Shown here: in pieces, positions 1 to 64,000 of the stretch
How positions within the stretch are numbered: position 1 is the stretch's first letter
Layout: each line of letters starts with the position of its first letter
NCBI GenBank assembly: GCA_038562595.1
Contig: JBCFBH010000001.1
Span: forward strand, 36,093 to 100,092
Direction of reading: 5' to 3'
Source of the DNA: Anaerolineaceae bacterium
GTDB taxonomy: Bacteria > Chloroflexota > Anaerolineae > Anaerolineales > Anaerolineaceae
Length of the DNA stretch: 64,000 nt
The notes under the pieces: generated by a model
Database searches by the model: none
Seen by the model: only the letters and a program-made list of their open reading frames with translations
What the model was told of the DNA's origin: nothing
Translations under genes and position numbers: made by a program

Positions 1-707
1 ACACACTGGCGGGGGTGATGGAGGCTTGGAACTGCGAAAAACCCATCTGCCTGCACGCGGAAGGGGAATCCGTGGCCGTCGGCGTCGCGCTGGCAGCCGT
101 GTACGGCAAACACATCCATTTTTGTCACGTTTCGCGCAAGGCAGAAATCGAAATGATTGCCCGCGCGAAAGAACGCAGACTGCCAGTCACCTGCGAGGTC
201 ACCCCGCACCATTTGTTCCTGACTGAAAGCGACGCTTTCCGATTGGGACCATATGGGGATATGCGCCCAACCCTGGCTGCCCCCAGCGACCAGGCGGCTC
301 TGTGGGAGCACCTAAACAGCACGATTGACTGCGTCGCCAGCGACCACGCACCGCATACCCGCGCGGAAAAAGAGCGGCCGGAAGGCAGCCCTCCCGGCGT
401 CCCGGGTTTGGAATCCACCCTGCTGCTGATGCTGACGGCGGTATCCCAGGGCAGGCTGAGCGCCGCACGCCTGGAAGAGCTTCTCGCGCGCAACCCTCGC
501 CGGATTTTTAAGCTCCCGCCGCAGCCCGATACGTGGGTAGAGGTGGACCCGGAGGCTGAGGGCGTTTTCCCGGAGCGCCCGCTGTACACCAAATGCGGTT
601 GGTCCCCTTTTGCTGGCATGCGCCTGCGCGGAAGGATTACAAGCGTCGTGCTGCGCGGACAGGAAATCGTCCGCGATGGAATTGTTTTGAATTATCAAAA
701 TCCTTAA
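1..707 (+). CDS. pyrC: dihydroorotase, C-terminal part (5' end lies outside the window)
   Basis: The frame is open to the window edge. Contains the VASDHAPH region typical of DHOase. Lies directly upstream of pyrB in a pyrimidine operon. Confidence 0.8.
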
Positions 708-732
708 ATCATTCACAATAGGAGCACACAAA

Positions 733-1728
733 ATGATGACTGAAAACCTCGAACCTCTTTTCAAGCTGGATAAATACCAACGCGAAGCAAAATACCAAAG
801 CGTGTTCTATCAGCAAGACATCCTTTCCGTGAACCAATTCGGCAAGGATGATATGGATTATTTGTTTCACCGGGCAGATGAAATGCTTGCCATGTGCCGC
901 CGTTGGGGCACTTGCGACCTGCTGAAGGATTACACCCTGGCCTGTGTGTTCTACGAACCCAGCACCCGCACCAGTTCCTCCTTCATCTCTGCGATGGTGC
1001 GCCTGGGAGGTAAAGTTATTCCCATCACCGAAGGTATCCAGTACTCATCGGTGTCCAAAGGCGAATCTTTGATTGACAGCATGCTTACGCTGGAGCAATA
1101 CTGTGACGTTATCGTCTTGCGCCACCCCGAAATTGGCTCGTCCGCCACAGCCGCGAAATACGTGAAGGTGCCAATTATTAATGCCGGCGACGGTGCGGGG
1201 GAGCATCCCACTCAGGCGCTGCTGGACCTGTACACCATCAAGAGCGAACTCGGCCGCCTGGACGGGCTGAAAGTTGCCATGATTGGTGACTTACGCTATG
1301 GGCGCACCGTCCATTCCCTGACGCGCCTGCTCTCACAGTACGATGTTTCGCTGCGTTTTGTTTCACCCGACACCCTGCGATTGCCTCTGGACCTGATGAA
1401 CGATTTGATTGACAAGGGTGTAAAAGTTCGCGAGACCAACAAGGTTGCCGATGTTATCGAAAACGCGGATGTGCTTTACGTCACTCGCATCCAGAAAGAG
1501 CGCTTTAGCGACCTGGCGCAGTACGAGGAAGTGAAAAATTACTTCGAAATTAGCCCCGAGCTGATGGAACAGGCCAAGCAAAAAATGGTCGTGATGCACC
1601 CCTTGCCGCGCGTCGGCGAAATCCACTACAAAGTGGACCGCGACCCGCGAGCGGCTTACTTCCGCCAGGTGCAAAACGGCCTCTACATCCGCATGGCGCT
1701 GCTGGCAGCCGTGCTTGGACAGGCATAG
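733..1728 (+). CDS. pyrB: aspartate carbamoyltransferase catalytic subunit
   Basis: 331 aa. Motifs STRTSSSF (carbamoyl-phosphate site), [10 protein letters not shown] and HPLPR. Confidence 0.95.
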
Positions 1729-1773
1729 CACAAGACAACGAAGACAGAGTATGCGAGCGGCACCACAGGAGGT

Positions 1774-3171
1774 GTGATGAAATTTATCGAGAAAATAGAG
1801 AAAGCGGCAGAAAAGAATCACAGCCTGCTCATCATTGGATTGGACCCACAGGAGGAATTCCTGCCCGGAACCGGGGATATCTTTACGCGCCTGACGGATT
1901 GGGGCAAAGCGATTATCGAACTGACCAGCGACCAGGTATGCGGGTACAAGCCCAACATTGCCTTCTACGAACAATATGGACCCTCCGGGCTGCGCGCTCT
2001 GCAGGAAACTATCCGCGCCATCCCGGCGGACATTCCGGTGCTGCTGGACGCCAAGCGCGGAGACATTGGTTCCACCGCACAAGCCTACACCCGCGCGGCA
2101 TACGAACAATTCCAAGCGGATGCCGTCACGCTCAGCCCCTACCTTGGGCAGGACAGCATCAAACCTTTCCTCACGGAGCCGGATAAGTTTGTTTTTATCC
2201 TGTGCCAGACCTCCAACCCCTCCGCGAACGAAATTCAGGGCTACGGCACGCCGCCGCTGTACGAGTACATCGCCCGCGTCAGCCAGAATTGGGGCTCGCC
2301 AGATCAGGTCGGGCTGGTCATCGGGGCAACACAGCCCGAAGCGCTGCAGCGCGTGCGCGCGATTTGCCCGGATGCCTGGTTTTTGGCGCCGGGAGTCGGG
2401 GCGCAGGGCGCGGACCTGAGGACTGCCCTCACAGCCGGGCTGCGCGCGGATAAAAAAGGGGTTCTCGTGCCTGTTTCCCGCGCAGTAATCGCAGCGGAAT
2501 CTCCGCGCAAAGCCGCGGAAACGCTGCGCACCCAAATTAATACGGTCATCGCGGAAATCTCTCCCAGCCCGCTTGACCCTCTCCACGCGCTTGTGAACGG
2601 CCTGTTCTCAACCGGCTGCGTGAAATTTGGTAATTTCACGCTGGCATCTGGCAAGCAATCCCCGGTGTATCTTGATTTGCGCCGCCTGGTTTCTTACCCG
2701 GACGTATTGGACATGGCAGTGGAGGCCTATATCGACCGCTTAATCCCTCTCGATTTTGATTGTCTTGCCGGCGTCCCTTACGCCGCGCTGCCAATAGCAG
2801 CCATTGCTGCTTCCCGCTTGAAGCGCCCGATGGTCTACCCGCGCAAGGAAACTAAAACGCACGGCACCTCACAAATGGTGGAAGGGGTTTTTCAACAGGG
2901 GCAGCAGGCAGTGCTTCTGGAAGATGTTATCACCAGCGGTGGAAGCATTCAGACAGCTGCCGAGACGCTTTCATCCGCGGGTTTACAGGTGCGGGACGCT
3001 GTCGTGCTGGTGGACCGGGAACAAGGCGGCGTAAGCGCGCTCGCGCAGCAGGGGATTCAGGTGCATGCCGTGCTCACCATGCGTCAAATTTTGACCCGCC
3101 TGGAAAAACAGGACCTCATTGACCAGAGCACCTATCAGGAAGTCAGACGTTACCTGGACGGGGAAGCATGA
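1774..3171 (+). CDS. pyrF: bifunctional OMP decarboxylase (type 2) / orotate phosphoribosyltransferase fusion
   Basis: 465 aa. N-terminal half: [24 protein letters not shown] (PyrF type 2). C-terminal half: [19 protein letters not shown] and PRPP loop [11 protein letters not shown] (PyrE). SD AGGAGG at 1767-1772. ATG at 1777 is an alternative start. Confidence 0.9.
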
Positions 3172-4097
3172 CCGAATCAACGCTCTCCTGCGGGTTTCTC
3201 GGCCTGACCTTGCGGAACCCTCTCGTGCTGGCGTCCGGGATTCTGGGCACCAGCGCCAGCCTCCTGGAAAGGGTAGCCCGGGAAGGCGCGGGGGCAGTGA
3301 CTGCTAAAAGTTGCGGCCCGGAACCCAGGGAAGGGCACCCCAATCCGGTGGCATTAGCCTGGCAGGGCGGGGTCATTAACGCGATCGGTCTGACCAACCC
3401 CGGCGCGCCTGAGGAAGTTCCGCTTCTGCGGGCAGCCAAAAAGCGGCTTGCCGCGCTGGGAGTGCCGGTGTTCGCCAGCATCTTTGCCCCCACCACCGAA
3501 CAGTTTGGTGAGGTAGCACGCGTTATCGCCGAGGCGGAACCGGACCTGATTGAGGTCAACATCTCCTGCCCGAATGTCGCCAGTGAGTTTGGCACGCCGT
3601 TCTCGGCTTCAGCCGAAAGCGCGGCGGAGGTCACCCGCGCGGTGCGGAGAGCGGTCAGCCTGCCCATCAGCATCAAGCTGGCGCCCAACGTCTCCAATAT
3701 CGGACAGATTGCCAGGGCGGTTGCAGAAGAAGGCGCGGACGCTATTACCGCGATTAATACCATGCCCGCCATGCTGATTGACGCGGCAGCCGGCAAACCA
3801 GTTCTGTACAACCGCAGCGGCGGACTTTCCGGGCCCGCGCTCAAACCCATCGCGCTGCGCTGCGTGTACGAAATTGCCCGGTCTGTTCCCCTGCCGATTA
3901 TTGGCACCGGCGGAATCACTACAGGTACAGATGCCGCGGAGATGCTCATGGCCGGGGCCAGCCTGGTAGGAATTGGCTCCGCGGTCTGGCAGGATGGACC
4001 GGAGACTTTTGTCAGAATTAGCGTAGAACTGCTGGCTTTTATGCAGGCAGCCGGGTATGAATCAGTCGGGGCGCTGCGTGGGAAGGCGCTTAAATGA
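3168..4097 (+). CDS. pyrD: dihydroorotate dehydrogenase, class 1B catalytic subunit
   Basis: 309 aa. Motifs GLTNPG, NISCPN, GGITTG. ATGA overlap with the upstream gene. Confidence 0.9.
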
Positions 4098-4849
4098 GCC
4101 AGAAGGGTCTCTTTTCCTCATTTCGGGTTCATGCCGTCCGGCGTGAAAACCCTCATACCTGCACAATTTATCTGAATACCCACCTGGATGCCTTCCCGGG
4201 GCAATTTGTGATGGCATGGCTGCCTGGTATAGGGGAAAAACCTTTCAGTATCAGCGGGAATGACCCGCTGACGCTGACCGTGTGCGAGGTCGGCCCGCTC
4301 AGCCGCGCCCTCTGCCAGCTAAAAGCTGGAGACCTCTTGTGGCTGCGCGGACCACTGGGGAGAGGCTTCGAATTGGTCGGCCGGGCGCATATTCTGGTTG
4401 GCGGGGGCTACGGAGCCGCGCCGCTGAACTTTCTGGCAAAACAAGCCCGCGATCTGGGGCATGACGTAAGAGTTTGTCTTGGGGCAAAGACACGGTCTGA
4501 CTTGATTTTGGTGGATGCGTTCCGGGAATTGGGCTGCGAGGTCCTTTTGGCCACAGAAGACGGCAGCGTCGGTGAGCAGGGCTTGGTCAGCCTGCCCTTA
4601 TTGCGTGCCCTGGAGCAGAATCTTGCGGTCGGGGTTTACGCCTGCGGGCCCAGCGGCATGCTGCTGGCAGTCCACCAACTGTGCCGCCGCTTCCGGTTGC
4701 CGACGCAGCTCTCTTTTGAAGCGCTGATTCGCTGTGGGGTAGGCTTGTGCGGCTCGTGCGAGCTGAGCGAGGAGACCTGCAAGCTCCTGGGGGTTCCAGC
4801 TGGCTTTCTGGTCTGTCATGACGGCCCGGTGGTAAGGTCAGGGAGCTGA
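4094..4849 (+). CDS. pyrK: dihydroorotate dehydrogenase electron-transfer subunit
   Basis: 251 aa. FNR-like fold plus C-terminal 2Fe-2S cysteine cluster CGVGLCGSC. 4-nt overlap with pyrD. Confidence 0.85.
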
Positions 4850-5055
4850 GTAAGCAGCGGAATCCATCTCCAATTTATTTTTTTGATGAACCAGCTTCCG
4901 GTAAAACCTACAATAATGGATTTTTCCAGCAATTGCTGAGGTTTTTGTCTGTTTGCAGTACAATTAAGCAGCCGTCGTTTTGTTAGCCGAAAGGAGCAAA
5001 TCTTTCGCAATTGCATTTTTTCCAATCCGTTCACACAATTTAAACAGGAGAAAAG

Positions 5056-6294
5056 ATGAAAAAAGGTTTTTGGCTGTTCAATTTATTCTTGGTCCTTGCG
5101 CTTGTGCTCACCGCCTGCGCCCAGACCCCAGCTGAAACGGAAGCCCCAGCTGTGGACTGCCGCACCCAAACCAGCTCCGAAGCCGTAGGTTCCTACCAGG
5201 TCCCTGCGCCAGTTGAAGGCTGCTACAATGTCGCCTTTGTGTATGTCGGACCGCACGACGACGGTGGTTGGTCCCAGGCGCACGATGTTGGCCGCCAGTA
5301 CGTGGAGCAAACCATGGAAGACGTGCACACCGCTTACGTTGAAAACGTGGCGGAAGGCGCTGACTCGGAGCAGGTTACCCGCTCGCTGGCTCGCAAAGGC
5401 TTCGATGTAATCTTCACCACGTCGTTCGGCTTCATGGATTCCTCCGAAACCGTCGCCAATGAATTCCCGGATGTGGACATCATCCACATCAGCGGTTACA
5501 AAGCCAACGGCGCGAACTTCGGCAACCTGATGGGCGCCATGGAAGACATCAAGTACCTGGCTGGCATGCTGGCCGGCTCCCGCGCCAAACTGGACGGAAA
5601 CCCCAAGCTGGGTTACATGGCTACCTTCCCAATCCCCGAAGAGCTCCGCCTGGGCAACGCTTTCGCCCTTGGCGCGCAGAAGACCTGCCCGGAATGCACG
5701 ATTGACGTGCGCTTCATCAACACCTGGCACGATCCCATCCTCGAGCAGGAAGGCGCAAAGTCGCTCTTTGACGCTGGCGCTCAGGTCGTCATGACCGGCG
5801 CGGACACCCCCGCCCCCGCCCTGGCCGCCCCCGCTGGAAAATGGGGCATCACTTACGACTATATCGGCAACTGCACGCTGGATACCTGCCTGACCTCCAT
5901 GTACTGGAACTGGGGCGTGATCTATGCCGATATTGTGGATAAATCCCGCGCCGGCACCTGGAAGGGCGGCTGGGAATACTTCGATGCCGATTCAGGCGGG
6001 CTTGGTCTGTATGGCTTCATGGAAGGCGAGACAATGATGCCCGGCGTGGCTGAGCTTCCGGAAGCAGACCTGCAGCTGGTACGTGAAACCCTGGATAAGA
6101 TGCTCAAGGGAGAATTCACCCGCTTTGATGTCTTCAAAGGTCCAATTACTGATAATCAGGGCAATCTGATCCTCGCCGACGGCGTCAGCATGGAACAGCT
6201 TGACCTGGACGGGTTCAAACAGTTCGGCAGCGAATGCAAGACCTGCATGTACTGGTGGAACGAAAACATCACCGCGGAACTGCCCGACTTGTAA
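5056..6294 (+). CDS. BMP-family (PnrA/Med-like) ABC substrate-binding lipoprotein, probably for nucleosides
   Basis: 412 aa. Signal peptide with lipobox LVLTAC. BMP-like core (VAFVYVGPHDDGGWSQAH). Followed by a matching ATPase and two permeases. Confidence 0.85.
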   Translation: MKKGFWLFNLFLVLALVLTACAQTPAETEAPAVDCRTQTSSEAVGSYQVPAPVEGCYNVAFVYVGPHDDGGWSQAHDVGRQYVEQTMEDVHTAYVENVAEGADSEQVTRSLARKGFDVIFTTSFGFMDSSETVANEFPDVDIIHISGYKANGANFGNLMGAMEDIKYLAGMLAGSRAKLDGNPKLGYMATFPIPEELRLGNAFALGAQKTCPECTIDVRFINTWHDPILEQEGAKSLFDAGAQVVMTGADTPAPALAAPAGKWGITYDYIGNCTLDTCLTSMYWNWGVIYADIVDKSRAGTWKGGWEYFDADSGGLGLYGFMEGETMMPGVAELPEADLQLVRETLDKMLKGEFTRFDVFKGPITDNQGNLILADGVSMEQLDLDGFKQFGSECKTCMYWWNENITAELPDL

Positions 6295-6309
6295 AATATC
6301 GAGTCGACA

Positions 6310-6345
6310 GATCCAGGAGATGACCGCTTGGTCATCTCCTGGATC
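6310..6345 (+). terminator. 16-bp perfect stem-loop between the binding-protein gene and the ATPase gene (intra-operon attenuator or mRNA stabiliser)
   Basis: gatccaggagatgacc-gctt-ggtcatctcctggatc. Only a short T-run follows. Confidence 0.4.
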
Positions 6346-6416
6346 TTAATAGATTTTACCGGTTAGAGCCTTGATCTGGCGAGAGGCTTGCGAGGCACTG
6401 CACCCTGAAAGAGCTC

Positions 6417-7952
6417 ATGACAACCACACCCGAGGAAAAAATTAATGCAGTGGAAATGCGCGATATTGTGCTGCGCTTTCCGGGCGTGCTTGCCAATGAC
6501 CACGTCAATTTCACGCTCAGGCGCGGCGAAATTCACGCCCTGTTAGGAGAAAACGGCGCGGGCAAAAGCACGCTGATGAACATTCTTGCCGGGCTATATA
6601 AACCAGAATCCGGCACAATCAGAATAAACGGGGAGCGCGTGGCGCTGAACTCCCCGCGGGACGCGATCAATCGCGGCGTTGGAATGGTTCACCAACATTT
6701 CATGCTTGTCCCGACTCAGACTGTCACCGAGAATATCCTGCTTGGTCTGGATGAACCCGGCTTCGTCATGCGTTTACCGCGCTACGACCAGAAAGTGGCG
6801 GATTTGGCTGAAAAATACGGGCTTAAAGTGCAGCCCACTGCCAAAATCTGGCAGCTTTCAGTGGGAGAGCAGCAGCGCGTCGAAATCCTGAAGACCCTTT
6901 ATCGCGGAGCCGAAATCCTGATCCTGGACGAGCCGACAGCTGTACTGGCTCCGCAGGAAATCCAGGAACTGATGGACACACTCCGTCTGATGATCCAGCA
7001 AGGGAAGTCCATTGTTTTCATCAGCCATAAGCTGAACGAAGTAAAACAGGTGGCGGACCGGCTGACGGTGTTGCGCAAAGGCAAAGTAACCGCAGACGGG
7101 ATCAACCTTGAAGATGTAAACAAAGAGACCCTGGCTGAACTGATGGTCGGCCGGAAAGTAATTTTTCAGTTAAACAAAAAACCCCACACGCCGGGAGAGG
7201 TCGTTCTGGACGTGCAGAACGTGTCCGCGCTCAATAAACGCGGTTTGCCGGCGCTAAAAAACATCTCTTTACAGCTTCGCGAAGGCGAAATCCTTGGCAT
7301 CGCCGGGATCGCCGGCAACGGACAGAGCGAATTGGCGGAAGTCATCACGGGTCTGCGTTCCTGCCAGGGAAAAATCCTGGTTAATTGCCAGGATGTTGCC
7401 AATCAATCCCCAAAACGGGCGATTGACCAGGGCACCGCGCATATTCCGGAAGACCGCACAGGTGTGGGAACCGCACCCGGCATGGCGCTCACCGGCAACA
7501 TGATTATGAAATCCTACGACCGCGCCCCGATCAGTCAGAACTGGCGCATCAGCTATACCGCTGCCCGGGAATTTGCCAGTAATCTCAAAGAAAAATACGA
7601 CATTCAGGCGCCCAGCCTTACCACGCAGGTCAACAAACTTTCGGGTGGGAACCTGCAAAAAGTCATCCTTGCCCGGGAAATTTCCTGCGGACCCAAATTG
7701 ATTGTGGCGGTGCAGCCTACCCGTGGGCTGGACGTGGGCGCGATTGAAGGCATACAGAACCTGCTGCTGGAACAACGCGATAACGGCGCCGCCGTGTTGC
7801 TCATTTCCGAGGAACTGGACGAACTGCTCGACTTATCTGACCGGATCGCGGTAATTTTTGAGGGCGAACTTGTGGGCGAATTTCCTGCGGCGGAGGCTGA
7901 TTTGAAAACAATCGGATTGATGATGACCGGGGAATACAGGAGGCAGGAATGA
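6417..7952 (+). CDS. ABC transporter ATP-binding protein with two fused ABC cassettes
   Basis: 511 aa. Walker A GENGAGKST. Signatures LSVGEQQR and LSGGNLQK. Walker B ILILDEPT. Confidence 0.9.
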   Translation: MTTTPEEKINAVEMRDIVLRFPGVLANDHVNFTLRRGEIHALLGENGAGKSTLMNILAGLYKPESGTIRINGERVALNSPRDAINRGVGMVHQHFMLVPTQTVTENILLGLDEPGFVMRLPRYDQKVADLAEKYGLKVQPTAKIWQLSVGEQQRVEILKTLYRGAEILILDEPTAVLAPQEIQELMDTLRLMIQQGKSIVFISHKLNEVKQVADRLTVLRKGKVTADGINLEDVNKETLAELMVGRKVIFQLNKKPHTPGEVVLDVQNVSALNKRGLPALKNISLQLREGEILGIAGIAGNGQSELAEVITGLRSCQGKILVNCQDVANQSPKRAIDQGTAHIPEDRTGVGTAPGMALTGNMIMKSYDRAPISQNWRISYTAAREFASNLKEKYDIQAPSLTTQVNKLSGGNLQKVILAREISCGPKLIVAVQPTRGLDVGAIEGIQNLLLEQRDNGAAVLLISEELDELLDLSDRIAVIFEGELVGEFPAAEADLKTIGLMMTGEYRRQE

Positions 7953-9058
7953 GCGCGCCATACCGCCTGCGCATCCAAAAACGTACAGAGGACGTCCCGC
8001 GCTGGCTGCCTCTGGCTACTTCAGTCGGCGCAATCGTGCTGGCGTTCCTCATCAGCGGTCTAATCCTCCTGTTGATTGGAGGGGATCCAATCAAGACTTT
8101 CGGGTACTTTTTCAATGCGGCCTTCGGCAGTTGGGGAGCCCTTTCGGATGTGGTGGTAAAAGCCACGCCGCTGCTGCTGATAGGTCTGGGCTGCGGGCTG
8201 GCGTTCCGCATGCGCCTTTGGAACATCGGCGCGGAAGGTCAGTTTTACATAGGCGCTTTTTTTGCCAGTCTGGTGCCCTTGGTGCCGCTGGTGAACATGC
8301 AAACGACCCCAAAATTCGTGATTCTGCTCATGATGGCTCTGCTTGGAATGCTGGGCGGCGGATTATATGGCTTCATCCCTGGCTGGTTGAAAGCCAAGTT
8401 CAATGTAAGTGAGATTATTTCCACGCTGATGCTCAACTATGTGGCTGTATTTTGGAATAATTACTGGATTTACAGCGAATTTAGCGACGCCGGCTTCCAG
8501 ATGACGCCAATGTTCGAAAAGTCTGCCTGGCTGCCGCGCCTATCGGATTATGCCCGGGAAGTGCCAGCTTTCTCCGGCATCACGCTGCACCTCGGGGTAG
8601 TCTTTGGGCTGGTAGCCGCGCTCATTATCTGGATCATCATCACCCGCAGCCGCTGGGGCTACGAAATCAACCTAATCGGTGATAACCCGCAGGCTGCCCG
8701 CTATGCTGGCATCGATATTACGCGCAATGTGATCCTGGTGTTCATGGTCTCTGGCGCCTTAGCAGGCTTGGCGGGTATGTCCGAGGTTAGCGGCGTAGTT
8801 CACCGCCTGCAGGAACGCATTTCGACCAACTACGGCTTTTCCGGCGTGATTGTAGCCTGGCTGGCAAAACTTAACCCCTTTGCCACCATCCTGGTTTCAT
8901 TCCTGTTTGGGGCGCTGATCGTCGCCGGGAGGGAAATCCAACCCTCGGGTCTTTACTTCTTCATCCAGGGAACGATCCTATTCCTGGTGATCAGCAGTGA
9001 CGTATTCCTGCGCTACAAAATTGAGCTGTTACGCACGGCTCCGGAGGCAGCAAATTGA
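7949..9058 (+). CDS. ABC transporter permease
   Basis: 369 aa, polytopic. 4-nt overlap with the ATPase gene. Confidence 0.85.
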   Translation: MSAPYRLRIQKRTEDVPRWLPLATSVGAIVLAFLISGLILLLIGGDPIKTFGYFFNAAFGSWGALSDVVVKATPLLLIGLGCGLAFRMRLWNIGAEGQFYIGAFFASLVPLVPLVNMQTTPKFVILLMMALLGMLGGGLYGFIPGWLKAKFNVSEIISTLMLNYVAVFWNNYWIYSEFSDAGFQMTPMFEKSAWLPRLSDYAREVPAFSGITLHLGVVFGLVAALIIWIIITRSRWGYEINLIGDNPQAARYAGIDITRNVILVFMVSGALAGLAGMSEVSGVVHRLQERISTNYGFSGVIVAWLAKLNPFATILVSFLFGALIVAGREIQPSGLYFFIQGTILFLVISSDVFLRYKIELLRTAPEAAN

Positions 9059-10017
9059 GCCTGGAAATCATTCTCAGATCCGGTCTGTCCACAGGGACAA
9101 TTCTACTGTTCGCGGCAATCGGAGAAATCCTGACAGAGCTTGCCGGCATACAAAACCTTGGAGTGGAAGGCATGATGCTGCTCGGCGCGATGGCGGCTTT
9201 CAAGACTTCCCTGGCAACAGGCAGCCCCTGGCTGGGCTTGCTCGTGGGCATCGCCGCGGGCGGGCTGCTCAGCCTTGCCCATGCTCTGGTGACCATCCAT
9301 TTCCAGGCTGACCAGGTGGTCAGCGGCCTGTCGCTTACCTTTTTGGGTACCGGGCTGGCGCTCGTTCTGGGCGAGGGCCTGACCGGGCAAAACGCGCCGC
9401 TCATTCCCAGCCTGACTGTTCCCGTTCTTTCCAGAATTCCATGGATAGGGAAGGTTTTCTTTTCTGATTTGAACCTGCTGGTGTATCTTGGATATTTACT
9501 GATACCTATTGCGTGGTGGTACATCAACAAAACCCGCCCGGGGATGCACCTGCGCGCGGTAGGGGAGAAGCCTGCCGCGGCAGACAGCCTGGGCATTAAT
9601 GTCTACGGGGTGCGTTACCTATACACCTTTATGGGCGGCTGCCTGGCCGGTTTGGCGGGCGCGGCAATCAGCATCGCGATATCTCCCGGCTGGTACAGCA
9701 GCCTGACTACGTCCGGTCAGGGCTGGATCGCGGTGGCGCTGGTTATCTTTGCGCAGTGGAACCCGCTTAGGGCTGCCATGGGCGGCTACTTATTTGGCAT
9801 GCTGCGCCGCTTTATGCTCGACTTGCAAGGCCCAATGCTCCTGCTCGGGATGCGCAATCCATTCTTTTACAACCACAACCTGGTTTTCTTCCTGCAGATG
9901 ATGCCGTTTCTGCTGACGATTATCGCCCTGGTGTGGGGCTCCGCGTCCGCGCGCAGACAGCGCATTGGAGCACCTGGCGCGCTCGGTATCCCATATATCC
10001 GTGGGGAGAGGGACTGA
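9055..10017 (+). CDS. ABC transporter permease
   Basis: 320 aa, polytopic. TTGA start/stop overlap with the preceding permease gene. Confidence 0.85.
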   Translation: MSLEIILRSGLSTGTILLFAAIGEILTELAGIQNLGVEGMMLLGAMAAFKTSLATGSPWLGLLVGIAAGGLLSLAHALVTIHFQADQVVSGLSLTFLGTGLALVLGEGLTGQNAPLIPSLTVPVLSRIPWIGKVFFSDLNLLVYLGYLLIPIAWWYINKTRPGMHLRAVGEKPAAADSLGINVYGVRYLYTFMGGCLAGLAGAAISIAISPGWYSSLTTSGQGWIAVALVIFAQWNPLRAAMGGYLFGMLRRFMLDLQGPMLLLGMRNPFFYNHNLVFFLQMMPFLLTIIALVWGSASARRQRIGAPGALGIPYIRGERD

Positions 10018-10031
10018 AATTAAGCCCAAAC

Positions 10032-10057
10032 CAGAGGAGGCGTTGCCGCCTCCTCTG
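10032..10057 (+). terminator. stem-loop after the ABC operon
   Basis: cagaggaggcg-ttgc-cgcctcctctg (11-bp stem), 15 nt after the stop codon. Confidence 0.5.
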
Positions 10058-10239
10058 TGCTATTTGCACACCGCGTTAAGTGTGTGATGGGTCTGAGCGC
10101 GATCAGCGCGTTTGACTGCGCTTTGCCAACCAAGAGACGGTTTCCGCGGTTAGTGGGAAAAAAGGGTCGCGCGTAGCGGGCTTTTCTCAATAGAAGCGAA
10201 GTCCAAACTGACTGCCGGAAATGCCGCTGAAAGATCCTT

Positions 10240-10428
10240 CACTCCGTTCAGGATGACAGAGGAAAGGTGGGATGGATTGCGGTCAGGATGCTGGGCAAAG
10301 GAAAATCGGATCGCGGTCAGGACGCTGGGTGAAGCTAAGTCGGATCGCGGTCAGGATGCTGGGTGAAGCTAAGTCGGATCGCCGTCAGAACGCTGGGTGA
10401 ATCTAGTCGGATCGCGTTCAGGATGACC
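10240..10428. repeat. non-coding tandem array, about 5.5 units of a 34-bp repeat
   Basis: Units start at 10274, 10308, 10342, 10376 and 10409 (partial). Consensus GGATCGCGGTCAGGATGCTGGGTGAAGCTAAGTC. A degenerate first unit at about 10240-10273 and the last unit both carry CGTTCAGGATGAC. Confidence 0.85.
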
Positions 10429-10474
10429 AGTACTCCGCGCAGCTCAAACGGATCAAGCGCAGTTTTGCCCCTTT

Positions 10475-10894
10475 CTATCTGTCAAGCAAAGCCCGCGCGC
10501 TGCTGGCAATAAATTCCCGCTGCGCCGGCGTGATCGGGCAGTATTCGGAGTTCTGCCGGCTGGTATCCCGGTTTTCGACCAGCAAAATCAGAGCGTCCAG
10601 GCTCAGGACTGCGTTGTGCCAGGCCCCCTGCCGGACGTTATAAAGCAATCCTGGCTGCATCATTTTCACGCTCAGTTCCCCGGTGCCGTCGCCGCCGGCC
10701 AAAAAGAGCGCAGCTTCTCCTTCCAGCAGCACAAAGACTTCGTCCGTCTCCAAATGCCGTTCCAGCGTCTCCATCACGCTGGGGTCCATATCATCACAGT
10801 AGCGCAGCAGAGCCACCCGCCAGCAATTAAAGTCAATCAGCGCTTTGTAGCCGTCACCGTTGTAAGTACTCACCTGCAGCAATTCATTTTCCAT
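10475..10894 (-). CDS. cupin-domain protein
   Basis: About 139 aa from ATG 10894 (GGAAGGG SD upstream; the ORF-track start at 10915 is TTG). Beta-barrel-like HLETDEVFVLLEGEA segment. Starts about 20-25 nt after the GH94 stop. Confidence 0.6.
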   Translation of the reverse strand: MENELLQVSTYNGDGYKALIDFNCWRVALLRYCDDMDPSVMETLERHLETDEVFVLLEGEAALFLAGGDGTGELSVKMMQPGLLYNVRQGAWHNAVLSLDALILLVENRDTSRQNSEYCPITPAQREFIASSARALLDR

Positions 10895-10917
10895 GCGTTT
10901 TCCCTTCCATCCCAAAA

Positions 10918-13422
10918 TTACAGCGGCGGAGTGCCAAGCCTGACCTCGACGTAGACTTCCTCAGGCGCTCCGGATGGAACCGGAATAAGCGTTCCCTGGA
11001 TTTCCTTGCCGTCCACGCGCAGCTTACAGGCGTTGCCCGCGCCTACACGGATGACATTGATCAGATAGCGCGTTCCGCGGAACTCGCGCACTGCCTGAAA
11101 ACTCTGCCAAGCTTCCGGGATGACAGGCTGCACGCGCAGCCCATTGAATTCCGGTCGGATGCCCAGGATGTGCTGGGTAATTGCCGCGAAGTTCCAGGAG
11201 GCGGTGCCGGTGAGCCAGGAATTTTTAGCCTCGCCGTGGGTCGGAGCATCCTTGCCGGCGATCATCTGAGCGTAGACATAGGGCTCACAGCGGTGGACCT
11301 CACTGATCTGTTCGCGAGCTGAGGGGCATATGCGAGTGTAATAATCAAAAGCGCGGTCTCCTCTGCCAATTTTGGTTTCGGCAATCATGATCCAGGGGTT
11401 GTTGTGGCAAAAAATTCCGGCATTTTCCTTGTATCCAGGCGGATATGTGGATATTTCCCCTAATTTCAATTCATAGTGGGTATATGCGGGCTGTAAAATG
11501 ACAATCCCGTGAGGGGTTGCCAGGCGCTCCGCGACAGAATCAAGTGCGGCTTGCGCCTTGCCGTCCTCCACGCCCAAACCCGCCATCACGCATATGCCCT
11601 GTGGTTCAATAAAGATCTGCCCTTCAGGGTTCACGCTTGAACCCACCGGCTCGCCAAAGGCATCGTACGCGCGGCGGAACCAGGCGCCATCCCAACCAGC
11701 GGCCCATACCGCGGCTTCCATCAGGCGCGCTTTTTCGCGGTAGAAATCCGCGGGCTGTTGGAAAAAGCCGGGGTTCTCCAAGCGGTGCAACTCGGCAAGC
11801 TGCACCATATCCTGGGCGGCCAGCACAAACAGCCCGGCTATGAACACGCTCTCGGCGACCGTTCCTTCCTGGTTGGTGGTCGTCTGAAAAGATTGACCTG
11901 GAGTGTCCGAGAAACAGTTCAGGTTCAGGCAGTCATTCCAGTCCGCGCGTCCAATCAGCGGCAGCCCGTGCGGGCCGAGCGCGTTCAGAGTGTATTGCAT
12001 GGAGCGCTGCAGATGCTCGTAAAGCGGCATTTCGGAGCCGGGCTGGTTTTCATACTGTACGAGCGCATCCAGAATAGAAGTATCCCCGGTTTCCTTCACA
12101 TACGCGGAAGTGCCCAAAACCAACCAGAGTGGGTCGTCGTTGAAGCCGGACCCAACATCGTTGTTGCCGCGCTTGGTCAGGGGTTGGTACTGGTGGAATG
12201 CGCCGCCGTTTTGCAGTTGCGTGGCAGCTAATTCCAGGATGCGCTCGCGCGAACGTTCGGGGACCAGGTGCACAAAACCCAGCAGGTCCTGGTTGGAATC
12301 TCTGAAGCCCATCCCTCGCCCGATGCCGGATTCAAAATAGCTCGCGGAGCGGCTCATGTTGAAGGTGACCATGCACTGGTACGCGTTCCAGATATTGACC
12401 ATGCGGTTTGTGTGCGGGTCTGGGGTGTGCACCTGGAACTTTGATAGCAAGCGTTCCCAGTCAGCTTTGAGTTCAGCGAAGGCAGTGTCCACGCTTTGGG
12501 GCTGCAGGTAGCGTTGTAAAATGGGCAAGACGCTGTCTTTTTTGATGGTTTGCGAACCAGGCTGCGCGAATTTATCCGCCGGGTCATTTTCATGATAGCC
12601 CAACAGGAAGATGATTCTGCGCATTTCGCCAGGCTGCAGTTGCAGCCTCAGATGATGGGAGCCGATTGGCTGCCATCCGTGCGCCTCTGAGTTGGAAGAT
12701 TCACCGCGCTCCACCGCGACGGGGTCATCCCAGCCGCGGTAAGCCCCGAGGAAGTCCTCGCGCTGGGTGTCAAAACCCGCCAGCGGTTCGGAGCACGCGA
12801 AAAACGCGAAGTGGTTTCGCCTTTCCCGGTATTCCGTCTTATGGAAGATGGTTCCTGCCAGAGCTCCGTTTATGGCGTCATCTCTCTTTGGGATTTCAAC
12901 TTCGCCGGTGTTGAAGTTGCGCTGAAAATTGGTCCGGTCATCCCAGGCGTCCCACAGCGCAAATTCAACAGCTGAAAACAGGCTGAGTTCTGCCGGCGTC
13001 TCGCGTTGGTTCGTGAGCGTGAGGTCCCAGACTTCCAGAGCGGCATCCAAGGGCACAAAGAACTTGATGCTTGTTTCAATTCCCGCGGACTTTGAGCGTA
13101 TCTGGGTGTAGCCAAGCCCATGCCGGCATTCATAAGCGTCGAGTTGGGTGCGCATCGGCATCCACCCGGCGGACCAGCGCTGACCGTTCTCGTCATCGCG
13201 CAGGTAAAGGTAGCGCCCGCCCATATCCAACGGGGCGTTGTTGTAGCGGTAGCGCGTAATCCTGCGCAGACGGGCATCTTTGTAAAAGCAGTAACCGCCG
13301 CCTGTGTTGCTAATCAGACTGTAAAAATCGCGGCTGCCAAGGTAATTAATCCAGGGTAAAGGGGTATCCGGTCTGGTAATGACATATTCCCGGGCTTTGT
13401 CGTCAAAAAATCCGTAGTGCAT
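10918..13422 (-). CDS. GH94 glycoside phosphorylase (cellobiose/chitobiose phosphorylase family)
   Basis: 834 aa. N-terminus MHYGFFDDKAREYVITRPDTPLPWINYLG matches the conserved start of cellobiose phosphorylases. The size is typical of the family. Confidence 0.9.
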   Translation of the reverse strand: MHYGFFDDKAREYVITRPDTPLPWINYLGSRDFYSLISNTGGGYCFYKDARLRRITRYRYNNAPLDMGGRYLYLRDDENGQRWSAGWMPMRTQLDAYECRHGLGYTQIRSKSAGIETSIKFFVPLDAALEVWDLTLTNQRETPAELSLFSAVEFALWDAWDDRTNFQRNFNTGEVEIPKRDDAINGALAGTIFHKTEYRERRNHFAFFACSEPLAGFDTQREDFLGAYRGWDDPVAVERGESSNSEAHGWQPIGSHHLRLQLQPGEMRRIIFLLGYHENDPADKFAQPGSQTIKKDSVLPILQRYLQPQSVDTAFAELKADWERLLSKFQVHTPDPHTNRMVNIWNAYQCMVTFNMSRSASYFESGIGRGMGFRDSNQDLLGFVHLVPERSRERILELAATQLQNGGAFHQYQPLTKRGNNDVGSGFNDDPLWLVLGTSAYVKETGDTSILDALVQYENQPGSEMPLYEHLQRSMQYTLNALGPHGLPLIGRADWNDCLNLNCFSDTPGQSFQTTTNQEGTVAESVFIAGLFVLAAQDMVQLAELHRLENPGFFQQPADFYREKARLMEAAVWAAGWDGAWFRRAYDAFGEPVGSSVNPEGQIFIEPQGICVMAGLGVEDGKAQAALDSVAERLATPHGIVILQPAYTHYELKLGEISTYPPGYKENAGIFCHNNPWIMIAETKIGRGDRAFDYYTRICPSAREQISEVHRCEPYVYAQMIAGKDAPTHGEAKNSWLTGTASWNFAAITQHILGIRPEFNGLRVQPVIPEAWQSFQAVREFRGTRYLINVIRVGAGNACKLRVDGKEIQGTLIPVPSGAPEEVYVEVRLGTPPL

Positions 13423-13632
13423 ATCCTCTCCTTAGGCGGCCGGCACTCGGCTGCAGTCTTTGGCGCTGTCTTTTATGGCTCTGCGCGGCGTTTCCCAGCC
13501 CATTATAAACGGCATTGCGCCAATTCCTGGTTGTTTCTCGGTAAAAAACTCCACGCCAGGCGGTATACTTTTACAAGCTTTGGCAATCGCAAGGCAAATC
13601 CTCTACAATCATCGGTTGGAAACCTAAGCCGA

Positions 13633-14733
13633 ATGAACGCCGCAAACACTAACACCCTAACACCGGCTCCCACCGAGCCGACCCGATTGGTATGGCTGGA
13701 CTTGCTGCGCATCACAGCCTCTGTGCTCATTGTGGCGCTGAACCTGACCTCGGTACAACTCAGGACGCTGCCGCTGAACGCGCACGCCTGGCAGCCTATC
13801 AATCTTTACCTCGGCGCGGCCCGTGCCGCGACACCCCTCTTCACAATGGTCAGCGGTATCCTTTTCCTTGGTTTGGGCAAGCAGCGCACTTTCAAACAGC
13901 TCCTCCAGGGACCAGTCAGGAAGATTACGGTAATATATGTCGTTTGGTCGCTGATTTACGCCCTCTTCACCCTGCTTTCCACCCCAGCTGGAACCGGCAC
14001 GCTGTTCGGGCGTTTTGCCTCTCTGGTGGTCAGCAGCCATTATCACCTGTGGTTCCTGCCTGTCCTGATTAGCCTGTACCTGCTCTCACCTTTCCTGCAG
14101 CTGATTGTTGACCAGGCCGGTGAACATATGCTCAGGTACGCCGCTGTTCTGCTTGTTTTGGGTTTGTTGGGGCATACCTTGGTACTGAGCGGGGATTTGC
14201 TCCCTATGGCAGATTGGGTGAGTACGATCGCAGAGAAATTCCCGATCGGCAAAGTGCTGCTCTTCGCGGGGTACTTTCTGCTGAGCAATTATCTGCTGCG
14301 CCATTTTTCCGCGGACCGTAAAGTCAGCCCAGTCATCTATGGGTTGGGCCTGATGGGGGCGCTTGCGAACGCTGCCGTGACCTGGCTGGCATCCCAAAGG
14401 ATGGGCGCAACGGATTTACGCTTCTCAGACCCGCTTTCCCTGATGACTTTCTTTACTGCCGCAGCAGTGTTTTTGGTTTTCAGGACACAGGTCAGCAAAA
14501 TTGCTTTTTCCGAGCGGGCGCGCTCCCTGATCGCAAATCTATCTCGCCTGACCTTGGGCGTGTTTCTGGTTCATCCGCTGGTCATCTTTTTTCTGGAGAA
14601 AGCTTTCGGGCTCAGCTTGCTCTCATTCAGCGCTGTTCTCTCGGTGCCGTTATTGACCCTGTTGGTTTTCTTCCTCAGCGCTGGTCTCATCTTCGCGGTC
14701 AAAAAGCTGCCCTTCCTGTGTTGGATTGCTTGA
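13633..14733 (+). CDS. acyltransferase family 3 membrane protein
   Basis: WLDLLRITASVLIV signature followed by about 10 TM segments. The ORF-track start 13417 overlaps the GH94 start and adds an Arg-rich non-membrane extension, so ATG 13633 is preferred. Confidence 0.7.
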   Translation: MNAANTNTLTPAPTEPTRLVWLDLLRITASVLIVALNLTSVQLRTLPLNAHAWQPINLYLGAARAATPLFTMVSGILFLGLGKQRTFKQLLQGPVRKITVIYVVWSLIYALFTLLSTPAGTGTLFGRFASLVVSSHYHLWFLPVLISLYLLSPFLQLIVDQAGEHMLRYAAVLLVLGLLGHTLVLSGDLLPMADWVSTIAEKFPIGKVLLFAGYFLLSNYLLRHFSADRKVSPVIYGLGLMGALANAAVTWLASQRMGATDLRFSDPLSLMTFFTAAAVFLVFRTQVSKIAFSERARSLIANLSRLTLGVFLVHPLVIFFLEKAFGLSLLSFSAVLSVPLLTLLVFFLSAGLIFAVKKLPFLCWIA

Positions 14734-14943
14734 ATGTCAATGGATAAGGCTTGTCATTCTGCCGCAAAAACATGAAGAGCGTCGTCCTTCCCCCTCATTG
14801 AAGTAAGCCCATCCCAAAAGTAAAAGCGTGTTGAAATTTTCAGTCAAGGAACCAATAACCAGTCCTGATAAAGCTGCATACAGATATCGTTGATTATTGA
14901 AGGAAATCTGAAGGAAAATCTGTCCCGACCCTTTTTGGCTTCT

Positions 14944-14952
14944 TGTTATAAT
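14944..14952 (+). promoter_or_regulatory. extended -10 element (TGtTATAAT) upstream of glnA
   Basis: tgttataat lies 45 nt upstream of the glnA ATG. No good -35 element was found. Confidence 0.3.
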
Positions 14953-14996
14953 TCAAACGCAATGACACTCACCCGAACCATTGCCTAAAGGAGCCT

Positions 14997-16415
14997 ATGT
15001 TTTCTTCGTTCAAAGAAGCACACGACTACGTCCGCGCCCAGCACATCGAATTGGTCGACCTGCTCTACTGCGACCTGTGGGGGCACCTGCATCACGTCAC
15101 CCTGTCTGCCAGAGAGTTCACCGAGAACGTAATGACAGAAGGGGTCGGCTTCGACGGTTCCAGCGTGGGGTTCAAGCATGTGAACGCCGGCGATATGGTG
15201 CTGATTCCCGACCTGAGCACAGCTTTCGTGGACCCATTCCACATTCAAGCGACGCTCGCCTGCCTGTGCAGCGTTTATGAAGCGGACACCAAGGAGCTTT
15301 ACCAGTTCGACCCGCGCGAAATTGCCCGGCGCGCGGAAAAGTGGATGATTTCCACAGGCATCGCGGATAGATCTTTATGGGGTCCGGAATTTGAATTCTA
15401 CATTTTTGACCGGATTACCCTGAAAAACAGCCCTGGGTATACACTCTGTCAGATTGACTCTGGGGAAGCGAACTGGGGCACATTGGTGAATGCTAACGGC
15501 TACGCGCTGCCGGACAACCAGGCTTACCAGGCTGCCGCGCCGTGCGATAACTATTACGAACTCCGCGATGAGATTGTGGTCACGCTGGAAAAGCTCGGCA
15601 TCCCGGTCAAATATCACCATCATGAGGTTGGTGGACCGGGGCAGTCAGAAATTGAAACGCCACTGCTCGGCATCACAGAGGCAGGAGATGCGGCGCTGCT
15701 GGTCAAATACGTGGTCAAGATGACCGCCATGCGCGCTGGCAAGACCGCGACCTTCCTCCCCAAACCCATTTACGGATTGGCTGGCAGCAGCACGCATTAC
15801 CACCAGCTGCTGTCCAAGGGCGGCGCCAATCAGTTTTACGACCCCAAGGGCCTGTCTTTGCTCAGCCGGACCGCTCTTCAGTACATTGGCGGAATGCTCA
15901 CGCACGCGCCGGCCGTGATGGCGTTCACCAACCCGAGCCCCAACTCGTACCGCCGGCTGGTGCCCGGCTTCGAAGCGCCTATCAAAGCCATCTTTTCAGT
16001 CGCGAACCGCAGCGCGGCCATCCGCATCCCAAAATATGCTACCGCCCCGCAGGCGGTGCGCATGGAATTCCGCACCCCAGACGCCACTGGCAACGCTTAC
16101 CTGTCCATGGCAGCCATGCTGATGGCAGGACTGGCCGGTATCCGCGCAGAAATTGACCCAACGGAAGCTGGTTTTGGACCAATTTATGACAATATTTTTG
16201 ACTGGTCAGAGGAGCGCCGCGCCACGATCAAGTCCCTGCCTACCTCTGTGGAGTTGGCGATGAGCGCTCTGGAAAACGATCCGGGTTTTCTCAAGGAAGA
16301 TGGGATATTTGACGATACCTTAATTCAAACCTGGGTAAACACCAAACGCAAAGAGGCGGAAAGGGTCAACCAACGCCCTACCCCGTTCGAGATTGAGAAT
16401 TACTACGACTGCTAA
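14997..16415 (+). CDS. glnA: glutamine synthetase type I
   Basis: 472 aa. NPSPNSYRRLVPGFEAP and other GS-I motifs. SD AAGGAG upstream. Confidence 0.95.
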   Translation: MFSSFKEAHDYVRAQHIELVDLLYCDLWGHLHHVTLSAREFTENVMTEGVGFDGSSVGFKHVNAGDMVLIPDLSTAFVDPFHIQATLACLCSVYEADTKELYQFDPREIARRAEKWMISTGIADRSLWGPEFEFYIFDRITLKNSPGYTLCQIDSGEANWGTLVNANGYALPDNQAYQAAAPCDNYYELRDEIVVTLEKLGIPVKYHHHEVGGPGQSEIETPLLGITEAGDAALLVKYVVKMTAMRAGKTATFLPKPIYGLAGSSTHYHQLLSKGGANQFYDPKGLSLLSRTALQYIGGMLTHAPAVMAFTNPSPNSYRRLVPGFEAPIKAIFSVANRSAAIRIPKYATAPQAVRMEFRTPDATGNAYLSMAAMLMAGLAGIRAEIDPTEAGFGPIYDNIFDWSEERRATIKSLPTSVELAMSALENDPGFLKEDGIFDDTLIQTWVNTKRKEAERVNQRPTPFEIENYYDC

Positions 16416-16420
16416 ATAAA

Positions 16421-16452
16421 GCAAACGGGCGGCAAAATTGCCGCCCGTTTGC
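16421..16452. terminator. bidirectional terminator between convergent glnA and the rhodanese gene
   Basis: gcaaacgggcggc-aaaatt-gccgcccgtttgc, a 13-bp perfect stem. Confidence 0.7.
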
Positions 16453-16491
16453 CTTGTTGACTTTGAATCCACAAGCTGGTTCGATCAGAAA

Positions 16492-16956
16492 CTAAGGTTC
16501 AGTGGGATAGCCCGCATTAACCCAAGCCTCAAAACCGCCTTTAATCGGGTTTGCCTTGGAAAATCCATTTTGCAGCATCAGGAACGCCGCACGGGCGCTC
16601 GTATTTTCAGCCGGTCAGGTACAGTAGGTGATATACCATTGGTCCGGGTCAAGAGCCGCAAGATTTGTTTCCAGGCTGTCTATGGGCAGATTGATTGCCC
16701 CTGCCGCATGCTGTGCCGTGTATTGCTCAGCGGAACGCGTGTCCACAAGGATTGCTTCGCCATTGCGCACGGCTTGATAAGCTTCCTGTACGCTCACGCG
16801 GGGTACGTCATCCTGAGATTTGATAATCGGGTTGCCGATTTGGGCGCGCGCACCCTGATAAACCAAAATTCCGACGCCCACCAGTGCCAGGGCGAGTATG
16901 AGTACCACTGGCAGGGTGCTGCTCTTTGTCTTTATTTTCCTGGAAGGTTTTTGCAT
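16492..16956 (-). CDS. membrane-anchored rhodanese-domain protein with an in-frame TGA at the catalytic-Cys position (candidate Sec codon, alternatively a pseudogene)
   Basis: The ORF-track ORF 16615..16956 ends ...WYITYCT-TGA. The same frame continues PAENTSARAAFLMLQNGFSKANPIKGGFEAWVNAGYPTEP to TAG at 16492-16494, which completes the rhodanese fold. Confidence 0.6.
16582..16600 (-). promoter_or_regulatory. SECIS-like hairpin starting 15 nt downstream of the in-frame UGA
   Basis: GAGCGCC-CGUGC-GGCGUUC (7 bp including one G-U pair, 5-nt loop with G at position 2). Confidence 0.3.
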
Positions 16957-17134
16957 TTCTCACCTCAATAGGAGGATTCTTTCATATTCAGCGCCGAAAA
17001 GAAAGTTCACGTACACGCTTTTGGCGCGCCATGAATGGAAAGCATGGGGGAAACGCGGATTTTTGCTGGCCATTTTAAAGATATTCTTAATGCTTATACC
17101 TGAGTTTCAGATTTTTCCCGAATGGGCTGCCAGC

Positions 17135-17167
17135 AATAAAAATAGAGACCGCTTTCTCGCGGTCTCT
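17135..17167 (-). terminator. rho-independent terminator of manC
   Basis: On the minus strand: agagaccgc-gagaaa-gcggtctct followed by atttttatt. Confidence 0.65.
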
Positions 17168-17184
17168 TCCTGGAACAAAGGAGC

Positions 17185-18255
17185 TTATATCAGATCCAGC
17201 CGTCCTGCGGCCTTTAATTCTTCCGCAACCTTGCGCACATCCTGCACGCGGTCTTTGCGACAAATCAGAAGCGCATCCGGGGTGTCCACGACAATCAAGT
17301 CTTCCAGGCCTATCCCGGCAATCAGCTTCTGACCCCCAAGCACGAGCGTCCCGCTGCAGTCCATCAGGAGCGAATCTCCACGGACCGTGTTCCCACGCGC
17401 GTCTACCGGCAGGAGCGATTTCAAGCTGTTCCAGTTTCCAACGTCGGTCCACTGCATGGTTACCGGCAAAACCACCACCCCGCGCGCCCCCTCCATGATG
17501 CCGTAATCAATGGTCTGCTTGCGGATTTTCGGCCAGATTTCAGCAAGCGTTTCGTCATAGGCGGGTGTATTGATCGACTTGCCAATCGCGTTAATCTGGT
17601 CATAGAGCTCCGGCATCTGGCGCGCGAACTCTTCCAGGATGACGCTGACCTTCCAGATGAACATCCCGGAGTTCCAGGCGTAATTTCCAGACCGGACCAT
17701 CTCCGCTGCCCGCTCCTGGTCCGGTTTCTCCACGAAACGACGGGCTTCCAAGACCCTGAAGCCTTCAATCTCGTCGACCAGGTCCCCCTGCTGGATATAG
17801 CCGTACTCTGTGGATGGGAATTCGGGGGAAATTCCCAAGGTGACCAATCGGTCACTTTTTGCGGCCTTAAGCGCGGCGGCCACCGCTTCGCGGAAAGCAG
17901 TTTCGTTGCCAATAAAGTGATCCGCTGTGAGTACTGCCATTACAGCTTCCGGGTCGCGCGCGGCCAGATGGACTGCAGTCAGCGCGATAGCCGAGGCGGT
18001 TCCGCGGCCTTCCGGCTCCAGGATAAAATTTTCCCTCGGGATTTCCGGCACCTGCTCCGCCAGCACGGCGGAGTGCGCAGCCCCAGCCACTACGATGACC
18101 TGCTGGGGCGTGAACAGCGGTGCAAGCCTTGCCACGGCAATCTGAAACATGCTTTTCTCGCTGTAAAGACGCAGCGCCGGCTTTGGTAAACGCTCGCGGG
18201 AGATCGGCCACAGCCGAGTGCCTGCTCCCCCAGCCATAATAACCGCGTAATTCAT
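17185..18255 (-). CDS. manC: mannose-1-phosphate guanylyltransferase
   Basis: 356 aa. N-terminal AVIMAGGAGTRLWPISR nucleotidyltransferase loop. Confidence 0.9.
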   Translation of the reverse strand: MNYAVIMAGGAGTRLWPISRERLPKPALRLYSEKSMFQIAVARLAPLFTPQQVIVVAGAAHSAVLAEQVPEIPRENFILEPEGRGTASAIALTAVHLAARDPEAVMAVLTADHFIGNETAFREAVAAALKAAKSDRLVTLGISPEFPSTEYGYIQQGDLVDEIEGFRVLEARRFVEKPDQERAAEMVRSGNYAWNSGMFIWKVSVILEEFARQMPELYDQINAIGKSINTPAYDETLAEIWPKIRKQTIDYGIMEGARGVVVLPVTMQWTDVGNWNSLKSLLPVDARGNTVRGDSLLMDCSGTLVLGGQKLIAGIGLEDLIVVDTPDALLICRKDRVQDVRKVAEELKAAGRLDLI

Positions 18256-18727
18256 TGCGCCTCCGATCTACTATATTTTTAGAAATTATAGCTTATTCAG
18301 GAAAGACATTCCCCTCCGCCGGATAGACCCCTTAGTACTCTTGCTAAAACACCTATGCGCATTATTCCAGACACGCCTGTAAGCGTTTCTCCTGGCCATC
18401 CTCCCCCTCCCGGACCAAAGCACCCCGGTACTTTAAACAGGCATCTTTTTGACGATGATGCGCTATATTGAGAACTATCTACACGCAATTTCATCAAAGA
18501 CCAAGGCGTTTCGAGTAAGTATTTTTCCGTTCCGGAACAGCCTCTGAATTGAGAAAGTCATTACTATGCGCAAATTATTACATAGACGGGGAGTTTTTTT
18601 TGTTTCCCGGCGGCAATTTCCGCCAGTTCGAGAGCTCGAGCCTGAGTTGGCACTCGAAAATAGCGTTCTATTTTTAAAAAGAAAAAAGCAAAGCTTGCCT
18701 ATGAGGGGAGAGTATTCAAGGCAGTTC

Positions 18728-20899
18728 TTAAGCCTCAGCAATGCCCAGTATATCAATGGTGCGTTGGAGCAGCTGAGCGCGCGTTCTGGTATCGGAGGAA
18801 GAAGCCAAAAGCGCTTCCAGGTCATCCGCGCCCGCGGCAGCCAACGGGCTTCTGCCGATGTAACCGGCTTGAATGCGCTGGCGCTCGCCCCAGAGGAGTT
18901 CAGCCAGCACCGGCGCATTCAGTGCCGCCAGACGTTCAGCGGACCCGCCGGCACCATTCATAGTCTCGAGTGTGCGGCTGACAGCAAAACTCAGCGGGCT
19001 GTGGATGGACTTGGTCAGACAACCGTGGATTAACCAGGTCAGGAAGTGATTGCGGGAAGGTGGAGGCAGGATGCGCTCTCTGAGCGCTGGATTCACTCTG
19101 GCAAGGAGCGCTTCCACATCCCAACCATCATCCAAAAAATAACCCACCACCCTGTTTTGTTCCTGCGACGCTGGTATTTCGCACGTTTGTGTATCTGGTT
19201 GGATGGTGTTTTTAGGGAAAATCGCAGAATCTTTGAGTCTAAAAAGTATCTTAATTATCGTATCAAATTGACAAATTTCCGCGTCAACCAATGTCTCAAA
19301 ATGACAATTAAGACTGTCCGCCAAAGTATCAAAATGACAAATTTGTTCCGCTTCTAAGGTCTCAAACTGACAAATACCCTGGGAGACTAAAGTCTCATAA
19401 TGACAAATTCGCCTGGCGTCCAGCCGCAATGCGCCGCGGAGGAGCTGGGCATAGCGCGTGTCAGAAGAAAAAGCCTGTAAAGCCAGGCGTTGTTCAGCGC
19501 TTGCTTCACTGAGCAAGAAGGCATACATGGCGCCCTTCAGAAGTTCGTCGGAGGCAGTAAGGCGAACCTCTTCCACGCGCAGCTGCCAATCCAAGCCAGC
19601 GGCGTTTGAACGGGTAGCAACCCGGCAAAGATATTGGCTGGCAAGCTGGCGGTTTGCTTCGCGCCACTCACGGGCGTATTCAGTACCAGGGTTTACTTCT
19701 TGCTTACGCGGACGACCGCGAGCGCTTTGTTTTAGGTGAGGAATGCGTCCGGGCAGCGTTTCGGAGCGGATCCACTTCTGCAGGGTTGGCAATCCGCCCG
19801 GTACCCAAAATGTGTTGCGGTCCTTTCCGCGCGCCCAGTCAATATAGCAGCAATTCTTGCTCATAAGGTAGAGCATACCCAAATCCGCGCCGAGGTCCGG
19901 TAAGACGCGGTGAAACCAGTACCACGGTACAGCCAGAAAACTTTCAGGTCGGATAAGATGCGCTGCCAACCGGTCGCATAATCCGGCCAAAGCCGGAGTG
20001 AGGCGGGAATCGCCCAGGGCTGCCTGCAAAACTTCGTGTACTGACGCGGCTGTCGAAAAAATGTCGTCCTTCGAAGGGTCCGGGGTGCGGTAGGGGAACA
20101 CAAGCATATGGTCGCGAGGTGTCTCCAGCGCCTTTTTGATGGTGCCAGCTGGGTCTGCGCTGAGACCTGCTTCAAGCAGCCAGCGGTAGAGATCCTGCGC
20201 GTCTCCAGGGGTCAGCAGGAGTCCGCGGTAGGTGTAGGTGTTTGCCTGGCGCACAATCTTACCGTTCACAAAGCGGTGGACAGGTTCCGCGCGGTGCACG
20301 AACCAATCCAATGCGCCGCTTTTGAAGACGCGGAAGAAAGTAGCGCGACTGATAACACGCCCGAGCATATTCAGAAGACCTTCCACGTCAATTGTTACCG
20401 CGTCACCCAGGCGGGGGTAGAGTTGGTCCGCGCCGTGTTCGCGGGAGCGTCGGTAAAAAGCTTGCCTGAGCGCGCTGGCAATCAGGACCGCGTTGGACCC
20501 TACAAAGGGAACAAAACGCAGCAGATAGGCGGGAATGGCGGCAATCGATTCGGGCGCGAGGATTGCCTCCGAGACATCTGAGGCGCCAAATTCAAGCGTC
20601 AGAGCACCATCTTCTGCGGCTTCAGACGCGGTAGGAAACGGTGATAGACCGGGAAGTGTGCCCATGGGCACAGTAGGGCTCATCGTCAGACGGAATTCCT
20701 TGCCGGTCAAATCCTGTACGACGGTTTCAATCAATGGATAATAACGGCAAAGACTGGCGTAGACCATTGGAGGGGCGCTGAGCTGATAGCTGCCGTTGTA
20801 GCTGACGCTGGCGGAATCAAGCAAATGGGCTAAAGCCGCGTCTTGCTTGGCGGCCAAAACCGCCTGGATATCCGACCACGCATTTACTTCAGAATTCAT
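18728..20899 (-). CDS. large protein of unknown function containing five 11-aa ICxFETL repeats (possible initiator-like DNA-binding protein)
   Basis: 723-aa uninterrupted ORF co-directional with the upstream AAA ATPase gene. No catalytic motif recognised. Repeats ICHYETLVSQG/ICQFETLEAEQ/ICHFDTLADSL/NCHFETLVDAE/ICQFDTIIKIL. Confidence 0.75.
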   Translation of the reverse strand: MNSEVNAWSDIQAVLAAKQDAALAHLLDSASVSYNGSYQLSAPPMVYASLCRYYPLIETVVQDLTGKEFRLTMSPTVPMGTLPGLSPFPTASEAAEDGALTLEFGASDVSEAILAPESIAAIPAYLLRFVPFVGSNAVLIASALRQAFYRRSREHGADQLYPRLGDAVTIDVEGLLNMLGRVISRATFFRVFKSGALDWFVHRAEPVHRFVNGKIVRQANTYTYRGLLLTPGDAQDLYRWLLEAGLSADPAGTIKKALETPRDHMLVFPYRTPDPSKDDIFSTAASVHEVLQAALGDSRLTPALAGLCDRLAAHLIRPESFLAVPWYWFHRVLPDLGADLGMLYLMSKNCCYIDWARGKDRNTFWVPGGLPTLQKWIRSETLPGRIPHLKQSARGRPRKQEVNPGTEYAREWREANRQLASQYLCRVATRSNAAGLDWQLRVEEVRLTASDELLKGAMYAFLLSEASAEQRLALQAFSSDTRYAQLLRGALRLDARRICHYETLVSQGICQFETLEAEQICHFDTLADSLNCHFETLVDAEICQFDTIIKILFRLKDSAIFPKNTIQPDTQTCEIPASQEQNRVVGYFLDDGWDVEALLARVNPALRERILPPPSRNHFLTWLIHGCLTKSIHSPLSFAVSRTLETMNGAGGSAERLAALNAPVLAELLWGERQRIQAGYIGRSPLAAAGADDLEALLASSSDTRTRAQLLQRTIDILGIAEA
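19260..19409 (+). repeat. five copies of the 18-bp motif GTMTCAWAHTGACAAWTW at exact 33-bp spacing, inside the 723-aa gene
   Basis: Copies start at 19260, 19293, 19326, 19359 and 19392. Core TGTC-N7-GACA dyad in three of the five copies; copies 1 and 3 read GTATC. Confidence 0.85.
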
Positions 20900-21015
20900 T
20901 CGTTGCCTTTGAAACGCAATCTCGTATCGCTGAAAATGCGAAAGACTGCGGGTGTGACCGTGAACCGATTAAATAGATTTGTCTCCACAAACTCTTCCCA
21001 TCAAAGGAAACGCTA

Positions 21016-21819
21016 TCAGCTGCGCGGAGCCAACTCAGGAATGAACAGATGGTTTTTCCTTGTTTCAATCTGTTCTTCCAGATAAGCGCTTGCCAGCGCT
21101 AAGGCGTTTGTGAGTGAACCCCTGGCCTGGTCAGCAATGCTCAGGGCGGCTTGTTCAGGCAGTAGAGCCATGGGATCGGAAGCCCCGGCCATTCTGAGGC
21201 GGGCGTACAGTAAGCTGGCAACTTCCTGCGTTCCGGGCGCGCGGAAGGGAACATAAAGACCAAGGAATTGGTTGAGACTGCCGATATTGCTGGTGGTATT
21301 GTTCAGATCCTGCAGGAATATCAAGGTGCGGATTTTCTTGGTGTGTTCCACCGACCAGGAAAGCAATTGGGTGAGGTATTCCTGGTCCACCGGCGGACCA
21401 TCCAGCACAAGCAGAAGTTCGTCATTGTGTTCATCCAGATACTCAAAAATGCTTTCAATGCGATTGGCGTTAGAGCGCGCGGAAGGGAGACCTAAGGTTT
21501 CGACGATCGCCATTAAGAAGTGGCGGGGTTCCGTTACTGTGTTGGTGTTCATGTACAGACCCAATACCGAGGCGCGCACGCTGGCAAGGTAGCGGGCGGC
21601 TGCGGCTTTCATCGCCAGCATGCTTTTACCGCTGCCTACCGCCCCGGCAATAACACCCAGGTTCTTGGAGGGATCTTTCTGATCCAGGATAAAGCTGGAG
21701 GCAACCTCCAGAACCCGCCGCTGCTCGTGAATCAAGGGATAAAAGAAACGGGTGTCCGGGTAGTGTAGAAACGGGTGTTCAAGCAAACCAGCAGAAAGCA
21801 GATCCAAAGTTGAAAGCAT
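21016..21819 (-). CDS. AAA_22/ExeA-like P-loop ATPase with atypical Walker B
   Basis: Walker A GAVGSGKS. Walker B-like LLLVLDGPP (no acidic residue after the Asp). Start taken at the second Met (SD AAGGAG 8 nt upstream). The ORF-track start is 21855. Confidence 0.75.
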   Translation of the reverse strand: MLSTLDLLSAGLLEHPFLHYPDTRFFYPLIHEQRRVLEVASSFILDQKDPSKNLGVIAGAVGSGKSMLAMKAAAARYLASVRASVLGLYMNTNTVTEPRHFLMAIVETLGLPSARSNANRIESIFEYLDEHNDELLLVLDGPPVDQEYLTQLLSWSVEHTKKIRTLIFLQDLNNTTSNIGSLNQFLGLYVPFRAPGTQEVASLLYARLRMAGASDPMALLPEQAALSIADQARGSLTNALALASAYLEEQIETRKNHLFIPELAPRS

Positions 21820-21941
21820 GGGCGGCGCTCCTTGTATGTATAAATAGGTTAGCATGCGCGTTGAATTAAGTCAAGTGCTTAATATTATCCACCCACTTTA
21901 CGTAACTGACAAGTTTATTCAAACAAATAAGAAAGAGTAAC

Positions 21942-21969
21942 TTGTAAAGAACAGAAAATAATGTAAAAT
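21942..21969 (+). promoter_or_regulatory. candidate sigma70-type promoter of parA
   Basis: TTGTAA-N16-TAAAAT in the AT-rich divergent intergenic region. It overlaps the first ATG of the ORF-track ORF, which supports the 22013 start. Confidence 0.4.
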
Positions 21970-22012
21970 GTACACAAGCATTTATTTTTCAGACAAGGAG
22001 CGCGGAGCGCCG

Positions 22013-22843
22013 ATGGCAATTATATCTCTGATTAACCGTAAGGGTGGAGTGGGAAAATCCACCATCAGCATCAACCTGGCGGCAGGCTTAGCGATTTATG
22101 AATCCCGCAAAGCCATTCATAAGCCGGTGCTGCTGATCGATATGGATGACCAATTAAGCGCGACAATCACCGCAATGGGTGGTGGTTTGGATGACCAGTT
22201 TGTGCCCATGATCACTGCCGAAAACAACTTTCCAAACGCGCTTGGAAATGGATACGGGGCTTCAGATACGCTCATCAATGACTCCCTGCTGCCGCGCAAA
22301 CGCGAGGAAAAAGTGCGCATCTTCCGCACGAACAAGACGCGCATGGAAGGCCTGGAAGCCGCCCTGAAAACCCGGGAAGACCCTGCTTTTCAACTGACCT
22401 ATTTCCTGGAATCCATCAAGGATGAGTATTCCTACATCATCATCGATAACCCCCCTTCGGCCGGGATTGTGCCAATGAACTCGTTGGTGGCGAGCACGCA
22501 CGTCTTAATCCCAATTGAACCGGACGGATTGAGTTTGATTGGCCTGGCAGATATTCTGCGCATGATTGAAGGCGTCCACAAAAACACCAACCCGGACTTA
22601 AAGATTCTGGGAATTATTCCTTCGCGCTTTCGCATGATCCGCCGTCAATCGCGCGACGTTATCGAGGATATGGAAAGGATGTACGGCCACCTGCTGCTGC
22701 CCTACATCAAGGACCTGGCGGAAATCTCCGCGGCGACCACATCTGGTTACGATATCTTTTCGTATTGTCCGGAGAAGTCCCAGGCTTACCGCTGCTTCTC
22801 CAATCTGGTGGATGCAGTTATGGGCAAGCTCGGCGAGGCATAG
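22013..22843 (+). CDS. parA: ParA-family partition ATPase
   Basis: Deviant Walker A NRKGGVGKST right after the start. GGAG 5 nt upstream of ATG 22013. Confidence 0.9.
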   Translation: MAIISLINRKGGVGKSTISINLAAGLAIYESRKAIHKPVLLIDMDDQLSATITAMGGGLDDQFVPMITAENNFPNALGNGYGASDTLINDSLLPRKREEKVRIFRTNKTRMEGLEAALKTREDPAFQLTYFLESIKDEYSYIIIDNPPSAGIVPMNSLVASTHVLIPIEPDGLSLIGLADILRMIEGVHKNTNPDLKILGIIPSRFRMIRRQSRDVIEDMERMYGHLLLPYIKDLAEISAATTSGYDIFSYCPEKSQAYRCFSNLVDAVMGKLGEA

Positions 22844-22925
22844 CTGGCGCGGAAAACTCAGCGCGTGTAAATGTGTGCCCATGGGCACAGTACGGGAAAC
22901 GCGAAAAAAGAAAGGAAGCTGAACA

Positions 22926-24068
22926 ATGGCAGAACTCAGGAAAAAAGGTTTTGGAGATCTGATCAACATCACAAGCGATGCTTTTGGGGCAAGCACCGGC
23001 GAAGCAGACACGGCTTTCATGGAAGGCGCGCCTAAAATGGTAAACAACCGCCAGAGCGTCTACCGCGTGCCGCTTTCCATGATCAGACCGGACCGCTTCC
23101 AGGCGCGTTTTATGCTTCCCTACGAACTACGGGAAGATTTCTATTCTCAAAAAGCGGATTGGGCTGAGACAGTGCGGCGCTGGCTAAAGCTGGCTGAGAC
23201 AGATCGCTTGATTCGCCGTGAGATTGACGAACTGATTGCGTTGGGGGATTCGCTGCACGATACCGGACAAATCAAACCAGTCACCGGTCAGGTGGTCAAT
23301 ACCGACGGCAGAGATGTGTTCCAGATGCTGACCGGCGAGCGGCGCTTTTGGGCAACCGCCATAAAGTCCGTGCGTGAGGGGCTTGGCGAGGAACCCTTTG
23401 TACTCGCGCTGATCGATAACCAACCCAGCCTTGAAAAACAAATCGCTGAGAACATGGCTTACAAGGCTCTGACGCCGGTCGGGAAAGCCCGCGCGGCTGC
23501 CCGAATCGTGTTAGAAGCCAATAACATCAAACCGGAAACTTCAGAAGATGAATTTGCTTTCTTCCGTAAAATCAATGAGGTGCGGCTGAGCGATGAGACC
23601 CGCGAAGTCCTGATGAAGACGCTTCAGTTGGAACGCACATATTACGGCCGCCTGATGAAGTTTTTTGAGCTCCCCGAGAACTTGCTTGAAATTTGCGACC
23701 GGGCGGAGATGCCCGAACGCGTGCTGCGGGAGATAGTCTCCTATGACCCCGAATATTGGACCGGCGCGGTTCACTATTACGCGGAACACGAAGGACGCAC
23801 CTACCAGGATGTGCATGCCTTCCTCGAACGGGCAGCCGGCCGGGAGAAACCCCGCGCGGTGCGCTTGCCGGCTGACCCAGCCACCAAATCGGCACGATCC
23901 ATCAAGCGCGTGCTCCTGAATATAGAGGAACTCCCGCAGGATGATAAGATTGGAACCCTCGCGGATGCTTTGATTGGCGAATCAGACAAAGAAGAAGCCG
24001 CGCGTATTGTGACCCATCTGGAACAGCTTACCGCGGCAGTCAGGCAGCGGCTTAACGGTCTGAAATAA
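22926..24068 (+). CDS. parB: ParB-family protein (divergent, with an insertion in the N-terminal domain)
   Basis: 380 aa. ParB/Srx box IRPDRFQARF ... TGERRFWATAI. C-terminal HTH-like LPENLLEICDRAEMPERVLREI. Follows parA. Confidence 0.8.
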   Translation: MAELRKKGFGDLINITSDAFGASTGEADTAFMEGAPKMVNNRQSVYRVPLSMIRPDRFQARFMLPYELREDFYSQKADWAETVRRWLKLAETDRLIRREIDELIALGDSLHDTGQIKPVTGQVVNTDGRDVFQMLTGERRFWATAIKSVREGLGEEPFVLALIDNQPSLEKQIAENMAYKALTPVGKARAAARIVLEANNIKPETSEDEFAFFRKINEVRLSDETREVLMKTLQLERTYYGRLMKFFELPENLLEICDRAEMPERVLREIVSYDPEYWTGAVHYYAEHEGRTYQDVHAFLERAAGREKPRAVRLPADPATKSARSIKRVLLNIEELPQDDKIGTLADALIGESDKEEAARIVTHLEQLTAAVRQRLNGLK

Positions 24069-24091
24069 GCTGAACTTCGCCTGCATTTTCT

Positions 24092-24125
24092 CCGCGTCGG
24101 GAGTTTTCCCGGCGCGGTTATTTTT
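24092..24125 (+). terminator. rho-independent terminator of parB
   Basis: ccgcgtcggg-agtttt-cccggcgcgg (10 bp with one G-U pair) followed by ttattttt. Confidence 0.65.
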
Positions 24126-24264
24126 GAGAAAGAATCCAACGAAAAACCGACCTCTATCAGGAAAACGAAGCCCCTGCAAGAAAAACTTTCGGTAACGGAG
24201 TGAAGTTTTCTAATTTCTAATTCGCAACGGTATTGCGCGTAGGTATATTCTTGTGTGCTCTAAT

Positions 24265-24282
24265 GTCTCAAAATGACAAATT
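24265..24282 (+). promoter_or_regulatory. isolated non-coding copy of the 18-bp motif (GTCTCAAAATGACAAATT)
   Basis: Matches the consensus of the five intragenic copies, in the same orientation. Lies 140 nt past the parB terminator. No ORF covers it. Confidence 0.6.
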
Positions 24283-24466
24283 CAAACGCGGATGCAGGTT
24301 TGGGTTCCAGCGCATGAAAGCTGTGCAATTCCGTAAAGACGACGCGACGGGGATGCCATGAATCGAGCCAGCCGGCGCCGGGCACGACGCGGGGGAGGGC
24401 GAGAGTTCCCTAAATCGAAAGTTTCAGATACAATACAACCTATTCGTCATTCGAGGTAAAAATAAT

Positions 24467-24952
24467 TTGAATAACAAGAAAAACACAAAACTAATTATTG
24501 GAATCGCGGTCATTGCGGCAGCGCTCTTATATCTGGTTATCAGTTCAACGCTCTCACAATCACAATACTTTATGACCGTAGAAGAAATCAAGGCAGGACA
24601 AGCCGAGCTGGTCGGGAAAAATGTCCGCATGTCCGGCGTTGTCTTGGGCGATACTATTTCTTACGACCCACAAACAATGGACCTCAGCTTTGAGGTAGCC
24701 CAAATCCCTGGCGACCACCAGGTCATCCAGGACATGGGGGGCATGTCGGCTGTGCTTGCCCAGGCTGCGCACGACCCGAACCTGCCAAAAATTCAGGTCC
24801 ATTACAAAGGACCGCGTCCTGACCTTTTGAAGGACGAAGCGCAAGCTATCATGACCGGCGCTTTGGATGAGGGTGGCGTGTTTCAGGTCAGTGAACTGCT
24901 GCTGAAGTGCCCGTCCAAGTACGAAGCGGAACTACCCGCGCAAAGCAAGTAA
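24467..24952 (+). CDS. ccmE: cytochrome c maturation heme chaperone CcmE, CxxxY variant
   Basis: 161 aa. N-terminal membrane anchor and OB-fold region. C-terminal LLLKCPSKYE aligns to LAKHDENY of canonical CcmE. TTG start. Confidence 0.85.
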   Translation: MNNKKNTKLIIGIAVIAAALLYLVISSTLSQSQYFMTVEEIKAGQAELVGKNVRMSGVVLGDTISYDPQTMDLSFEVAQIPGDHQVIQDMGGMSAVLAQAAHDPNLPKIQVHYKGPRPDLLKDEAQAIMTGALDEGGVFQVSELLLKCPSKYEAELPAQSK

Positions 24953-24972
24953 TCTAAACCCTAGAGGTATAC

Positions 24973-27012
24973 ATGTTTTATGTTGGTTTTCTGACGTCCT
25001 CGCTCGCGCTGCTAACAAACGTTGTTGCGTTTATCCTGGTGATTATCCGTCTCATTCGTAAACAAACTCAACTCCCTGGCGCCGCAGTTCTTCTGACAAA
25101 AATCAGTTTCTTCGCGCACACTGCCGCCCTGCTTTCGCTAATGGTGATGCAGGTTCTGCAGGATTATTCGAATGCATATGTCATCTCGGTGATCAATCCC
25201 GCCATGCCCTGGATTCTTAAAATCACCGCGCTGTGGGGCGGTCAAACCGGCTCGCTTTTCTTCTGGAGCTGGATAGTTTCTTTGTGCGCTTTCCTGGCGC
25301 TTACCGGAAAGAAACACCTGCTCGACAACTGGTCTTTCCTGGTGGTCAGCCTTAACCAAATCCTGTTTCTTGCCCTTTCACTTGCTGCGGATAATCCTTT
25401 TACGCGCGTTTGGGCGCTGGAAGACGGCAGCCTGGTGACAAGCCTTTTCGCACCGCAGGCAGGCGCCGTGGTGGAAAGATTAACCAACGGCATGGGGCTG
25501 AACCCGCTGCTGCGCCACCCGGGGATGGTGATCCATCCACCGCTGCTGTACATCGGATATGCGCTCTACCTGGTGCCATTCGCCGTGGGAATCTCGACCC
25601 TTGCGCGCGGTTCGCAGAGCGAACATCTTCTGGATCAAACCCGGACCTGGTTATTGACTGCCTGGGTTTTCCTCGGCGCAGGGATTGTGCTCGGCAGCTG
25701 GTGGTCTTACGATGTGTTGGGGTGGGGCGGTTACTGGGCTTGGGATCCTGTGGAAACGGCCTCGCTGATGCCCTGGCTCGCAAGCACCGCTCTGCTTCAC
25801 AGCTTGCTGTTGGAACGCCGTAAGAACATTTTCCAACGCTTCAATTTGCTGCTGGTCTTGCTGAGTTACCTGCTGGTGGTTTTCAGCATCTTCGTCACCC
25901 GTTCCGGGCTGGTAAATTCGGTGCACGCTTTTGGCGAGAGCATCATCTCTATCCCGCTGCTGGTCTTCATGTTAGTCTTGCTGCTTGTATCGGTTGTACT
26001 TCTGGCGTGGCGCTGGAAGTCTCTGAACAGCGATTGGAAATTTGGTTCTGCTTTCAGCCGTGAAGCGCTGTTTCTGTACACAAATATTATCCTCATTGCG
26101 CTGGTCCTGATCTGTTTGTGGGGTCTGATTTTCCCATTGATCAATGGCGCCCTGACGGGGGTGGAAATGACGCTGCACCGCGGGTTTTACGACCGCAGCA
26201 CCACGCCGCTGTTTGCTCTGCTGGTGGTGCTGATGGCTGTTTGCCCCCTTGTGGGGTGGAACGCAGCCCGGCTGAAACAGTTCGGCAGGAAATTATGGAT
26301 CCCGTTGAGTATTGCCGCCCTGGGCTTGTTAGCGGTTTTTCTGGCTGGGGTGCGCCAGGCCTGGGCGCTTGGGGGCATTTTCATCGTCATCCTGGGTCTT
26401 ACTGCGCTCCTCTATTCGACAGCGCAGGACGCGCAAGCGGTTGGCTTGAAAAGATTTCCGAAGTTGTGGTGGAATCAGCGCGCGCGCTACGGCGCCTGGC
26501 TGGTCCATGCCGGCATTCTGTTGATTGCGCTCGGCATCGTTGGCATGGGAAACCTTTCAGCCAGCATTGAAGGAACCATGGTTCCGGGTGAAAAAATGCC
26601 TCTGCGCGGCTATGAGATCGAATTCGTGTCAGTACGGGAGAGCTTCGAGAACCCTGAGTATAAGACCGTGACTGCTGAAACCGTACTGTACAAAGATGGC
26701 AAAGAAATCGCGCGTTTGAACCCCGCCCAACACATTTATCCGGACCGCGGACAATACATTACCATACCCGACGCGCATGCTACCCTGCGGGGGGACGTGT
26801 ACACCCTGCTGGCGGGGTATGATGTTGATATCCCTTACATCACCCTGCGCCTGTCCGATAATCCTTTGGTCAACTTGATGTGGATTGGCGGTATTTTCAT
26901 AACCGCGGGCGGGGTGTTGGCTGTAAGCTTGCCCGCCAGGCGAAGCGAGCAGGAAGAGGAAACAAAAATCGCGGAGGAAACGCTTGACTCTACAAGCGCG
27001 GCAGATTTCTAA
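24973..27012 (+). CDS. ccmF: cytochrome c heme lyase subunit CcmF
   Basis: 679 aa, polytopic. WWD-type motif WGGYWAWDPVE. Confidence 0.9.
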   Translation: MFYVGFLTSSLALLTNVVAFILVIIRLIRKQTQLPGAAVLLTKISFFAHTAALLSLMVMQVLQDYSNAYVISVINPAMPWILKITALWGGQTGSLFFWSWIVSLCAFLALTGKKHLLDNWSFLVVSLNQILFLALSLAADNPFTRVWALEDGSLVTSLFAPQAGAVVERLTNGMGLNPLLRHPGMVIHPPLLYIGYALYLVPFAVGISTLARGSQSEHLLDQTRTWLLTAWVFLGAGIVLGSWWSYDVLGWGGYWAWDPVETASLMPWLASTALLHSLLLERRKNIFQRFNLLLVLLSYLLVVFSIFVTRSGLVNSVHAFGESIISIPLLVFMLVLLLVSVVLLAWRWKSLNSDWKFGSAFSREALFLYTNIILIALVLICLWGLIFPLINGALTGVEMTLHRGFYDRSTTPLFALLVVLMAVCPLVGWNAARLKQFGRKLWIPLSIAALGLLAVFLAGVRQAWALGGIFIVILGLTALLYSTAQDAQAVGLKRFPKLWWNQRARYGAWLVHAGILLIALGIVGMGNLSASIEGTMVPGEKMPLRGYEIEFVSVRESFENPEYKTVTAETVLYKDGKEIARLNPAQHIYPDRGQYITIPDAHATLRGDVYTLLAGYDVDIPYITLRLSDNPLVNLMWIGGIFITAGGVLAVSLPARRSEQEEETKIAEETLDSTSAADF

Positions 27013-27712
27013 GGCGTACGGCGCCCAACGCGTTCTGGAAAAACTTGATTTATCCGTGGACACGGGGGAGCTTGTTTGCCTCTTAGGCCCAAACGGCGCT
27101 GGGAAAACCACCTTAATTCGTACGCTCAGCGGGCTGCAAAAGCCGGATAGTGGCGTGGTGTTCTGGGGTTCCGAGAGTGAAGGCATCAGCGCCGTCAAAT
27201 TGCGTCGCAGCATCGGCCTGATCTTGCACCAGCCCTTCTTGTACGAACATCTGACGGGCTTTGAAAACCTGCGCTTCTATTCCCGCCTGTACGAAACCGG
27301 ACTGAGCGAAGCAGATTTGCGCAAAATGCTCGGACGGGTCGGGCTGGGCAGCGCCCGCCCCATACCCATCCGGGGATATTCGCGCGGCATGAAACAGCGT
27401 CTTACCATCGCGCGCGCTTTATTGTGTGACCCGCAGATTCTGCTGTTCGACGAACCATATACCGGGCTGGACCAGCAAGGCTCTGGCATGCTGAACCAGC
27501 TGCTGCTGGAGGAAAGCTCCCGGAAAAAACTGGTCCTGCTGACCACGCACGAACTCAGTTACATCCGCCAGGTCGCCACGCGTTTTGACGTGCTTCACCA
27601 CGGCAAGATCGCTGTCAGCATTCCCAACGAGGGGATAAGCCTGGACTCCTTGCAGGAACAATACACCGCGGCAATTGCGGCCGGCATAAACCCCCGCAAG
27701 GAGCAAACATGA
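26984..27712 (+). CDS. ccmA: heme exporter ATP-binding protein CcmA
   Basis: Walker A GPNGAGKTT, signature YSRGMKQR, Walker B LLLFDEP. TTG start overlapping the ccmF end. Gene context supports the call. Confidence 0.8.
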   Translation: MTLQARQISKAYGAQRVLEKLDLSVDTGELVCLLGPNGAGKTTLIRTLSGLQKPDSGVVFWGSESEGISAVKLRRSIGLILHQPFLYEHLTGFENLRFYSRLYETGLSEADLRKMLGRVGLGSARPIPIRGYSRGMKQRLTIARALLCDPQILLFDEPYTGLDQQGSGMLNQLLLEESSRKKLVLLTTHELSYIRQVATRFDVLHHGKIAVSIPNEGISLDSLQEQYTAAIAAGINPRKEQT

Positions 27713-28383
27713 AATCCTGGCTCCAATCCGTGCGCGTTTTAATCTGGAAAGATCTGCTTCAGGAATGGCGCAGCCGCGATATCCTCACTTCAATGCTCGC
27801 TTTTGCCGTGCTTTCGCTATTTATCTTCAATTACGCGTTGGAACTTTCGCCAATTAACCGCGCGGAAATTGCCCCGGGTATCATCTGGGTGGTGATGGTT
27901 TTCGCAGGTACGCTCGGTTTAAACCGCTCTTTCACCGCCGAGCAGGACCAGGGCTGCTTTGAAGGTCTGATCATGGCTGTCCCCGACCTTTCAGCGATTT
28001 ATTTTGCCAAGCTGCTCACGAACCTGCTGATGATGGTCTTTCTGGCTGTGCTTGTGATACCGATTTACTCGGTTCTTTACAACCAATCTCTGTTTAACTG
28101 GGCGTTCTTTGGCGTGTTGGTATTGGGCGCATGGGGTTACAGCGCGGCGGGTACGCTCATCGCCAGCATGACTGTGCAGACCCGCATGCGCGATTTGCTT
28201 TTGCCCGTCCTATTGTTCCCACTGCTGCTGCCTGTAAACATGGCTGTGGTAAAATCTTGCGGCGTACTGCTCGGGTCTGTCGCCGGGCAGGATATCAATG
28301 GCTGGCTCAACCTGCTGCTGGTGTACGACGTAATCGTAACGATGCTTTCGATAATGGTGTTTGAATATGTCATCCAAGAATAA
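27709..28383 (+). CDS. ccmB: heme exporter membrane protein CcmB
   Basis: 224 aa, about 6 TM. 4-nt overlap with ccmA. Confidence 0.85.
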   Translation: MKSWLQSVRVLIWKDLLQEWRSRDILTSMLAFAVLSLFIFNYALELSPINRAEIAPGIIWVVMVFAGTLGLNRSFTAEQDQGCFEGLIMAVPDLSAIYFAKLLTNLLMMVFLAVLVIPIYSVLYNQSLFNWAFFGVLVLGAWGYSAAGTLIASMTVQTRMRDLLLPVLLFPLLLPVNMAVVKSCGVLLGSVAGQDINGWLNLLLVYDVIVTMLSIMVFEYVIQE

Positions 28384-29071
28384 ACTTTTACAAATACTCT
28401 CAATTCTGGCTTTCTTACTGATGCTTTTTGCTTTTATCCGCGTTCTTTTCTTTACGCCGGTAGAGCAGACCATGGGTGTGGTGCAAAAAGTCTTTTACTT
28501 CCATATGAGCGCGGCATGGGTGGGGATGCTGGCCTTTTTGGCAGCAGCCGTGTTTGGCCTGTTATACCTCTCACGGAGAGAAATGAAATGGGACACCCTG
28601 ACCGCGGCAAGCGTGGAAGTCGGGCTGCTCTTTACGGTAATCTGCATCCTCAGCGGGATGATTTGGGCGCGCCCCATCTGGAACACCTGGTGGACCTGGG
28701 ACCCGCGCCTAACCACGGTTACCATCATGGCGTTTACCTATATTGCTTTTCTTCTGCTGCGCAGGGGGGTGGATAATCCCACCAGGCGGGCGCGTTTCAG
28801 CGCTGTGTACGCGGTCATTGGTTTTATCAGTGTTCCGCTTACATTCTTCTCCGCGCGCTTGCTGCGCACCATCCACCCGGTGGTATTCGGCAGCGGAGAG
28901 GCTGATATGAATCTCAATCCGCAAATGCTCGGGACGCTTTTCATTTCGCTGGGTGCCTTTACTGTCCTCTATGCGGCGCTTCTGCTGCACCGCGCCCGGC
29001 TGATGGCACAACAGGAAGAACTTAATCAACAACTGGCTGCGTCCAACAGCAGCTATGACTGGGGAGAATAA
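28367..29071 (+). CDS. ccmC: heme exporter protein CcmC
   Basis: WWD motif WNTWWTWDPRLT. ATG 28367 is preferred over TTG 28361. Confidence 0.85.
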   Translation: MSSKNKLLQILSILAFLLMLFAFIRVLFFTPVEQTMGVVQKVFYFHMSAAWVGMLAFLAAAVFGLLYLSRREMKWDTLTAASVEVGLLFTVICILSGMIWARPIWNTWWTWDPRLTTVTIMAFTYIAFLLLRRGVDNPTRRARFSAVYAVIGFISVPLTFFSARLLRTIHPVVFGSGEADMNLNPQMLGTLFISLGAFTVLYAALLLHRARLMAQQEELNQQLAASNSSYDWGE

Positions 29072-29074
29072 GAT

Positions 29075-29230
29075 ATGGCGCAAACTTTGAATTACTTTAT
29101 TGCCGGATATGCTGTTATCCTGGGTCTGTTAGCTGCTTACTGCCTGTATCTGCTCCTTCTCAGCCGCAAACTGAGGCGTGCGCAGAAATCCCTGGAAAAC
29201 CAAAAACAAGAGATCATCAAAGAGGGATAA
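29075..29230 (+). CDS. ccmD: small single-TM protein in the CcmD position
   Basis: Hand-translated 51 aa, MAQTLNYFIAGYAVILGLLAAYCLYLLLLSRKLRRAQKSLENQKQEIIKEG. Starts 4 nt after the ccmC stop. Below the ORF-track size cut-off. Confidence 0.5.
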   Translation: MAQTLNYFIAGYAVILGLLAAYCLYLLLLSRKLRRAQKSLENQKQEIIKEG

Positions 29231-29256
29231 AATGCCCGATTGTGTGTTTTATCACA

Positions 29257-29284
29257 TTGACAGGTAGACGTTCCGAATTATAAT
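29257..29284 (+). promoter_or_regulatory. near-consensus sigma70 promoter for the cytochrome/NOX-like operon
   Basis: TTGACA-N16-TATAAT, 50 nt upstream of the ATG at 29335. Confidence 0.55.
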
Positions 29285-29334
29285 TACCATGCTTTTTATC
29301 CAAAATCTAATAGGTATAAAGTATTGGAGAGAAT

Positions 29335-30480
29335 ATGAAGAAAAACACGTTGTTCGTTTTATTGGCGGTTGTTGCGCTTGCCCTGGTTGCCTGGGTAGGA
29401 TGCACGACCAAAGAGGCCGTTGAAGAACCCTTTGAGGAAACAACCTCTGGGATCAACGTGGTTTCTGCGAAGTGGGCAGGTTCAGCGCATGCTGATGCCG
29501 CCTCCGAAGCGTACAACCACTGGAATGAGGACGATCCCCAGGAAGTTCCCCCGACCTGCGCGAAGTGCCACAGCTCATCCGGTTTCCAGGATTATATTGG
29601 CGCTGACGGCTCCGAGGCCGGAAAGGTTGACGCGGCCGGCAAGATTATCGACCCCATCAATTGCGCGACCTGTCATAATGACGCGGCCGACAAACTGGAC
29701 GCTGCAAAACTGCCCAATGGAACTGAGCTGACCGGGCTTGACAGCGCGGCGATCTGCTCCACCTGCCACAGCGGTATGGGTTCCTCTACAGCGGTTGCTG
29801 AGAGAATTGCCGGGTTGGCTGAAGACGATGTCATCCCCGACCAGGGCATGATGGGCGTTCATTATTTTGCTGCGGCTTCCACGCAGGCAGGCGCAGACGG
29901 CGGTATGGGTTTCCAGTACGAAGGAAAAACCTATGCTGGAACCTTTAAGCACGCCGAACCTGTAAACTCCTGCACTGAATGCCACGATCCGCACTCCCTG
30001 CATACCCAGAGTGTTCCTGGCAGCGATGCCAACCTGTGCTCCACCTGCCATTCTGACGTCACGAGCTACCAGGACTACAAGAAAATCTCCATGGCCAAAG
30101 TTGATTACGATGGCGACGGCACTTCGGAAAGCACCTACGATGAAATCGAAGGCGTGCGCGCGCTTCTGATCAAAGCCCTCGCAGGTTATTCCACCGCTAA
30201 ATCCGGTGCTACTTTCGGCTTCAACCCGGCTGCTTACCCGTATGCCTTCATTGACACGAATGCAGACGGCACCCTGAGCGAGGAAGAATCCGCTTACCCG
30301 AATCAGTTCAAACTCTTCACCCCGCGTATGCTCAAAGCCGCCTACAACCTGATGTTCGTCACCAAGGACCCGGCTGCCTACATCCACAACCCGGACTACG
30401 CTCTGCAATTGATGTACGACTCCATCGAGAGCCTGTCTGAGTTCAGCGGCGTCAGCACCCAGGGTCTTGTTCGCCCCTAA
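29335..30480 (+). CDS. pentaheme c-type cytochrome lipoprotein
   Basis: Signal peptide with lipobox WVGC. Five CxxCH motifs: CAKCH, CATCH, CSTCH, CTECH, CSTCH. Confidence 0.9.
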   Translation: MKKNTLFVLLAVVALALVAWVGCTTKEAVEEPFEETTSGINVVSAKWAGSAHADAASEAYNHWNEDDPQEVPPTCAKCHSSSGFQDYIGADGSEAGKVDAAGKIIDPINCATCHNDAADKLDAAKLPNGTELTGLDSAAICSTCHSGMGSSTAVAERIAGLAEDDVIPDQGMMGVHYFAAASTQAGADGGMGFQYEGKTYAGTFKHAEPVNSCTECHDPHSLHTQSVPGSDANLCSTCHSDVTSYQDYKKISMAKVDYDGDGTSESTYDEIEGVRALLIKALAGYSTAKSGATFGFNPAAYPYAFIDTNADGTLSEEESAYPNQFKLFTPRMLKAAYNLMFVTKDPAAYIHNPDYALQLMYDSIESLSEFSGVSTQGLVRP

Positions 30481-30525
30481 GCAGGCGCGGAACAGATCAA
30501 CCTTAGAAATTGAGACGCATAAATC

Positions 30526-31818
30526 ATGACCAAGAAAACTAAGCTAATTATCTTTATGGCGCTCTTTGTTGCGCTTACGCTAACCCCGCTCGTAATAATG
30601 TTGGTCAACGCCAATTGGGCGCTGCCAATCCGGGATGTCTCCGTCGCGCTGGCATTCTTGGGGATGTCGATTGCAGGGATGCAGTTTCTCCCTATTTCCC
30701 GCATCCCCTGGCTTTCCGATGTGGTGGAACTGGACAAGATGTACAAGAACCATCATCTGATCTCTGCTTTCGCAGTCCTGTTGGTAGTCTTGCACCCCCT
30801 TGTACTGCTTGTTACCGGTAGCGTGTACTTCACCGGCTTCCTGATTACTGGTGGCTGGATTGGCTTGGCTGGCTTGGTCCTGATTGCGCTCACATCGATC
30901 TTTCGCAAGCAGCTCAAAATTAGCTATACAACCTGGCTGCTCATTCACGACCTACTTACCCTGGTAATCCTCGTCTTTGGTCTGCTGCACATGTTCCAGC
31001 GCAATTACTACATGCGGGACACGGCCATGACCATCGCCTGGATTATCCTGATGGTAATCTGGGGCGGGCTGGCGCTGTATATCCGCCTCATCCGGCCTCT
31101 CATCCTCGCCAAACATCCGTTTGCCGTGGAGAAAGTCGTCGAAGAAGGCAAAGATACGTACTCTGTCTACCTCAAAGCTGATGGTTTCAAACGTCCGGCT
31201 TTCAAGGCTGGGCAGGTGGCTTGGATTAGCAAAGGTCCGTCTCCTTTTGTCATCAGCCGCAACCCATTCTCCTACTCTGGAAGCACGGAATGGGATGCTG
31301 TGCGCTTCTCGATCAAAAAAGCCGGTGATTTCACCAATTCCATCCCCGACCTGAAACCGGGCGACCGAATGTTTGTTGATGGTCCATATGGTACCTTTGA
31401 TCTTGAGAATCCGCGCATGCAAAAAGGATTGGTCGTGATAGGCGGCGGGATTGGTATCGCGCCTGTGATGAGCATTATCAATACCCTTGCCGATACCGGT
31501 GACAAACGACCCGTCTATGTGTTCTACGGCGACCTGTGTGAAGACACGGTGCTCTTCACCAATGAATTTGAAGCGCTCAAATCCCGCATGAACCTGACGG
31601 TTGTGCAGGTGCTCGAAAAGCCCATTGATGTAGAGAAGTGCGAACACAAAGGCTATATCACCAAAGAACTACTGCTCAGCGCCCTGCCGGAAAACTATAA
31701 AGAGCTGTATTACTTTATGTGCGGCCCAATGCCCATGATGAACGCGATGAGCAAACATCTCGCGGCAATGGAAGTGGACCCGGCCCAGATTGCTATTGAA
31801 AAGTACGAGATGGCCTAA
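30526..31818 (+). CDS. NOX/ferric-reductase-like flavocytochrome b (6-TM di-heme domain plus FAD/NAD(P)H domain)
   Basis: His pairs spaced 13-14 residues apart in two TM helices (NHHLISAFAVLLVVLH; IHDLLTLVILVFGLLH). FAD motif RNPFSYS. NAD(P)H motif GGGIGIAP. C-terminal CGP. Confidence 0.85.
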   Translation: MTKKTKLIIFMALFVALTLTPLVIMLVNANWALPIRDVSVALAFLGMSIAGMQFLPISRIPWLSDVVELDKMYKNHHLISAFAVLLVVLHPLVLLVTGSVYFTGFLITGGWIGLAGLVLIALTSIFRKQLKISYTTWLLIHDLLTLVILVFGLLHMFQRNYYMRDTAMTIAWIILMVIWGGLALYIRLIRPLILAKHPFAVEKVVEEGKDTYSVYLKADGFKRPAFKAGQVAWISKGPSPFVISRNPFSYSGSTEWDAVRFSIKKAGDFTNSIPDLKPGDRMFVDGPYGTFDLENPRMQKGLVVIGGGIGIAPVMSIINTLADTGDKRPVYVFYGDLCEDTVLFTNEFEALKSRMNLTVVQVLEKPIDVEKCEHKGYITKELLLSALPENYKELYYFMCGPMPMMNAMSKHLAAMEVDPAQIAIEKYEMA

Positions 31819-31834
31819 ACACCAAGGTTTGACA

Positions 31835-31868
31835 ACAGACCTCCCAAACGGGAGGTCTGTTATTTATT
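31835..31868 (+). terminator. rho-independent terminator
   Basis: acagacctccc-aaac-gggaggtctgt followed by tatttatt. Confidence 0.75.
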
Positions 31869-31982
31869 GCCGAAACTGTTCGCCGGGCCGGTGTATGACC
31901 AGCTCACACCAAGGCGAGACAGACGGAGTGCCATTTAACTTGATCACCGCAGCATGAACGCGTGGAAATATAGGGAGTTAAG

Positions 31983-32108
31983 TTGCCAAAAAAATCCGAC
32001 CACGAACATGTCCCAAGTACGGCGCTCAACCGGAAACTGAGCTGGATACTTTTCCTGCAGTTTGCTCTCTTCGCGCTTATCCTGACCCTGTTTGTTTTGA
32101 GTAAGTAA
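31983..32108 (+). CDS. possible 41-aa single-TM peptide
   Basis: Hand-translated LPKKSDHEHVPSTALNRKLSWILFLQFALFALILTLFVLSK. TTG start with GGGAG 5 nt upstream. No other support. Confidence 0.25.
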   Translation: MPKKSDHEHVPSTALNRKLSWILFLQFALFALILTLFVLSK

Positions 32109-32316
32109 TCCGAACAGCCCCACCGAACTGGGCTAACCCTACATACTGCTGAGCAGGATTAAACAGAAAGCACAACGGCACCTTATCCGAGACCGCTCAG
32201 CCGCGTCTTAGAGCCTGGCACTGATATTGCAACTTAAGCGTTAGCTCGACCCGCCGCGCGCTGATTTACGACATTCGTGCAGCCGGGAAGGAGCGTCGCG
32301 AAAGCCGGAGGATGGT

Positions 32317-33453
32317 ATGACGAGAGCATTTGGTGTAGACATCAGTAAATATCAAACCAGCCAGGATGGGACTAAGCGGCAGGATTTCAATGCCTTGCGC
32401 GCCCATCCCGAAGAGGTAGTTTTTGTTGCCGCGCGGGCAGGGGTTTGCTGGGGCTACAAAGACCCGATGTTTGATTATTACTGGAGCGAAATGGCGCGCA
32501 TCCAGGTCTGCCGTATTGCTTACCTGGTGGTGTACTTTGGAGAAAGCGCGATTTCCCAAATGGACGCGCTATTTAAAATCGTGGAAGGCAAGGCGGATTG
32601 GACCCACGACCGACTGGTCCTCGACCTGGAAGTGGCAGGGATTAACACCCGTGAACGGATTACATCCACGACGCAAAAATGCCTGGATATCTGCAAAGCG
32701 CGCACCGGCATGTACCCGATTTGTTACTCCCGCGCGCAGTGGGTGAATACTTACCTGAAGATAGACCAGCTTCCGCGCCTTGATTGGTGGCTCGCAACCT
32801 ACAAAAAACCTTATCCATTCCCTGCTTTTACCCCCGAGCATCCCGGTCCGCCTGATTTACCGCGAGGAGCGGATACCTACCTGATTCATCAGACCGGGGA
32901 CAAAAACAAAGCCATTGGTTCCGCGAGCCGCTATATGGATTTTGACCGTTGGAACGGCAGCAAGGCCGACGTTCTGCGCTACTTCAGCAATCCCGAGTAC
33001 ACAATCCCAAATCCGAACCCGCCGGACCCTGGCGCGGTTCTTTTCCGCGCTCGCTGCGTGGTATCCGCGCTCTACAAGCGTGAAGGTCCCGGCGCGCGCT
33101 ACAGTGTGGTTGGGTCTCTCAACATGGGCGAAGAAGTGGATGTTTACGAGGTCAAGGAAGATTGGTTCCGCATCGACCCGCAGGCTTCCGTATGGTGCTC
33201 TGGGAACGCGCGGTACATGCGCCCTCTGGACCCCGGCCAACCCGATCCTGTGAAGCAGCCCTTATTCAAAGTGAAGGTGATTGTCACCGCGTTGTATAAG
33301 CGCCGCGGACCCAGCGCGAGCGATGCCATTACAGGATATCTGCGGAAGGGCGAGGAAGTTCCTGTTTATGAAGTCACAAATAATTGGTACCGGATTGATC
33401 CTGATAACCAGGTGTGGTGTTCAGGGGCTCCGCAGTACACCCAAAAAATCTGA
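32317..33453 (+). CDS. GH25 muramidase with two C-terminal SH3-like repeats
   Basis: N-terminal FGVDISKYQ GH25 signature. Two homologous repeats of about 62 aa (LFRARCVVSALYKREGP...WCSG and LFKVKVIVTALYKRRGP...WCSG). SD GGAGGA. Confidence 0.85.
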   Translation: MTRAFGVDISKYQTSQDGTKRQDFNALRAHPEEVVFVAARAGVCWGYKDPMFDYYWSEMARIQVCRIAYLVVYFGESAISQMDALFKIVEGKADWTHDRLVLDLEVAGINTRERITSTTQKCLDICKARTGMYPICYSRAQWVNTYLKIDQLPRLDWWLATYKKPYPFPAFTPEHPGPPDLPRGADTYLIHQTGDKNKAIGSASRYMDFDRWNGSKADVLRYFSNPEYTIPNPNPPDPGAVLFRARCVVSALYKREGPGARYSVVGSLNMGEEVDVYEVKEDWFRIDPQASVWCSGNARYMRPLDPGQPDPVKQPLFKVKVIVTALYKRRGPSASDAITGYLRKGEEVPVYEVTNNWYRIDPDNQVWCSGAPQYTQKI

Positions 33454-33464
33454 ACAAGAGCTTA

Positions 33465-33501
33465 AATGAAAATGGCTGCCGATCAAGCAGCCATTTTCAT
33501 T
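33465..33501. terminator. bidirectional terminator hairpin
   Basis: aatgaaaatggctgc-cgatcaa-gcagccattttcatt (15-bp stem), between the GH25 gene (+) and a small membrane ORF (-). Confidence 0.7.
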
Positions 33502-33513
33502 AAACTCAGAGAA

Positions 33514-33684
33514 TTAGAGGTTTTTCAGGAGAACGGCCAGAGCCAGCAAGACGAAGCCAACCAGGACGAGCCAGAAGGCAAATTCAGCCAACACGGCGAG
33601 GACTCCCAGTTTGGCAAGCAAGCCGACCAGGACAATCACGAGAGCAACAATAAAGGTGACAAATTTTGGTGCAGAAAGTTTCAT
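33514..33684 (-). CDS. 56-aa two-TM small membrane protein
   Basis: Hand-translated MKLSAPKFVTFIVALVIVLVGLLAKLGVLAVLAEFAFWLVLVGFVLLALAVLLKNL. AAGGAG 6 nt upstream. The overlapping + ORF 33466..33705 is its Q/D/E-rich mirror image. Confidence 0.45.
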   Translation of the reverse strand: MKLSAPKFVTFIVALVIVLVGLLAKLGVLAVLAEFAFWLVLVGFVLLALAVLLKNL

Positions 33685-33859
33685 GATAAGCTCCTTTTGA
33701 GATAATAAGAGTGATTGATAAGATAATCTTAATGTTAACAGCGCGTAGAGTCAAGCAGCGGATTTATGAGGATCTTCAGTATTAACCGGGATTTCCGAAA
33801 GGCGGATGTTTTCAGACGCGTGCTGTTATAATCCAGGTACTACCAAAAAGGACGGTCCT

Positions 33860-34591
33860 ATGAGTCAGGAATCAGTTTCCACGATCCTTCCGGGGATTAG
33901 CATCGCCAGGAATGGTCCTTACATTGTTGAAGGCCCAGTTCCTCTCGTCCGCAAAACGCAGATTGTCTCAGAGTACGGTGAGCCGCTCAGTTGGCAGCTG
34001 CTTTCAAGGTATGAAGTGTCGAAGGAACGTTATCGACTGTGCAGCTGCGGAAATTCCAAGCAGATGCCCTTCTGTGATAATACCCATCTGGAAAAACCCT
34101 TTGATGGCAAAGAGACAGCGTCCACCGACGGAAGTACCGATGATTCCATCGTGCTGCCAGGCGGCAAGCAGATCATTGTCCATCTCTATCCGGATTTATG
34201 CATGAGTTCCGGTTTCTGCAACTTGCGCAACACAGGCATCGTCCGTTTGACGGCTGAATCGGAGGATACCCTCAAGCGCTCGCTGGCAATGGCGATGATC
34301 GAACGCTGCCCATCCGGCGCGCTGACCTATCAGCTTGACCCAGATGAACCTGATGTCGAGCCGGACCTTCCGCAGGAAATTGCTGAGACTTTCGAAATCA
34401 CTTCTCAGGGCCCTATCCGCGGTCCACTATGGGTAACCGGCTACCTGAGGATTAACCGTTCGGATGGAGTTCCTTTCGCGGCGCGCAACCGGGTGACCCT
34501 GTGTTGCTGCGGAAATTCCCACAACAAGCCGCTGTGCGATGGTACGCACCGACGCGACGCGGAATGGGAAGCTGAATGGAAAAAGAAATAA
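33860..34591 (+). CDS. CDGSH iron-sulfur protein with a central ferredoxin-like Cys cluster
   Basis: Two CDGSH-type motifs (CSCGNSKQMPFCDNTH, CCCGNSHNKPLCDGTH) flank CMSSGFC...CPSGA. Start taken at ATG 33860. Confidence 0.8.
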   Translation: MSQESVSTILPGISIARNGPYIVEGPVPLVRKTQIVSEYGEPLSWQLLSRYEVSKERYRLCSCGNSKQMPFCDNTHLEKPFDGKETASTDGSTDDSIVLPGGKQIIVHLYPDLCMSSGFCNLRNTGIVRLTAESEDTLKRSLAMAMIERCPSGALTYQLDPDEPDVEPDLPQEIAETFEITSQGPIRGPLWVTGYLRINRSDGVPFAARNRVTLCCCGNSHNKPLCDGTHRRDAEWEAEWKKK

Positions 34592-34601
34592 TCGGGCAGC
34601 G

Positions 34602-37418
34602 CTAAACCTGAGGGTGCTCCCGCAGGTAAGCGAGCACATCCTCGGCGCGAATAGGCAGACGGAAAACCCTCAATCCAATCGCGTTGTACAAGGCGTTAGC
34701 GACCGCGGGCGGGGTGGGGATGCTGACGATTTCACCCACGCCTTTCGCTCCAAATGGTCCTTCGGCAGTTGGGTGTTCCACGAGAATCGATTTCACCTGC
34801 GGGCTGTCCGACATGCGCGGGATTGGGTAGCGCGCTATCCGGTCAGTTTCCACGACGCCCGCATGAACGCGGAACTCTTCCATCAAGGCATGCCCCAAGC
34901 CCATCACCACGCCGCCCTCCACCTGTCCTTGAAAACCCAGCGGATTGAGCACGCGCCCGGCGTCATTCGCTGAAATCACCCGCAGTACCTGTAAGCTGCC
35001 GGTTTCCAGTGCGAGTTCAATCTCTACGGCTTGCGCGCTAAAGGAATAGGCGAAGTGAATAGGCGCTGAGCCACCCAGAGGACTGGTCTCAGGGGCGTGA
35101 TATTCGCGGCGGATGGACCTGCCAGCCGGGCTGGCGTCCATCAGGGCTGCAATCTCCGGCCAGCGCATGCTGTGCGCGGAGTCCATCCCGTCCGATGAGT
35201 TCGTGCGGGCGCCTTCCGCGTTGAAGGAAATTTCTTCAGGTTCAGTATCCCATTTGACAGACAGATTCGCGAGAATGTGCTGCCTGAGCTCTTTGGCAGC
35301 CAACAAAGCGGCATTGCCCGTGACAAAAGTCTGGCGTGAAGCCGTAGTCGGGCCGCTGTCGGGGGTGAGGTCGGTATCCATGACCAACACATCCACATCC
35401 CGCGGGTTCCGCGTAAACACTTCCGCCACAATTAACTGCAGAGTGGTCACCAGCCCCTGGCCAATTTCCGCGGCGGCGCTGCGCACTTGCATCCTACCGT
35501 CCAGAAAAAGTTCAACATCCGCCGCGCCAGCATCGTCCGCGCCGCTGCCCAGGCCTGTATTTTTGTAAGCCGCGGCGATCCCCCAGCAGCGCACGAACTC
35601 TTTGCCGTCGCGGGTAACCCGATTGGGCTTAAAAGGTTCTGCCCCCGCGGCTTCGCGCAGCGCGTGTTCCACTGCTCGCAGACAGTCCGGCAATCCAACG
35701 CTGTTTTCGAGCAGTTGATTGGTATTGGTCAGGCTGCCTTCGTGCAGGGCGTTAATCTTACGCAGTTCCAGCGGGTCCAAGCCAAGCTTGTGCGCAAGAA
35801 TATCCATACTGCTTTCCACCGCGAAGGCGGATTGGAGGACGCCGAAACCGCGGAACGCGCCCGCAGGCGGGTTATTGGTATAGACAGCGTAGCAATCTGC
35901 TTTGACATTCGGGATAACATACGGACCGGTGGAGTGCGTGGTCGCGCGGGTCATCACTTTTTCGCCGAGCGAAGCGTATGCGCCGGTATCCCCAAAAAGT
36001 TCGGTCTCCGCTGCCACCAATAGTCCATTCCGGCGTGCGCCTAACTTCACCCTGATTTGGGTGGCGTGCCGTTTGGGGTGCACCAGCAGGCTTTCGCGCC
36101 GGCTGAACAATAACTTCACAGGTTTGCCCGCCGCCCGGGCAAGCAGAGCGGCGTGTATCTGTCCGGCGATGTCTTCTTTCCCGCCGAAACCTCCGCCCGT
36201 GAGCTGCCCGCGTATGCGCACCTGTTCTTCCGGGACGCCCAGCGCCGCCGCGACCTGGCTGCGGTCGGAGTAGGGAATCTGCGAACCAACATAAACTTCC
36301 ATGCGCCCGTCTGGCAGCGGCACCGCAAGGCTGCATTCCGGCTCCATAAACAGGTGATCCGTGAAGGGGGTGAAGAAGCTGTGTTCGATGATAATCTCGG
36401 AATTCTTAAAGCCCTGTTCGGTGTCCCCTTTGCGCACCTTAATGTGCTTCAGCAGATTTCCGTTTTCGTGCAAAAGCTCTGCCTGGGGGGCAAGCGCCTG
36501 CTGTGGGGAGGAAAGGGCCGGCAAAGGTTCCAGCCCGACCTGGATGAGCGCCACAGCGGCATCCGCGTTGGCTTGCGTGTCCGCTGCAACCAGCGCCAGA
36601 GCATCCCCCACGGTGCGGACGCGCTCCCCCAGACCCACCAGGATGGGCCAATCATTGGTAAATAATCCATGTCGCCGTGCCGCGGTCAGGTCTTGGGCGG
36701 TGAGCACGACCTGCACGCCAGGGTGGGCTAACGCCGCGGAAATATCCAGCGAGCGCAGTATCGCGTGGGGGGCTTTCGCGCGCAGAACGCGGGCAAAAAG
36801 CATCCCAGGGAAGGCCAGGTCATTCGTAAAGAGCGCGGAGCCGTCTGCTTTGGCAGCGGAGTCCGGTCGGGGGTGAAGGGTGCCGACGGCGATGTTTTCC
36901 GCTGGCGCCAGGCTGATCTTTGGCGCCGGAAGCGGTCCGCCGTCGCGCATCACTGCGGCTGCCGCCAGCACGGCTTGCAGGATAGCTTCATACGCGCCGC
37001 AGCGGCAGAGCACGTCCTTGAGCGCGGCTTTCAGTTCATCGTAATCCGGATTCGGGTGATGGAGCAGATAGGCATAGGCATTCAGAATTTGCGCCGGCGT
37101 GCAAAAGCCGCATTGGATTGCGCCGTACGATGCAAAGGCTTCCTGCAGCGGATGCGGGCTGCCCGGGGTGGGGGAAAGCGCGCGCAGTCCTTCAATCGTG
37201 AGCACGGATTTCCCCGCGGCTTTTTTGGCTGGGTATAGGCACGATTTGACCGGTTTGTCCTCTACCAGAACCGTGCAAATGCCGCAGCGCCTCTCCCCAC
37301 AACCGATTTTCGTGCCGGTCAGGCGCAGACGATCGCGCAGAAGTGAGGCGAGCGTTTCGCCGTGGATTTCCGGGAGGGAATAGGGGTTGTTGTTGACGAG
37401 TAGCGTGATATCTGCCAT
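34602..37418 (-). CDS. Mop-like molybdopterin oxidoreductase (2x[2Fe-2S] domain fused to an aldehyde oxidase/xanthine dehydrogenase-family Mo subunit)
   Basis: 938 aa. GCGERRCGICTV and CGFCTPAQ/CRCGAY Fe-S motifs at the N-terminus. GGGFGGKE in the Mo domain. No FAD domain. Confidence 0.9.
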   Translation of the reverse strand: MADITLLVNNNPYSLPEIHGETLASLLRDRLRLTGTKIGCGERRCGICTVLVEDKPVKSCLYPAKKAAGKSVLTIEGLRALSPTPGSPHPLQEAFASYGAIQCGFCTPAQILNAYAYLLHHPNPDYDELKAALKDVLCRCGAYEAILQAVLAAAAVMRDGGPLPAPKISLAPAENIAVGTLHPRPDSAAKADGSALFTNDLAFPGMLFARVLRAKAPHAILRSLDISAALAHPGVQVVLTAQDLTAARRHGLFTNDWPILVGLGERVRTVGDALALVAADTQANADAAVALIQVGLEPLPALSSPQQALAPQAELLHENGNLLKHIKVRKGDTEQGFKNSEIIIEHSFFTPFTDHLFMEPECSLAVPLPDGRMEVYVGSQIPYSDRSQVAAALGVPEEQVRIRGQLTGGGFGGKEDIAGQIHAALLARAAGKPVKLLFSRRESLLVHPKRHATQIRVKLGARRNGLLVAAETELFGDTGAYASLGEKVMTRATTHSTGPYVIPNVKADCYAVYTNNPPAGAFRGFGVLQSAFAVESSMDILAHKLGLDPLELRKINALHEGSLTNTNQLLENSVGLPDCLRAVEHALREAAGAEPFKPNRVTRDGKEFVRCWGIAAAYKNTGLGSGADDAGAADVELFLDGRMQVRSAAAEIGQGLVTTLQLIVAEVFTRNPRDVDVLVMDTDLTPDSGPTTASRQTFVTGNAALLAAKELRQHILANLSVKWDTEPEEISFNAEGARTNSSDGMDSAHSMRWPEIAALMDASPAGRSIRREYHAPETSPLGGSAPIHFAYSFSAQAVEIELALETGSLQVLRVISANDAGRVLNPLGFQGQVEGGVVMGLGHALMEEFRVHAGVVETDRIARYPIPRMSDSPQVKSILVEHPTAEGPFGAKGVGEIVSIPTPPAVANALYNAIGLRVFRLPIRAEDVLAYLREHPQV

Positions 37419-37639
37419 ACCATCATTATATTACTGGTTGTTCCGCATCCACAGCTTGCGTGTGGAAAATACAGGGAGATGCGGATTTGCCAGGTTCTAC
37501 AGCCGGACGCGCAGAGGTGGGTGAAAAAAGAATAGCGTGACAAACCTGCAATACACCTCTGCAATACACCTCAACCTGTAATTGCCTGCTGTCTGTGCTA
37601 TACTAATTGATACAAACATTAATCAATAAGGAGCAAAGC

Positions 37640-38110
37640 ATGAAAGGTAACAAGAAAGTTCTGGATGTTCTGAATGATTTACTTTCGGATGAATTGACCG
37701 CCATCAACCAGTACATGGTTCACGGCGAAATGGCTGAGGATTGGGGTTACCCGGTGCTGCATAAAGCGATTGAGAAACGCGCTATCACCGAAATGCGCCA
37801 CGCCGAAAAGCACATCGCCCGCATCCTGTTCCTGGAAGGCATCCCGATTGTTAGCAATCTGAAGGCCCTTCATATCGGCGAGGACGTTCCCAAGGTTTTC
37901 GCGAATGATCATGCCGCTGAACAAGAAGCCATCGAAAAGTACAACGCAGCCATCAAAGTTGCCGTCGAAGCCGGCGATAATGGCACCAAAGAAATGCTCG
38001 ACGCGATCCTGATTGATGAAGAAGACCACATCGACTACATCGAAACCGAAATGAGCAAGATGGAACAAATGGGGTTGGCCTTCTACCTGTCCACCCTCAC
38101 TGAAGCATAG
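37640..38110 (+). CDS. bfr: bacterioferritin
   Basis: MKGNKKVLDVLNDLLSDELTAINQY start, EMRHAEKH ferroxidase/heme-Met region. AAGGAG 6 nt upstream of ATG 37640. Confidence 0.9.
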   Translation: MKGNKKVLDVLNDLLSDELTAINQYMVHGEMAEDWGYPVLHKAIEKRAITEMRHAEKHIARILFLEGIPIVSNLKALHIGEDVPKVFANDHAAEQEAIEKYNAAIKVAVEAGDNGTKEMLDAILIDEEDHIDYIETEMSKMEQMGLAFYLSTLTEA

Positions 38111-38132
38111 TAAAGCCTTCCCTGGTAAGTTT

Positions 38133-38161
38133 CAGCCCCGTCGGAAAATCCGGCGGGGCTG
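38133..38161 (+). terminator. stem-loop after bfr
   Basis: cagccccgtcgg-aaaat-ccggcggggctg. The T-tract is weak. Confidence 0.45.
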
Positions 38162-38598
38162 TTCTGCGCATAGCCATATAAGAAGCGCGACCCAAAAAAG
38201 CGCGTTGGATGACACAGCCGCCCCCGAAAATCCACATCTGCCCATTTGGCTTTTTCAATGCAAGTTTGGGTAAAGCGCACGCTCAGCTGCGCTGGGGTTG
38301 GCAGCCGGAAGAGAACAATCCGGGCTCAACAGGGGCATGCCGCTGGGTTCGTCCATGTTCGGTCAGGAAAGCGCAGCGCTTCCGCACAGCGCCACGCTGC
38401 TCAATTCAAGGACCCGCATATACACTTTTTAGATAAGTCATACGCGTTGTACCGGGATCGATGTCTGGAGTTATGGAGGTCTGTATATTGCGGGGCATCT
38501 ACCCTGATATAATGAAAACGTCCGGTGCTTTGGAATTCTTCCAGAATTGGGGCACACGAACTCACCCGCATCCACGCAAGTGTTTAGCTAAGGAGACA

Positions 38599-39825
38599 AT
38601 GATGCGCAGCCGCCTTCTCTTGTTTGTCCTTCTCGCAGCCGCCTGCATGTTCCTGCTGCAGGCCTGCACCCCCGCGCTTACGCCTGAATCCCTTCCGACC
38701 GAGCTGCCTACGCAAGCGCTGCCTCTTCCAACTGCGGAAGTTCCTCCGACGGAAACAGCGACCATGGAACCCACCCCTATCCCAGTGCCGACTGAAGTCC
38801 CTGCTCCGCCGAATGGCCAGATTGTGTTTCGCTATAATGCCAACCTATGGCGCTTTCTCGTCGATGCCGGAACCCTGGAACAGCTCACTTTTGATGGGGT
38901 TCCCGGGGACTACGGCAATATGTATAATCAGGCGGAATTCTCCCCGGATGGCGTAGTCCTGGCGTACACCAAGGGCGAGAGCAGCTTTATGACCGATTTC
39001 ACCAGCGGTTCTTCGCTGGATATGTCCGCTTACGGAAAGTTCATCAAGTGGAACGGCACCGACCGACAGTTCTTCACCGCGCTGGGGGATATGACCTGCC
39101 CGCCTATCGAAAACCTGGAAGACCAGGCGCTGCTGAATTTTGATGTTATGCGCTACGACCAAGCCAATCTGAGCAGCGTGACCAATCTCGGCAACATTGG
39201 CGGAGGCTTGAAGTTTGTCGGTACTATCTCAAACGACGGGAAATGGCTGGCTGCCAACAGCTGCGGCTGCTACTCGGAATGCGGCAGTGAGTCCCTTTGG
39301 CATCTGCCCACGCGCAGTCAGATTAACTCGCCGCTCAGCTTCCCCATTGGCGGTTTGGATTTCTCACCGGACAGCACCCAGCTTACGCTGGGTCAGTGGC
39401 AGATGTTCGGTTATCAGGAAAGCGCCTTGTACACGGCTGGCAGCGACCTGAGTAGTCCCTCTGCGATTTACAATCGAACGGGTACCGCGCCCATCCGGCA
39501 GGAATGGTCTCCGGATGGCAGCAGGATCGCTTTCACCCTGGTCGAGATTGACCCGGCGGAGATGAGCGCCACGGAGAGCATGGTCATCCTTATAAGCCCG
39601 AATGGGAACGAGCAGCAGTTGGTGGAAAGCGGCGGAGCGGAATTCCTGGCTTGGTCGCCAGACAGCAGCCAGCTGCTTTACAGCCTGGAAAGCGGCGGCG
39701 TGCGCAGCATCTTTTTGTACGACATCGATACTGGCATAAAAACTTTGCTTCCCTTCAAGATTGACGCCTATTCGGACGGCGCGGTTGACTGGGGCCGGCT
39801 CTCTGCCGCGGACCTGGGATTGTAG
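38599..39825 (+). CDS. TolB-like beta-propeller lipoprotein (PD40 repeats)
   Basis: Signal peptide with lipobox LLQAC and a P/T-rich linker. Repeated FSPDG/WSPDG/WSPDS/FSPDS motifs. Start taken after AAGGAG; the ORF-track start 38461 adds a non-signal extension. Confidence 0.7.
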   Translation: MMRSRLLLFVLLAAACMFLLQACTPALTPESLPTELPTQALPLPTAEVPPTETATMEPTPIPVPTEVPAPPNGQIVFRYNANLWRFLVDAGTLEQLTFDGVPGDYGNMYNQAEFSPDGVVLAYTKGESSFMTDFTSGSSLDMSAYGKFIKWNGTDRQFFTALGDMTCPPIENLEDQALLNFDVMRYDQANLSSVTNLGNIGGGLKFVGTISNDGKWLAANSCGCYSECGSESLWHLPTRSQINSPLSFPIGGLDFSPDSTQLTLGQWQMFGYQESALYTAGSDLSSPSAIYNRTGTAPIRQEWSPDGSRIAFTLVEIDPAEMSATESMVILISPNGNEQQLVESGGAEFLAWSPDSSQLLYSLESGGVRSIFLYDIDTGIKTLLPFKIDAYSDGAVDWGRLSAADLGL

Positions 39826-39924
39826 ACACCATCTGCTGCCAGCTGATTACACGGCGCGGCTTCCCCGGGCCTGCGCTGCTTTGCCTGGCATCATGCGCGA
39901 AGCGAGCCGCGTACCAGAAAGAGT

Positions 39925-40779
39925 ATGGACCCTTCAGAACCTGAGATTTACCTCCCTGACGCAGAGAAGTTTGCGCCCGCCGCGGCGCTTGAGCAGGCGC
40001 TGGCTGCCACCACGCACCTGGGCGTCGCCGCGCACCCAGATGACCTGGAAATCATGGCGATTGACGGCATCCTCAAGGGATTTTCCGTCAACGGGAATCT
40101 TTTCAGCGGGGTGGTGCTCACCGCTGGCAGTGGCGCGCCGCGCGCAGGGATGTATTCCGCCCTCAGCGACGCGGAGCTGGCGGCTTTGCGCAAAGAAGAG
40201 CAAAAAGAAGCCGCGCGGATTGGCAGGTACGGCGCGCTGCTATTCCTGAATTTCAACAGTCAGGATGTGAAGCAGGGGAGCAGCGTCGTGGAGAGCCTCG
40301 CGCAGGTGCTAAGAGCGGCACGCCCTCGTTTTGTGTACACCCACAACCTGCTGGACGCGCACCCCACGCACAGCGCGGCTGGCTGGCGCGTCATCCAGGC
40401 GCTGCGCAGCCTGCCGGAGGGGTTACTTCCCGAACAGGTTTACGGCTGCGAGGTCTGGCGCGGACTGGATTGGCTGCCAGCGCGCTGGCGAGTCGCGTTT
40501 GACTGCTCCGAACATTTGGAACTACAAAAGGAACTGCTCCAGGTCTTCAAAACCCAGGTCGAAAGCGGGAAACGCTACGACCGCGCGATCCCGGGCAGAC
40601 GGGCTGCCAATGCGGGCATGCGCGAACCAAATTCAGTTGACAAAGCCCGCGCGCTTGTATTCGCGCTGGACCTAAACCCCCTTATGCGGGACAAGACGCT
40701 GTCCCCGCGCGCATATTTGCGGGAGATTTTGAAGGATTTTGAACAGGAAGCCCTTTCAACCCTGCCGGAAGACGCCTGA
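39925..40779 (+). CDS. PIG-L/LmbE-family deacetylase
   Basis: HLGVAAHPDDLEIMA (AHPDD motif). Confidence 0.8.
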   Translation: MDPSEPEIYLPDAEKFAPAAALEQALAATTHLGVAAHPDDLEIMAIDGILKGFSVNGNLFSGVVLTAGSGAPRAGMYSALSDAELAALRKEEQKEAARIGRYGALLFLNFNSQDVKQGSSVVESLAQVLRAARPRFVYTHNLLDAHPTHSAAGWRVIQALRSLPEGLLPEQVYGCEVWRGLDWLPARWRVAFDCSEHLELQKELLQVFKTQVESGKRYDRAIPGRRAANAGMREPNSVDKARALVFALDLNPLMRDKTLSPRAYLREILKDFEQEALSTLPEDA

Positions 40780-40871
40780 GGCGCACGCGCAGCGCTTTAC
40801 CGCGCTGCTGACCGAAGCAAAGCGAAACTTGCAAACCCGGCTTTCGCTTTGGAGGAGGGCAAACGAGTATT

Positions 40872-41705
40872 CTATTCGAAGAGTTGATAGAAAAAGGGCG
40901 GAACTGTGAAAGACCCGAGCTTGTACCCATACACCAGGATCAAGGTCGCGGCCACGATCAGAAGTCCAAACGCGATGACCGCGTAATCCCACCAGTGATA
41001 CTTGAGTTCAAAAAGCCAGGTGCGTTTGCGCTGCCCAAAGCCGCGCAGATCCATAGCATTGGCAATGTCCTCGCTCGAGAGAATGGCATTCATGGTTATA
41101 GGAATCAGGAGCGGCGCGATCCGGCCAATTTTCCGGATGATGCCGCCTTTCACGTCGTCCAATTCGAAAGCGCGAGCGCGCTGGGCATCCAGCGTGACAG
41201 AAAAATTGCGCGCCAGGCTGGGGATGAAACGTATGGCGAGTTCCATCGTGTAAGCCAGCTTATCCGGCATGCCAAGTTTGCTGAAGGTTGCGCCGTAAGA
41301 ACGTGAATCCATCGTGTAGGGGATCAGGATAAAAAACATGGAGATACCGCCGATGCGCATCAGCTGGCAGATGGCGAACCAAATCCTGTCCACTGTCAAA
41401 CCCGGCTTCAACAGCCTGCCGAACAGATGGACACCCTCCGGCCAGACTAACCTGCCACCTTCGGGTACCACCCCACCCGCGCCGCCGCCAGTGATGATGG
41501 TGTTGACGACAATCATCGTGAAAAGCATGATCATCACCAGCATCCAACCGCGGCGTGTTTCTTTCCAGGTGGTTCTTCCCAGTCCGTACCAGATAACTGC
41601 GATGCTGAAAAGAACCGCCAAAATCGCGCTATTCCAGGTTGAGGTGGCAGCAATCAGAAAGGCAAATGAGAATATCCAGCGTGCCCGGGGATCGATATGG
41701 TCCAT
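40872..41705 (-). CDS. ecfT: ECF transporter transmembrane (T) component
   Basis: CbiQ/EcfT-like polytopic protein with Ala-Arg-Gly-type coupling helices (DAQRARAFEL, AMDLRGFG). Start at the internal Met MDHIDP. Confidence 0.8.
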   Translation of the reverse strand: MDHIDPRARWIFSFAFLIAATSTWNSAILAVLFSIAVIWYGLGRTTWKETRRGWMLVMIMLFTMIVVNTIITGGGAGGVVPEGGRLVWPEGVHLFGRLLKPGLTVDRIWFAICQLMRIGGISMFFILIPYTMDSRSYGATFSKLGMPDKLAYTMELAIRFIPSLARNFSVTLDAQRARAFELDDVKGGIIRKIGRIAPLLIPITMNAILSSEDIANAMDLRGFGQRKRTWLFELKYHWWDYAVIAFGLLIVAATLILVYGYKLGSFTVPPFFYQLFE

Positions 41706-41798
41706 CGGGCTGCCGCGGTATTTATAGTGCCAGCTTACCAGCATAACGAGTCAAAAAAAGGGGGCAGACGGCTGCAGCCGCCTGCCCGGGAAATTAAA

Positions 41799-42353
41799 TT
41801 AACTGCGCCCGCTGCGCTGGGTAACAGCAGCGTACGCAATCATCAGGAGTGGAACAAGCACCAATCCATTGAGGACATCGGGGATAAAGGCTGGCAGGAA
41901 GTTGGCAAAAATCACCGTGTTCATGTCCGCGCCGGAAACCCACATTTCGGAAAGCGATGCCACGCCCATGCCAACCGCGGAGCCGAGCACCACAAACAGC
42001 TCTGCCAACAGGATGGATTTGCTCGCTCTATAGTCCTGGATGAGGGGAAAGATGAGGCCCGGAACAAGACCGAGCAGCCCGTTGCCGAGATCCCACCAGA
42101 ACCAGAATCCGTAACCGGAGAGCAGGTCTGCCAGAATGTTGCCGACAAAGCCCGCAATGAAGCCCACAACTGGGCCGAATGCGATGCCGAAGAACATCGG
42201 GATAACAACCGCGGGTCGGAAGGAGACATTGCCAGCGCCGGGCAGCTGGATCATATTGGTGGCATAGGCCAGAACGGCATACAGAGCAGCGCCGATGGCA
42301 GCATACACCACTTGCTTCGTACCGAATTTCCACAAAGATTTCTTTTCCTGCAT
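41799..42353 (-). CDS. ECF transporter substrate-specific (S) component, substrate unknown
   Basis: 184 aa, about 6 TM. Lies between the ecfA and ecfT genes. Confidence 0.7.
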   Translation of the reverse strand: MQEKKSLWKFGTKQVVYAAIGAALYAVLAYATNMIQLPGAGNVSFRPAVVIPMFFGIAFGPVVGFIAGFVGNILADLLSGYGFWFWWDLGNGLLGLVPGLIFPLIQDYRASKSILLAELFVVLGSAVGMGVASLSEMWVSGADMNTVIFANFLPAFIPDVLNGLVLVPLLMIAYAAVTQRSGRS

Positions 42354-42398
42354 ACAAAACCTCCTTAAATTGGAATGATTGAATACGACATGACCATT

Positions 42399-44021
42399 TT
42401 ACCCGATATAACGCGCCAGCGTCTCTGCGCGTTGGAATCTCCCTGTCTGCGGGAACATCCGGAAGTTCAGTTCCAACAGGCTGGTGGGCAGCAGCCGCCA
42501 CTGGAGCAGCTGCTCATTATCGTTCAGGACGTCCTGGGGGGTGCCATCAGCGACAATCTGCCCATCAAAGAGCACAATGATGCGGTTGGCATAGGTCAAG
42601 GCCAGATCCAGGTCGTGCGTGATGAAGATGATGGAATCAAAGCCGGGCATTTGCAGGATCGTATCCATGAAAGATTGGTAATTCCAGTAATCCTGACCGG
42701 CAGTGGGTTCGTCCATCATCAGAATGCGTGAGCGCATAGAAAGTACAGAAGCAATGCTGACCCTCTTTTGCTGCCCAAAAGAAAGCGCCAGCGGCGGGGT
42801 GCCCAATTCTTCTTCGAGGTGCACGGATTGGATAGCCCAATCCACGTTCTCCTGGATGGTTTCCTTGGCTAAGCCCAGGTTTTCAGGCCCAAAGGCCAGC
42901 TCGTCCCTGACCGTCGCGGCAAAAAGCATCTGTGTCGGGCTTTGGAATACATAACCCACGGTCCGGGCAGCTTTTGCCACGGTCGTGGATTTGGATTCGA
43001 CGCCTTCCAACAGCACGCTACCGCGGGTGGGCTTAAGCAAACCCAGAGCATGTTTTACCAGCGTTGTTTTTCCGGACCCGTTGTGCCCCAGAATGGCGAT
43101 GACTTCGCCGGCGTGGATGTCCAGGTTCACTCCGTGCAGCACTTCAGGCAGGTCTTCGTGGTAGCGGAAGCCCACCTCTTTGAATTCGATCAGCGCTTGT
43201 GAATAATCCAGCGGTGGAACGGCTGGCACAAAATCAATTTCAGGCTCGTCTTTAGCTCTTGCCAGGATGTCCGCGGCGGGCAGTTTGATTTTATGGTAAT
43301 CGACCACCTGGCTTAAGCCCGCGGCTTCCCCCTGATAGGTGATCTCACCCTCTTCCATATACACGACGCGCTCGGGATGAATAGCCAGCACGTCCTCCAC
43401 GCGATGTTCCACAATCATGACCGCCAGGCCTTCGTCCGCCAGCTGCCGGAATGCCAGCAGCGCTTCGCGCGCTGAGGCGGGATCCAGGCTGGCGAGCGGT
43501 TCATCGAGCAACAGGATTTTGGGCTGCATCGCCAGCACGCCAGCCAGAGCCACCTTCTGCTTTTCGCCGCCCGAGGTCCCGAAGGTTTCTTTGTCGCGCA
43601 GATGCAGGATGTTCAGCCGGCGCAGCGCTTCTTCCCCTCGCCGGATCATTTCCATTCGGTCCAAGCCAAGACATTCCAGCCCGAAACAGACTTCATTTAG
43701 CACGTAGGTGCCGAGGATTTGCCTTTCGGGGTCCTGCAGCAGCGTTCCGACGTCTTGAGAAATCTCCGCGAGGTTCTTCCCACGCACGCTCTCACCATAG
43801 AGGAGAATGTCGCCGGTCATTTCTCCGTGGTAAGCCTCGGGGATGAGGCCGTTGATACAGCGCATCAGAGTGGTCTTGCCGCAGCCGCTGGAACCCGCTA
43901 AAAGCAGCACTTCGCCGGGGCGCAGCTCCAGGTTGATGTTCTTAATTGCCGGGGTGCTGCGGGAGTTGTAGCGGAAGGATAGGTCCCGGATGACGAGCGG
44001 TAAGACCTCTGGCTCAGTCAT
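42399..44021 (-). CDS. ecfA: ECF transporter ATPase, fused EcfA1-EcfA2
   Basis: 540 aa. Walker A GSSGCGKTT and GHNGSGKTT. Signatures TSGGEKQK and LSFGQQKR. Confidence 0.9.
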   Translation of the reverse strand: MTEPEVLPLVIRDLSFRYNSRSTPAIKNINLELRPGEVLLLAGSSGCGKTTLMRCINGLIPEAYHGEMTGDILLYGESVRGKNLAEISQDVGTLLQDPERQILGTYVLNEVCFGLECLGLDRMEMIRRGEEALRRLNILHLRDKETFGTSGGEKQKVALAGVLAMQPKILLLDEPLASLDPASAREALLAFRQLADEGLAVMIVEHRVEDVLAIHPERVVYMEEGEITYQGEAAGLSQVVDYHKIKLPAADILARAKDEPEIDFVPAVPPLDYSQALIEFKEVGFRYHEDLPEVLHGVNLDIHAGEVIAILGHNGSGKTTLVKHALGLLKPTRGSVLLEGVESKSTTVAKAARTVGYVFQSPTQMLFAATVRDELAFGPENLGLAKETIQENVDWAIQSVHLEEELGTPPLALSFGQQKRVSIASVLSMRSRILMMDEPTAGQDYWNYQSFMDTILQMPGFDSIIFITHDLDLALTYANRIIVLFDGQIVADGTPQDVLNDNEQLLQWRLLPTSLLELNFRMFPQTGRFQRAETLARYIG

Positions 44022-44805
44022 TCAGACTGACCTCAACAATGTCATCAATTTGCGCGGAGAGGGTGTTTTTCGCGCTGCCATTAACGACCGCGATTTCAAT
44101 AAAACCTTCGCTGTCTTCCAGGGCCACTAAATCGCCGGGTTGTTTATGGCCGTAAGAGAGCACGAGCCCCTCAATGGTCCTGCCGCGAATGGTGAAAGTG
44201 ACCCGTTCGCGGTCTTTTACCCGGTTTGCAGGCAAGTCTGTAGTGAGGTTGCCGAAGACGTCCGCCAGCAGGATGTGCGCGCGGAAGCCGTCTTTCGTTC
44301 GTTCGGCGCTGGGCAGGGGCTTGCGCACAATATCCAGCAGGGGCGTACCCAGTTCGGATAAGGCAGCGCCGTTGGCGAGGTGCGCGCCGCAGGGCGCGAA
44401 GATGTCGCGTCCATGGAAGGTGCGGCTTAGGTTCGGCAGCCAATAGCGGGCTTGGTCGAGGCAAACGATCTGCACGGATTCGCCGGCTGCTTCGGCATCC
44501 TCCAGCATCGGGGTCAGCAAGCCGTTATCCGGGGCGATGAAGAACTGATTTCCGAAGCGCGCGCCAATTGGCCGCCGCTGGGTGCCCACGCCAGGGTCTA
44601 CCACAGCGATGTGAACCGAGCCGGGCGGGAAGAACGGCGCGGCACGCCACAGCGCGATGGCGCCCTGGCGCACATCCTGAGCGGGAATGTCGTGGGTGAT
44701 ATCCGCGATTTGCGCGCCGGGCGCGATGCTCCAGATGACCCCTTTCATGGTGCCGACGAAGCCGTTTAAGTTACCGAAATCCGTTGTGAGGGAAATAATT
44801 GTCAT
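44014..44805 (-). CDS. SAM hydrolase / SAM hydroxide adenosyltransferase family (DUF62)
   Basis: 263 aa. N-terminus IISLTTDFGNLNGFVGTMKGVI typical of DUF62. 8-nt overlap with ecfA. Confidence 0.8.
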   Translation of the reverse strand: MTIISLTTDFGNLNGFVGTMKGVIWSIAPGAQIADITHDIPAQDVRQGAIALWRAAPFFPPGSVHIAVVDPGVGTQRRPIGARFGNQFFIAPDNGLLTPMLEDAEAAGESVQIVCLDQARYWLPNLSRTFHGRDIFAPCGAHLANGAALSELGTPLLDIVRKPLPSAERTKDGFRAHILLADVFGNLTTDLPANRVKDRERVTFTIRGRTIEGLVLSYGHKQPGDLVALEDSEGFIEIAVVNGSAKNTLSAQIDDIVEVSLND

Positions 44806-44956
44806 GCGCTAAGGTTAACATTCGGCTGCGAAAACGTCAAGAAACGACGGTGTCATAGTACTGCCGCGGCCGCCTGGTGCGAGTATGTTCCGCGGGAAAA
44901 AAGCGAGAGCGCTCACAAAATTGGGGCACCACATTTTATTAAGATAAGTTTAAATC

Positions 44957-44984
44957 TTGACAAACGGAATATTAAGATTAAAAT
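44957..44984 (+). promoter_or_regulatory. candidate sigma70 promoter of the MarR gene
   Basis: TTGACA-N16-TAAAAT. ATTAAGAT direct repeats at 44938 and 44971 overlap it. Confidence 0.5.
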
Positions 44985-45029
44985 AGTTGAAGTGTTTACT
45001 ATTTACAATCGCGCTTTGTTTCCAGGGAA

Positions 45030-45524
45030 ATGGTACCGGAACGCATGGTTTTTTACGAATCTTTGAAAGCAATTTTCCTTCACATCGACAATCACGAGAA
45101 GGCTTTCCTGAGCCGCTACAACCTGTCGGTTCCCCGTTTCTACGCACTCCTGCACATCCACAATCATCCCGGAATCAACTACATTGACCTGAGCGATCGC
45201 ATGCTCTGCACCAAGTCCAACACAACGCGCGTTGTGCAGGGTATGCAGAAGGACGGACTGGTACTGCGGAAGGCAGATCCGGCGGACCGCCGCAGCTTCC
45301 AACTTTCGCTGAGCCAATCCGGCGACGCGCTCTTTCAGAAAGTTTATCCAGAGTATCTCGCGCTCATAGACAAGCTTATGTCGCTCTTCAGCGATGAGGA
45401 GTTGGCACGTTACACTGTTGCGAGCAATCACATCGAAAACACCCTGGCTCCAGAAAACCTGGCGAGCCAGAATTCTGCGCTGCGAGTTGAGAACCCGCAG
45501 CCTGTTTCATCGCTCATCAACTGA
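45030..45524 (+). CDS. MarR-family transcriptional regulator
   Basis: Winged-helix region SNTTRVVQGMQKDGLVLRKADPADRRSFQLSLSQSG. Confidence 0.85.
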   Translation: MVPERMVFYESLKAIFLHIDNHEKAFLSRYNLSVPRFYALLHIHNHPGINYIDLSDRMLCTKSNTTRVVQGMQKDGLVLRKADPADRRSFQLSLSQSGDALFQKVYPEYLALIDKLMSLFSDEELARYTVASNHIENTLAPENLASQNSALRVENPQPVSSLIN

Positions 45525-45590
45525 AGTCAGGATGTATACTAAAAAAGGCAAACACAGCCAAATCATTCAACTGTTTCAAAGGAGAAACCA

Positions 45591-47138
45591 ATGAAGAAAA
45601 GTGTAATGCTCGTCGCAATCTTTCTGATTGCATCTCTGGTGCTCGGCGCCTGCGCCCAAGCAACAGAAGCCCCCGCGACCGAAGCCCCGACTGAGGCTCC
45701 TGTCGTTACCGAAGCTCCGACCGAAGCTCCGACTGAAGTTCCGACCGAAGAAGTGGCCGGTACCTTGCGCATTTGGGCTGACGAACAACGTGCTCCCGTT
45801 CTTGCTGAACTGGGTGCCGCGTTCAAAGCGGAATACAATGTGGATGTGGTCGTCGAGAATATCTCGGGTATTCGCGATCAGTTCACCGTTGCTGCTCCCG
45901 CTGGCGAAGGTCCAGATATTATCGTAATTGCCCATGACCAGATGCCGGCGCTCGTTGCCTCCGGCCTGGCCGCGGAAATCGACCTTGGTCCCAAGAAGGC
46001 TGATTTCCTCGAGTCCTCCATCAAAGCTTTCACCTACGAAGGCAAGCTTTATGGTATGCCCTATGCCCAGGAAAACCTCGGTTTCTTCTACAACACCGAG
46101 CTCGTTCCCACCCCTCCCACCACCTGGCAGGAAGTTTATGACATCAGCCAACAGCTGATTGCTGACGGCAAGGTTGAGTACGGTATGGTGCTCGCTGGTA
46201 CCTCCTATGATGCCTATCCCTGGATGACCTCTCAGGGTGGTTACATCTTTGGTGTGGATGCCAACGGTGACTATAATCCTGCTGACATTGGCGTTGGCGG
46301 CGAAGGCATGATCAAATTCGGCGAAATGGCTCTGCAGTGGGTCAAAGACGGTGTTCTCTCTAGTAACACTGACAACACCACCGCCAAATCCATGTTCAAA
46401 GACGGCAATGTCGCCTTCTTCATGAATGGTCCTTGGGAAATCAAGAACCTGCGTGAAGCTGGCACTCCTTTCGCCATCACCAAGTTCCCCGATGGCGGAA
46501 CTCCCTTCCTCGGCGTCCAGGGCTTTGTTGTGAATGCCTTCAGCGAGAACATCCTGCTTGCGCAGTCCTTCCTGACTGAATTTGTCGCGACTGAAGACGC
46601 TATGCTCAAGCTCTATGAAGCCGACCCCCGCGCTCCCGCTTATATTCCCGCTCTCGAGAAAATGGATGATCCGGACCTGGCTGCGATTGCTGAAGCTGGC
46701 GAAGGCGCTCTGCCTATGCCTGCCATCCCCGAAATGGGCGCTGTTTGGTCTGACTGGGGCAATGCCCTGACCTTCATTTTCAATGAGGAAAAGACCCCCG
46801 AACAGGCTTACACCGATGCGGCTAACAACATTAATATCGCTATTGCCTCCAAGGGCATGGTCAACGTGCCTGGTTCCTACCAGAGCTTAGTCGGTTGCGC
46901 CTCTGACTGGATGCCTTACTGTGCTCAGACCGCTCTGGTCCTGGGCGAGGACGGCAAGTACACCGGCACATTCCTGATCCCCGCTGGCGACTACGAATGT
47001 AAAGTTGCCCTCGACGGCGGTTGGGCTGTCTCCTACGGCGACGGCGATGCCAACTACAAGTTCACAGTTGCTGCTGACGGCGATGTGACCTTCATCTTTG
47101 ATCCTGAGACCACAACCCTCGAGATCATCGTTCCATAA
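45591..47138 (+). CDS. CUT1-family (MalE-like) ABC substrate-binding lipoprotein with an extra C-terminal beta-sandwich-like module
   Basis: Lipobox VLGAC and a (TEAP)n linker. MalE-like core. An additional 94 aa at the C-terminus. Confidence 0.85.
   Translation: MKKSVMLVAIFLIASLVLGACAQATEAPATEAPTEAPVVTEAPTEAPTEVPTEEVAGTLRIWADEQRAPVLAELGAAFKAEYNVDVVVENISGIRDQFTVAAPAGEGPDIIVIAHDQMPALVASGLAAEIDLGPKKADFLESSIKAFTYEGKLYGMPYAQENLGFFYNTELVPTPPTTWQEVYDISQQLIADGKVEYGMVLAGTSYDAYPWMTSQGGYIFGVDANGDYNPADIGVGGEGMIKFGEMALQWVKDGVLSSNTDNTTAKSMFKDGNVAFFMNGPWEIKNLREAGTPFAITKFPDGGTPFLGVQGFVVNAFSENILLAQSFLTEFVATEDAMLKLYEADPRAPAYIPALEKMDDPDLAAIAEAGEGALPMPAIPEMGAVWSDWGNALTFIFNEEKTPEQAYTDAANNINIAIASKGMVNVPGSYQSLVGCASDWMPYCAQTALVLGEDGKYTGTFLIPAGDYECKVALDGGWAVSYGDGDANYKFTVAADGDVTFIFDPETTTLEIIVP
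45663..45750 (+). repeat. coding low-complexity repeat (TEAP linker)
   Basis: Encodes ATEAPATEAPTEAPVVTEAPTEAPTEVPTEE. Confidence 0.7.
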
Positions 47139-47269
47139 GTCAGCTCCTGAACTAACGAGGAGACCAGGTTTTCCTGGTCTCCTCCAAACAATTTAACACG
47201 GCGTGTGCTGCGGTGCGCGAGCTTCTATGCAACACTTAGCGTGCTTCGCTAAGAAAGGAGTGACGGGTA

Positions 47270-48874
47270 ATGGGTGAAACGACTATCACGAAAACTCAGT
47301 TTGCCAAGCGAACCGTTTCTGGTGTTTCCTCTATTATCACTAGTGCAATCGTTCTAATCGTTGATGCGCTCCTTGGTTACTTTGTCTATCGCTTACTTGA
47401 CCTGGGGTACATCCCGCTCGCGATTGTTTTCATCTTGATCATCGCGATCATCAGTTTCTCGTTTCTTGTCCCAAAAGCTAAAATGTTTCGCTGGATGGCA
47501 GTCGGTTTGTCTGCCTGGCTTTTATTCTCCATTTTTCCCATCCTTTACACCATCTATAATGCCTTTACCAACTACGGCGATGCCCACCTGATCACGCAAA
47601 CTCAGGCTATCGCGCAAATTGAAGCGCATACTTACCTGCCTGAAACGGGCAAAGCCTACGAGTGGATTGCTTATCGCTCACCGGAGAATAATTACCTGCT
47701 TTGGTTGAAGGACGCTGAAGGGAATACCAGCATTGTACGGATGGTGGAGGCTAATGCGGAAGACCACACGTTAGAAGTGGTGCCAGGTCAAAATGGCATT
47801 GGTGAACTTGACGAGAACGGCGCGCCACAGACGATAGATGGTTACACCCGCTTGAATCGCATCAGCGCGGCAACCGATAAGAACCTAACCAATATCAAAT
47901 TCGGCGACCCGGAAAAGACCATCCAGATTCGCAGCCCATCAGAAGCGGCTGAGCTGCTGTCGTTGTTTTTATACGACCCGGAAACCAATACGTTTACCAA
48001 CCAACAAACCGGCGTGGTCTATACAGATATTGAAGGAACTTACACCGCTAAAAACGGCGAGAAAATTATCCCTGGCTACTCCGCTGTGGTTGGCACGAAA
48101 AACTTCGTACAGTTCGTCACTGCCCCGGGTTTGCGCGGACCCTTGGCGACGATTGTGAGCTGGAACTTCATCTTCGCCTTCATGAGCCTGTTTCTGACAT
48201 TTTCCTTAGGCTTATTGATTTCCATTATTTATGGAGATCCCAATTTCAAAGGGAAAAAACTCCTGAGGTCGCTGCTGTTGATTCCATACACTATCCCGAG
48301 CCTGATCACCATCCTGATCTGGCGCGGTATGTTGAACCCGCAGCTTGGGATTGTCAACCGCGTGCTGAATGATTTGTTCGGGCTCTCCCCGGATTGGTAT
48401 AACGTCCCGTGGCTGGCTCGCACAGCAATCTTGATTGTTAACACCTGGCTGGGTTATCCCTACTGGATGTTGGTTACCAGCGGTGCCTTGCAGTCCATCC
48501 CCAGCGATATTTATGAGGCTGCTGAGGTGGACGGCGCCACGGGCTGGCAGCGCTTCTGGAGAATCACGCTTCCGCTGCTGCTGGTCTCGGTTGGACCGTT
48601 GATGATAGCCTCGTTTATCTTTAACTTCAACAATTTCAATCTGATTTACGCGTTTATCAACGGCGGTCCGCCCATTCCGACCGCTACGACACAGGCTGGT
48701 TACACGGACATTATCATCAGTTACGTGTACAACCTGGCTTTCGCCAGCGGTCGCGGCGTCCAGTACGGTTATGCTTCGGCAATCTCTTTGGTCCTCTTTG
48801 TCCTGATTGCCATCATGTCGCTGGCACAATTCAGGTTCACGAATATGTGGGAGGAGGTTGGAGAAAATGTCTAA
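47270..48874 (+). CDS. MalF-like sugar ABC permease with a large extracytoplasmic loop
   Basis: 534 aa. EAA-type loop YEAAEVDGATGWQRFWRITLPLL. Confidence 0.85.
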   Translation: MGETTITKTQFAKRTVSGVSSIITSAIVLIVDALLGYFVYRLLDLGYIPLAIVFILIIAIISFSFLVPKAKMFRWMAVGLSAWLLFSIFPILYTIYNAFTNYGDAHLITQTQAIAQIEAHTYLPETGKAYEWIAYRSPENNYLLWLKDAEGNTSIVRMVEANAEDHTLEVVPGQNGIGELDENGAPQTIDGYTRLNRISAATDKNLTNIKFGDPEKTIQIRSPSEAAELLSLFLYDPETNTFTNQQTGVVYTDIEGTYTAKNGEKIIPGYSAVVGTKNFVQFVTAPGLRGPLATIVSWNFIFAFMSLFLTFSLGLLISIIYGDPNFKGKKLLRSLLLIPYTIPSLITILIWRGMLNPQLGIVNRVLNDLFGLSPDWYNVPWLARTAILIVNTWLGYPYWMLVTSGALQSIPSDIYEAAEVDGATGWQRFWRITLPLLLVSVGPLMIASFIFNFNNFNLIYAFINGGPPIPTATTQAGYTDIIISYVYNLAFASGRGVQYGYASAISLVLFVLIAIMSLAQFRFTNMWEEVGENV

Positions 48875-49760
48875 CTCGAAGAGCGTTTCACGGAAACCCC
48901 AATCCATCAAAAGCAGCAGACAGCTTGGGCTGATCCTACGCTGGGCGCTTGCGGTTGTCCTGGTCACATTCAGTATTTTCCCGGTGCTCTGGATTGTTTC
49001 TGCGGCGATTAACCCGGTGACTGACATGGCTAACCAGCAGCTCATTCCTGCGAACGCGGACTTTTCCAACTTCAGGGAACTGACGACCAATCCCATTTTC
49101 CCATTCTTCACCTGGTTAGGGAATTCTCTGAAGGTTTCCATCCTTTCCACGCTTCTCACGCTGTCTCTGACCACGATGGCAGCTTTCGCCTTCTCCCGCT
49201 TCCGCTTCAGCGGCAGACAGACGCTGCTAAAGTCCATTCTGCTCATTCAAAGCTTCCCGAACCTGCTGGCAATCGTGGCGCTGTTTTCGATTGTCAAGCA
49301 AATCGGCGATATCATCCCTGCTTTTGGGCTGAACACGCACGCAGGCTTGATCCTGGTGTATTCAGGCGGCGCGATGGGCATGAATATCTGGCTGATGAAA
49401 GGCTACATGGATACCATCCCGCGCGACATTGATGAATCCGCGCATGTAGACGGCGCTACTGACTGGCAGGTCTTCAGCAAGCTCATCCTGCCGCTCTTGC
49501 GGCCAATCCTCACGGTCATTGGCATCCTCAGCTTCATCGGTACTTACGGCGAGTTTATTATCGCCCGTACGCTGCTGACCAAGCGGGAGCTGCAAACGGC
49601 GATGGTCGGTCTGCAAATCTTCACAGCCGGGCAATACACCCAGAACTGGGGCGTGTTTGCCGCCGGCGCGTTAATCGCGGCTGTGCCGATAATGGTCATC
49701 TACCTGATCCTGCAGGATCAAATTGTGGGTGGTCTGACGCAAGGCGCGGTCAAGGGTTAG
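48867..49760 (+). CDS. MalG-like sugar ABC permease
   Basis: EAA loop ESAHVDGATDWQVFSKLILPLLRP. ATG 48867 overlaps the upstream stop (ATGTCTAA). Confidence 0.85.
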   Translation: MSNSKSVSRKPQSIKSSRQLGLILRWALAVVLVTFSIFPVLWIVSAAINPVTDMANQQLIPANADFSNFRELTTNPIFPFFTWLGNSLKVSILSTLLTLSLTTMAAFAFSRFRFSGRQTLLKSILLIQSFPNLLAIVALFSIVKQIGDIIPAFGLNTHAGLILVYSGGAMGMNIWLMKGYMDTIPRDIDESAHVDGATDWQVFSKLILPLLRPILTVIGILSFIGTYGEFIIARTLLTKRELQTAMVGLQIFTAGQYTQNWGVFAAGALIAAVPIMVIYLILQDQIVGGLTQGAVKG

Positions 49761-49772
49761 ACAACTCAGACG

Positions 49773-49803
49773 AAACAGGGCGGCTGCGGCCGCCCTGTTT
49801 TTT
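49773..49803 (+). terminator. rho-independent terminator
   Basis: aaacagggcggc-tgcg-gccgccctgttt followed by additional Ts. Confidence 0.75.
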
Positions 49804-49890
49804 GTGGTTAGCGATGTTCGTATAAACAGTACCCTGTATCCACCGCCTTGCAGGAAATTAATCGAGAGAATTCCTGAAAACCTTACCGGC

Positions 49891-51216
49891 TTACTCGTAC
49901 TTCAGCGCGTCCACCGGCACGAGCGTGGCGGCGTTGAGGGCGGGGTAAAGCCCGGAGAGCAATCCCACCAGCGTGGCAAACACGATGGAGAAAATCGGCA
50001 GCCAGAAGGGGGTAGCAGTCGCGATGGGCGTCGAGCTCATGTAGCCGCTGCTGGCAGCCTGGCTGGCAAGGTAGGAGCTGGCGAACACGTTGATTACCGC
50101 ACTGATAATCCATCCCAGCGTCGCCCCGCCAATGCCGCCGACAAAGCCGATGCCAGCCGCTTCGCCCAGGAAAATAGTCAGGATATTGTTGTTGGTCGCG
50201 CCGATGGCCTTCATGATGCCTATCTCACGGGTGCGTTCCAGGATGGACATGGTCATGGTGTTCGCGATACCAATGGCAGCCACAAGCAGGGCTATCGCCC
50301 CCACCCCTCCAAAGATGATCTGCATGATGGTGAAAAATGAGTTGATGCTCTCCACCGTCGATTGAGGCGTGTAAGCTTGCAAACCCATGTTGATGATCTG
50401 TTCACTGATCGCGACGACTTCTTTGGGGCTTTCTGCTTTGACCAATATCTGGTTGTACCCTTCCTTCTCGCGGTTGATCCTCCTGCCCATGCCCCATTCA
50501 TTCCAGCGGCTGAGCTCATCCAGGGTCATGTACATGTTGTAGTCCGACTCCCCTTTGCTTTCCTTCAGCACGCCGACCACTTCCATATTGTAAGAACGGC
50601 GGGTCTCCGTACCGTCCTGATTCCACTTGATCAGGGTCACCTTGAGGACCTTCCCCATCAGGTCCGGCGGTTCGATGGGCTCTGCGTTGGGTCTGGGGTT
50701 GGGATCGTAGAAGTTGCGGTTGATGTACGCGCCGATGACCAACTTGCCCCGGCCGAGCTCGGTAGTGCCCTGCGACGCTTCCAGATTCATGTCAGCCAGG
50801 TCCGCCACATCCACGCCCTGGAAATTTCCCCAGGAAGTCAGCTTGTCAAAGGTTATTTCGGAACCAACGCTGATATAGTCCTGAATAATCACGCGCTTGA
50901 CGCCCGGAATAGCTTTGATCTGCTCGATGACAGAGGGGGTGATCAGAACGAGATCCTGCTGGTCGATTGCGTTTCCGCCGCCACCCCCGCCGCCCCCCCT
51001 TATCTCCATCGGATAACCCGGATAGACATTGATATTGGATAGGTCGCTTATCCCCCACAGGGACTCGGTGGCATTTTTCTGCAGTCCCGCGCCAAGCGAG
51101 ACAAGCGTGACCACCGCCGCAGTACCGATCACCACCCCGATGGCGGTAAGCAGAACGCGACCCTTCCGGCGCGCCAGGTTAGCGACAATCAGGTCGACGA
51201 GATCGCTAAATCGCAT
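49891..51216 (-). CDS. MacB/FtsX-type ABC permease
   Basis: 441 aa. N-terminal TM, large extracytoplasmic domain, C-terminal FtsX-like 3-TM bundle. Confidence 0.85.
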   Translation of the reverse strand: MRFSDLVDLIVANLARRKGRVLLTAIGVVIGTAAVVTLVSLGAGLQKNATESLWGISDLSNINVYPGYPMEIRGGGGGGGGNAIDQQDLVLITPSVIEQIKAIPGVKRVIIQDYISVGSEITFDKLTSWGNFQGVDVADLADMNLEASQGTTELGRGKLVIGAYINRNFYDPNPRPNAEPIEPPDLMGKVLKVTLIKWNQDGTETRRSYNMEVVGVLKESKGESDYNMYMTLDELSRWNEWGMGRRINREKEGYNQILVKAESPKEVVAISEQIINMGLQAYTPQSTVESINSFFTIMQIIFGGVGAIALLVAAIGIANTMTMSILERTREIGIMKAIGATNNNILTIFLGEAAGIGFVGGIGGATLGWIISAVINVFASSYLASQAASSGYMSSTPIATATPFWLPIFSIVFATLVGLLSGLYPALNAATLVPVDALKYE

Positions 51217-51228
51217 GTCAGATCCTTA

Positions 51229-52644
51229 TCAGTACTTTGGCGGGAAAGGAACGTTTTGTAAGTCCTCTTCCATAGGGATATCGGCTGGTTGTTCCGCGCT
51301 GCTGCCTGTGCCGATGCCTAAAAAGCCCTTGATCGCGTTCCAGATCTTTGTCCAGAAGCTGACCGGCTGCTCAGGTTCAACCGGCACCCCGCCTTCTCCC
51401 GGAATAGGCTCCTCAGGCAAAATCACAGCCGGCTGCACCTCAATCTCCAGCATTGTTTCATACACGCGCAGCTGATTGAAATCATCGGTGTAATTAATAG
51501 CCACATTAATCTTGGCTGGGCCTTCGCTGAAAGGGGTGTACATCACGTCCCAGGTGAAGTAACCGCCTGGGTCCAAGGTGCCCACGAGCCCGGTGTTGTT
51601 TTGCAGATCAGCGTTCTCGGAGCTGATGGTCATGTTGCCGAGCACAGTGGTCTTGCGGGAAAGGTTAGTAATCTGGATGGGCAGCGCGGTCATTGTGCCG
51701 TTAAAAAACATGCCCGGATCCCGGTAAAAGCTGATCTCGAGCTGGGGCAGGGCGTAAACCAGCAGGGTGATCAGTTGGTCATCAACCGCGCGTGTGCCGC
51801 CCGGTGCTGTGTAGACCAGGGAGACTTTGAGTGGATAAGCGCCGGGAACGGTGCTGACATTGACGACAAACTGCTGCTCTGTTTCCACAGACGCGCCGAC
51901 AGGCAGCTCACCCAGCAGAACCACGTTGGAGCTGCCCACAGGCGCGAAGTTGGTCAGGTCGCCGGTGGAACCGGAAATGCCGGGTTGGGGCGTGCCCTGT
52001 TCGTTGGGTGCAAGCGAAACTCCGCCGCCGTACACCAGCGACACATTGCTGGCGTCCGCCACACCGGCATTGGCGATCTTCAGCTTCAGTTTGAAAGCCG
52101 AGCCGGGCTGCAGCGGCTCTACATCCGTGTTGTAGCCGGAAATGACGAGCTGCGGTTTGGTGGCTGGACCTGGAGTAGGGGTCTTGGTCGGGCTGGCCAC
52201 GGCGGACTGGGCAATGGCGACATAAAACACAAAGGAGGTGGAGTAGCTCGTGCCGGCATCGTCTGTGTAAGTGGCTGCGGCGTTAATCACGCCGGAGTAC
52301 TTCCAGGTGCTGTAATCGCTCACGCGAAAGCGGAAGGTCGTTCCGGGACGGTCCTCAGGACCGATGCTGTTCAGGGTAAACACGCCGCCATTCAGCGGAA
52401 TGAAATCCTCGCTGCTGAAAGTCATTACAAGATTTCTGGCGACGGCATCACTTTTATTTGCCAGAACGAAGGTGAAGTCGAAAGGCGCCCAAGGCGAAAC
52501 CGCGCTGTTGGGTCCCGGAGAGTACGAATAGATATAGAGCAGCGGCTGCGAGGTCTGCGCGGCTGCCGGCTTAGCTGGCGCGCTTGCCAGCAGTAAAACC
52601 AGCAGAAATGCGGCTGCGGTAAATCGGTAAATTGCTTTTTTCAT
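51229..52644 (-). CDS. exported multi-domain beta-sandwich protein (CARDB/COG1361-like)
   Basis: Signal peptide ...APAKPAAAQ. Three internally similar modules (for example FTFVLANKSDAVARNLVMTF and FKLKLKIANAGVADASNVSLVY). Confidence 0.7.
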   Translation of the reverse strand: MKKAIYRFTAAAFLLVLLLASAPAKPAAAQTSQPLLYIYSYSPGPNSAVSPWAPFDFTFVLANKSDAVARNLVMTFSSEDFIPLNGGVFTLNSIGPEDRPGTTFRFRVSDYSTWKYSGVINAAATYTDDAGTSYSTSFVFYVAIAQSAVASPTKTPTPGPATKPQLVISGYNTDVEPLQPGSAFKLKLKIANAGVADASNVSLVYGGGVSLAPNEQGTPQPGISGSTGDLTNFAPVGSSNVVLLGELPVGASVETEQQFVVNVSTVPGAYPLKVSLVYTAPGGTRAVDDQLITLLVYALPQLEISFYRDPGMFFNGTMTALPIQITNLSRKTTVLGNMTISSENADLQNNTGLVGTLDPGGYFTWDVMYTPFSEGPAKINVAINYTDDFNQLRVYETMLEIEVQPAVILPEEPIPGEGGVPVEPEQPVSFWTKIWNAIKGFLGIGTGSSAEQPADIPMEEDLQNVPFPPKY

Positions 52645-52646
52645 GC

Positions 52647-53383
<737 letters not shown>

Positions 53384-53384
<1 letters not shown>

Positions 53385-54169
53385 TAGAAGAAATAGAAGC
53401 TGCTGGTGGTGGAAATGCCGCTTAGTAAAGTGCCGATAAACCCGGGAACCCCCAGCAGCAGCAGCATGATGAAGACCGCTGCCAAGGCGGAACTGAGCGC
53501 TTTGCCTTTGGATAGTCCCGAAAGCGGGCGGACGCCAACCAACAGCAGAATGACATGCCAGACATAGTACAGGTCTATCGCCGCAAGCACGCTGCGCAGG
53601 TAAGCATTGAAACCAACCGCGTCGGAGGGGAGCAGCGCGGAAAGCCCCGGGTTCTCCACCAGCCGCCGAGTGAAGAGAATGACAAAGATTTCCACCAGCA
53701 CGCGCAGAATGAACGGGGTCATGGACCAGGCTGCCAGGTTGCTGGCGCCCACACGGCTGGAGCGGCTGCCCCGCAGGGTGATGGCCAGGTGCAGCAGGCT
53801 GCTTGTCAGCAGCCAAATCAACCAATACCCGCTCACCCGCTGCAGGATGGGAAAAACATACAGAAACAACGGCGAAGTCTGTGAAGCCTGCGCCTGGAGA
53901 AACGCATTCTGCTCATCGTTGGTCCAATACTGGAAGTTTTCCGGAATATTGGAGCCGGATTGGATGATTTGCCGTTGAATTGGGGCGGCAAACAACACAG
54001 CCAGGATACTCAGGGCGGAAAGAATCAGCAGGGGCGCCAGCCAGACTGCTTTGTCCTCCGCGAGGATTGAATGGATGGTTTTGCGCGGTTTCGCGAGAAC
54101 AGCCGGCAGCCAACGCCAGTGCATCACAGGCGCGGAGGCTTTCTTCTTTTCAATTAAGGCTTCGGTCAT
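53384..54169 (-). CDS. polytopic membrane protein (tentatively Yip1-like), first gene of the ABC operon
   Basis: About 5 TM segments. Start assumed at Met55 (MTEALIEKKK) of ORF 53384..54331; the coordinate comes from ORF-track arithmetic. Confidence 0.5.
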
Positions 54170-54447
54170 AACAACCTTTCTTTCGCGTGATATTATGTTC
54201 AGGACGAAAACCGCCGCGTTTTGTTCCCAAATCACGCGGCCATTTCTTACGCACAAGTATAAGCACAAATTCTTTCTGATGTATCTGTTGATTCGCAGGT
54301 CCCGGGTGGCAAGGGGATTGCTTTTTTCCATAAAAAAAGCGAACTAATGTACTTCTGTCAGAGAGAGAAAGCTTGCAATTATCCTGCTAAACGGGTATAC
54401 TGTACCTGCTAATCAGGAATGATATACCCGATTAGCAGGAGTGAGAT

Positions 54448-55662
54448 ATGTACATTAAACGCCAGATTGAAGAAGCAATTCTCAAAAGCTCAGCAACGTT
54501 TCCGGTCGTTCTTTTAACCGGACCGAGGCAGACCGGAAAAAGCACGGTGTTGCGGCATTTGGAGCAGCCTGGAAGAACTTACATCACGCTGGATGATCCT
54601 GCAATCAGAGAATCTGCCAGGTCCGCGCCGGATTTGTTCTTTCAACGTTATTCGCCACCTCTGATTCTTGACGAGATTCAGTACGCACCGCAACTCTTTC
54701 CATACATAAAGATGATTGTGGATGAACGCCGGGAGAATGGTTTATTCTGGTTGACAGGCTCTCAGGTGTTCGAGATGATGCAGAATGTGCAGGAATCCCT
54801 TGCGGGGCGGGTCAGTTTGCTGAAAATGGTTGGATTTTCGCAAGCGGAAAAAGAGGGACGCAGCGCGATGGCTTTTCCCCCTGAACTAAAAGAGTTGGTC
54901 GCGCTTGCTTCCAGGCAGAGTTCAAAATCCGCTGAACAAATTTTCCAGTCGATTTGGCGGGGTTCGATGCCCAGGGTGATTACCCAACCCGAAATGGATG
55001 TTGAGAATTATTATGCCTCCTATGTCCAAACTTACCTTGAACGGGATGTTCGTTTGATTACGGCAATCTCAGATGAAGGTCAATTTGTGCGCTTCATCAA
55101 GCTAATCGCCGCCAGAACCGCGCAGGAACTCAATTTAGCGGCTCTTGCCCGGGATATTGGGGTTGATGCAAAGACCTGCCGGCGTTGGCTGGATATTTTG
55201 GAAACGACAGGTCTGGTCGTTGAACTGCCTGCCTATTCGGGGAACCTGAGCGACCGCTTGATAAAGCGACCAAAAATCTACTTTATGGATACGGGTCTGG
55301 CTGCTTATCTTACCGGTTGGCAGTCGGCTGAAGCGATGATGAATGGAAGCTACAGCGGCGCGGTGTTTGAGACCTGGGTTGTGTCTGAGATTCTGAAAAG
55401 TTGGTGGTTCAACGGAAAACTCCCGGTTATTAACTATTACAGGGATAGAATGCAGAAAGAAGTAGACCTGATCATTTCCAGAAATCAGCAGCTGCTGCCG
55501 TTTGAAATTAAGAAGAGCGCAAATCCCACTCACGCATTGAAAAACTTCCCTGCGTTGGAGAAACTGACCGCTGAGATTGGATTCGGCGGGGTGCTGAGCC
55601 TCTCATCCGAACTCCTGCCGATCACCGAAAAGTACTGGCAGATACCGGTCTCGCTGCTTTAA
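54448..55662 (+). CDS. AAA-family ATPase with a DUF4143-type C-terminal domain (COG1373-like)
   Basis: Walker A GPRQTGKST, Walker B LILDEIQ. SD GGAG. Confidence 0.8.
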   Translation: MYIKRQIEEAILKSSATFPVVLLTGPRQTGKSTVLRHLEQPGRTYITLDDPAIRESARSAPDLFFQRYSPPLILDEIQYAPQLFPYIKMIVDERRENGLFWLTGSQVFEMMQNVQESLAGRVSLLKMVGFSQAEKEGRSAMAFPPELKELVALASRQSSKSAEQIFQSIWRGSMPRVITQPEMDVENYYASYVQTYLERDVRLITAISDEGQFVRFIKLIAARTAQELNLAALARDIGVDAKTCRRWLDILETTGLVVELPAYSGNLSDRLIKRPKIYFMDTGLAAYLTGWQSAEAMMNGSYSGAVFETWVVSEILKSWWFNGKLPVINYYRDRMQKEVDLIISRNQQLLPFEIKKSANPTHALKNFPALEKLTAEIGFGGVLSLSSELLPITEKYWQIPVSLL

Positions 55663-55719
55663 TGCGCGTTATGGAATGCCCGCAGGCTAACTGACCGCCT
55701 ACTGCCAAATTCCGCGCGC

Positions 55720-56097
55720 TCAGCAGGTCCCGTGTGCCAAAAGGACCACCTTCTTCCCGAGGTGGAACAGGCGGTTGTATTCCTGGCAGGCTTGTGGGGT
55801 GCGCATAGCCACTAACTGCGCGCCGGCAGCCTGCACAGCCTCACGGGCTTTCTTCCCAATCTCCAGCGCGCCCTCCACTCCTGTGCCAATCACCAGAATT
55901 TCAGGCTTGAGCTTGAGCGCGCGCTTGAGCATCCTGGGCTTGAGTTTGTGCCCTTCCCGTTCGTGCCAGGCACTTACGCCTTCCGCGCAGAGGAGGATGT
56001 CTTTGCCCACGCCTTCGTCAGGTCCGTGCACAGCGCCATTGATGGTGAACCGTGCCCATTCAAAACAGGTGATGGGTCCTTTTGGGTCTGAAAACAT
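55720..56097 (-). CDS. Mth938-like (DUF498) domain protein
   Basis: ILVIGTG core and overall size. GGAGG 5 nt upstream of ATG 56097. Confidence 0.6.
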   Translation of the reverse strand: MFSDPKGPITCFEWARFTINGAVHGPDEGVGKDILLCAEGVSAWHEREGHKLKPRMLKRALKLKPEILVIGTGVEGALEIGKKAREAVQAAGAQLVAMRTPQACQEYNRLFHLGKKVVLLAHGTC

Positions 56098-56288
56098 AGC
56101 GCCCTCCAATTCTTAAGAGCGGTTAAAAAGGCTTCAATACCATTGTAGCCGTTCCGCATGCGTTTGCAACAAGGCTTTAATATTTGCCGGCTGTCCCGTT
56201 TAGCGTTCGGATGTCTGTAGGCTTTTGAAAAAATCGGGCTTCCACGCGGCCACCTGGCAAGGGCAGGCGCCTTGGTCTCTTACTGAGC

Positions 56289-56317
56289 TTGCGGCAGGTA
56301 CCATCCTGTGGTAAACT
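56289..56317 (+). promoter_or_regulatory. candidate promoter of the DEAD-box helicase gene
   Basis: TTGCGG-N17-TAAACT with TG at the extended -10 position. Confidence 0.35.
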
Positions 56318-56547
56318 TTTGAGGTCGTAAAATGCACTTGTACAGCACAATTTGTGTTGTGCTGTGATAGTTGAACTGGATATAAGCTTTCAACGGACCA
56401 GGCGAAGCCTGGTTTTTAATGCCAATTGACCGCTCCTGATTAATAATGGGATAACTGCGCAGCAGGGCGAGGGAGCGGGCGCGTTTGAGTTCTAACGCGT
56501 ACAGCGCCGTACCATTGCGAAGCATGCTTCGCGTAAAGGAATATTTC

Positions 56548-57861
56548 GTGGATTTTGATAATTTTGCTTTTCACCCGCAAATCAAAGCGGGCATTTCTGC
56601 GGCGGACTACGCCGACCCAACCCCTATTCAGGAAAAAACCATCCCCGTCATCCTGGCGGGCAAAGACGTTCTGGGCCTCGCTCAAACCGGAACCGGGAAG
56701 ACTGCTGCCTTTGTGCTGCCTATTCTGCAGCAGCTCATGCGCGGTCCGCGCGGAAAACTGCGGGCCTTGATTCTTGCGCCCACGCGCGAACTGGCGGAAC
56801 AAACGCATGTCTTCATCAAGCTGCTCGGCCGCCAAACCGGTCTGCGCAGCATTACTGTCTACGGCGGGGTGGGGCAAAAACCGCAGAAAGAAGCTCTTAG
56901 AGAAGGCGTGGATATCGTCGTCGCTTGCCCGGGCCGTCTTCTGGACTTGAAAAACCAGGGCGCGCTTGACCTGAGCCGCATCCAGATTCTCGTTCTGGAT
57001 GAAGCGGACCAGATGTTTGATATGGGCTTTTTGCCTTCTATCCGCCGCATCGTTGAAGCGCTGCCCCAAAAACGCCAGACCCTGCTTTTTTCTGCCACCA
57101 TGCCGGATGAAATCCGCAAGCTGGCCAACCAAATCCTGCACGACCCGGTGACCATCGAAATCGGCATCAGCAAACCCTTGAATACCATTACCCACGCGGT
57201 GTACCTGGCTGAACCCGCCCGCAAAGAGGAGATGCTCCTGAATCTGCTCAAAGGAGCCGGCAAGGGCAGCGTGCTGGTCTTTATCCGCACCAAGCACCGC
57301 GCTAAAAAGCTGGCTTTCCAACTGCAGCAAGCCAACGTCTCCGCGACATCACTGCAGGGCAACCTTTCGCAGTCCCAGCGCGATACAGCCATGCGTGCCT
57401 TCCGGGACGGCAAGGTGCAGGTATTGGTTGCCACTGATATCGCCGCGCGCGGGATTGACGTTTCGCGAGTTTCCCATGTGATTAACTATGACCTGCCGGA
57501 TACGCCGGAAGCCTATACCCACCGCACAGGCCGGACAGGCCGCATGGAACGTCTGGGAACCGCGCTCTCGCTTGTTTCCCAGGAGGATCTGGGCATGCTG
57601 CGCACGATTGAACGCCTGATGGGGCAGAAGCTGGAACTGCGCAAAATGGACGGCTTTGAAACCAGCTTCAATATTAATAGCCCGGCGCTCAAGGTTGTGA
57701 AGCAAACCAACAGAAAACCGGAAACCCCAAAGGTTTCGCGCCTGGACGATGGTAATCCCAGCGCGCGCCGAAAAACGGGTGGAGAAAACGCAAAACCCGC
57801 CGGGCTGCCACAGAAAAACCAGCGCAGGGTCTACAACAAAAACCGCTATTCGTCTTACTAA
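56548..57861 (+). CDS. DEAD-box ATP-dependent RNA helicase
   Basis: Q motif PTPIQ, AQTGTGKT, DEAD, SAT, HRTGRTGR, basic C-terminal tail. GTG 56548 is preferred (AAGGA 7 nt upstream). The ORF-track start is 56485. Confidence 0.9.
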   Translation: MDFDNFAFHPQIKAGISAADYADPTPIQEKTIPVILAGKDVLGLAQTGTGKTAAFVLPILQQLMRGPRGKLRALILAPTRELAEQTHVFIKLLGRQTGLRSITVYGGVGQKPQKEALREGVDIVVACPGRLLDLKNQGALDLSRIQILVLDEADQMFDMGFLPSIRRIVEALPQKRQTLLFSATMPDEIRKLANQILHDPVTIEIGISKPLNTITHAVYLAEPARKEEMLLNLLKGAGKGSVLVFIRTKHRAKKLAFQLQQANVSATSLQGNLSQSQRDTAMRAFRDGKVQVLVATDIAARGIDVSRVSHVINYDLPDTPEAYTHRTGRTGRMERLGTALSLVSQEDLGMLRTIERLMGQKLELRKMDGFETSFNINSPALKVVKQTNRKPETPKVSRLDDGNPSARRKTGGENAKPAGLPQKNQRRVYNKNRYSSY

Positions 57862-58085
57862 ACCCAAGCCGTCAATCCTCAGTATTGGCGGCTTTTTCTT
57901 CCAAGCCCTCTATGCGCCCCAATCTAACGCTCATGCAAACTCAGGAGCGTTACCAGCCCTTTGGAACCCAGCGCAAATTCGCCCTCCGCGCGGGAAATTC
58001 AGCTCATTCCGGGTTTCCTCCGGTATAATCACCAGTGTTTCGTCCGTGCGAAGCACACTTCGTGAACCAATAAAGGAGAACGACC

Positions 58086-59540
58086 GTGAAGCAGGAACTT
58101 AAAAAGAACATTGACAGCCTGATGGCGCAGGGCGCCACCTATGTGGACGCGCGCTGGTACCCCAGCGAAGAGAGCAACAGCCTGCTGATGTGGAATGGCA
58201 ACCTCAAGGACCTTTCCGCGTCTTCCCAAAGCGGGGTGGGGGTGCGGGTGCTTTATCGCGGTGCCTGGGGCTTTTCCGCCGCGTCCAGCCTGGAAAACAG
58301 CGCCGCCATTTTCGCAAAGGCGTTTGACAACGCCCGCACGGCAGCCGAACGGGTGGAATTCCCGGTGCGGCTGGCTGAGAAGGAGGCTGTACGCGCTTCT
58401 TTTGCCAGCCCGAATCTGATTGACCCTTTCACAGTCCCGCTGACGGACAAACTGGAATTCCTGCGGCTGATGGATGCCAGGCTGAACCAGCCCGGGGTGG
58501 CACAGCGCGTAGCGGCTTTGGATTTTGTCAGGCGCCAGATTGTCTTCCTGGACTCGGAAGGCAGCGAAATCGAAAAGACCATTATTGACGTGTTCCCGTC
58601 CTTTCAGGTGATGGGCTTCGACAAAGACGGGGAATTGCAGGCGCGCAAATACAAACCCGCCCGTTTAGGGAATACCCGCGGTTGGGAATCCCTGGACCCG
58701 GAATATTTCTCCGGGACGGCGGAACGCCTGGTGCGTGAGCTGAACCAACTACTTGTAGCGGAGAGCTGCCCGAAGGACGTCCGCTCGGTGATTCTGCTGC
58801 CCGGAATTATGTTTCTGCAAATCCACGAGACCATCGGTCACCCCCTGGAGCTCGACCGCATTCTCGGGTACGAGCTGGCATTCGCGGGCGGTTCTTTCGT
58901 GCGTCTGGAAGATTTTGGCAAGCTGCGCTACGGCTCCGAGAAATTGACCGTTCGCGCCGACGCCACTCTGGAAAACTCTCCCGGCAGTTTCGGCTTTGAT
59001 GACGACGGCGTGCCGGCGCAAAACAACCTGTTGATTGACAACGGTATTCTGGTGGGCGCCATTAGCGGCAGGCAAATGGTGGAAGAAGCCAATGCCAGAG
59101 CCCGCCGGCAGATTTTCAGCGGCAGCAGCGGCGCCAACCGCGCCACCGCCTTCTACCGCGTCCCGATCGAGCGCATGACCAATATCAATGTGGATCCAGG
59201 CACGGACGGCGACCTGGACGACATCGTGCGCGGCACCGAACGCGGCGTCATCCTGGACGGCGATAAAAGCTGGTCCATCGGATCCAACCGCGAACAGTTC
59301 CACTTTGCCACCGATATCGGCTGGCTGGTGGAGGACGGGGAAGTGAAAGGCGTGCTTAAGAACACCACCTACAAAGGCAATACGCTCCAGTTCTATAACT
59401 CACTTTCGGCAGTCGGGGATGAGCGCACCTGGGAAGTAATGTACGTGGATAACTGCGGCAAAGGGCAGCCCAACCAGATTATGCAGTTGGGGCACGGCGT
59501 GCCAGTATGCCGCTTTGATGATGTGACGGTAGGAGAATAA
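58086..59540 (+). CDS. tldD: TldD-family metalloprotease
   Basis: 484 aa. HETIGHPLE motif. GTG start with AGGAGA SD. Confidence 0.9.
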   Translation: MKQELKKNIDSLMAQGATYVDARWYPSEESNSLLMWNGNLKDLSASSQSGVGVRVLYRGAWGFSAASSLENSAAIFAKAFDNARTAAERVEFPVRLAEKEAVRASFASPNLIDPFTVPLTDKLEFLRLMDARLNQPGVAQRVAALDFVRRQIVFLDSEGSEIEKTIIDVFPSFQVMGFDKDGELQARKYKPARLGNTRGWESLDPEYFSGTAERLVRELNQLLVAESCPKDVRSVILLPGIMFLQIHETIGHPLELDRILGYELAFAGGSFVRLEDFGKLRYGSEKLTVRADATLENSPGSFGFDDDGVPAQNNLLIDNGILVGAISGRQMVEEANARARRQIFSGSSGANRATAFYRVPIERMTNINVDPGTDGDLDDIVRGTERGVILDGDKSWSIGSNREQFHFATDIGWLVEDGEVKGVLKNTTYKGNTLQFYNSLSAVGDERTWEVMYVDNCGKGQPNQIMQLGHGVPVCRFDDVTVGE

Positions 59541-59542
59541 CC

Positions 59543-60928
59543 ATGCAGCACAATGTCATCGCTTTACTGCGGGAACTGCGCGCGTATGCCCTGGAGAAAG
59601 GCATCCAGGCAGCCATTTTTTACCACGAGGAAGAAAGCTACCTGATGCGTTTCGCGAATTCCGCGATCTCGCTGAACACGAACGAACATCTGGTTCGGCT
59701 GCAAATCAGCGTGTTTGATGGAAACAGACGCGCCGACACGATGTTGCTTGCCGATCCCGGTCAGATAGAACCGCTTAAGCGCGGGATTGATACCGCCGCG
59801 GAGATGGCTGGCTTTTCTGAGCCGCTTTCCTACACGCCCAGCATTCCCGTTTACAGCGAGAGCGTGATCGACATGCAGGCTTACGACCCATTCCTGGCGG
59901 GTACGAGCAACGCTGAGCGCCTGGAATTTTTCAATACCCTTGCCCGCGGCCTGGAAACTGAAGAGCTCAAGCTTTCAGGCGTCTTTTCGAATGGCATCAC
60001 CACCACCGCCCAAATCAGCACCGAAAGCGAACACACGCAGTACTTTGCCTGCACCGATGCTTCCATCACGGCGGTGCTCTCCCACCAAACCCTGAAATGG
60101 GAAGTGAACGCGCTGCAATCCGCCCAGGCAAAAACCGACCTGGACCCCGAGCGTCTGCGCGGCGAACTCGCCTTCCTGGTACGGCAGTACAGCGAACAGC
60201 CGGGCGTCCAGCTCCCATTGGGCAAGTACACCGTCGTGTTCGGCGCGGCGGCTGTGGGGGATATCCTGGATATGTTTAACTGGTACGGACCCAACGGCGG
60301 GATGGTGAAACGCGGCTATTCCTTCCTGAGCGAAGCCCAGCTGGGTCAGAAGGTGTTCTCCCCCTTGTTCACCCTGACGGATGATCCGCGCTGCCTGCCG
60401 ACCTATCCGGTCTCGCACGACTTGATGGGCAAACGCCGCGAGCCCTTCCCACTCTTTGATGCGGGCGTTTTGAAGGCGTTCTTCTGGGATCAGGACGACG
60501 CCGACGAGTTCAGCGCGAAAGCGACCGGCCACACTGTCTACCACAACAACCTGGTGCTCTCGGGTGGGGAGAAAGCGCCTGGGAGCCTGGAAGAGCTGGC
60601 AGCCCTTCCGCGCGAGGAGGATATCCTCTACATTCCTTATCTTCATTATATGAACATCGTCAACCCAAGCGCTGGCATTCTTACAGGCAGCTCGCGCTTT
60701 GGCGCGCTCCTGCTGCGTAAGGACGGCGGTATCGCGGTGCCTTTCAATGTGCGCGTTACGCAGAGCTTCGCGGACTTGTTCGGAGAGCGCCTGGCATGGC
60801 TCTCGCGCAAGCAGGTTGCGCACAACGTCTCACACAGCTATGGTTTACGCAACCCGCGCGCGGTGTTGGTGCCGCGTTTTACCTGCGTGAAAGGGATTGA
60901 GATTTCTCATTCCAACAGCTCTTATTAA
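59543..60928 (+). CDS. pmbA: TldE/PmbA-family protein
   Basis: 461 aa. Homologous in architecture to the preceding TldD but lacks the HExxxH motif. Starts 3 nt after tldD. Confidence 0.85.
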   Translation: MQHNVIALLRELRAYALEKGIQAAIFYHEEESYLMRFANSAISLNTNEHLVRLQISVFDGNRRADTMLLADPGQIEPLKRGIDTAAEMAGFSEPLSYTPSIPVYSESVIDMQAYDPFLAGTSNAERLEFFNTLARGLETEELKLSGVFSNGITTTAQISTESEHTQYFACTDASITAVLSHQTLKWEVNALQSAQAKTDLDPERLRGELAFLVRQYSEQPGVQLPLGKYTVVFGAAAVGDILDMFNWYGPNGGMVKRGYSFLSEAQLGQKVFSPLFTLTDDPRCLPTYPVSHDLMGKRREPFPLFDAGVLKAFFWDQDDADEFSAKATGHTVYHNNLVLSGGEKAPGSLEELAALPREEDILYIPYLHYMNIVNPSAGILTGSSRFGALLLRKDGGIAVPFNVRVTQSFADLFGERLAWLSRKQVAHNVSHSYGLRNPRAVLVPRFTCVKGIEISHSNSSY

Positions 60929-61225
60929 TTGAAAGCGAGTCCGGTCCGCGAGGGCTGGAAACGCTGTTTTTTGTGAGGAAAGACTTGCTTTTTTCCTCAG
61001 GTGGTATACTTGATTTAAGCACAAGCAGTAATTTGTGCCAGTTTTTGCGTAATTTCGTCGCTCTTCGTTTAATAGTGTTAACTTACGGAAGGAGGATGGA
61101 ATATTACCGTATCAAGAACCTCTCCCAAGCTCTCAGTGAACAGGTTGGCAATTTTTCGCGCCCGGTTTGACTGAGAAACCCCCGTCTCTATCAGTAATTC
61201 AACCTTAGCCAAATGGAGTGAACTC

Positions 61226-64000
61226 ATGAGATCGAAAACTATCCGAACATTAGCCCTGATCATCGTTCTGGCAATGATTGCCTCCCCGATTAGCGGCTTG
61301 CGACTCAACACCGTCGCAGCCCAGGGCGGCCTTCCCGGCCGCACTGACCTGGTGCCTACCGGTCACACGCCGGTAGACAAGTATTCCGCCGTGGACGCCA
61401 GCGACATCGTCGACAAAACCGAAGTGTCGCGCTACATTGTGCTGTTCGAAGGCGCGTCGCTCGCCAGAGCGAAAGGCGGCGCGGACATCAACAGCATCGA
61501 AGGCCGGAACTATCTGGACAGCCTGGCTCTCAACCGCCAGACCATGCTGGCCAAAGCTGAAAGCCTGCTTGGGCGTTCCATCGAAGTGCGTTACGTCTAT
61601 GACGTGGTTCTGAACGGCGTCTCGGTGGAGCTTTCCGCGCAAGAAGCAGAAGACCTGCAGAGCCTGCCCGGCATTCGCAAAGTCTTGAAAGATCAAACCT
61701 ATACCCAGGATACTGACGCTGGTCCGGAATGGATCGGCGCAGACGACCTTTGGGACGGCACAGCCGTTCCCGATTCCCTGGGCACCAAAGGCGAAGGCGT
61801 TTTGGTTGGCATCCTGGATGGCGGCATTAACTTTGATCATCCTTCTTTCAGTGATACACCTGACGACGGCTATGTGTATGAATGGACCGGCGATTACCTG
61901 GGCGTGTGCGCTCCGGATGGCGATCCTGACTATGCCGATGCCTGTAACGACAAAGTCGTTGGCGCCTGGAGCTATACCTATGACGCTCCCTCCGACTTCG
62001 TGACCCCGGAAGATTCTGAAGGGCACGGTTCCCACACCGCCAGCACCGTCGCTGGCAATTTTGTGGATGTGGATTTCTACGGCACCGAAGTCACCATCTC
62101 CGGCGTCGCGCCGCATGCGCAGATCATCGCCTACGATGTCTGCTATCCGACCCCCTCCGGCGGCCAGTGCGCGGGTGAAGATTCCGTCGCGGCTGTCCAA
62201 CAGGCTATTCTGGACGGCGTGGATGTCATCAACTATTCCATCTCCGGCGGCACCTATCCATACGAGGACGGCGTGGAACTGGCTTTCCTGGAAGCCACCG
62301 CTGCGGGCGTTACCGTTTCCACTTCCGCTGGTAACAGCGGCCCGGATGCTGAAACCGTGGCGCACCGCTCTCCCTGGCTGCTGAGTACCGCTGCCACTTC
62401 CCACAACCGCAAGTTCACGAGCGATGTGGACTTCTCCAATCCGCTCTACCAGAACATCACCACGCTGGCTGGCGAAATTCCTTTCACCACGGATATTGTG
62501 AATAGTCCGGTCAAATATTCTGGCGAAAATCCTGGCAATGATCTTGGTTGTAATGCTTTTCCGGCTGAATTCTTCAAGGACAGCATAGCCCTGATTAAAC
62601 GCGGTACCTGTACCTTCAGCGTAAAGATTAACAACGCAGCGGCTGCAGGCGCAACCGGTGTCCTTATCTTCACGGATGACCGCGCGCCCGGCGCCATGAG
62701 CGTCTCCGGCACGACTATCCCCGGCGTGATGCTGGACATCCCCGGCACCGTTGGCGACGCGATTGCCGCCTGGGTTGCCAGCGCCACCGATGACACCGTC
62801 AGCATTTCCGCTTACGGCGCATTAATTTCTGACGCGTATGCCGATATTATGGCGGATTTCAGCTCTCGCGGCCCGAACACGACCTTTGACGTGCTGAAAC
62901 CCGACATCGCTGCTCCTGGTCTGGAAATCCTGGCCGCGGTCGCCGATGGTTTAATTGACCCCGACGGCGAAACGGAGCTTGATCTCTACCAGGGTACCTC
63001 CATGGCAAGCCCGCACGACGCCGGCTCTGCCGCGCTGTTGACAGCTCTGCACCCGGATTGGACCCCCGCGGAAATCAAGTCGGCTCTGATGCTGACCGCC
63101 TATGACCTGCTGCTGAAAGAAGACAAAACCACCGCTGCCGACCCCTTTGATATCGGCGCGGGGCGCATTCAGCTTGAATTGGCTGGTCTGACCGGTCTGG
63201 TGATGGACGAAAGCATCGCAAACTACGAAGATGCTGACCCCGCTCTGGGCGGCGACGTGAAGACTCTCAATACTGCCAGCGTGTACAACAGCAGCTGCGT
63301 GGGCGAGTGCTCCTGGACGCGCACCTTCACCAGCGTGGCAGACCTGCCCGCGACCTATACGGTGAGCGCTCCGGAATGGATTACCGTTACCCCCGCCAGC
63401 TTCACGATTAACCCCGGCGCCACGCAGGAAATTACGATTACCGCTGACGTCTCGGCTTACACCCCCGGCGAGTGGGTTTTTGCCAATATTGAATTCCTGA
63501 CCGACGATACCCATCCAGGAACTAGTGCTCCCATCTCCGACGTTGCCATTCCGTTGGCAGCTCTGCCCGCTGCGAGCAACCTGCCCGACCTGGCGAAATT
63601 TGAAACTCACCGTGATGCCGGCGGCGACACCCTCGAGGATTTGGTCGCGGTCGAAATCACTGACCTGACCATTGATAAATACGGCTGGGTGAAGGGTGAA
63701 CTCAACGAGATTCAACTTGCCCAAGACCCGACCAACGGTTCAGCGTACGACAACCTTTCACAGGTTTGGTACACGGTCGTCCCGATGGATCTGGGGGCCG
63801 CGCGGCTTGTGGCGGAAATCACCGCTTCCTCCGCGCCGGACGTAGACCTCTACTGGGGCTTTGACAGGAATGGCGACGGTCTGCCGCAAGCTGGAGAAGA
63901 ATACGGCAACAGCGCCACCAGCACAGCCTTTGAATACCTGACCGAGTGGGGCTTCCCGGTCGACTTCTATCCGGTCTGGATTTTGGTCCAGAACTGGCAG
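61226..64000 (+). CDS. secreted S8 subtilisin-like serine protease with I9 propeptide and PA-domain insert (3' end lies outside the window)
   Basis: Hand-translated; absent from the ORF track because no stop occurs in the window. Signal peptide, catalytic D (VGILDGGI), H (GHGSHTAS) and S (GTSMASPH). GGAG SD. Confidence 0.9.
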   Translation, partial: MRSKTIRTLALIIVLAMIASPISGLRLNTVAAQGGLPGRTDLVPTGHTPVDKYSAVDASDIVDKTEVSRYIVLFEGASLARAKGGADINSIEGRNYLDSLALNRQTMLAKAESLLGRSIEVRYVYDVVLNGVSVELSAQEAEDLQSLPGIRKVLKDQTYTQDTDAGPEWIGADDLWDGTAVPDSLGTKGEGVLVGILDGGINFDHPSFSDTPDDGYVYEWTGDYLGVCAPDGDPDYADACNDKVVGAWSYTYDAPSDFVTPEDSEGHGSHTASTVAGNFVDVDFYGTEVTISGVAPHAQIIAYDVCYPTPSGGQCAGEDSVAAVQQAILDGVDVINYSISGGTYPYEDGVELAFLEATAAGVTVSTSAGNSGPDAETVAHRSPWLLSTAATSHNRKFTSDVDFSNPLYQNITTLAGEIPFTTDIVNSPVKYSGENPGNDLGCNAFPAEFFKDSIALIKRGTCTFSVKINNAAAAGATGVLIFTDDRAPGAMSVSGTTIPGVMLDIPGTVGDAIAAWVASATDDTVSISAYGALISDAYADIMADFSSRGPNTTFDVLKPDIAAPGLEILAAVADGLIDPDGETELDLYQGTSMASPHDAGSAALLTALHPDWTPAEIKSALMLTAYDLLLKEDKTTAADPFDIGAGRIQLELAGLTGLVMDESIANYEDADPALGGDVKTLNTASVYNSSCVGECSWTRTFTSVADLPATYTVSAPEWITVTPASFTINPGATQEITITADVSAYTPGEWVFANIEFLTDDTHPGTSAPISDVAIPLAALPAASNLPDLAKFETHRDAGGDTLEDLVAVEITDLTIDKYGWVKGELNEIQLAQDPTNGSAYDNLSQVWYTVVPMDLGAARLVAEITASSAPDVDLYWGFDRNGDGLPQAGEEYGNSATSTAFEYLTEWGFPVDFYPVWILVQNWQ

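Follow-up and report, generated by a model that had tools for sequence, protein, structure and literature searches.

The window, which is the whole stretch of 64,000 nucleotides that was analysed, carries on its minus strand a rhodanese gene (16956..16492) of 154 codons, with an in-frame TGA at 16617-16615 evident from direct reading and from the list of open reading frames (ORFs). The annotated ORF (16956..16615, minus strand) comprises 113 codons and ends in ...DQWYITYCT-TGA, and the frame past the TGA contains 40 more codons, PAENTSARAAFLMLQNGFSKANPIKGGFEAWVNAGYPTEP, followed by a TAG at 16494-16492 on the same strand. Read through, the gene at 16492..16956 would code for a single-domain rhodanese with a predicted N-terminal signal anchor, M1...T113, U114, P115...P154, where U114, the putative selenocysteine (Sec), corresponds to the UGA at 16615..16617 (minus strand) and occupies the first position of the loop U-PAENT-S. 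The base following the UGA is C. A Shine-Dalgarno-like GAGGTG, recognised by direct reading, precedes the ATG at 16956 (16961..16966, minus strand), with 4 nt in between. An earlier reading, made from the letters of the DNA only (the sequence-only reading), had reported this gene as a candidate selenoprotein, and its coordinates, its sequence and the end of its ORF at ...DQWYITYCT-TGA (16615-16617) were all confirmed by re-reading.

The gene upstream (17185-18255) encodes an NTP_transferase / ManC beta-helix protein and is referred to as manC-like. At its end a consensus terminator scan located a terminator-like hairpin (17144..17167, minus strand), and since this hairpin closes the manC-like gene, the rhodanese gene would constitute its own transcription unit. 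Beyond the TAG of the rhodanese gene, a perfect inverted repeat (16452-16421; arms of 14 bp, loop of 4 nt), after which the minus strand reads TTTATTT, was found by direct reading at 16414..16452 and was assigned to neither strand. It was not listed by the consensus terminator scan and is likely to be a bidirectional terminator serving both glnA, which is convergent, and the rhodanese gene. Only in the five closest genomes does the gene have the same glnA and manC neighbours, and no conserved operon partner was found among the orthologous loci; therefore the genomic context gives no functional clue.

Near the N-terminus of the protein a hydrophobic segment (16858..16914, minus strand; about residues 15-33, LPVVLILALALVGVGILVY) is preceded by a Lys/Arg-rich stretch and followed by ARA-Q. 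Its mean Kyte-Doolittle value is 2.8 and the net charge before it is +5. A Lys/Arg-rich N-terminus together with a hydrophobic segment was present in 27 of the 27 homologues examined, the segment having a mean hydropathy of 2.3-3.5 and the residues before it a net positive charge. These features suggest a signal anchor or a signal peptide and, by the positive-inside rule, the rhodanese domain would be located outside the cytoplasm.

The comparison of the two forms of the protein with Pfam PF00581 showed that the domain is complete only after joining of the frame across the TGA. The joined protein gave 51.2 bits (cut-off 22.2) for residues 55-147, covering model positions 1-101 of 102, which agrees with the proposal of the sequence-only reading that the frame after the TGA encodes the rest of a normal rhodanese. 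The 113-residue ORF alone was recognised as a partial rhodanese of 34 bits, ending at model position 68. Such a match could be taken to mean that the locus gives two products, a functional 113-residue fragment (for example a regulatory half-domain) and a 40-codon tail that is separate or untranslated, and a short product would arise in any case when Sec insertion fails. Against this, model positions 69-102, with the catalytic loop and the final helix and strand of the rhodanese fold, are missing from the fragment. The tail, moreover, lacks its own start codon and ribosome-binding site, and yet its frame is conserved as a continuation of the upstream part in all 80 orthologous loci. The existence of two separate products is extremely improbable, and a single polypeptide read through the UGA is the preferred interpretation.

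When the protein was aligned with rhodaneses of solved structure, the TGA codon fell on the catalytic Cys65 of E. coli GlpE (PDB 1gmx) and also on the catalytic Cys of 6mxv, the loops corresponding residue for residue (U-PAENT-S in the window protein, C-YHGNS-S in GlpE and C-GGGFR-S in 6mxv). The position of the active-site Cys proposed from the letters of the DNA, giving U-PAENT-S, is thus borne out. In the rhodanese family, the length of the active-site loop distinguishes sulfurtransferase activity (six residues) from Cdc25 phosphatase activity (seven residues). The loop of the window protein contains six residues with the nucleophile in the first position, and is of the sulfurtransferase and not of the Cdc25 type. 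The codon at 16621..16623 (TGT, minus strand) specifies Cys112, two residues N-terminal of the Sec position, which results in a C-x-U motif. This Cys is invariant in the Sec-form sequences (75/75), and Cys112 is a candidate resolving or partner thiol for Sec114.

Among the close matches in the public protein collection only two proteins are full-length, P0012 and P0023, and both contain Cys (TGT) at the TGA position (..YSTCPNEENSARAA.. and ..YSTCPNEENSARAAF.. in P0012, ..YCTCPYERTSAQAA.. in P0023). The sequence-only reading had suggested looking at homologues for either Cys or TGA at this codon, and both were found, Cys in these two proteins and TGA in all 80 orthologous loci.

These loci were obtained by scanning one genome per species (GTDB representatives) with a pattern that ended at the Cys before the site and was blind to the tested codon. 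The pattern matched 123 genomes, from which 80 loci were returned and analysed, each from a different species genome and all from metagenome-assembled genomes (MAGs) of Anaerolineae/Chloroflexota. The closest representative to the window gene showed 80% identity, the species of the window being absent from the representatives. TGA directly followed ..YC-T in 80/80 loci, in orthologues down to 31% protein identity, and TGY was found at this codon in none of them. The frame after the TGA extends over 39-44 codons with the common features P/Q-x-E-x-[ST]-S-A-R-A-A ... G-G ... A-W ... G-Y-P. Within 38 codons after the TGA no locus contained a stop in frame, compared with 51 and 63 of the 80 loci in the other two frames, and the pairwise pN/pS after the TGA was 0.39 in frame versus 1.33 and 1.55 out of frame. 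The open frame and the pN/pS of 0.39 show that the tail is translated and that purifying selection acts on it, so a pseudogene is excluded.

A protein search with the joined sequence yielded about 22 clusters of 52-99% identity in the public collection, every one of them ending at ...W[YI]ITYCT, which is what gene callers stopping at this TGA would produce. The TGA-ending entries comprise 107-171 residues, most of them about 113, and hence have no active site. One of them, P0001, comes from assemblies of JGI and ENA, is 99% identical and has the same end codon. It represents an independent observation of the same species with the same stop, which argues against a sequencing error.

The alternative named by the sequence-only reading was a TGY-to-TGA nonsense mutation or a sequencing error, in which case the gene would be truncated before its active site and the downstream frame would be a decaying remnant. 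Gene callers do end the protein at the TGA, and damaged copies exist, as exemplified by the database homologue P0008, whose C-terminus is scrambled near the TGA point. A decaying remnant is, however, at variance with the identical TGA codon in 80/80 species and with a downstream frame that is open and under purifying selection in all of them. The same stop in P0001 and the synonymous-site constraint in the hairpin described below also speak against this alternative, and assembly artefacts across about 80 independent projects are implausible. The conservation of the codon in the 80 loci excludes the mutation or error, and we consider its probability to be close to nil.

Downstream of the UGA the RNA may form a hairpin (16600-16582, listed as 16582..16600 on the minus strand) of the sequence GAGCGCC-CGUGC-GGCGUUC, which overlaps codons T119-F125 (ACG AGC GCC CGU GCG GCG UUC). 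The stem includes seven pairs, one of them G-U, and the 5-nt loop has G at positions 2 and 4. The distance from the UGA is 14 nt to the stem and 21 nt to the loop. The 7-bp stem, the 5-nt loop, the G at loop position 2 and the start of the stem 15 nt past the UGA had been noted from the letters of the DNA, and re-examination upheld each of them. According to PMC13188914 (legend of Fig. 2), a bacterial SECIS element (bSECIS) has a loop of 3-9 nt, an upper stem of 4-16 bp, a UGA-to-loop distance of 16-37 nt, a G as first or second loop nucleotide with G or U directly after it, and a minimum free energy of at most -7.5 kcal/mol. The hairpin conforms to every one of these rules, having a loop of 5 nt that starts with C-G-U (G at position 2, then U), a stem of 7 bp of which 5 are conserved, a spacing of 21 nt and an energy of -10 kcal/mol. 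The spacing, which had been described as typical of bacterial SECIS elements, therefore falls within the allowed range.

Folded alone, the hairpin had a z-score of -2.86 versus shuffled sequences; in a context of 43-60 nt the fold was no better than shuffles (z -0.29 at 43 nt; also -0.58). Single-sequence folding is not significant in context, and so the case for the structure rests on comparative evidence. An alignment of 74 distinct sequences showed 84.9% of paired cells, against 27-50% when the partners were slid by 1-3 columns. The conserved core consists of the inner 5 bp (16598-16594 with 16588-16584), and the same core was recovered by RNAalifold when no structure was supplied, the outer two pairs of the 7-bp stem being unpaired in about half of the species. 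Pairs 22-32 and 23-31 are invariant across the 74 sequences. At pair 21-33, 61 of them have C-G, 9 have U-A, 3 have U-G and one is mismatched; at pair 24-30, 71 have C-G and 3 have U-A, and the pair is never lost. Both of the variable pairs join synonymous third-codon positions, and compensatory swaps were observed in each, Ser/Ala AGC/GCG being replaced by AGU/GCA in nine sequences and Ala/Ala GCC/GCG by GCU/GCA in three. A hairpin not conserved among the TGA orthologues had been named beforehand as evidence against a selenoprotein; the 5-bp core is kept, with compensatory changes.

The hairpin overlaps the conserved amino-acid motif SARAA, so that part of its conservation is at the protein level. 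The covariation and the codon choice nevertheless make the RNA-level constraint separable from the protein-level one. The effective number of synonymous codons was 1.2-1.55 at positions +6 to +10, in comparison with 3.5-3.9 at the other conserved Ala, Gly and Pro codons of the tail, and it is at the hairpin codons alone that synonymous choice is sharply reduced. The Ser at +6 is always encoded by AGY and the adjacent Ser at +5 nearly always by UCN. The Arg at +8 is CGT in 63/67 sequences, a codon that accounts for 11% of the Arg codons in the window genes. As to the two Cys forms, the distant one, P0023, has 3/7 of the hairpin pairs left, and in the closer P0012 the hairpin is still present, which is consistent with a recent Sec-to-Cys conversion in that lineage. 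A search of the 64-kb window against Rfam matched no family, including any SECIS family, a result that says nothing against a SECIS at this site.

The genes of the Sec machinery were sought both in the window and in the related loci. The 64-kb window yielded no selA, selB, selC or selD; ARAGORN detected no tRNA in it and Rfam gave no match, and a Pfam scan of 30 window ORFs, picked by size and position, gave no SelA, SelB or SelD. Approximate E. coli SelA, SelB and SelD queries were used in tblastn against the window and 85 loci, to be treated as leads only, and none of them matched in the window. Among the 20-kb orthologous loci, two from Brevefilum MAGs carry a tRNA-Sec detected by ARAGORN, at 17439-17534 in L011 and at 19000-19095 in L023, about 9 kb from the rhodanese gene. 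These were matched by Rfam RF01852 with 69.5 and 68.2 bits, respectively (gathering score 47). The genes beside the tRNA-Sec of L023 have no connection with Sec and code for a solute-binding protein, an M50 peptidase, an InhA-like protein and Wzz/Wzy. A third locus, L006, was first flagged by tblastn and carries selD (TIGR00476, 334 bits versus a cut-off of 125), which itself contains an in-frame TGA where the E. coli protein has Cys17 (..LSKCAG-TGA-ASKL..). The TGA at this position identifies the SelD of L006 as Sec-containing. Neither selA nor selB was seen in the window or in the related loci, and a tblastn match to SelB in L049 turned out to be TypA. Sec decoding in the lineage is thus supported by tRNA-Sec or selD in three related genomes, and by extension from these relatives it is probable also in the present organism.

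TGA is the ordinary stop of six of the 20 Pfam-supported genes in the window, which excludes a reassigned code. This result bears on the possibility that near-cognate suppression or a lineage-wide reassignment causes the UGA to be read as Cys, Trp or Gly, and that a full-length protein is made with no selenium in it. The base C follows the TGA in at least 90% of the sequences, and this weak UGA-C context would favour ordinary read-through as well; the Sec machinery was not seen in the 64-kb window, and from the Cys form P0012 it is clear that Cys can serve in this fold. Simple read-through, however, assigns no role to a covarying hairpin at the canonical bSECIS distance, and it does not account for the tRNA-Sec or the Sec-type selD near the orthologue in three related genomes. 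If the residue were Cys, the cheaper TGY would be expected among the 80 species, none of which has it. Insertion of a standard amino acid is accordingly considered highly unlikely, and the reading of the UGA as Sec is preferred. The window was also scanned for other pairs of ORFs joined by a single TGA, and the 66 candidates included no other convincing selenoprotein gene; the remaining pairs appear to be off-frame or antisense shadows of real genes.

The TGA is conserved, the frame beyond it is coding, Cys and Sec align at the catalytic position, the hairpin covaries and parts of the Sec machinery are present in relatives. On these observations the gene at 16956..16492 (minus strand) is very probably a genuine selenoprotein gene in which the UGA is read as the catalytic Sec (probability about 0.93), and the original candidate reading is supported. 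From the same data we infer the insertion of Sec at the UGA and the topology, chemistry and substrate type of the protein. The product would be a single 154-residue, membrane-anchored or exported, single-domain rhodanese with a Sec nucleophile. The hairpin, with its loop CGUGC and G+C-rich stem placed in the codons of the S-A-R-A-A helix start, would recruit SelB with Sec-tRNA(Sec), and UGA would be decoded as Sec instead of stop, aided by the weak UGA-C termination context. With selenium or the machinery limiting, translation would stop at the UGA and leave an inactive 113-residue fragment. In the complete protein, Sec114 in the loop U-P-A-E-N-T (followed by Ser) may take up sulfane sulfur or, alternatively, may bond to Cys112 of the C-T-U motif as a selenenyl-sulfide. 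With Sec114 as the nucleophile, the most likely activity is sulfur transfer (sulfurtransferase) or thiol-type redox chemistry, which the enzyme would carry out on the outer side of the cytoplasmic membrane.

Rhodanese-type sulfurtransferases had been named in the sequence-only reading as a family with Sec forms, and the literature bears this out (PMC1088965, PMC13188914, PMC9312934). Three rhodanese selenoprotein genes were reported in the Sargasso Sea set (PMC1088965). In the reviews PMC13188914 and PMC9312934, a rhodanese "form 3" with a CxU motif (NCBIfam NF041203) is credited to Zhang & Gladyshev 2005, the prediction having appeared in Bioinformatics 21:2580. PMC13188914 further describes forms 1, 2 and 4 with UxxS or UxxG motifs, and form 5, which is TsoB. 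The window protein resembles all of these in that Sec lies inside the rhodanese homology domain, whereas forms 1, 2, 4 and 5 have other Sec-flanking motifs or architectures. TsoB (NF045694) is a rhodanese/DsbD fusion with a model of 572 positions, against which the window protein gave 26 bits (cut-off 805).

The best NCBIfam match of the window protein was NF041203, rhodanese_LYCAU "rhodanese-related (seleno)protein", with 73.1 bits over model positions 15-124 of 126. This is below the curated whole-protein cut-off of 115 bits, so that by the NCBI rule the protein is not an equivalog member of the family. The Cys homologues P0012 and P0023 scored 63 and 73 bits, respectively, against the same model. 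Form 3 and the window protein both consist of one rhodanese domain (about 125-155 residues) in which Sec takes the place of the catalytic Cys, and C-x-U is present in both (LYCAU in NF041203, TYCTU in the window protein). What sets the Anaerolineae proteins apart from NF041203 is an invariant W[YI]ITYCTU motif of their own, together with a signal anchor. Since the score is below the cut-off and the motif class and architecture are those of the known CxU rhodanese type, the Anaerolineae proteins are filed as a new subfamily of that type. No full-length Sec entry for the Anaerolineae clade was found in the public protein collection, where the close homologues stop at the TGA.

A broader proposal can be put forward tentatively, with slightly less than even odds. 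The proteins would form a distinct, class-wide subfamily of Sec-rhodaneses marked by W[YI]ITYC-T-U and by scores under the NF041203 cut-off, bound to the outer face of the cytoplasmic membrane in all Anaerolineae, with a SECIS recruited from the codons of S-A-R-A-A, a motif conserved in rhodaneses universally, and would perform extracellular selenium-based sulfane-sulfur or thiol chemistry. If true, the origin of the SECIS from the S-A-R-A-A codons would explain the repeated occurrence of Sec forms in the rhodanese fold, as well as the hairpin still found in P0012 if this is a recent Cys revertant.

The termination of the close homologues at the TGA, before the active site, amounts to a systematic annotation error across a bacterial class. 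The TGA occurs in at least 80 species genomes of Anaerolineae/Chloroflexota, the search pattern having matched 123. Recognising it as a Sec codon restores a complete enzyme and would identify the lineages concerned as users of selenium. Nothing changes in how Sec decoding itself is understood, the family type having already been predicted in 2005. To our knowledge, no rhodanese selenoprotein has been characterised biochemically. Being small and probably exported, and having a clean Cys/Sec pair along with an uncomplicated hairpin, the protein could be a convenient test case for what Sec adds to sulfurtransferase chemistry and for how a SECIS fits in conserved codons.

The element is a tidy example of a SECIS embedded within conserved codons. 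Like the bSECIS of E. coli fdhF and fdnG, it is a stem-loop in the coding sequence just past the UGA, with a small apical loop and G-U at positions 2-3, and its spacing, stem length and energy are inside the general bSECIS consensus ranges. Unlike the E. coli elements, with which there is no sequence resemblance, its conserved part is only a 5-bp G+C stem that doubles as the Ser-Ala-Arg-Ala-Ala codons. The protein shares with E. coli GlpE and PspE (PDB 1gmx, 2jtq) the fold, the domain size and a six-residue loop that leads into Ser and then a helix (CYHGNS-S in GlpE, UPAENT-S in the window protein). The two E. coli proteins differ in that they use Cys and have no Cys at -2, and the similarity is low (E 4.5e-10 to GlpE). 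PspE is exported to the periplasm, which parallels the predicted export or anchoring of the window protein.

At the UGA codon of the Sec-rhodanese gene, 71 of 75 sequences have ACC on the 5' side (window 16618-16620), which corresponds to 1.23 effective codons, and the base on the 3' side (window 16614; column 4 of alignment A2) is C in at least 90% of sequences. UGA followed by C is a weak termination context. The bias towards ACC before the UGA, together with the C after it, suggests that the immediate sequence context of the recoded stop is under selection.

The Cys form P0012, encoded in an Anaerolineaceae MAG (L081, 5001-5462), carries TGT at the Sec codon, and Ser replaces the Cys found two residues before it (YSTC). 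The gene keeps the hairpin AGUGCC-CGCGC-GGCAUU. This protein looks like a recent conversion from Sec to Cys, the hairpin being a fossil SECIS.

Genes for the Sec machinery were found near three orthologues. The related locus L006 contains selD (18725-19849, minus strand; TIGR00476, 334 bits), with some 8.5-9.4 kb between it and the Sec-rhodanese gene. Its SelD is itself Sec-containing, because an in-frame TGA (19729-19727, minus strand) aligns with Cys17 of E. coli SelD (..KCAG-U-ASKL..). The lengths of most of the best SelD matches in the protein collection, 300-330 residues, suggest that gene callers truncated them at the N-terminus in the same way. Two loci from Brevefilum MAGs contain tRNA-Sec genes with the anticodon TCA (L011, 17439-17534, and L023, 19000-19095, both on the minus strand), the rhodanese gene lying about 9 kb upstream in each; no other tRNA was found across the roughly 1.3 Mb that the orthologous loci cover. 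The genes adjoining selC in L023 have no connection with Sec metabolism.

Immediately 3' of selD in several contigs is an ORF in which Pyr_redox_2, Rhodanese, TusA and DsrE domains are fused (about 820 residues; 4120-6582 in contig L086 and 3174-5636 in contig L089). In L081 a similar 828-residue gene (1-715) is separated from the Cys-form rhodanese by about 4.3 kb. These surroundings may constitute a sulfur/selenium-trafficking neighbourhood.

The rhodanese homologue P0008 (ncbi/ena, 34.6-kb contig) is close, with 73% identity, but departs shortly 5' of the Sec codon (..DPDLHYLLYLTG); this looks like a frameshift, due either to damage in this copy or to faulty assembly. One MAG holds distinct Sec-rhodanese copies on two contigs (L070, JACRBL010000035.1, and L071, JACRBL010000042.1), which are either paralogues or a strain mixture within the bin.

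Between the rhodanese gene and the convergent glnA, an inverted repeat of 14 perfectly matched bp around a 4-nt loop (window 16414-16452), followed by T-rich sequence on both strands, lies 6 nt past the glnA stop. It is a probable bidirectional terminator and was absent from the output of a simple consensus terminator scan.

Elsewhere in the window, a plus-strand cluster (24467-31818) includes cytochrome c maturation genes (CcmF-like, 24973-27012), a multihaem cytochrome with paired CXXCH motifs (29335-30480; Cytochrome_C7, c3) and a ferric-reductase-like flavoprotein (30526-31818). It looks like equipment for electron transfer outside the cytoplasm, carried by the same genome as the Sec-rhodanese. 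Five long ORFs had no match in Pfam at E <= 1e-5, namely those of 723 (18728-20899, minus strand), 380 (22926-24068, plus), 471 (51229-52644, minus), 384 (61250-62404, minus) and 230 residues (15-707, plus). The five closest genomes conserve the 723- and 380-residue ORFs alongside the rhodanese locus.

Follow-up and report, generated by a model that had tools for sequence, protein, structure and literature searches.

Genes of the divergent module

Our analysis of a 64 kb stretch of DNA (the window) revealed a divergent four-gene module, and all four genes described in an earlier sequence-only reading do exist. Open reading frames were called at 18728-20899 (minus strand, 723 aa, here labelled BIG for gene and protein), 21016-21855 (minus), 21968-22843 (plus) and 22926-24068 (plus). 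Because of homology and ribosome-binding sites, the true starts are likely 21819 for the ATPase, which then has the 267 aa given previously, and 22013 for a ParA of 276 aa; the divergent region would therefore span 21820-22012 (about 190 nt), and its described AT-richness was recovered (38% G+C versus 55% in the window). The window also carries the core genes pyrB, pyrF/E, pyrD and pyrK (pyrimidine operon), glnA and ccm, despite which its replicon could be a chromid. As had been noted, tRNA and integrase genes are absent: tRNA and Rfam searches of the window gave zero matches, no integrase or transposase occurs among the window ORFs with a Pfam match, and integrase, recombinase and FtsK protein queries from related elements found nothing. 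The GC skew of the window on its own shows no clean V.

BIG (18728-20899, minus) belongs to an uncharacterised family, with zero matches in Pfam, NCBIfam, PHROG and PADLOC, 149 full-length homologues that are all unnamed, and 294 remote relatives (50% clustering). Its AF2 model (pLDDT 86) comprises a DnaA-domain-I-like N-terminus, two helix/beta-hairpin modules, the repeat region and a helical C-terminal domain. Two winged-helix domains had been proposed for the protein; the two modules are present in the model, and a winged-helix reading of them is no more than suggestive. Residues 1-73 (20681-20899, minus; alpha-alpha-beta-beta-alpha-alpha-beta) were assigned a DnaA-domain-I-like fold using hhalign, PDB profile search and Foldseek. 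The profile of distant BIG homologues (A2) matches DnaA domain I in the PDB (E 7e-16), and Pfam DnaA_N is found in these homologues with up to 67 bits. The A1 and A2 profiles align to each other over their full length, and the columns of BIG residues 1-73 fall on the DnaA_N part of A2 (hhalign probability 100%, for the BIG-A2 alignment taken whole). With the first BIG model, the best Foldseek match was DnaA domain I (4tps_D, TM 0.62, rmsd 2.5). The resemblance to this domain previously seen by eye thus holds by way of the distant homologues and not as a direct match: Pfam and PDB sequence searches with the BIG clade alone were negative for DnaA_N, as was the window protein itself, and the relation emerges solely from profile-profile alignment and a single weak fold match. 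Whole-chain Foldseek searches of BIG returned no significant structural relatives, with replication initiators as weak matches (E 0.09-0.7).

The neighbouring gene (21016-21819, minus) encodes an Orc1/Cdc6-like AAA+ ATPase of the initiator clade (Pfam AAA_22, 28.8 bits), with Walker A GxxGSGKS and a Walker B, LVLDG, that lacks the catalytic acidic residue. The best PDB matches of its profile (A3) are to Orc1/Cdc6, covering the whole AAA+ domain (2qby_A, E 3e-6). On the plus strand, 22013-22843 encodes ParA, a Walker-type partition ATPase (KGGVGKS; Pfam AAA_31, E 3e-35, and CbiA) with 75-95% identity between loci. The divergent ParB of 380 aa (22926-24068, plus) was recognised by motifs and profile search: it keeps the signatures PDRFQAR, GQIKP and LTGERRFWAT together with a helix-turn-helix segment, contains the CTP-switch motif GERRxxA, and matches Noc and Spo0J with E 2e-7 to 4e-5. 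An intrinsic terminator with an 11-pair stem and a T run follows the parAB operon (24092-24117, plus).

DNA sites within and around the genes

The previous inventory of sites had overlooked a parS-like perfect 16-bp palindrome, TGTGCCCATGGGCACA, which differs from canonical parS (TGTTNCACGTGAAACA), the latter being absent from the window as reported. Copy 1 lies inside BIG (20657-20672) and copy 2 between parA and parB (22874-22889). Copy 1 encodes VPMGT, a conserved peptide amid a variable, disordered linker (residues 76-97, pLDDT <50), and the synonymous sites of its codons GTG CCC ATG GGC ACA are invariant in 39-41 of 43 genes. Of 40 non-redundant loci, 36 have a perfect copy 2 at the corresponding place. 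Of 60 loci, 58 contain two to four perfect copies, all of them within the cassette.

The motif said to occur five times in the 723-aa gene and once past parB was recovered in exactly this number and is here taken as 17 bp. Five iteron-like direct repeats, ATTTGTCAKTTTGAKAC on the sense strand, were located by motif scan at 19260-19408 (minus); as GTMTCAAAMTGACAAAT they start at 19260, 19293, 19326, 19359 and 19392 (33-bp spacing) and, past parB, at 24265, all in uniform orientation. These six matches compare with 0.48 expected, a number reached in 0 of 100 shuffles, and no other match is found in the 64-kb window. The repeats encode 11-aa ICxFE/DTL units, and the array has 38% G+C versus 55.5% for the BIG gene. 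Synonymous sites are invariant in the repeat cores (TGT CAT TTT GAG) and flanking codons are variable. In relatives, BIG has 3-5 copies (at most two mismatches). The extragenic copy (24265-24281) and a companion motif, CTAYRCGCA (24234-24242), form a feature at 24234-24281 on the minus strand; 47 of 54 loci have such a copy (45 in the same orientation, 21 perfect), against a background of 2 matches in 490 kb. The companion is visible in the alignment of extragenic regions and lies near 34 of the 36 extragenic copies detected by a best-match scan, which under-reports.

Beside the repeats lies an AT-rich stretch (19200-19258, about 29-30% G+C) with some frozen synonymous sites (ATA in 42/42 at codon 551, AAA in 36/36 at codon 556), a candidate DNA-unwinding element. 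Across 43 BIG genes synonymous variation is suppressed solely at codons 72-83 and 493-557, and since synonymous sites are frozen only at the palindrome and repeat regions, the constraint acts on DNA.

The divergent region contains a parA promoter (TTGTAA-N16-TAAAAT, 21942-21969, plus) and the ATPase-BIG promoter (-35 TTGACT, -10 TAACCT, about 21846-21875, minus). ACTTGACTTAA (21866-21876, minus), which includes the -35 of the latter, is identical in all 40 non-redundant loci. Upstream of this -35, a 40-locus alignment revealed an imperfect inverted repeat, CAGTT-N5/6-AACT (21892-21913, minus), with an iteron-like left arm, TTGTCAGTT; it is possibly an autoregulatory operator. The DnaA-box-like 9-mer TTATCCACC noted earlier is indeed present at 21885-21893 and is conserved in the closest relatives only.

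Distribution of the cassette and a plasmid-borne relative

The suggested check of co-occurrence gave a clear result, with the order ParB<ParA<>ATPase>BIG kept in all 57 of 66 GTDB loci whose contig spans the four genes. The outer flanks vary, and manC is a stable neighbour within the clade. The cassette is conserved within one clade of Anaerolineaceae and occurs in diverged form across Anaerolineae. The same architecture is found in four lineages with site sequences particular to each, among them L078 and L068. In these two and in plasmid CP069395.1 the repeat looks like half a palindrome (8/8 in L078), and therefore both site types might be recognised by a single protein. Other BIG homologues are located in integrase/FtsK elements, and those without an HTH-ParB keep the intragenic repeats and have no contiguous palindromes, so that the repeats track BIG and the palindromes ParB. 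Near the Anaerolineaceae copies a small shift in GC3 skew is seen (positive at 15 of 20 loci, p 0.04; 13 of 19, p 0.17, with conserved flank genes removed).

CP069395.1 is a 180-kb Chloroflexota plasmid with the same four-gene cassette, the only rep/par locus annotated in its PLSDB gene table, which is itself incomplete and might omit a further rep gene. Its BIG gene has five internal repeats with 33-bp spacing, and its own palindrome, TTTGCCACGTGGCAAA, is confined to the cassette. The cumulative GC-skew minimum lies within BIG at 106,513, in a flat bottom from 102,984 to 107,599 with the maximum opposite; the skew range was reached by 0 of 2000 shuffles, and the shift is present for genes of either strand. 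The GC-skew origin of an actual plasmid thus coincides with a homologous cassette.

Proposed function and comparison with known systems

We consider the locus to be probably a self-contained, plasmid-like cassette for replication and partition whose origin lies within the gene of its initiator. The plasmid-like maintenance cassette put forward in the sequence-only reading is backed by synteny, DNA-level motif conservation, CP069395.1, DnaA_N and the Orc1/Cdc6 relationship. The cassette is an undescribed system on the theme of repABC, RctB and RepA_N, and its importance lies in its wide occurrence among Anaerolineae bacteria. We propose that ParB loads at the palindrome (present twice here and two to four times in relatives), after which ParA would move the ParB-DNA complexes apart. 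BIG would bind the five phased repeats within its own coding sequence, adjoining the AT-rich stretch where unwinding might occur, and its N-terminus may recruit the replicative helicase or loader. The co-transcribed ATPase would provide the nucleotide-dependent part of melting or of helicase loading, so that one initiator would in effect be divided between two polypeptides, and the window copy may itself fire as an origin. The sixth repeat past parB and the promoter inverted repeat might serve copy-number control or autoregulation.

An old plasmid or integrative element could also have inserted in the main chromosome, with replication from a distant DnaA-oriC. The cassette would then be retained since its ParABS segregates or organises the chromosome region or BIG regulates something, with the intragenic repeats as regulatory or centromere-accessory sites. 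We regard such domestication as rather unlikely: the core genes of the window, the weak skew shift, the BIG relatives in integrative elements and the ability of DnaA domain I to bind DnaA itself would agree with it, but integrase, recombinase and FtsK are all absent from the 10 kb around every A1-type locus, strong clade-wide purifying selection acts on the four genes and both site types including the initiator-specific parts, and five phased repeats with frozen synonymous sites are unexpected of an inactive origin. It is less probable still that all sites serve partition or regulation, as centromere or operator with full and half sites of ParB, and that BIG and the ATPase are no initiator but an accessory complex for segregation or nucleoid organisation. 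BIG matches no recognised Rep family, and the half-palindrome likeness of the repeats in L078, L068 and the plasmid would suit this explanation; yet the repeats are kept in BIG elements without HTH-ParB or without any ParA/ParB, in elements with integrase, FtsK and xis genes the place of Rep is taken by BIG homologues, CP069395.1 would be left without an annotated initiator although its skew origin falls on the cassette, and DnaA_N together with an Orc/Cdc6-like ATPase indicates initiation.

A transposition-type module, with the ATPase as TniB/MuB/TnsC-like regulator and BIG as TniQ-like target selector, is very improbable. AAA_22 is common to TniB as well and the ATPase weakly matches the PHROG 'DNA transposition protein' (E 8.5e-5), but its best structural-sequence matches are Orc1/Cdc6, the place beside manC is clade-stable, and neither in the window nor at any of the 66 loci is the module flanked by an rve/DDE transposase. 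We give equally little credence to the repeats being a protein feature only, namely a structural repeat of 11 residues that perhaps binds metal through Cys/His, with DNA similarity as by-product. In its favour, ICHFETL is a conserved peptide with a helix prediction of good confidence; the explanation is contradicted by synonymous sites frozen in the cores and free around them, by the conserved non-coding copies past parB, and by wholly different peptides at the same repeat location in distant lineages.

As a replication and partition cassette, the locus invites comparison with several known systems. In repABC of alphaproteobacterial plasmids and chromids, RepA corresponds to ParA, RepB to ParB and RepC is the initiator. 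Both systems combine ParA, ParB, parS and initiator in one compact unit, and repABC likewise shows site specificity per replicon and occurs on plasmids and secondary chromosomes. In repABC, an AT-rich part of the repC coding sequence contains the origin (PMC3155836), as is proposed here for BIG. However, BIG has no sequence relationship to RepC (no Pfam match), repABC is a single operon and not two divergent ones, and a dedicated AAA+ partner, a DnaA-domain-I-like initiator N-terminus and clear phased direct repeats, of which p42d repC has none, set the cassette apart, as does its phylum, Chloroflexota. Vibrio chromosome 2 (rctB-ori2, parA2-parB2) resembles it in a large initiator without ATPase domain (RctB 658 aa versus 723 aa) that binds direct-repeat arrays, as proposed for BIG, and that lies divergent beside dedicated ParAB, with extra control sites outside the minimal origin. 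ParB2 of Vibrio is known to cross-talk with initiator sites (for a review see PMC6090056). In contrast, BIG has no detectable RctB homology, the repeats lie inside its gene, an AAA+ partner is present, and Dam or crtS-type features were not noticed.

In actinomycete integrative and conjugative elements (AICEs; int-xis-rep-FtsK/Tra) the Rep is usually rolling-circle or RepSA-type and unrelated to BIG. Distant BIG homologues do occur at the rep position beside xis-like HTH_17, FtsK/SpoIIIE and integrase genes, whereas none of integrase, xis and FtsK adjoins the copy in the window. RepA_N proteins have about 320 aa and recruit primase via their C-terminal domain. Those of Firmicutes plasmids (pSK41, pAD1) resemble BIG in the repeats inside the initiator gene; in pSK41 the initiator binds repeats central in its own rep gene, and the origin-encoded protein part is a linker-like segment (PMC5703833). 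BIG differs in being twice as long, in having a DnaA_N-like N-terminus and no RepA_N domain, and in its ATPase and ParAB partners. With DnaA-oriC and origin-proximal ParABS, the cassette shares an initiator-clade AAA+ module, parS-like sites clustered at the proposed origin and, through the distant BIG relatives, a homologous domain I for helicase or partner recruitment. Here, DNA binding would not involve DnaA domain IV, a conserved DnaA box is lacking, and a second polypeptide, nearer to Orc1/Cdc6 than to DnaA, carries the AAA+ module.

Genes and protein families of the cassette

An ORF call recovered the four genes that the sequence-only reading had described, at the positions it gave, in the arrangement ParB<ParA<>ATPase>BIG (18728-24068), where BIG stands for the 723-aa protein and its gene (18728..20899, minus strand). 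Homology with relatives starts at Met13 of the ATPase ORF and at Met16 of the ParA ORF, and a GGAG-type ribosome-binding site lies upstream of each, so that the genes likely occupy 21016-21819 (ATPase, 267 aa) and 22013-22843 (ParA, 276 aa). The divergent region between them is 193 nt long and has a G+C content of 38%, compared with 55% for the window.

We found 149 full-length homologues of BIG, none of them named. A scan of GTDB with one genome per species yielded 66 loci, nearly all on Anaerolineaceae MAGs from digester or bioreactor sources. The gene order is retained in every one of these as far as the contig extends, and the co-occurrence of the four genes, which had been proposed as a check, thereby held in related loci. 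Identity across loci decreases from ParA (75-95%) over ParB (61-91%) and the ATPase (55-91%) to BIG (41-82%). The outer flanks differ between loci, with manC frequently found downstream of BIG. No integrase, serine recombinase or FtsK gene was detected within 10 kb of the cassette in any of the 66 loci. In the window, neither integrase nor transposase occurs among the ORFs with a Pfam match, and tRNA and Rfam scans gave no match, in agreement with the integrase- and tRNA-free surroundings reported from the sequence; tRNA genes were likewise not found in 47 loci. Two short contigs with an Anaerolineaceae cassette had been binned as Saccharibacteria (L007) and Bathyarchaeia (L013), probably through mis-binning, and one MAG held two near-identical copies on separate contigs (L009 and L012), which is probably a strain mixture. 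A further ATPase gene in the window, of the AAA_14/DUF4143 type (54448-55662, plus strand), has no relation to the cassette.

ParA belongs to the standard small Walker type, with the deviant Walker A motif KGGxxK[ST] present in the ORF as NRKGGVGKST and with matches to Pfam AAA_31 (E 3e-35), CbiA and ParA above cut-off. The single ParB sequence scored 20.1 bits with Pfam ParB_N, below the cut-off of 26.3, and the ParB profile matched Noc and Spo0J (E 2e-7 to 4e-5). Over 14 ParB sequences the segments LTGERRFWAT, PDRFQAR and GQIKP show little or no variation, and the helix-turn-helix segment is kept. The locus thus contains the elements of a ParABS system, namely the ParA Walker A motif, the GERRxRA box of the ParB CTPase domain together with a helix-turn-helix, and clustered palindromes that are candidate ParB-bound centromere sites.

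The ATPase narrowly passes Pfam AAA_22. A profile built from 13 sequences found its best solved relatives in archaeal Orc1/Cdc6 (2qby_A, E 3e-6 over the whole AAA+ domain) and Drosophila Cdc6, which places the protein near the initiator clade, in a related clade. It is not itself an Orc1/Cdc6 protein, because the C-terminal winged helix is absent from its 267 aa and Walker B reads LVLDG; its score with the NCBIfam Orc1/Cdc6 model is 12.9 against a cut-off of 181. Walker A is present. In the ATPase alignment the Asp of Walker B is followed by a non-acidic residue both in the window clade (LVLDG) and in the homologue on the Chloroflexota plasmid CP069395.1 (LIDN), and locus L068 has LLDD. Judging from these motifs, the ATPase may bind ATP without hydrolysing it efficiently.

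Pfam, NCBIfam, PHROG and PADLOC contained nothing that matched BIG. When 1.8 billion representatives were searched by profile, 294 relatives were returned, and a second search with 26 distant members returned at least 740, almost all flagged as PF11638 (DnaA_N). Of ten distant members, five score above the DnaA_N gathering threshold (33-68 bits), some of them carrying two copies, and the profile of these distant homologues matches DnaA domain I structures with E 7e-16. Aligned with hhalign, the profiles of the window-type and the distant BIG proteins match end to end including the N-terminus (probability 100%). A first AF2 model of BIG, built from 17 sequences and poor (pLDDT 65), had as its best PDB match in Foldseek the DnaA domain I structure 4tps_D (TM 0.62, rmsd 2.5 Å, probability 1.0, E 0.24). 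In the second model (69 sequences, pLDDT 86) the N-terminus has the topology alpha-alpha-beta-beta-alpha-alpha-beta, the same as DnaA domain I; DnaA was not among its top 50 Foldseek matches. The window-type profile gave nothing useful against PDB sequences, and the window clade alone showed no direct DnaA_N signal in Pfam and PDB sequence searches. The DnaA-domain-I pattern that had been seen by eye thus has backing from the profile alignment, the match of the distant members and the model topology, though not from a direct match, and we therefore speak of a DnaA-domain-I-like N-terminus and do not count it as a proven member.

The two segments that had been read as winged helices correspond in the second model to two helix-helix-beta-hairpin modules (residues 109-224 and 302-366). 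Searched as a whole chain with Foldseek, BIG had no significant match in PDB or BFVD. The best-labelled matches were phage replication initiators (E 0.09-0.7, probability up to 0.91), followed by winged-helix arrays of TFIIE and Pol III (E 0.6), and Pfam showed no Rep_3 match. The presence of two winged-helix domains is suggestive only.

DNA sites within and beside the genes

The repeated motif noticed earlier proved to be a 17-bp core, GTMTCAAAMTGACAAAT, of which five copies lie in BIG at an exact spacing of 33 bp (19260-19408) and a sixth lies about 150 nt past the parB terminator (24265-24281). These six are the only matches in the 64 kb of the window, where 0.48 would be expected. Nearly all BIG genes contain three to five copies (at most two mismatches), and a non-coding copy past parB is present in 47 of 54 loci, 45 in the orientation of BIG and 21 perfect, at a background rate of 2 matches in 490 kb. 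Some of our motif scans ran in best-match mode, which undercounts imperfect copies; the repeat counts given here come from the corrected scan. Seven other systems have lineage-specific arrays at the corresponding position, and in their phasing and their co-variation with BIG the repeats have the character of iterons. The array forms an island of 38% G+C, followed by a stretch of about 29% G+C. The extragenic repeat is accompanied by the element CTAYRCGCA(TTAAT) (24234-24242), also seen in this region of related loci, usually at a distance of 20-30 nt, sometimes at more than 100 nt or on the opposite side.

A second site had been overlooked. The perfect 16-bp palindrome TGTGCCCATGGGCACA occurs within BIG (20657-20672) and in the gap between parA and parB (22874-22889). 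Among the 60 loci with both parB and BIG, 58 carry two to four perfect copies, located in the parA-parB gap, at BIG codons ~73-77 and often directly past parB; in many loci a third palindrome lies 20-200 nt from the extragenic repeat. No copy was found outside the cassette in the 10-kb flanks of the 60 loci scanned. The canonical chromosomal parS TGTTNCACGTGAAACA is not matched in the window, as had been stated before, and TGTGCCCATGGGCACA appears by its sequence to be a plasmid-like specificity variant of parS.

Both motifs are under selection as DNA. In an alignment of 43 non-redundant BIG genes, synonymous variation is suppressed at two places only, codons 72-83 and codons 493-557, with a suppression of 0.6-0.9 at the motif sites compared with a gene-wide mean of 0.19. 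In the first, the codons AGT GTG CCC ATG GGC ACA are identical in 39-41 of the 43 genes. The second has TGT CAT TTT GAG in every repeat (e.g. TGT 40/40, CAT 40/40, GAG 41/41), and the Thr, Leu and Val codons adjoining the repeat cores vary freely. Since the linker encoded around the palindrome is disordered (residues 76-97, pLDDT below 50) and elsewhere variable, the conserved VPMGT peptide is most readily understood as a side effect of the DNA site.

Aligning the divergent region over 40 loci revealed a parA promoter (TTGTAA-N16-TAAAAT) and a promoter for ATPase-BIG; the context of the -35 box in the latter, ACTTGACTTAA, does not vary in any of the 40 loci. A conserved imperfect inverted repeat, CAGTT-N5/6-AACT (21892-21913), is positioned some 20 nt upstream of this box. 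Its left arm, TTGTCAGTT, agrees with the core of the iteron, and the element is a possible operator for dimers of the initiator. The spacer of the same promoter, between -35 and -10, holds GCGCATGCTAA, related to CTAYRCGCA. The DnaA-box-like 9-mer TTATCCACC reported for this region is indeed present at 21885-21893 but conserved only in the five closest genomes; we therefore do not count it as evidence and have dropped it as a functional site.

Homologous systems on a closed plasmid and on integrative elements

A protein search of PLSDB identified a BIG homologue (28.6% identity, E 1e-47) on CP069395.1, a closed plasmid (179.7 kb) from the Chloroflexota strain ZRK35. The gene order is the same, ParB-N protein < ParA <> 271-aa protein > 739-aa protein, with identities to the window ParB, ParA, ATPase and BIG of 40%, 51%, 32% and 29%. 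The annotation of the plasmid lists 158 features, with no further gene for replication or partition among them, in a table that is incomplete but leaves no large gaps. Its BIG gene contains five direct repeats at 33-bp spacing, unlike those of the window in sequence. A 16-bp palindrome, TTTGCCACGTGGCAAA, with the CACGTG centre common to canonical parS, is present directly past parB in three perfect copies and one degenerate one; an additional copy, with a single mismatch, is located where the ATPase and BIG genes meet, and the rest of the plasmid has none.

The cumulative GC skew of this plasmid is a clean V with its minimum at 106,513, within BIG, a flat bottom from 102,984 to 107,599 that corresponds to parB through BIG, and its maximum diametrically opposite at 18,286; none of 2000 block shuffles reached the same range. 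Plus-strand GC3 skew shifts from -0.14 to +0.01 for plus-strand genes and from -0.01 to +0.19 for minus-strand genes. The position of the minimum and the shift on both strands indicate that the cassette homologue marks the bidirectional replication origin of the plasmid. The skew is unusually clean for a plasmid of 180 kb, and the terminus at ~18.3 kb is near a tyrosine recombinase gene (5.4-6.5 kb). The plasmid mostly carries sugar-transport and catabolic genes as well as heliorhodopsin (L070, L072-L075). With the window it shares only the four cassette genes and generic ABC and ferritin genes; the cassette is portable, and the two replicons are not homologous.

Two further Anaerolineae lineages (L078, L068) have the arrangement ParB-like < ParA <> AAA_22 > small ORF > BIG, each with its own perfect palindrome of 22-24 bp past parB and beside parA and its own 5-6 intragenic repeats. 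In three other loci BIG homologues sit in the Rep position of integrative elements: L077 (4584-12250) encodes a serine recombinase, FtsK and HTH_17 <> BIG homologue, L067 (9747-14896) HTH_17, BIG homologue, ParA, an RHH protein and an integrase, and L079 (8506-16137) ParA, BIG homologue, integrase and an FtsK-like protein. With their serine or tyrosine recombinase, FtsK/SpoIIIE and excisionase-like HTH_17 genes these elements resemble actinomycete ICEs, and L077 additionally has, directly upstream of the BIG homologue, an inverted repeat (9859-9915) whose arms are iteron-like. All three keep intragenic repeat arrays and are devoid of HTH-ParB and of contiguous palindromes. Because repeats follow BIG and palindromes follow ParB, we assign the repeats to BIG as iterons and the palindromes to ParB as parS.

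The repeat resembles half of the palindrome in three other lineages: TTGGAACA matches at 8/8 positions in L078 (5866-5887, 7101-7122, 11408-11588), GGTnCG(n)GAAT is common to both in L068 (4832-4854, 7178-7200, 11846-12019) and TTTGnnAC in the ZRK35 plasmid (L070; 3923-4249, 9190-9350). This likeness makes cross-reading or competing recognition between initiator and ParB possible, and cross-reading is known between ParB2 and RctB sites in Vibrio. A 212-kb plasmid of the cultured Anaerolineaceae strain Leptolinea sp. HRD-7 (AP024711.1, L071) encodes a 295-aa protein (7944-8831), whose DnaA_N-like N-terminus is 47% identical to that of P0172. A ParA gene of the Soj type and a gene of 140 aa are found nearby, and the protein may be a short form of a BIG-type initiator.

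Replicon type and proposed function

Conservation, DNA sites and the comparison with the ZRK35 plasmid support the earlier proposal of a plasmid-like replicon-maintenance cassette, and the locus is most likely of this type, with all binding and activity steps inferred. Other identities were considered. A Tn7/Mu-type TniB-TniQ module was rejected since no transposase lies next to the module in the window or the 66 loci, and anti-phage defence since none of the four proteins matched PADLOC. BIG is not DnaA: it has no match to Bac_DnaA or Bac_DnaA_C, that is, neither the AAA+ domain III nor the DNA-binding domain IV. Nor is it a RepA_N or RepC homologue, to which there is no Pfam or NCBIfam match and an architectural likeness only. 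An origin within the initiator gene has been shown experimentally for pSK41, where the Rep boxes are central in rep and the linker is dispensable (PMC5703833), and for repC of repABC plasmids (PMC3155836). Our cassette would be of the same kind as such combined rep/par cassettes with embedded origin.

We consider it likely that the cassette is the working replication-plus-partition system of its replicon, and about half of that expectation falls to a chromid or megaplasmid. The window carries core genes (pyrB, pyrF/E, pyrD, pyrK, glnA, ccm), and the pyrimidine operon of pyrB, a pyrF-pyrE fusion, pyrD and pyrK (733-4849, plus strand) lies 14 kb from the cassette, so that the replicon carries core metabolism genes. 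It seems improbable to us that in this Anaerolineaceae clade the cassette alone serves as origin for a main chromosome lacking DnaA, with a two-part initiator (a DnaA-domain-I/winged-helix protein and an Orc1/Cdc6-like ATPase) that would act on the embedded repeats; if true, a plasmid replicon would have taken over the chromosome of a free-living bacterium, with a bearing on the universality of DnaA. A tblastn search of 1.9 Mb of fetched loci with B. subtilis DnaA, DnaN and Spo0J and E. coli RpsL, EF-Tu, RecA and GroEL as queries hit nothing beyond the DnaA_N segment of BIG relatives and a single IstB. The largest contigs with this module type measure 166 kb (GTDB) and 138 kb (metagenomes). 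Position relative to GC skew was another check proposed at the outset; the window alone shows no clean V, and the shift across loci is weak. Around Anaerolineaceae cassettes GC3 skew had a side effect of +0.029 ± 0.009 with strand and per-locus terms, and the direction of the weak shift was that expected for diverging forks. Of 20 loci, 15 shifted positively (p 0.04); when conserved flank genes were left out, 13 of 19 did so (p 0.17).

In a maintenance cassette of this type, ParB would load at the palindromes and ParA would then partition the complexes. BIG would bind the phased repeats in its own gene, and the adjoining AT-rich DNA would be opened. Its DnaA-I-like domain could bring in the helicase or its loader, with the Orc/Cdc6-like ATPase supplying a nucleotide-dependent step. 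Copy-number control or autoregulation might be served by the repeat past parB together with the inverted repeat at the promoter. A helicase-recruiting DnaA domain on a DNA-binding protein, with an Orc/Cdc6-like ATPase in trans, would be an unusual mechanism.

Neither the DNA motifs nor the BIG family is described in the papers we found, and we found no report on Chloroflexota DnaA_N proteins, or on dnaA or secondary replicons in Anaerolineae. The apparently new parts are a DnaA-domain-I initiator family without the ATPase or domain IV of DnaA, an obligatory Orc/Cdc6-like partner, a new parS specificity, and the encoding of both site classes in the reading frame of the putative initiator. If this holds, BIG represents a large unnamed initiator family, of which public data contain 740 proteins or more, and the cassette likely maintains plasmids, chromids and integrative elements in Chloroflexota. 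This phylum has almost no genetic tools, and a shuttle vector could be developed from the ATPase, BIG and the repeats as a minimal replicon, with or without parABS. Both the repeat core and the invariant 16-mer can further serve as markers for calling replicon type in metagenomes and for reading replication activity from coverage.

Follow-up and report, generated by a model that had tools for sequence, protein, structure and literature searches.

A phased array of 17-bp sites inside a partition-linked gene of Anaerolineaceae is a candidate replication origin within the gene of its putative initiator

In a 64-kb stretch of DNA from an Anaerolineaceae bacterium (the window), a gene for a 723-aa protein next to a parAB pair contains a tandem array of short direct repeats. 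Comparison with orthologous and more distant loci indicates that this array is probably the iteron part of an iteron-plus-DUE (DNA-unwinding element), theta-type origin of the plasmid style, located inside the gene of its own initiator, and that the 723-aa protein is most likely an initiator that has not been described previously.

Results

Five 17-bp sites in helical phase

The 723-aa ORF harbors five copies of a 17-mer (coding-strand consensus ATTTGTCATTTTGAGAC) that are 33 bp apart (Table 1). The initial annotation had placed five 18-mers at starts 19260, 19293, 19326, 19359, and 19392, and this is exactly where they are located. Motifs of 18 nt are indeed present at these positions, but the conserved core comprises only 17 nt; in the orthologs, conservation of third codon positions ends abruptly past nt 17. 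A degenerate pattern had seven matches in the 64 kb compared to 0.51 expected, a number that was attained in none of 100 shuffles. Five of the matches are the copies in the gene, a further one is the perfect sixth copy at 24265–24282, and the last, at 13371, is doubtful, with 3 mismatches. The minus-strand motifs specify I-C-(H/Q)-(F/Y)-(E/D)-T in each of five 11-aa repeats, which span residues 498–552 of the 723-aa ORF. The four intervening residues of each repeat are more variable than the motif, but they do not vary entirely freely.

A TGTC-N7-GACA dyad had been attributed to three of the five copies. In the gene it occurs only in the copy at 19293, and it is also present in the solitary sixth copy; the shorter form GTC-N7-GAC is found in three in-gene copies (19293, 19359, and 19392). 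Because the G at position 15 of the 17-mer is conserved in only 62% of cases in the orthologs, the dyad is not a conserved feature, and the site is therefore essentially asymmetric. Positions G5, T6, A8, T12, G13, A14, A16, and C17 of the 17-mer are invariant.

The phasing is nearly invariant. Adjacent copies are spaced by 33 bp at all 553 pairs in 146 loci, with the exception of a single 66-bp gap, which represents an array in which one copy scored below the threshold, and 135 of 140 arrays contain five copies. A spacing of 33 bp corresponds to three helical turns, so that all sites would lie on one face of the helix. Iteron origins have at least three direct sites of 17–22 bp in helical phase, and the array has five of them. 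The DnaA box has a TTATCCACA-like consensus, and no resemblance to it was found in the consensus of the 17-mer. In none of the 61 orthologs described below is the array spanned by an ORF in another frame or on the other strand.

Table 1. Features of the window discussed in the text, with positions in the 64-kb window.
Feature	Position	Strand	Remarks
723-aa gene hosting the array, putative initiator	18728..20899	-	Domain layout, ortholog conservation
A+T-rich segment, candidate DNA-unwinding element	19225..19259	-	Directly 3' (gene orientation) of copy 5
Iteron-like 17-mer copy 1 (gene order), ATTTGTCATTATGAGAC	19392..19408	-	Codons I-C-H-Y-E-T; PWM, 33-bp phasing
Iteron-like 17-mer copy 2, ATTTGTCAGTTTGAGAC	19359..19375	-	I-C-Q-F-E-T
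Iteron-like 17-mer copy 3, ATTTGTCATTTTGATAC	19326..19342	-	I-C-H-F-D-T
Iteron-like 17-mer copy 4, AATTGTCATTTTGAGAC	19293..19309	-	N-C-H-F-E-T
Iteron-like 17-mer copy 5, ATTTGTCAATTTGATAC	19260..19276	-	I-C-Q-F-D-T
Perfect 16-bp palindrome TGTGCCCATGGGCACA, probable parS	20657..20672	.	Inside the 723-aa gene, codons V-P-M-G-T
AAA_22 P-loop ATPase, 279 aa	21016..21855	-	Directly upstream of the 723-aa gene, co-oriented
ParA-family partition ATPase	21968..22843	+	Divergently transcribed
Second perfect copy of the 16-bp palindrome TGTGCCCATGGGCACA, probable parS	22874..22889	.	parA-parB intergenic region
Divergent ParB/Spo0J/Noc-like protein, 380 aa	22926..24068	+	Divergently transcribed, pair with ParA
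Solitary non-coding 17-mer ATTTGTCATTTTGAGAC	24265..24281	-	4.9 kb from the array, in the array's orientation

Selection acts on the nucleotides of the 17-mer

The initial annotation had predicted that a constraint on the DNA would suppress synonymous change in orthologs, and the result with 61 Anaerolineaceae orthologs (41–82% aa identity) was strongly positive. Within the 17-mer core, Cys was encoded by TGT in 249 of 249 cases, whereas this codon accounted for 32% of Cys codons elsewhere in the same genes. Biases of this kind were also observed for His (CAT, 144/145 in the core versus 52% elsewhere), Phe (TTT, 246/252 versus 54%), Tyr (TAT, 86/87 versus 55%), Asn (AAT, 106/106 versus 50%), and Glu (GAG, 187/196 or 95% versus 35%), and the Ile codon ATC, with a share of 49% elsewhere, was used only once among 245 Ile codons of the core. 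Among 16 lineages that are less than 62% mutually identical, TGT was found in 70 of 70 cases in the core compared to 39 of 118 (p = 1e-23). A plain A+T preference is ruled out by the choice of GAG and CAG in the 17-mer. Non-synonymous changes from GAG to GAT and from CAT to CAG were common, whereas the synonymous changes from GAG to GAA and from CAT to CAC were nearly absent. In an unbiased scan of the gene, just 21 of the 270 degenerate codon columns with a conserved amino acid had a single codon in at least 90% of the sequences, and these 21 columns cluster at two places, namely the array and a parS-like palindrome. Selection on the 17-mer acts on nucleotides, and the motif is conserved as DNA, not as protein.

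The solitary copy outside of the gene

The sixth copy is intergenic. It is located 197 bp past the stop codon of the parB-like gene, beyond a terminator-like hairpin of parB at 24092–24117. A near-perfect solitary copy is present past parB in 47 ortholog loci. Its orientation is direct in 45 loci and inverted in the other two (L056 and L065), and in most cases a parS-like palindrome is found no more than about 200 bp away. Apart from the array and the solitary copy, there were almost no matches to the 17-mer in about 1 Mb. No solitary copy was found near the three distant relatives examined, and thus its role is clade-specific. That a non-coding copy counts against a purely protein feature had been argued from the window, and its conservation in 47 orthologous loci bears this out. 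Together, the frozen synonymous sites and the conserved non-coding copy support the original proposal of a helically phased array of binding sites that is maintained at the DNA level.

Direct 17-bp repeats at a distance of 4.9 kb could also be recombination substrates for the excision or inversion of the parAB-AAA segment between the solitary copy and the array, and the inverted solitary copies of L056 and L065 would fit such a role. However, joints between the solitary copy and the array were not found in the assembled contigs, the module has no recombinase gene, and the five phased copies would be left unexplained. We consider this explanation extremely improbable.

An A+T-rich segment on one side of the array

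The 30–40 bp directly 3' of the fifth copy are about 84% A+T. In the 61 orthologs, the mean GC content of the 30 nt following copy 5 is 0.16, compared to about 0.55 in the flanking gene. An AT-rich stretch is found 3' of the last repeat, on the same side, also in the three distant relatives examined. The segment thus has the place and the composition of the A+T-rich DNA-unwinding element that adjoins the sites of iteron origins.

The 723-aa protein

The protein consists of a degenerate DnaA-domain-I-like N-terminus (residues 1–75), a conserved core (about 115–470), the repeat-encoded segment, and a conserved C-terminal domain (about 590–723). The array-encoded residues are thus flanked by conserved blocks, which is the layout of an origin within an initiator ORF. 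The protein had no match in Pfam, NCBIfam, or PHROGs, and searches of these databases and of PDB sequences revealed no homology to RepA_N (PF06970) or to lambda O. A PDB-sequence profile search returned a single marginal match (3pmc, a pXO2 protein of unknown function, E = 0.002) in addition to noise. Foldseek searches of the PDB at E < 0.5 were without a match for the full AF2 model (pLDDT 81) and for a model of residues 115–400 (pLDDT 74.5); the best matches, weak and with E > 0.5, were winged-helix proteins. Low-level transcript fragments map over the gene.

Of the domains of DnaA, AAA+ domain III and the DNA-binding fold of domain IV are absent from the polypeptide, on which Bac_DnaA and Bac_DnaA_C had no Pfam match; the AAA_22 ATPase is encoded separately upstream. 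DnaA_N (PF11638) likewise did not match the 723-aa protein directly in Pfam; the predicted structure of its N-terminus has the order alpha-alpha-beta-beta-alpha-alpha-beta.

An unannotated superfamily with in-gene arrays

The superfamily of the 723-aa protein comprises 309 representatives at 50% clustering and is unannotated. DnaA_N (PF11638) was above the Pfam threshold in 12 of the 15 distant members scanned, and hhalign aligned the family of the window to distant members with a probability of 100% over 660 columns, including the N-terminus. ParA/ParB and an AAA_22 ATPase are encoded next to the distant members. Of 36 distant members that were inspected, nearly all contain tandem repeats of unrelated sequence at the corresponding place in the gene. 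In two relatives, the repeat unit has a period of 21–24 bp, and two or three frames of it are translated. A homolog with 28.6% identity is encoded on a complete 179.7-kb Chloroflexota plasmid (CP069395.1) of the cultured strain ZRK35, within a ParB-ParA-AAA_22-initiator module at roughly 101–108 kb; its gene contains an array of its own, with five 33-bp-phased repeats of a different motif. No further Rep, DnaA, or partition gene is annotated on CP069395.1 beyond this module. A scan of IMG/VR yielded no viral relatives, and no description of this family, of replication in Anaerolineae, or of plasmid plas-ZRK was found in the literature.

These observations bear on two further explanations of the array. 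It could be a purely protein feature, a structural repeat of 11 residues from which the similarity of the DNA merely follows, and indeed the peptide is conserved and predicted to form confident helices (pLDDT about 90). The helices indicate that the repeat-encoded peptide is not a mere linker, and it may have a role in the protein as well. As the sole explanation, however, a peptide-only tandem repeat is refuted by the frozen synonymous sites, next to which some non-synonymous changes are tolerated, by the conservation of an identical non-coding copy, and by the reading of the same DNA unit in several frames in relatives. Furthermore, the repeat sequences are unrelated between lineages in which the architecture is kept. 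Hardly any probability remains for this reading.

Alternatively, the 17-mer could act in the mRNA, as a motif for an RNA-binding protein or a small RNA, or by tuning translation. The solitary copy has the orientation of the array at 45 of 47 loci, and low-level transcript fragments are seen over the 723-aa gene; both would fit an RNA element. On the other hand, folding of the array region was no better than that of shuffled controls (z = −0.21), an Rfam scan of the whole window detected no family, and the solitary copy lies in non-coding DNA past the terminator-like hairpin. The periods found in relatives, 21–24 and 33 bp, are close to two and three helical turns, as suits the phasing of DNA sites, and they are not always multiples of three. 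An RNA-level element is therefore very improbable.

Neighboring genes and parS-like palindromes

In all ortholog loci that extend far enough, the AAA_22 ATPase gene keeps its synteny with the 723-aa gene, and the same holds for the distant relatives; the ATPase is a candidate helicase loader or ATPase subunit of the initiator. Around parAB, the perfect 16-bp palindrome occurs in two to four conserved copies, and the synonymous sites of its in-gene copy are frozen. It is probably the natural parS of the ParB homolog. A palindrome of about 16 bp is the form expected of parS; TGTGCCCATGGGCACA has this form, and the asymmetric 17-mer does not.

Direct-repeat arrays act as centromeres in some plasmid systems. 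The array adjoins parA and parB, and the proximity of the solitary copy to a parS-like palindrome in most loci would also be compatible with a partition site for the ParB homolog or for another centromere-binding protein. Yet the separate conserved palindrome is the type of site expected for an HTH-ParB, and in the plasmid relative it co-varies with ParB (TTTGCCACGTGGCAAA in CP069395.1). In addition, at one locus (L073) the partner is an RHH-type partition protein and the initiator-like gene still has its in-gene array; apparently, the presence of an array goes with the large protein, regardless of the type of partition system. A centromere is thus quite improbable. The comparison of sequences supports the reading as an iteron origin as the better fit because the palindrome would serve as the natural parS for ParB, because a conserved AT-rich stretch adjoins the array, and because the family of the host protein carries DnaA N-terminal domains.

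The replicon that carries the module

The window contains the housekeeping genes pyrB, pyrD, pyrF/E, glnA, and ccm, and neither plasmid hallmarks nor dnaA/dnaN were found in its 64 kb. For a plasmid-type origin to be active in this setting, the replicon would therefore have to be a chromid or a chromosome of an unusual kind. Vertical conservation of the module extends over 66 species-level genomes. In a scan bearing on chromosome versus chromid, the longest metagenome contig was 138 kb. The GC-skew shift between the flanks was small at 27 loci (+0.024, positive in 20 of 27); gene orientation and shared ancestry are confounding factors, and the shift is absent in the longer flanks of the window.

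A control array is the remaining rival. The 17-mers could be operators bound by the 723-aa protein or another regulator, with replication starting elsewhere, and could serve autoregulation, a transcriptional roadblock, or DNA looping with the solitary site. DNA-level constraint and a distant solitary copy suit any sequence-specific binding array, and neither the housekeeping context nor the weak GC skew is an independent sign of an active origin. However, an AT-rich segment on a fixed side of the array across the superfamily, the DnaA N-terminal domains of the superfamily proteins, and the lack of any annotated replication candidate other than the module on a complete plasmid are all better suited to initiation, and we regard operators alone as unlikely.

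Discussion

If the array is an origin, the comparisons outline a mechanism; the protein that binds the sites, DNA melting, helicase recruitment, the firing of the origin, and the role of the solitary site are what we infer. The conserved central region of the 723-aa protein would bind the five direct asymmetric 17-bp sites as monomers. The nucleoprotein complex would melt the adjoining A+T-rich stretch, and the DnaA-domain-I-like N-terminus, together with the neighboring AAA_22 ATPase, would recruit the replicative helicase. The ParA/ParB pair would segregate the replicon via the 16-bp palindromes. The conserved solitary 17-mer past parB would be a sixth initiator site, which may serve control by looping or handcuffing, or coupling to the partition complex.

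As to the replicon, a clade-wide chromid that carries the module is a serious possibility, although we stop short of calling it probable. If true, Anaerolineae would have their first case of a multipartite genome architecture. This version is considerably more likely than one in which the replicon is the main or an essential chromosome that is replicated from a DnaA-box-free, plasmid-type origin within the initiator gene, a scenario we think rather doubtful. The initiator would then amount to a split DnaA analogue, in which one polypeptide combines a domain-I-like module with a DNA-binding core and the P-loop ATPase is a separate protein. As the module lies among essential metabolic genes, these abundant bacteria of digesters and groundwater may carry a chromid or a non-canonical chromosome origin.

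The analysis defines a large, unannotated, partition-linked superfamily of putative initiators, about 300 clusters at 50% identity, with a common architecture, in which a DnaA_N-like domain is followed by a conserved core, then by the in-gene array of sites and its AT-rich segment, and finally by a C-terminal domain. The analysis also provides the first concrete candidate pair of origin and Rep for Chloroflexota/Anaerolineae. To our knowledge, these bacteria lack genetic tools, so that a mini-replicon based on the module or on plasmid plas-ZRK would be of direct use. The array also appears to be a clean natural case of dual coding, in which a putative DNA-binding site dictates the sequence of an 11-residue protein repeat in a whole bacterial family, which bears on annotation and on analyses of the dN/dS type.

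Several known systems share some of these features. The DnaA-like protein (DALP) of Rickettsia plasmids is plasmid-encoded, contains DnaA_N (PF11638), and has been proposed to be an initiator (PMC4316617). Its likeness to the superfamily is one of domain description; its DnaA_N is C-terminal, and an in-gene iteron array has not been reported for it.

The replicon of Vibrio cholerae ori2 has a ParAB of its own, and there is cross-talk of its partition sites with its replication sites. Its initiator RctB is a large, plasmid-derived multi-domain protein (PMC5397143). The present replicon likewise carries housekeeping genes, that of V. cholerae being a domesticated secondary chromosome. However, there is no homology to RctB, and the RctB sites (11/12-mers and 39-mers) are intergenic.

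Classical iteron plasmids include RK2 with TrfA (17-bp iterons), F with RepE, P1 with RepA, R6K with pi, and pPS10 with RepA, and have extra iterons elsewhere for control or handcuffing. The array shares with them direct, helically phased sites of 17–22 bp that adjoin an AT-rich DUE. Their origins are intergenic with a usual period of about 22 bp, whereas the array lies within a gene and has a period of 33 bp, and their Rep proteins are Rep_3/winged-helix proteins of about 30–40 kDa.

The location within a gene has parallels in the RepA_N theta plasmids of Firmicutes, a family that comprises pAD1 and pLS32 in addition to pSK41. In pSK41, four Rep boxes lie centrally within rep, the segment encoded by them is a linker, and the N-terminal part of the protein binds the boxes (PMC5703833). 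The present sites are likewise central in the gene, and the segment that the DNA encodes is lineage-specific in both. Unlike the RepA_N proteins, the 723-aa protein has no RepA_N domain in Pfam, exceeds them in length more than twofold, has relatives with a DnaA_N domain, and contains a conserved repeat-encoded peptide for which structure is predicted; in addition, the host phylum is Chloroflexota.

In phage lambda, ori-lambda is located inside gene O and consists of four 18-bp iterons and a 38-bp AT-rich segment (PMC3349717). The 723-aa protein has no sequence or Pfam relation to lambda O, its partner is an AAA_22 ATPase and not lambda P, and the setting is cellular and ParAB-linked. The five sites are asymmetric and exactly 33 bp apart, whereas the four lambda iterons are dyad-symmetric and more closely spaced. 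The layout is nevertheless alike: the (candidate) origin lies inside the ORF of the initiator, several iterons of 17–19 bp have an AT-rich segment of about 40 bp next to them on one side, and the origin-encoded peptide is placed between N- and C-terminal functional regions (PMC3349717).

Selection on the DNA of the in-gene repeats

The initial annotation had described five 18-mers at an exact 33-bp phase within a coding sequence and had interpreted them as DNA-binding sites of an iteron or centromere type. The positions were confirmed, and a degenerate pattern of the motif has seven matches in the 64 kb compared with 0.5 expected, a number that none of 100 shuffles reached. At the protein level, the array encodes five 11-residue repeats composed of ICH(Y/F)ETL and four variable residues. 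We analyzed 66 orthologous loci from species-representative genomes, placed the repeat region in 61 of them by peptide similarity alone, and compared the codons of the 7-residue core of the repeats with those in the remainder of the same genes. The synonymous positions of the core are almost invariant in the 61 orthologs, and this freeze stops sharply past nt 17, with only 0.04–0.16 bits at the third positions nt 18, 21, 24, 27, and 30.

Codon usage in the repeat core and elsewhere in the same genes
Amino acid	Codon	Core	Elsewhere
Cys	TGT	249/249	32%
His	CAT	144/145	52%
Phe	TTT	246/252	54%
Tyr	TAT	86/87	55%
Asn	AAT	106/106	50%
Glu	GAG	187/196	35%
Ile	ATC	1/245	49%

The substitutions that are allowed in the 17-mer obey DNA rather than protein logic: the amino acid-changing GAG to GAT or GAC (Glu to Asp) and CAT to CAG (His to Gln) are common, whereas the silent GAG to GAA and CAT to CAC are nearly absent. 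A plain A+T pull as the cause of the codon bias is ruled out by the preference for GAG and CAG. Among 16 lineages with mutual identities below 62%, the effect was still overwhelming (TGT 70/70 vs. 39/118, p = 1e-23). In an unbiased scan of the entire gene, 21 of the 270 amino acid-conserved degenerate codon columns used one codon in at least 90% of the cases, and these 21 columns fall into two clusters, one at the array and the other at a 16-bp palindrome that lies further upstream in the gene. No other open reading frame runs through the array on either strand in any ortholog, RNA structure predictions for the array region yielded nothing beyond shuffled controls, and an Rfam search gave no match. 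The repeats are real, and the near invariance of synonymous sites in orthologs, the very check that the initial annotation had proposed, supports its DNA-level reading.

Conserved architecture of the module

Of 140 arrays, 135 contain five copies. Neighbouring copies are spaced by 33 bp in all 553 cases (146 loci), except for a single 66-bp gap in which one copy is below the score threshold; in-frame indels between copies were not seen, although the protein would have tolerated them. Directly 3' of copy 5, in gene orientation, follows an A+T-rich stretch that is conserved in orthologs, with a mean GC of 0.16 over 30 nt, compared with 0.32–0.43 within the array itself and about 0.55 for flanking coding sequence. 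A solitary near-perfect 17-mer was found 3' of parB in 47 loci with enough flank, at a distance of 4.6–8.5 kb from the array; its orientation is direct in 45 of them. Apart from the array and solitary copies, 17-mer matches are almost absent from about 1 Mb of locus sequence. The sole ortholog locus with extra 17-mer-like copies, L037, has two identical ATTTGTCATTATGAAAC at 13937 and 15901, that is, 2.5 and 4.4 kb downstream of its array. The gene order parB(-) parA(-) / AAA_22(+) 723-aa gene(+) is found in every sufficiently long locus, and the outer flanks vary.

Features of the window
Feature	Position	Strand	Remarks
pyrB	733-1728		pyrimidine biosynthesis cluster
pyrF-pyrE ORF	1774-3171		pyrimidine biosynthesis cluster
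pyrD	3168-4097		pyrimidine biosynthesis cluster
ABC permease gene	ends 10017		borders gap
34-bp tandem repeat GGATCGCGGTCAGGATGCTGGGTGAAGCTAAGTC	10274-10425		4.5 copies, 85% identity; in gap
GH94 phosphorylase gene	10918-13422	minus	borders gap
CTAYGCGCATTA motif	18353-18364		
ORF hosting the array	18728-20899	minus	723 aa
A+T-rich stretch	~19225-19259		
Five 18-mers	starts 19260, 19293, 19326, 19359, 19392		spacing exactly 33 bp
Perfect 16-bp palindrome TGTGCCCATGGGCACA	20657-20672		inside 723-aa gene; codons V-P-M-G-T, synonymous sites frozen
Perfect 16-bp palindrome TGTGCCCATGGGCACA	22874-22889		between parA and parB
CTAYGCGCATTA motif	24231-24243		
Sixth copy	24265-24282	as array	perfect, non-coding; past end of parB-like gene

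A TGTC-N7-GACA dyad had been reported for three of the five copies, but within the array it is confined to the copy at 19293 (it also occurs in the solitary copy); three in-gene copies contain the shorter GTC-N7-GAC. Because the relevant G of the dyad is only 62% conserved across orthologs, the 17-mer is essentially asymmetric. The palindrome TGTGCCCATGGGCACA is retained, mostly perfectly, at both of its places in nearly all orthologs, and in many it also lies 25–200 bp from the solitary 17-mer. It is probably the parS of the divergent ParB/Spo0J/Noc-like protein. As a palindrome is the type of site expected for such a protein, the asymmetric direct repeats are left for a different protein. 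A third conserved motif, CTAYGCGCATTA, is an imperfect palindrome with the core ATGCGCAT, located at about 20 nt distance to the solitary 17-mer. A second, inverted copy comes shortly after the stop codon of the 723-aa gene, about 1.0–1.25 kb past the array; the whole module thus lies between the two copies. In two loci this motif forms long arrays adjoining the module, with 16 occurrences about 115–180 bp apart in L036 (about 3870–5840) and 10 at multiples of about 120 bp in L027 (about 9270–11420).

The protein family and its distant members

The 723-aa protein has no match in Pfam, NCBIfam, or PHROG. At least 149 full-length relatives, all labelled hypothetical, are present in Anaerolineaceae metagenome bins, and an exhaustive profile search yielded 309 representatives at 50% clustering, mostly of 650–860 aa. 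Two short contigs with this Anaerolineaceae-type gene (L007 and L013) were assigned to Candidatus Saccharibacteria and Bathyarchaeia bins, most likely due to binning contamination. A Pfam scan of 15 distant members detected the DnaA N-terminal domain (PF11638) with a score above the curated threshold in 12, in some of them twice. The profile-profile alignment of the window family with these relatives covers 660 columns, with the N-terminus included, at a probability of 100%. In the AlphaFold model of the window protein (pLDDT 81), residues 1-75 are predicted to adopt the order alpha-alpha-beta-beta-alpha-alpha-beta of DnaA domain I; for the rest of the protein, Foldseek retrieved no significant match, only weak winged-helix resemblances.

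The complete circular plasmid CP069395.1 (plas-ZRK, 179.7 kb) of the Chloroflexota strain ZRK35 encodes a 28.6%-identical homolog (E = 1e-47), likewise in a ParB-ParA-AAA_22-large protein module (L067, 101-108 kb). Neither a further replication initiator nor a further partition gene is present in the annotation of the whole plasmid, for which the PLSDB gene table may be incomplete. No gene of plas-ZRK is annotated as a replication gene, and by annotation this module is its only candidate replicon. The homologous gene has five repeats at an exact 33-bp phase in the equivalent position, with a different motif, TAATTTCCnATTTTGAAACACCGG. The parS-like palindromes also differ from those of the window: there are five of the TTTGCCACGTGGCAAA type, including a cluster of four just past parB.

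Nearly all of 36 distant members inspected have short tandem repeats at the equivalent place, with a period of 11 aa, or 8 aa in some, and unrelated between lineages (NDCFETL, SSNFETF, GKRADET, GAVCTL, AAFRD, DSQDHTI, and others). In two relatives (L072, 11408-11583; L073, 2995-3150), the in-gene unit has a period of 21–24 bp and is read in two or three frames, as illustrated by GGCGCGTTTGGAACAA, which is translated as G-A-F-G-T, A-R-L-E-Q, and G-R-V-W-N. One unit being translated in several frames, the repeat is a property of the DNA. In each of the three distant relatives that were examined, the last repeat is followed, on the same side, by an A+T-rich stretch. These relatives adjoin ParA with a ParB-like or RHH-type partner; one lies among toxin-antitoxin modules and another is followed by SSB, a typical plasmid setting.

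The replicon

The gene content of the window is housekeeping (pyrB, pyrF/E, pyrD, glnA, cytochrome c maturation genes, a DEAD-box helicase, TldD/PmbA), and the 64 kb lack tRNA, dnaA/dnaN, and mobile-element genes. The pyrimidine cluster includes an apparent pyrF-pyrE fusion with orotidine-5'-phosphate decarboxylase and phosphoribosyltransferase domains. The longest module-bearing contig has 166 kb in the genome collection, and 138 kb in a metagenome scan for longer ones. Throughout the clade, the module shows vertical conservation. If it were a silent integrated plasmid origin, its cis-elements would not all be retained under such selection; therefore, the replicon is probably a domesticated secondary chromosome or chromid and, less probably, the main chromosome, a distinction on which GC skew was uninformative.

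A putative origin within the initiator gene

The combination of phased direct repeats, their co-evolution with a cognate protein, a one-sided DNA-unwinding element, and a neighbouring partition system is the pattern of an iteron origin. Unusual is its position inside the initiator gene, for which ori-lambda, where gene O contains four 18-bp iterons and a 38-bp AT-rich segment (PMC3349717), and RepA_N plasmids, with Rep boxes central within rep (PMC5703833), are well-studied precedents. In E. coli, self-association and helicase recruitment are functions of DnaA domain I (PMC5448010), and DnaA_N-bearing proteins of Rickettsia have been proposed as plasmid initiators (PMC4316617). Based on the iteron-origin pattern and the two precedents, we propose that the 723-aa protein would bind the 17-mers and open the AT-rich segment, that its domain I-like N-terminus, together with the AAA_22 ATPase, would recruit and load the helicase, and that the origin would then fire; the solitary site may serve control or coupling with partition. 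Selection on the DNA, the architecture, synteny, and family relations are demonstrated here, and from the binding step to origin firing this model is inferred. The concept of an origin inside its own initiator gene is already known; the initiator family, the organisation of DnaA_N plus a separate ATPase, the 33-bp phase that imposes a conserved repeat on the peptide, and the occurrence on Anaerolineaceae housekeeping replicons are new.
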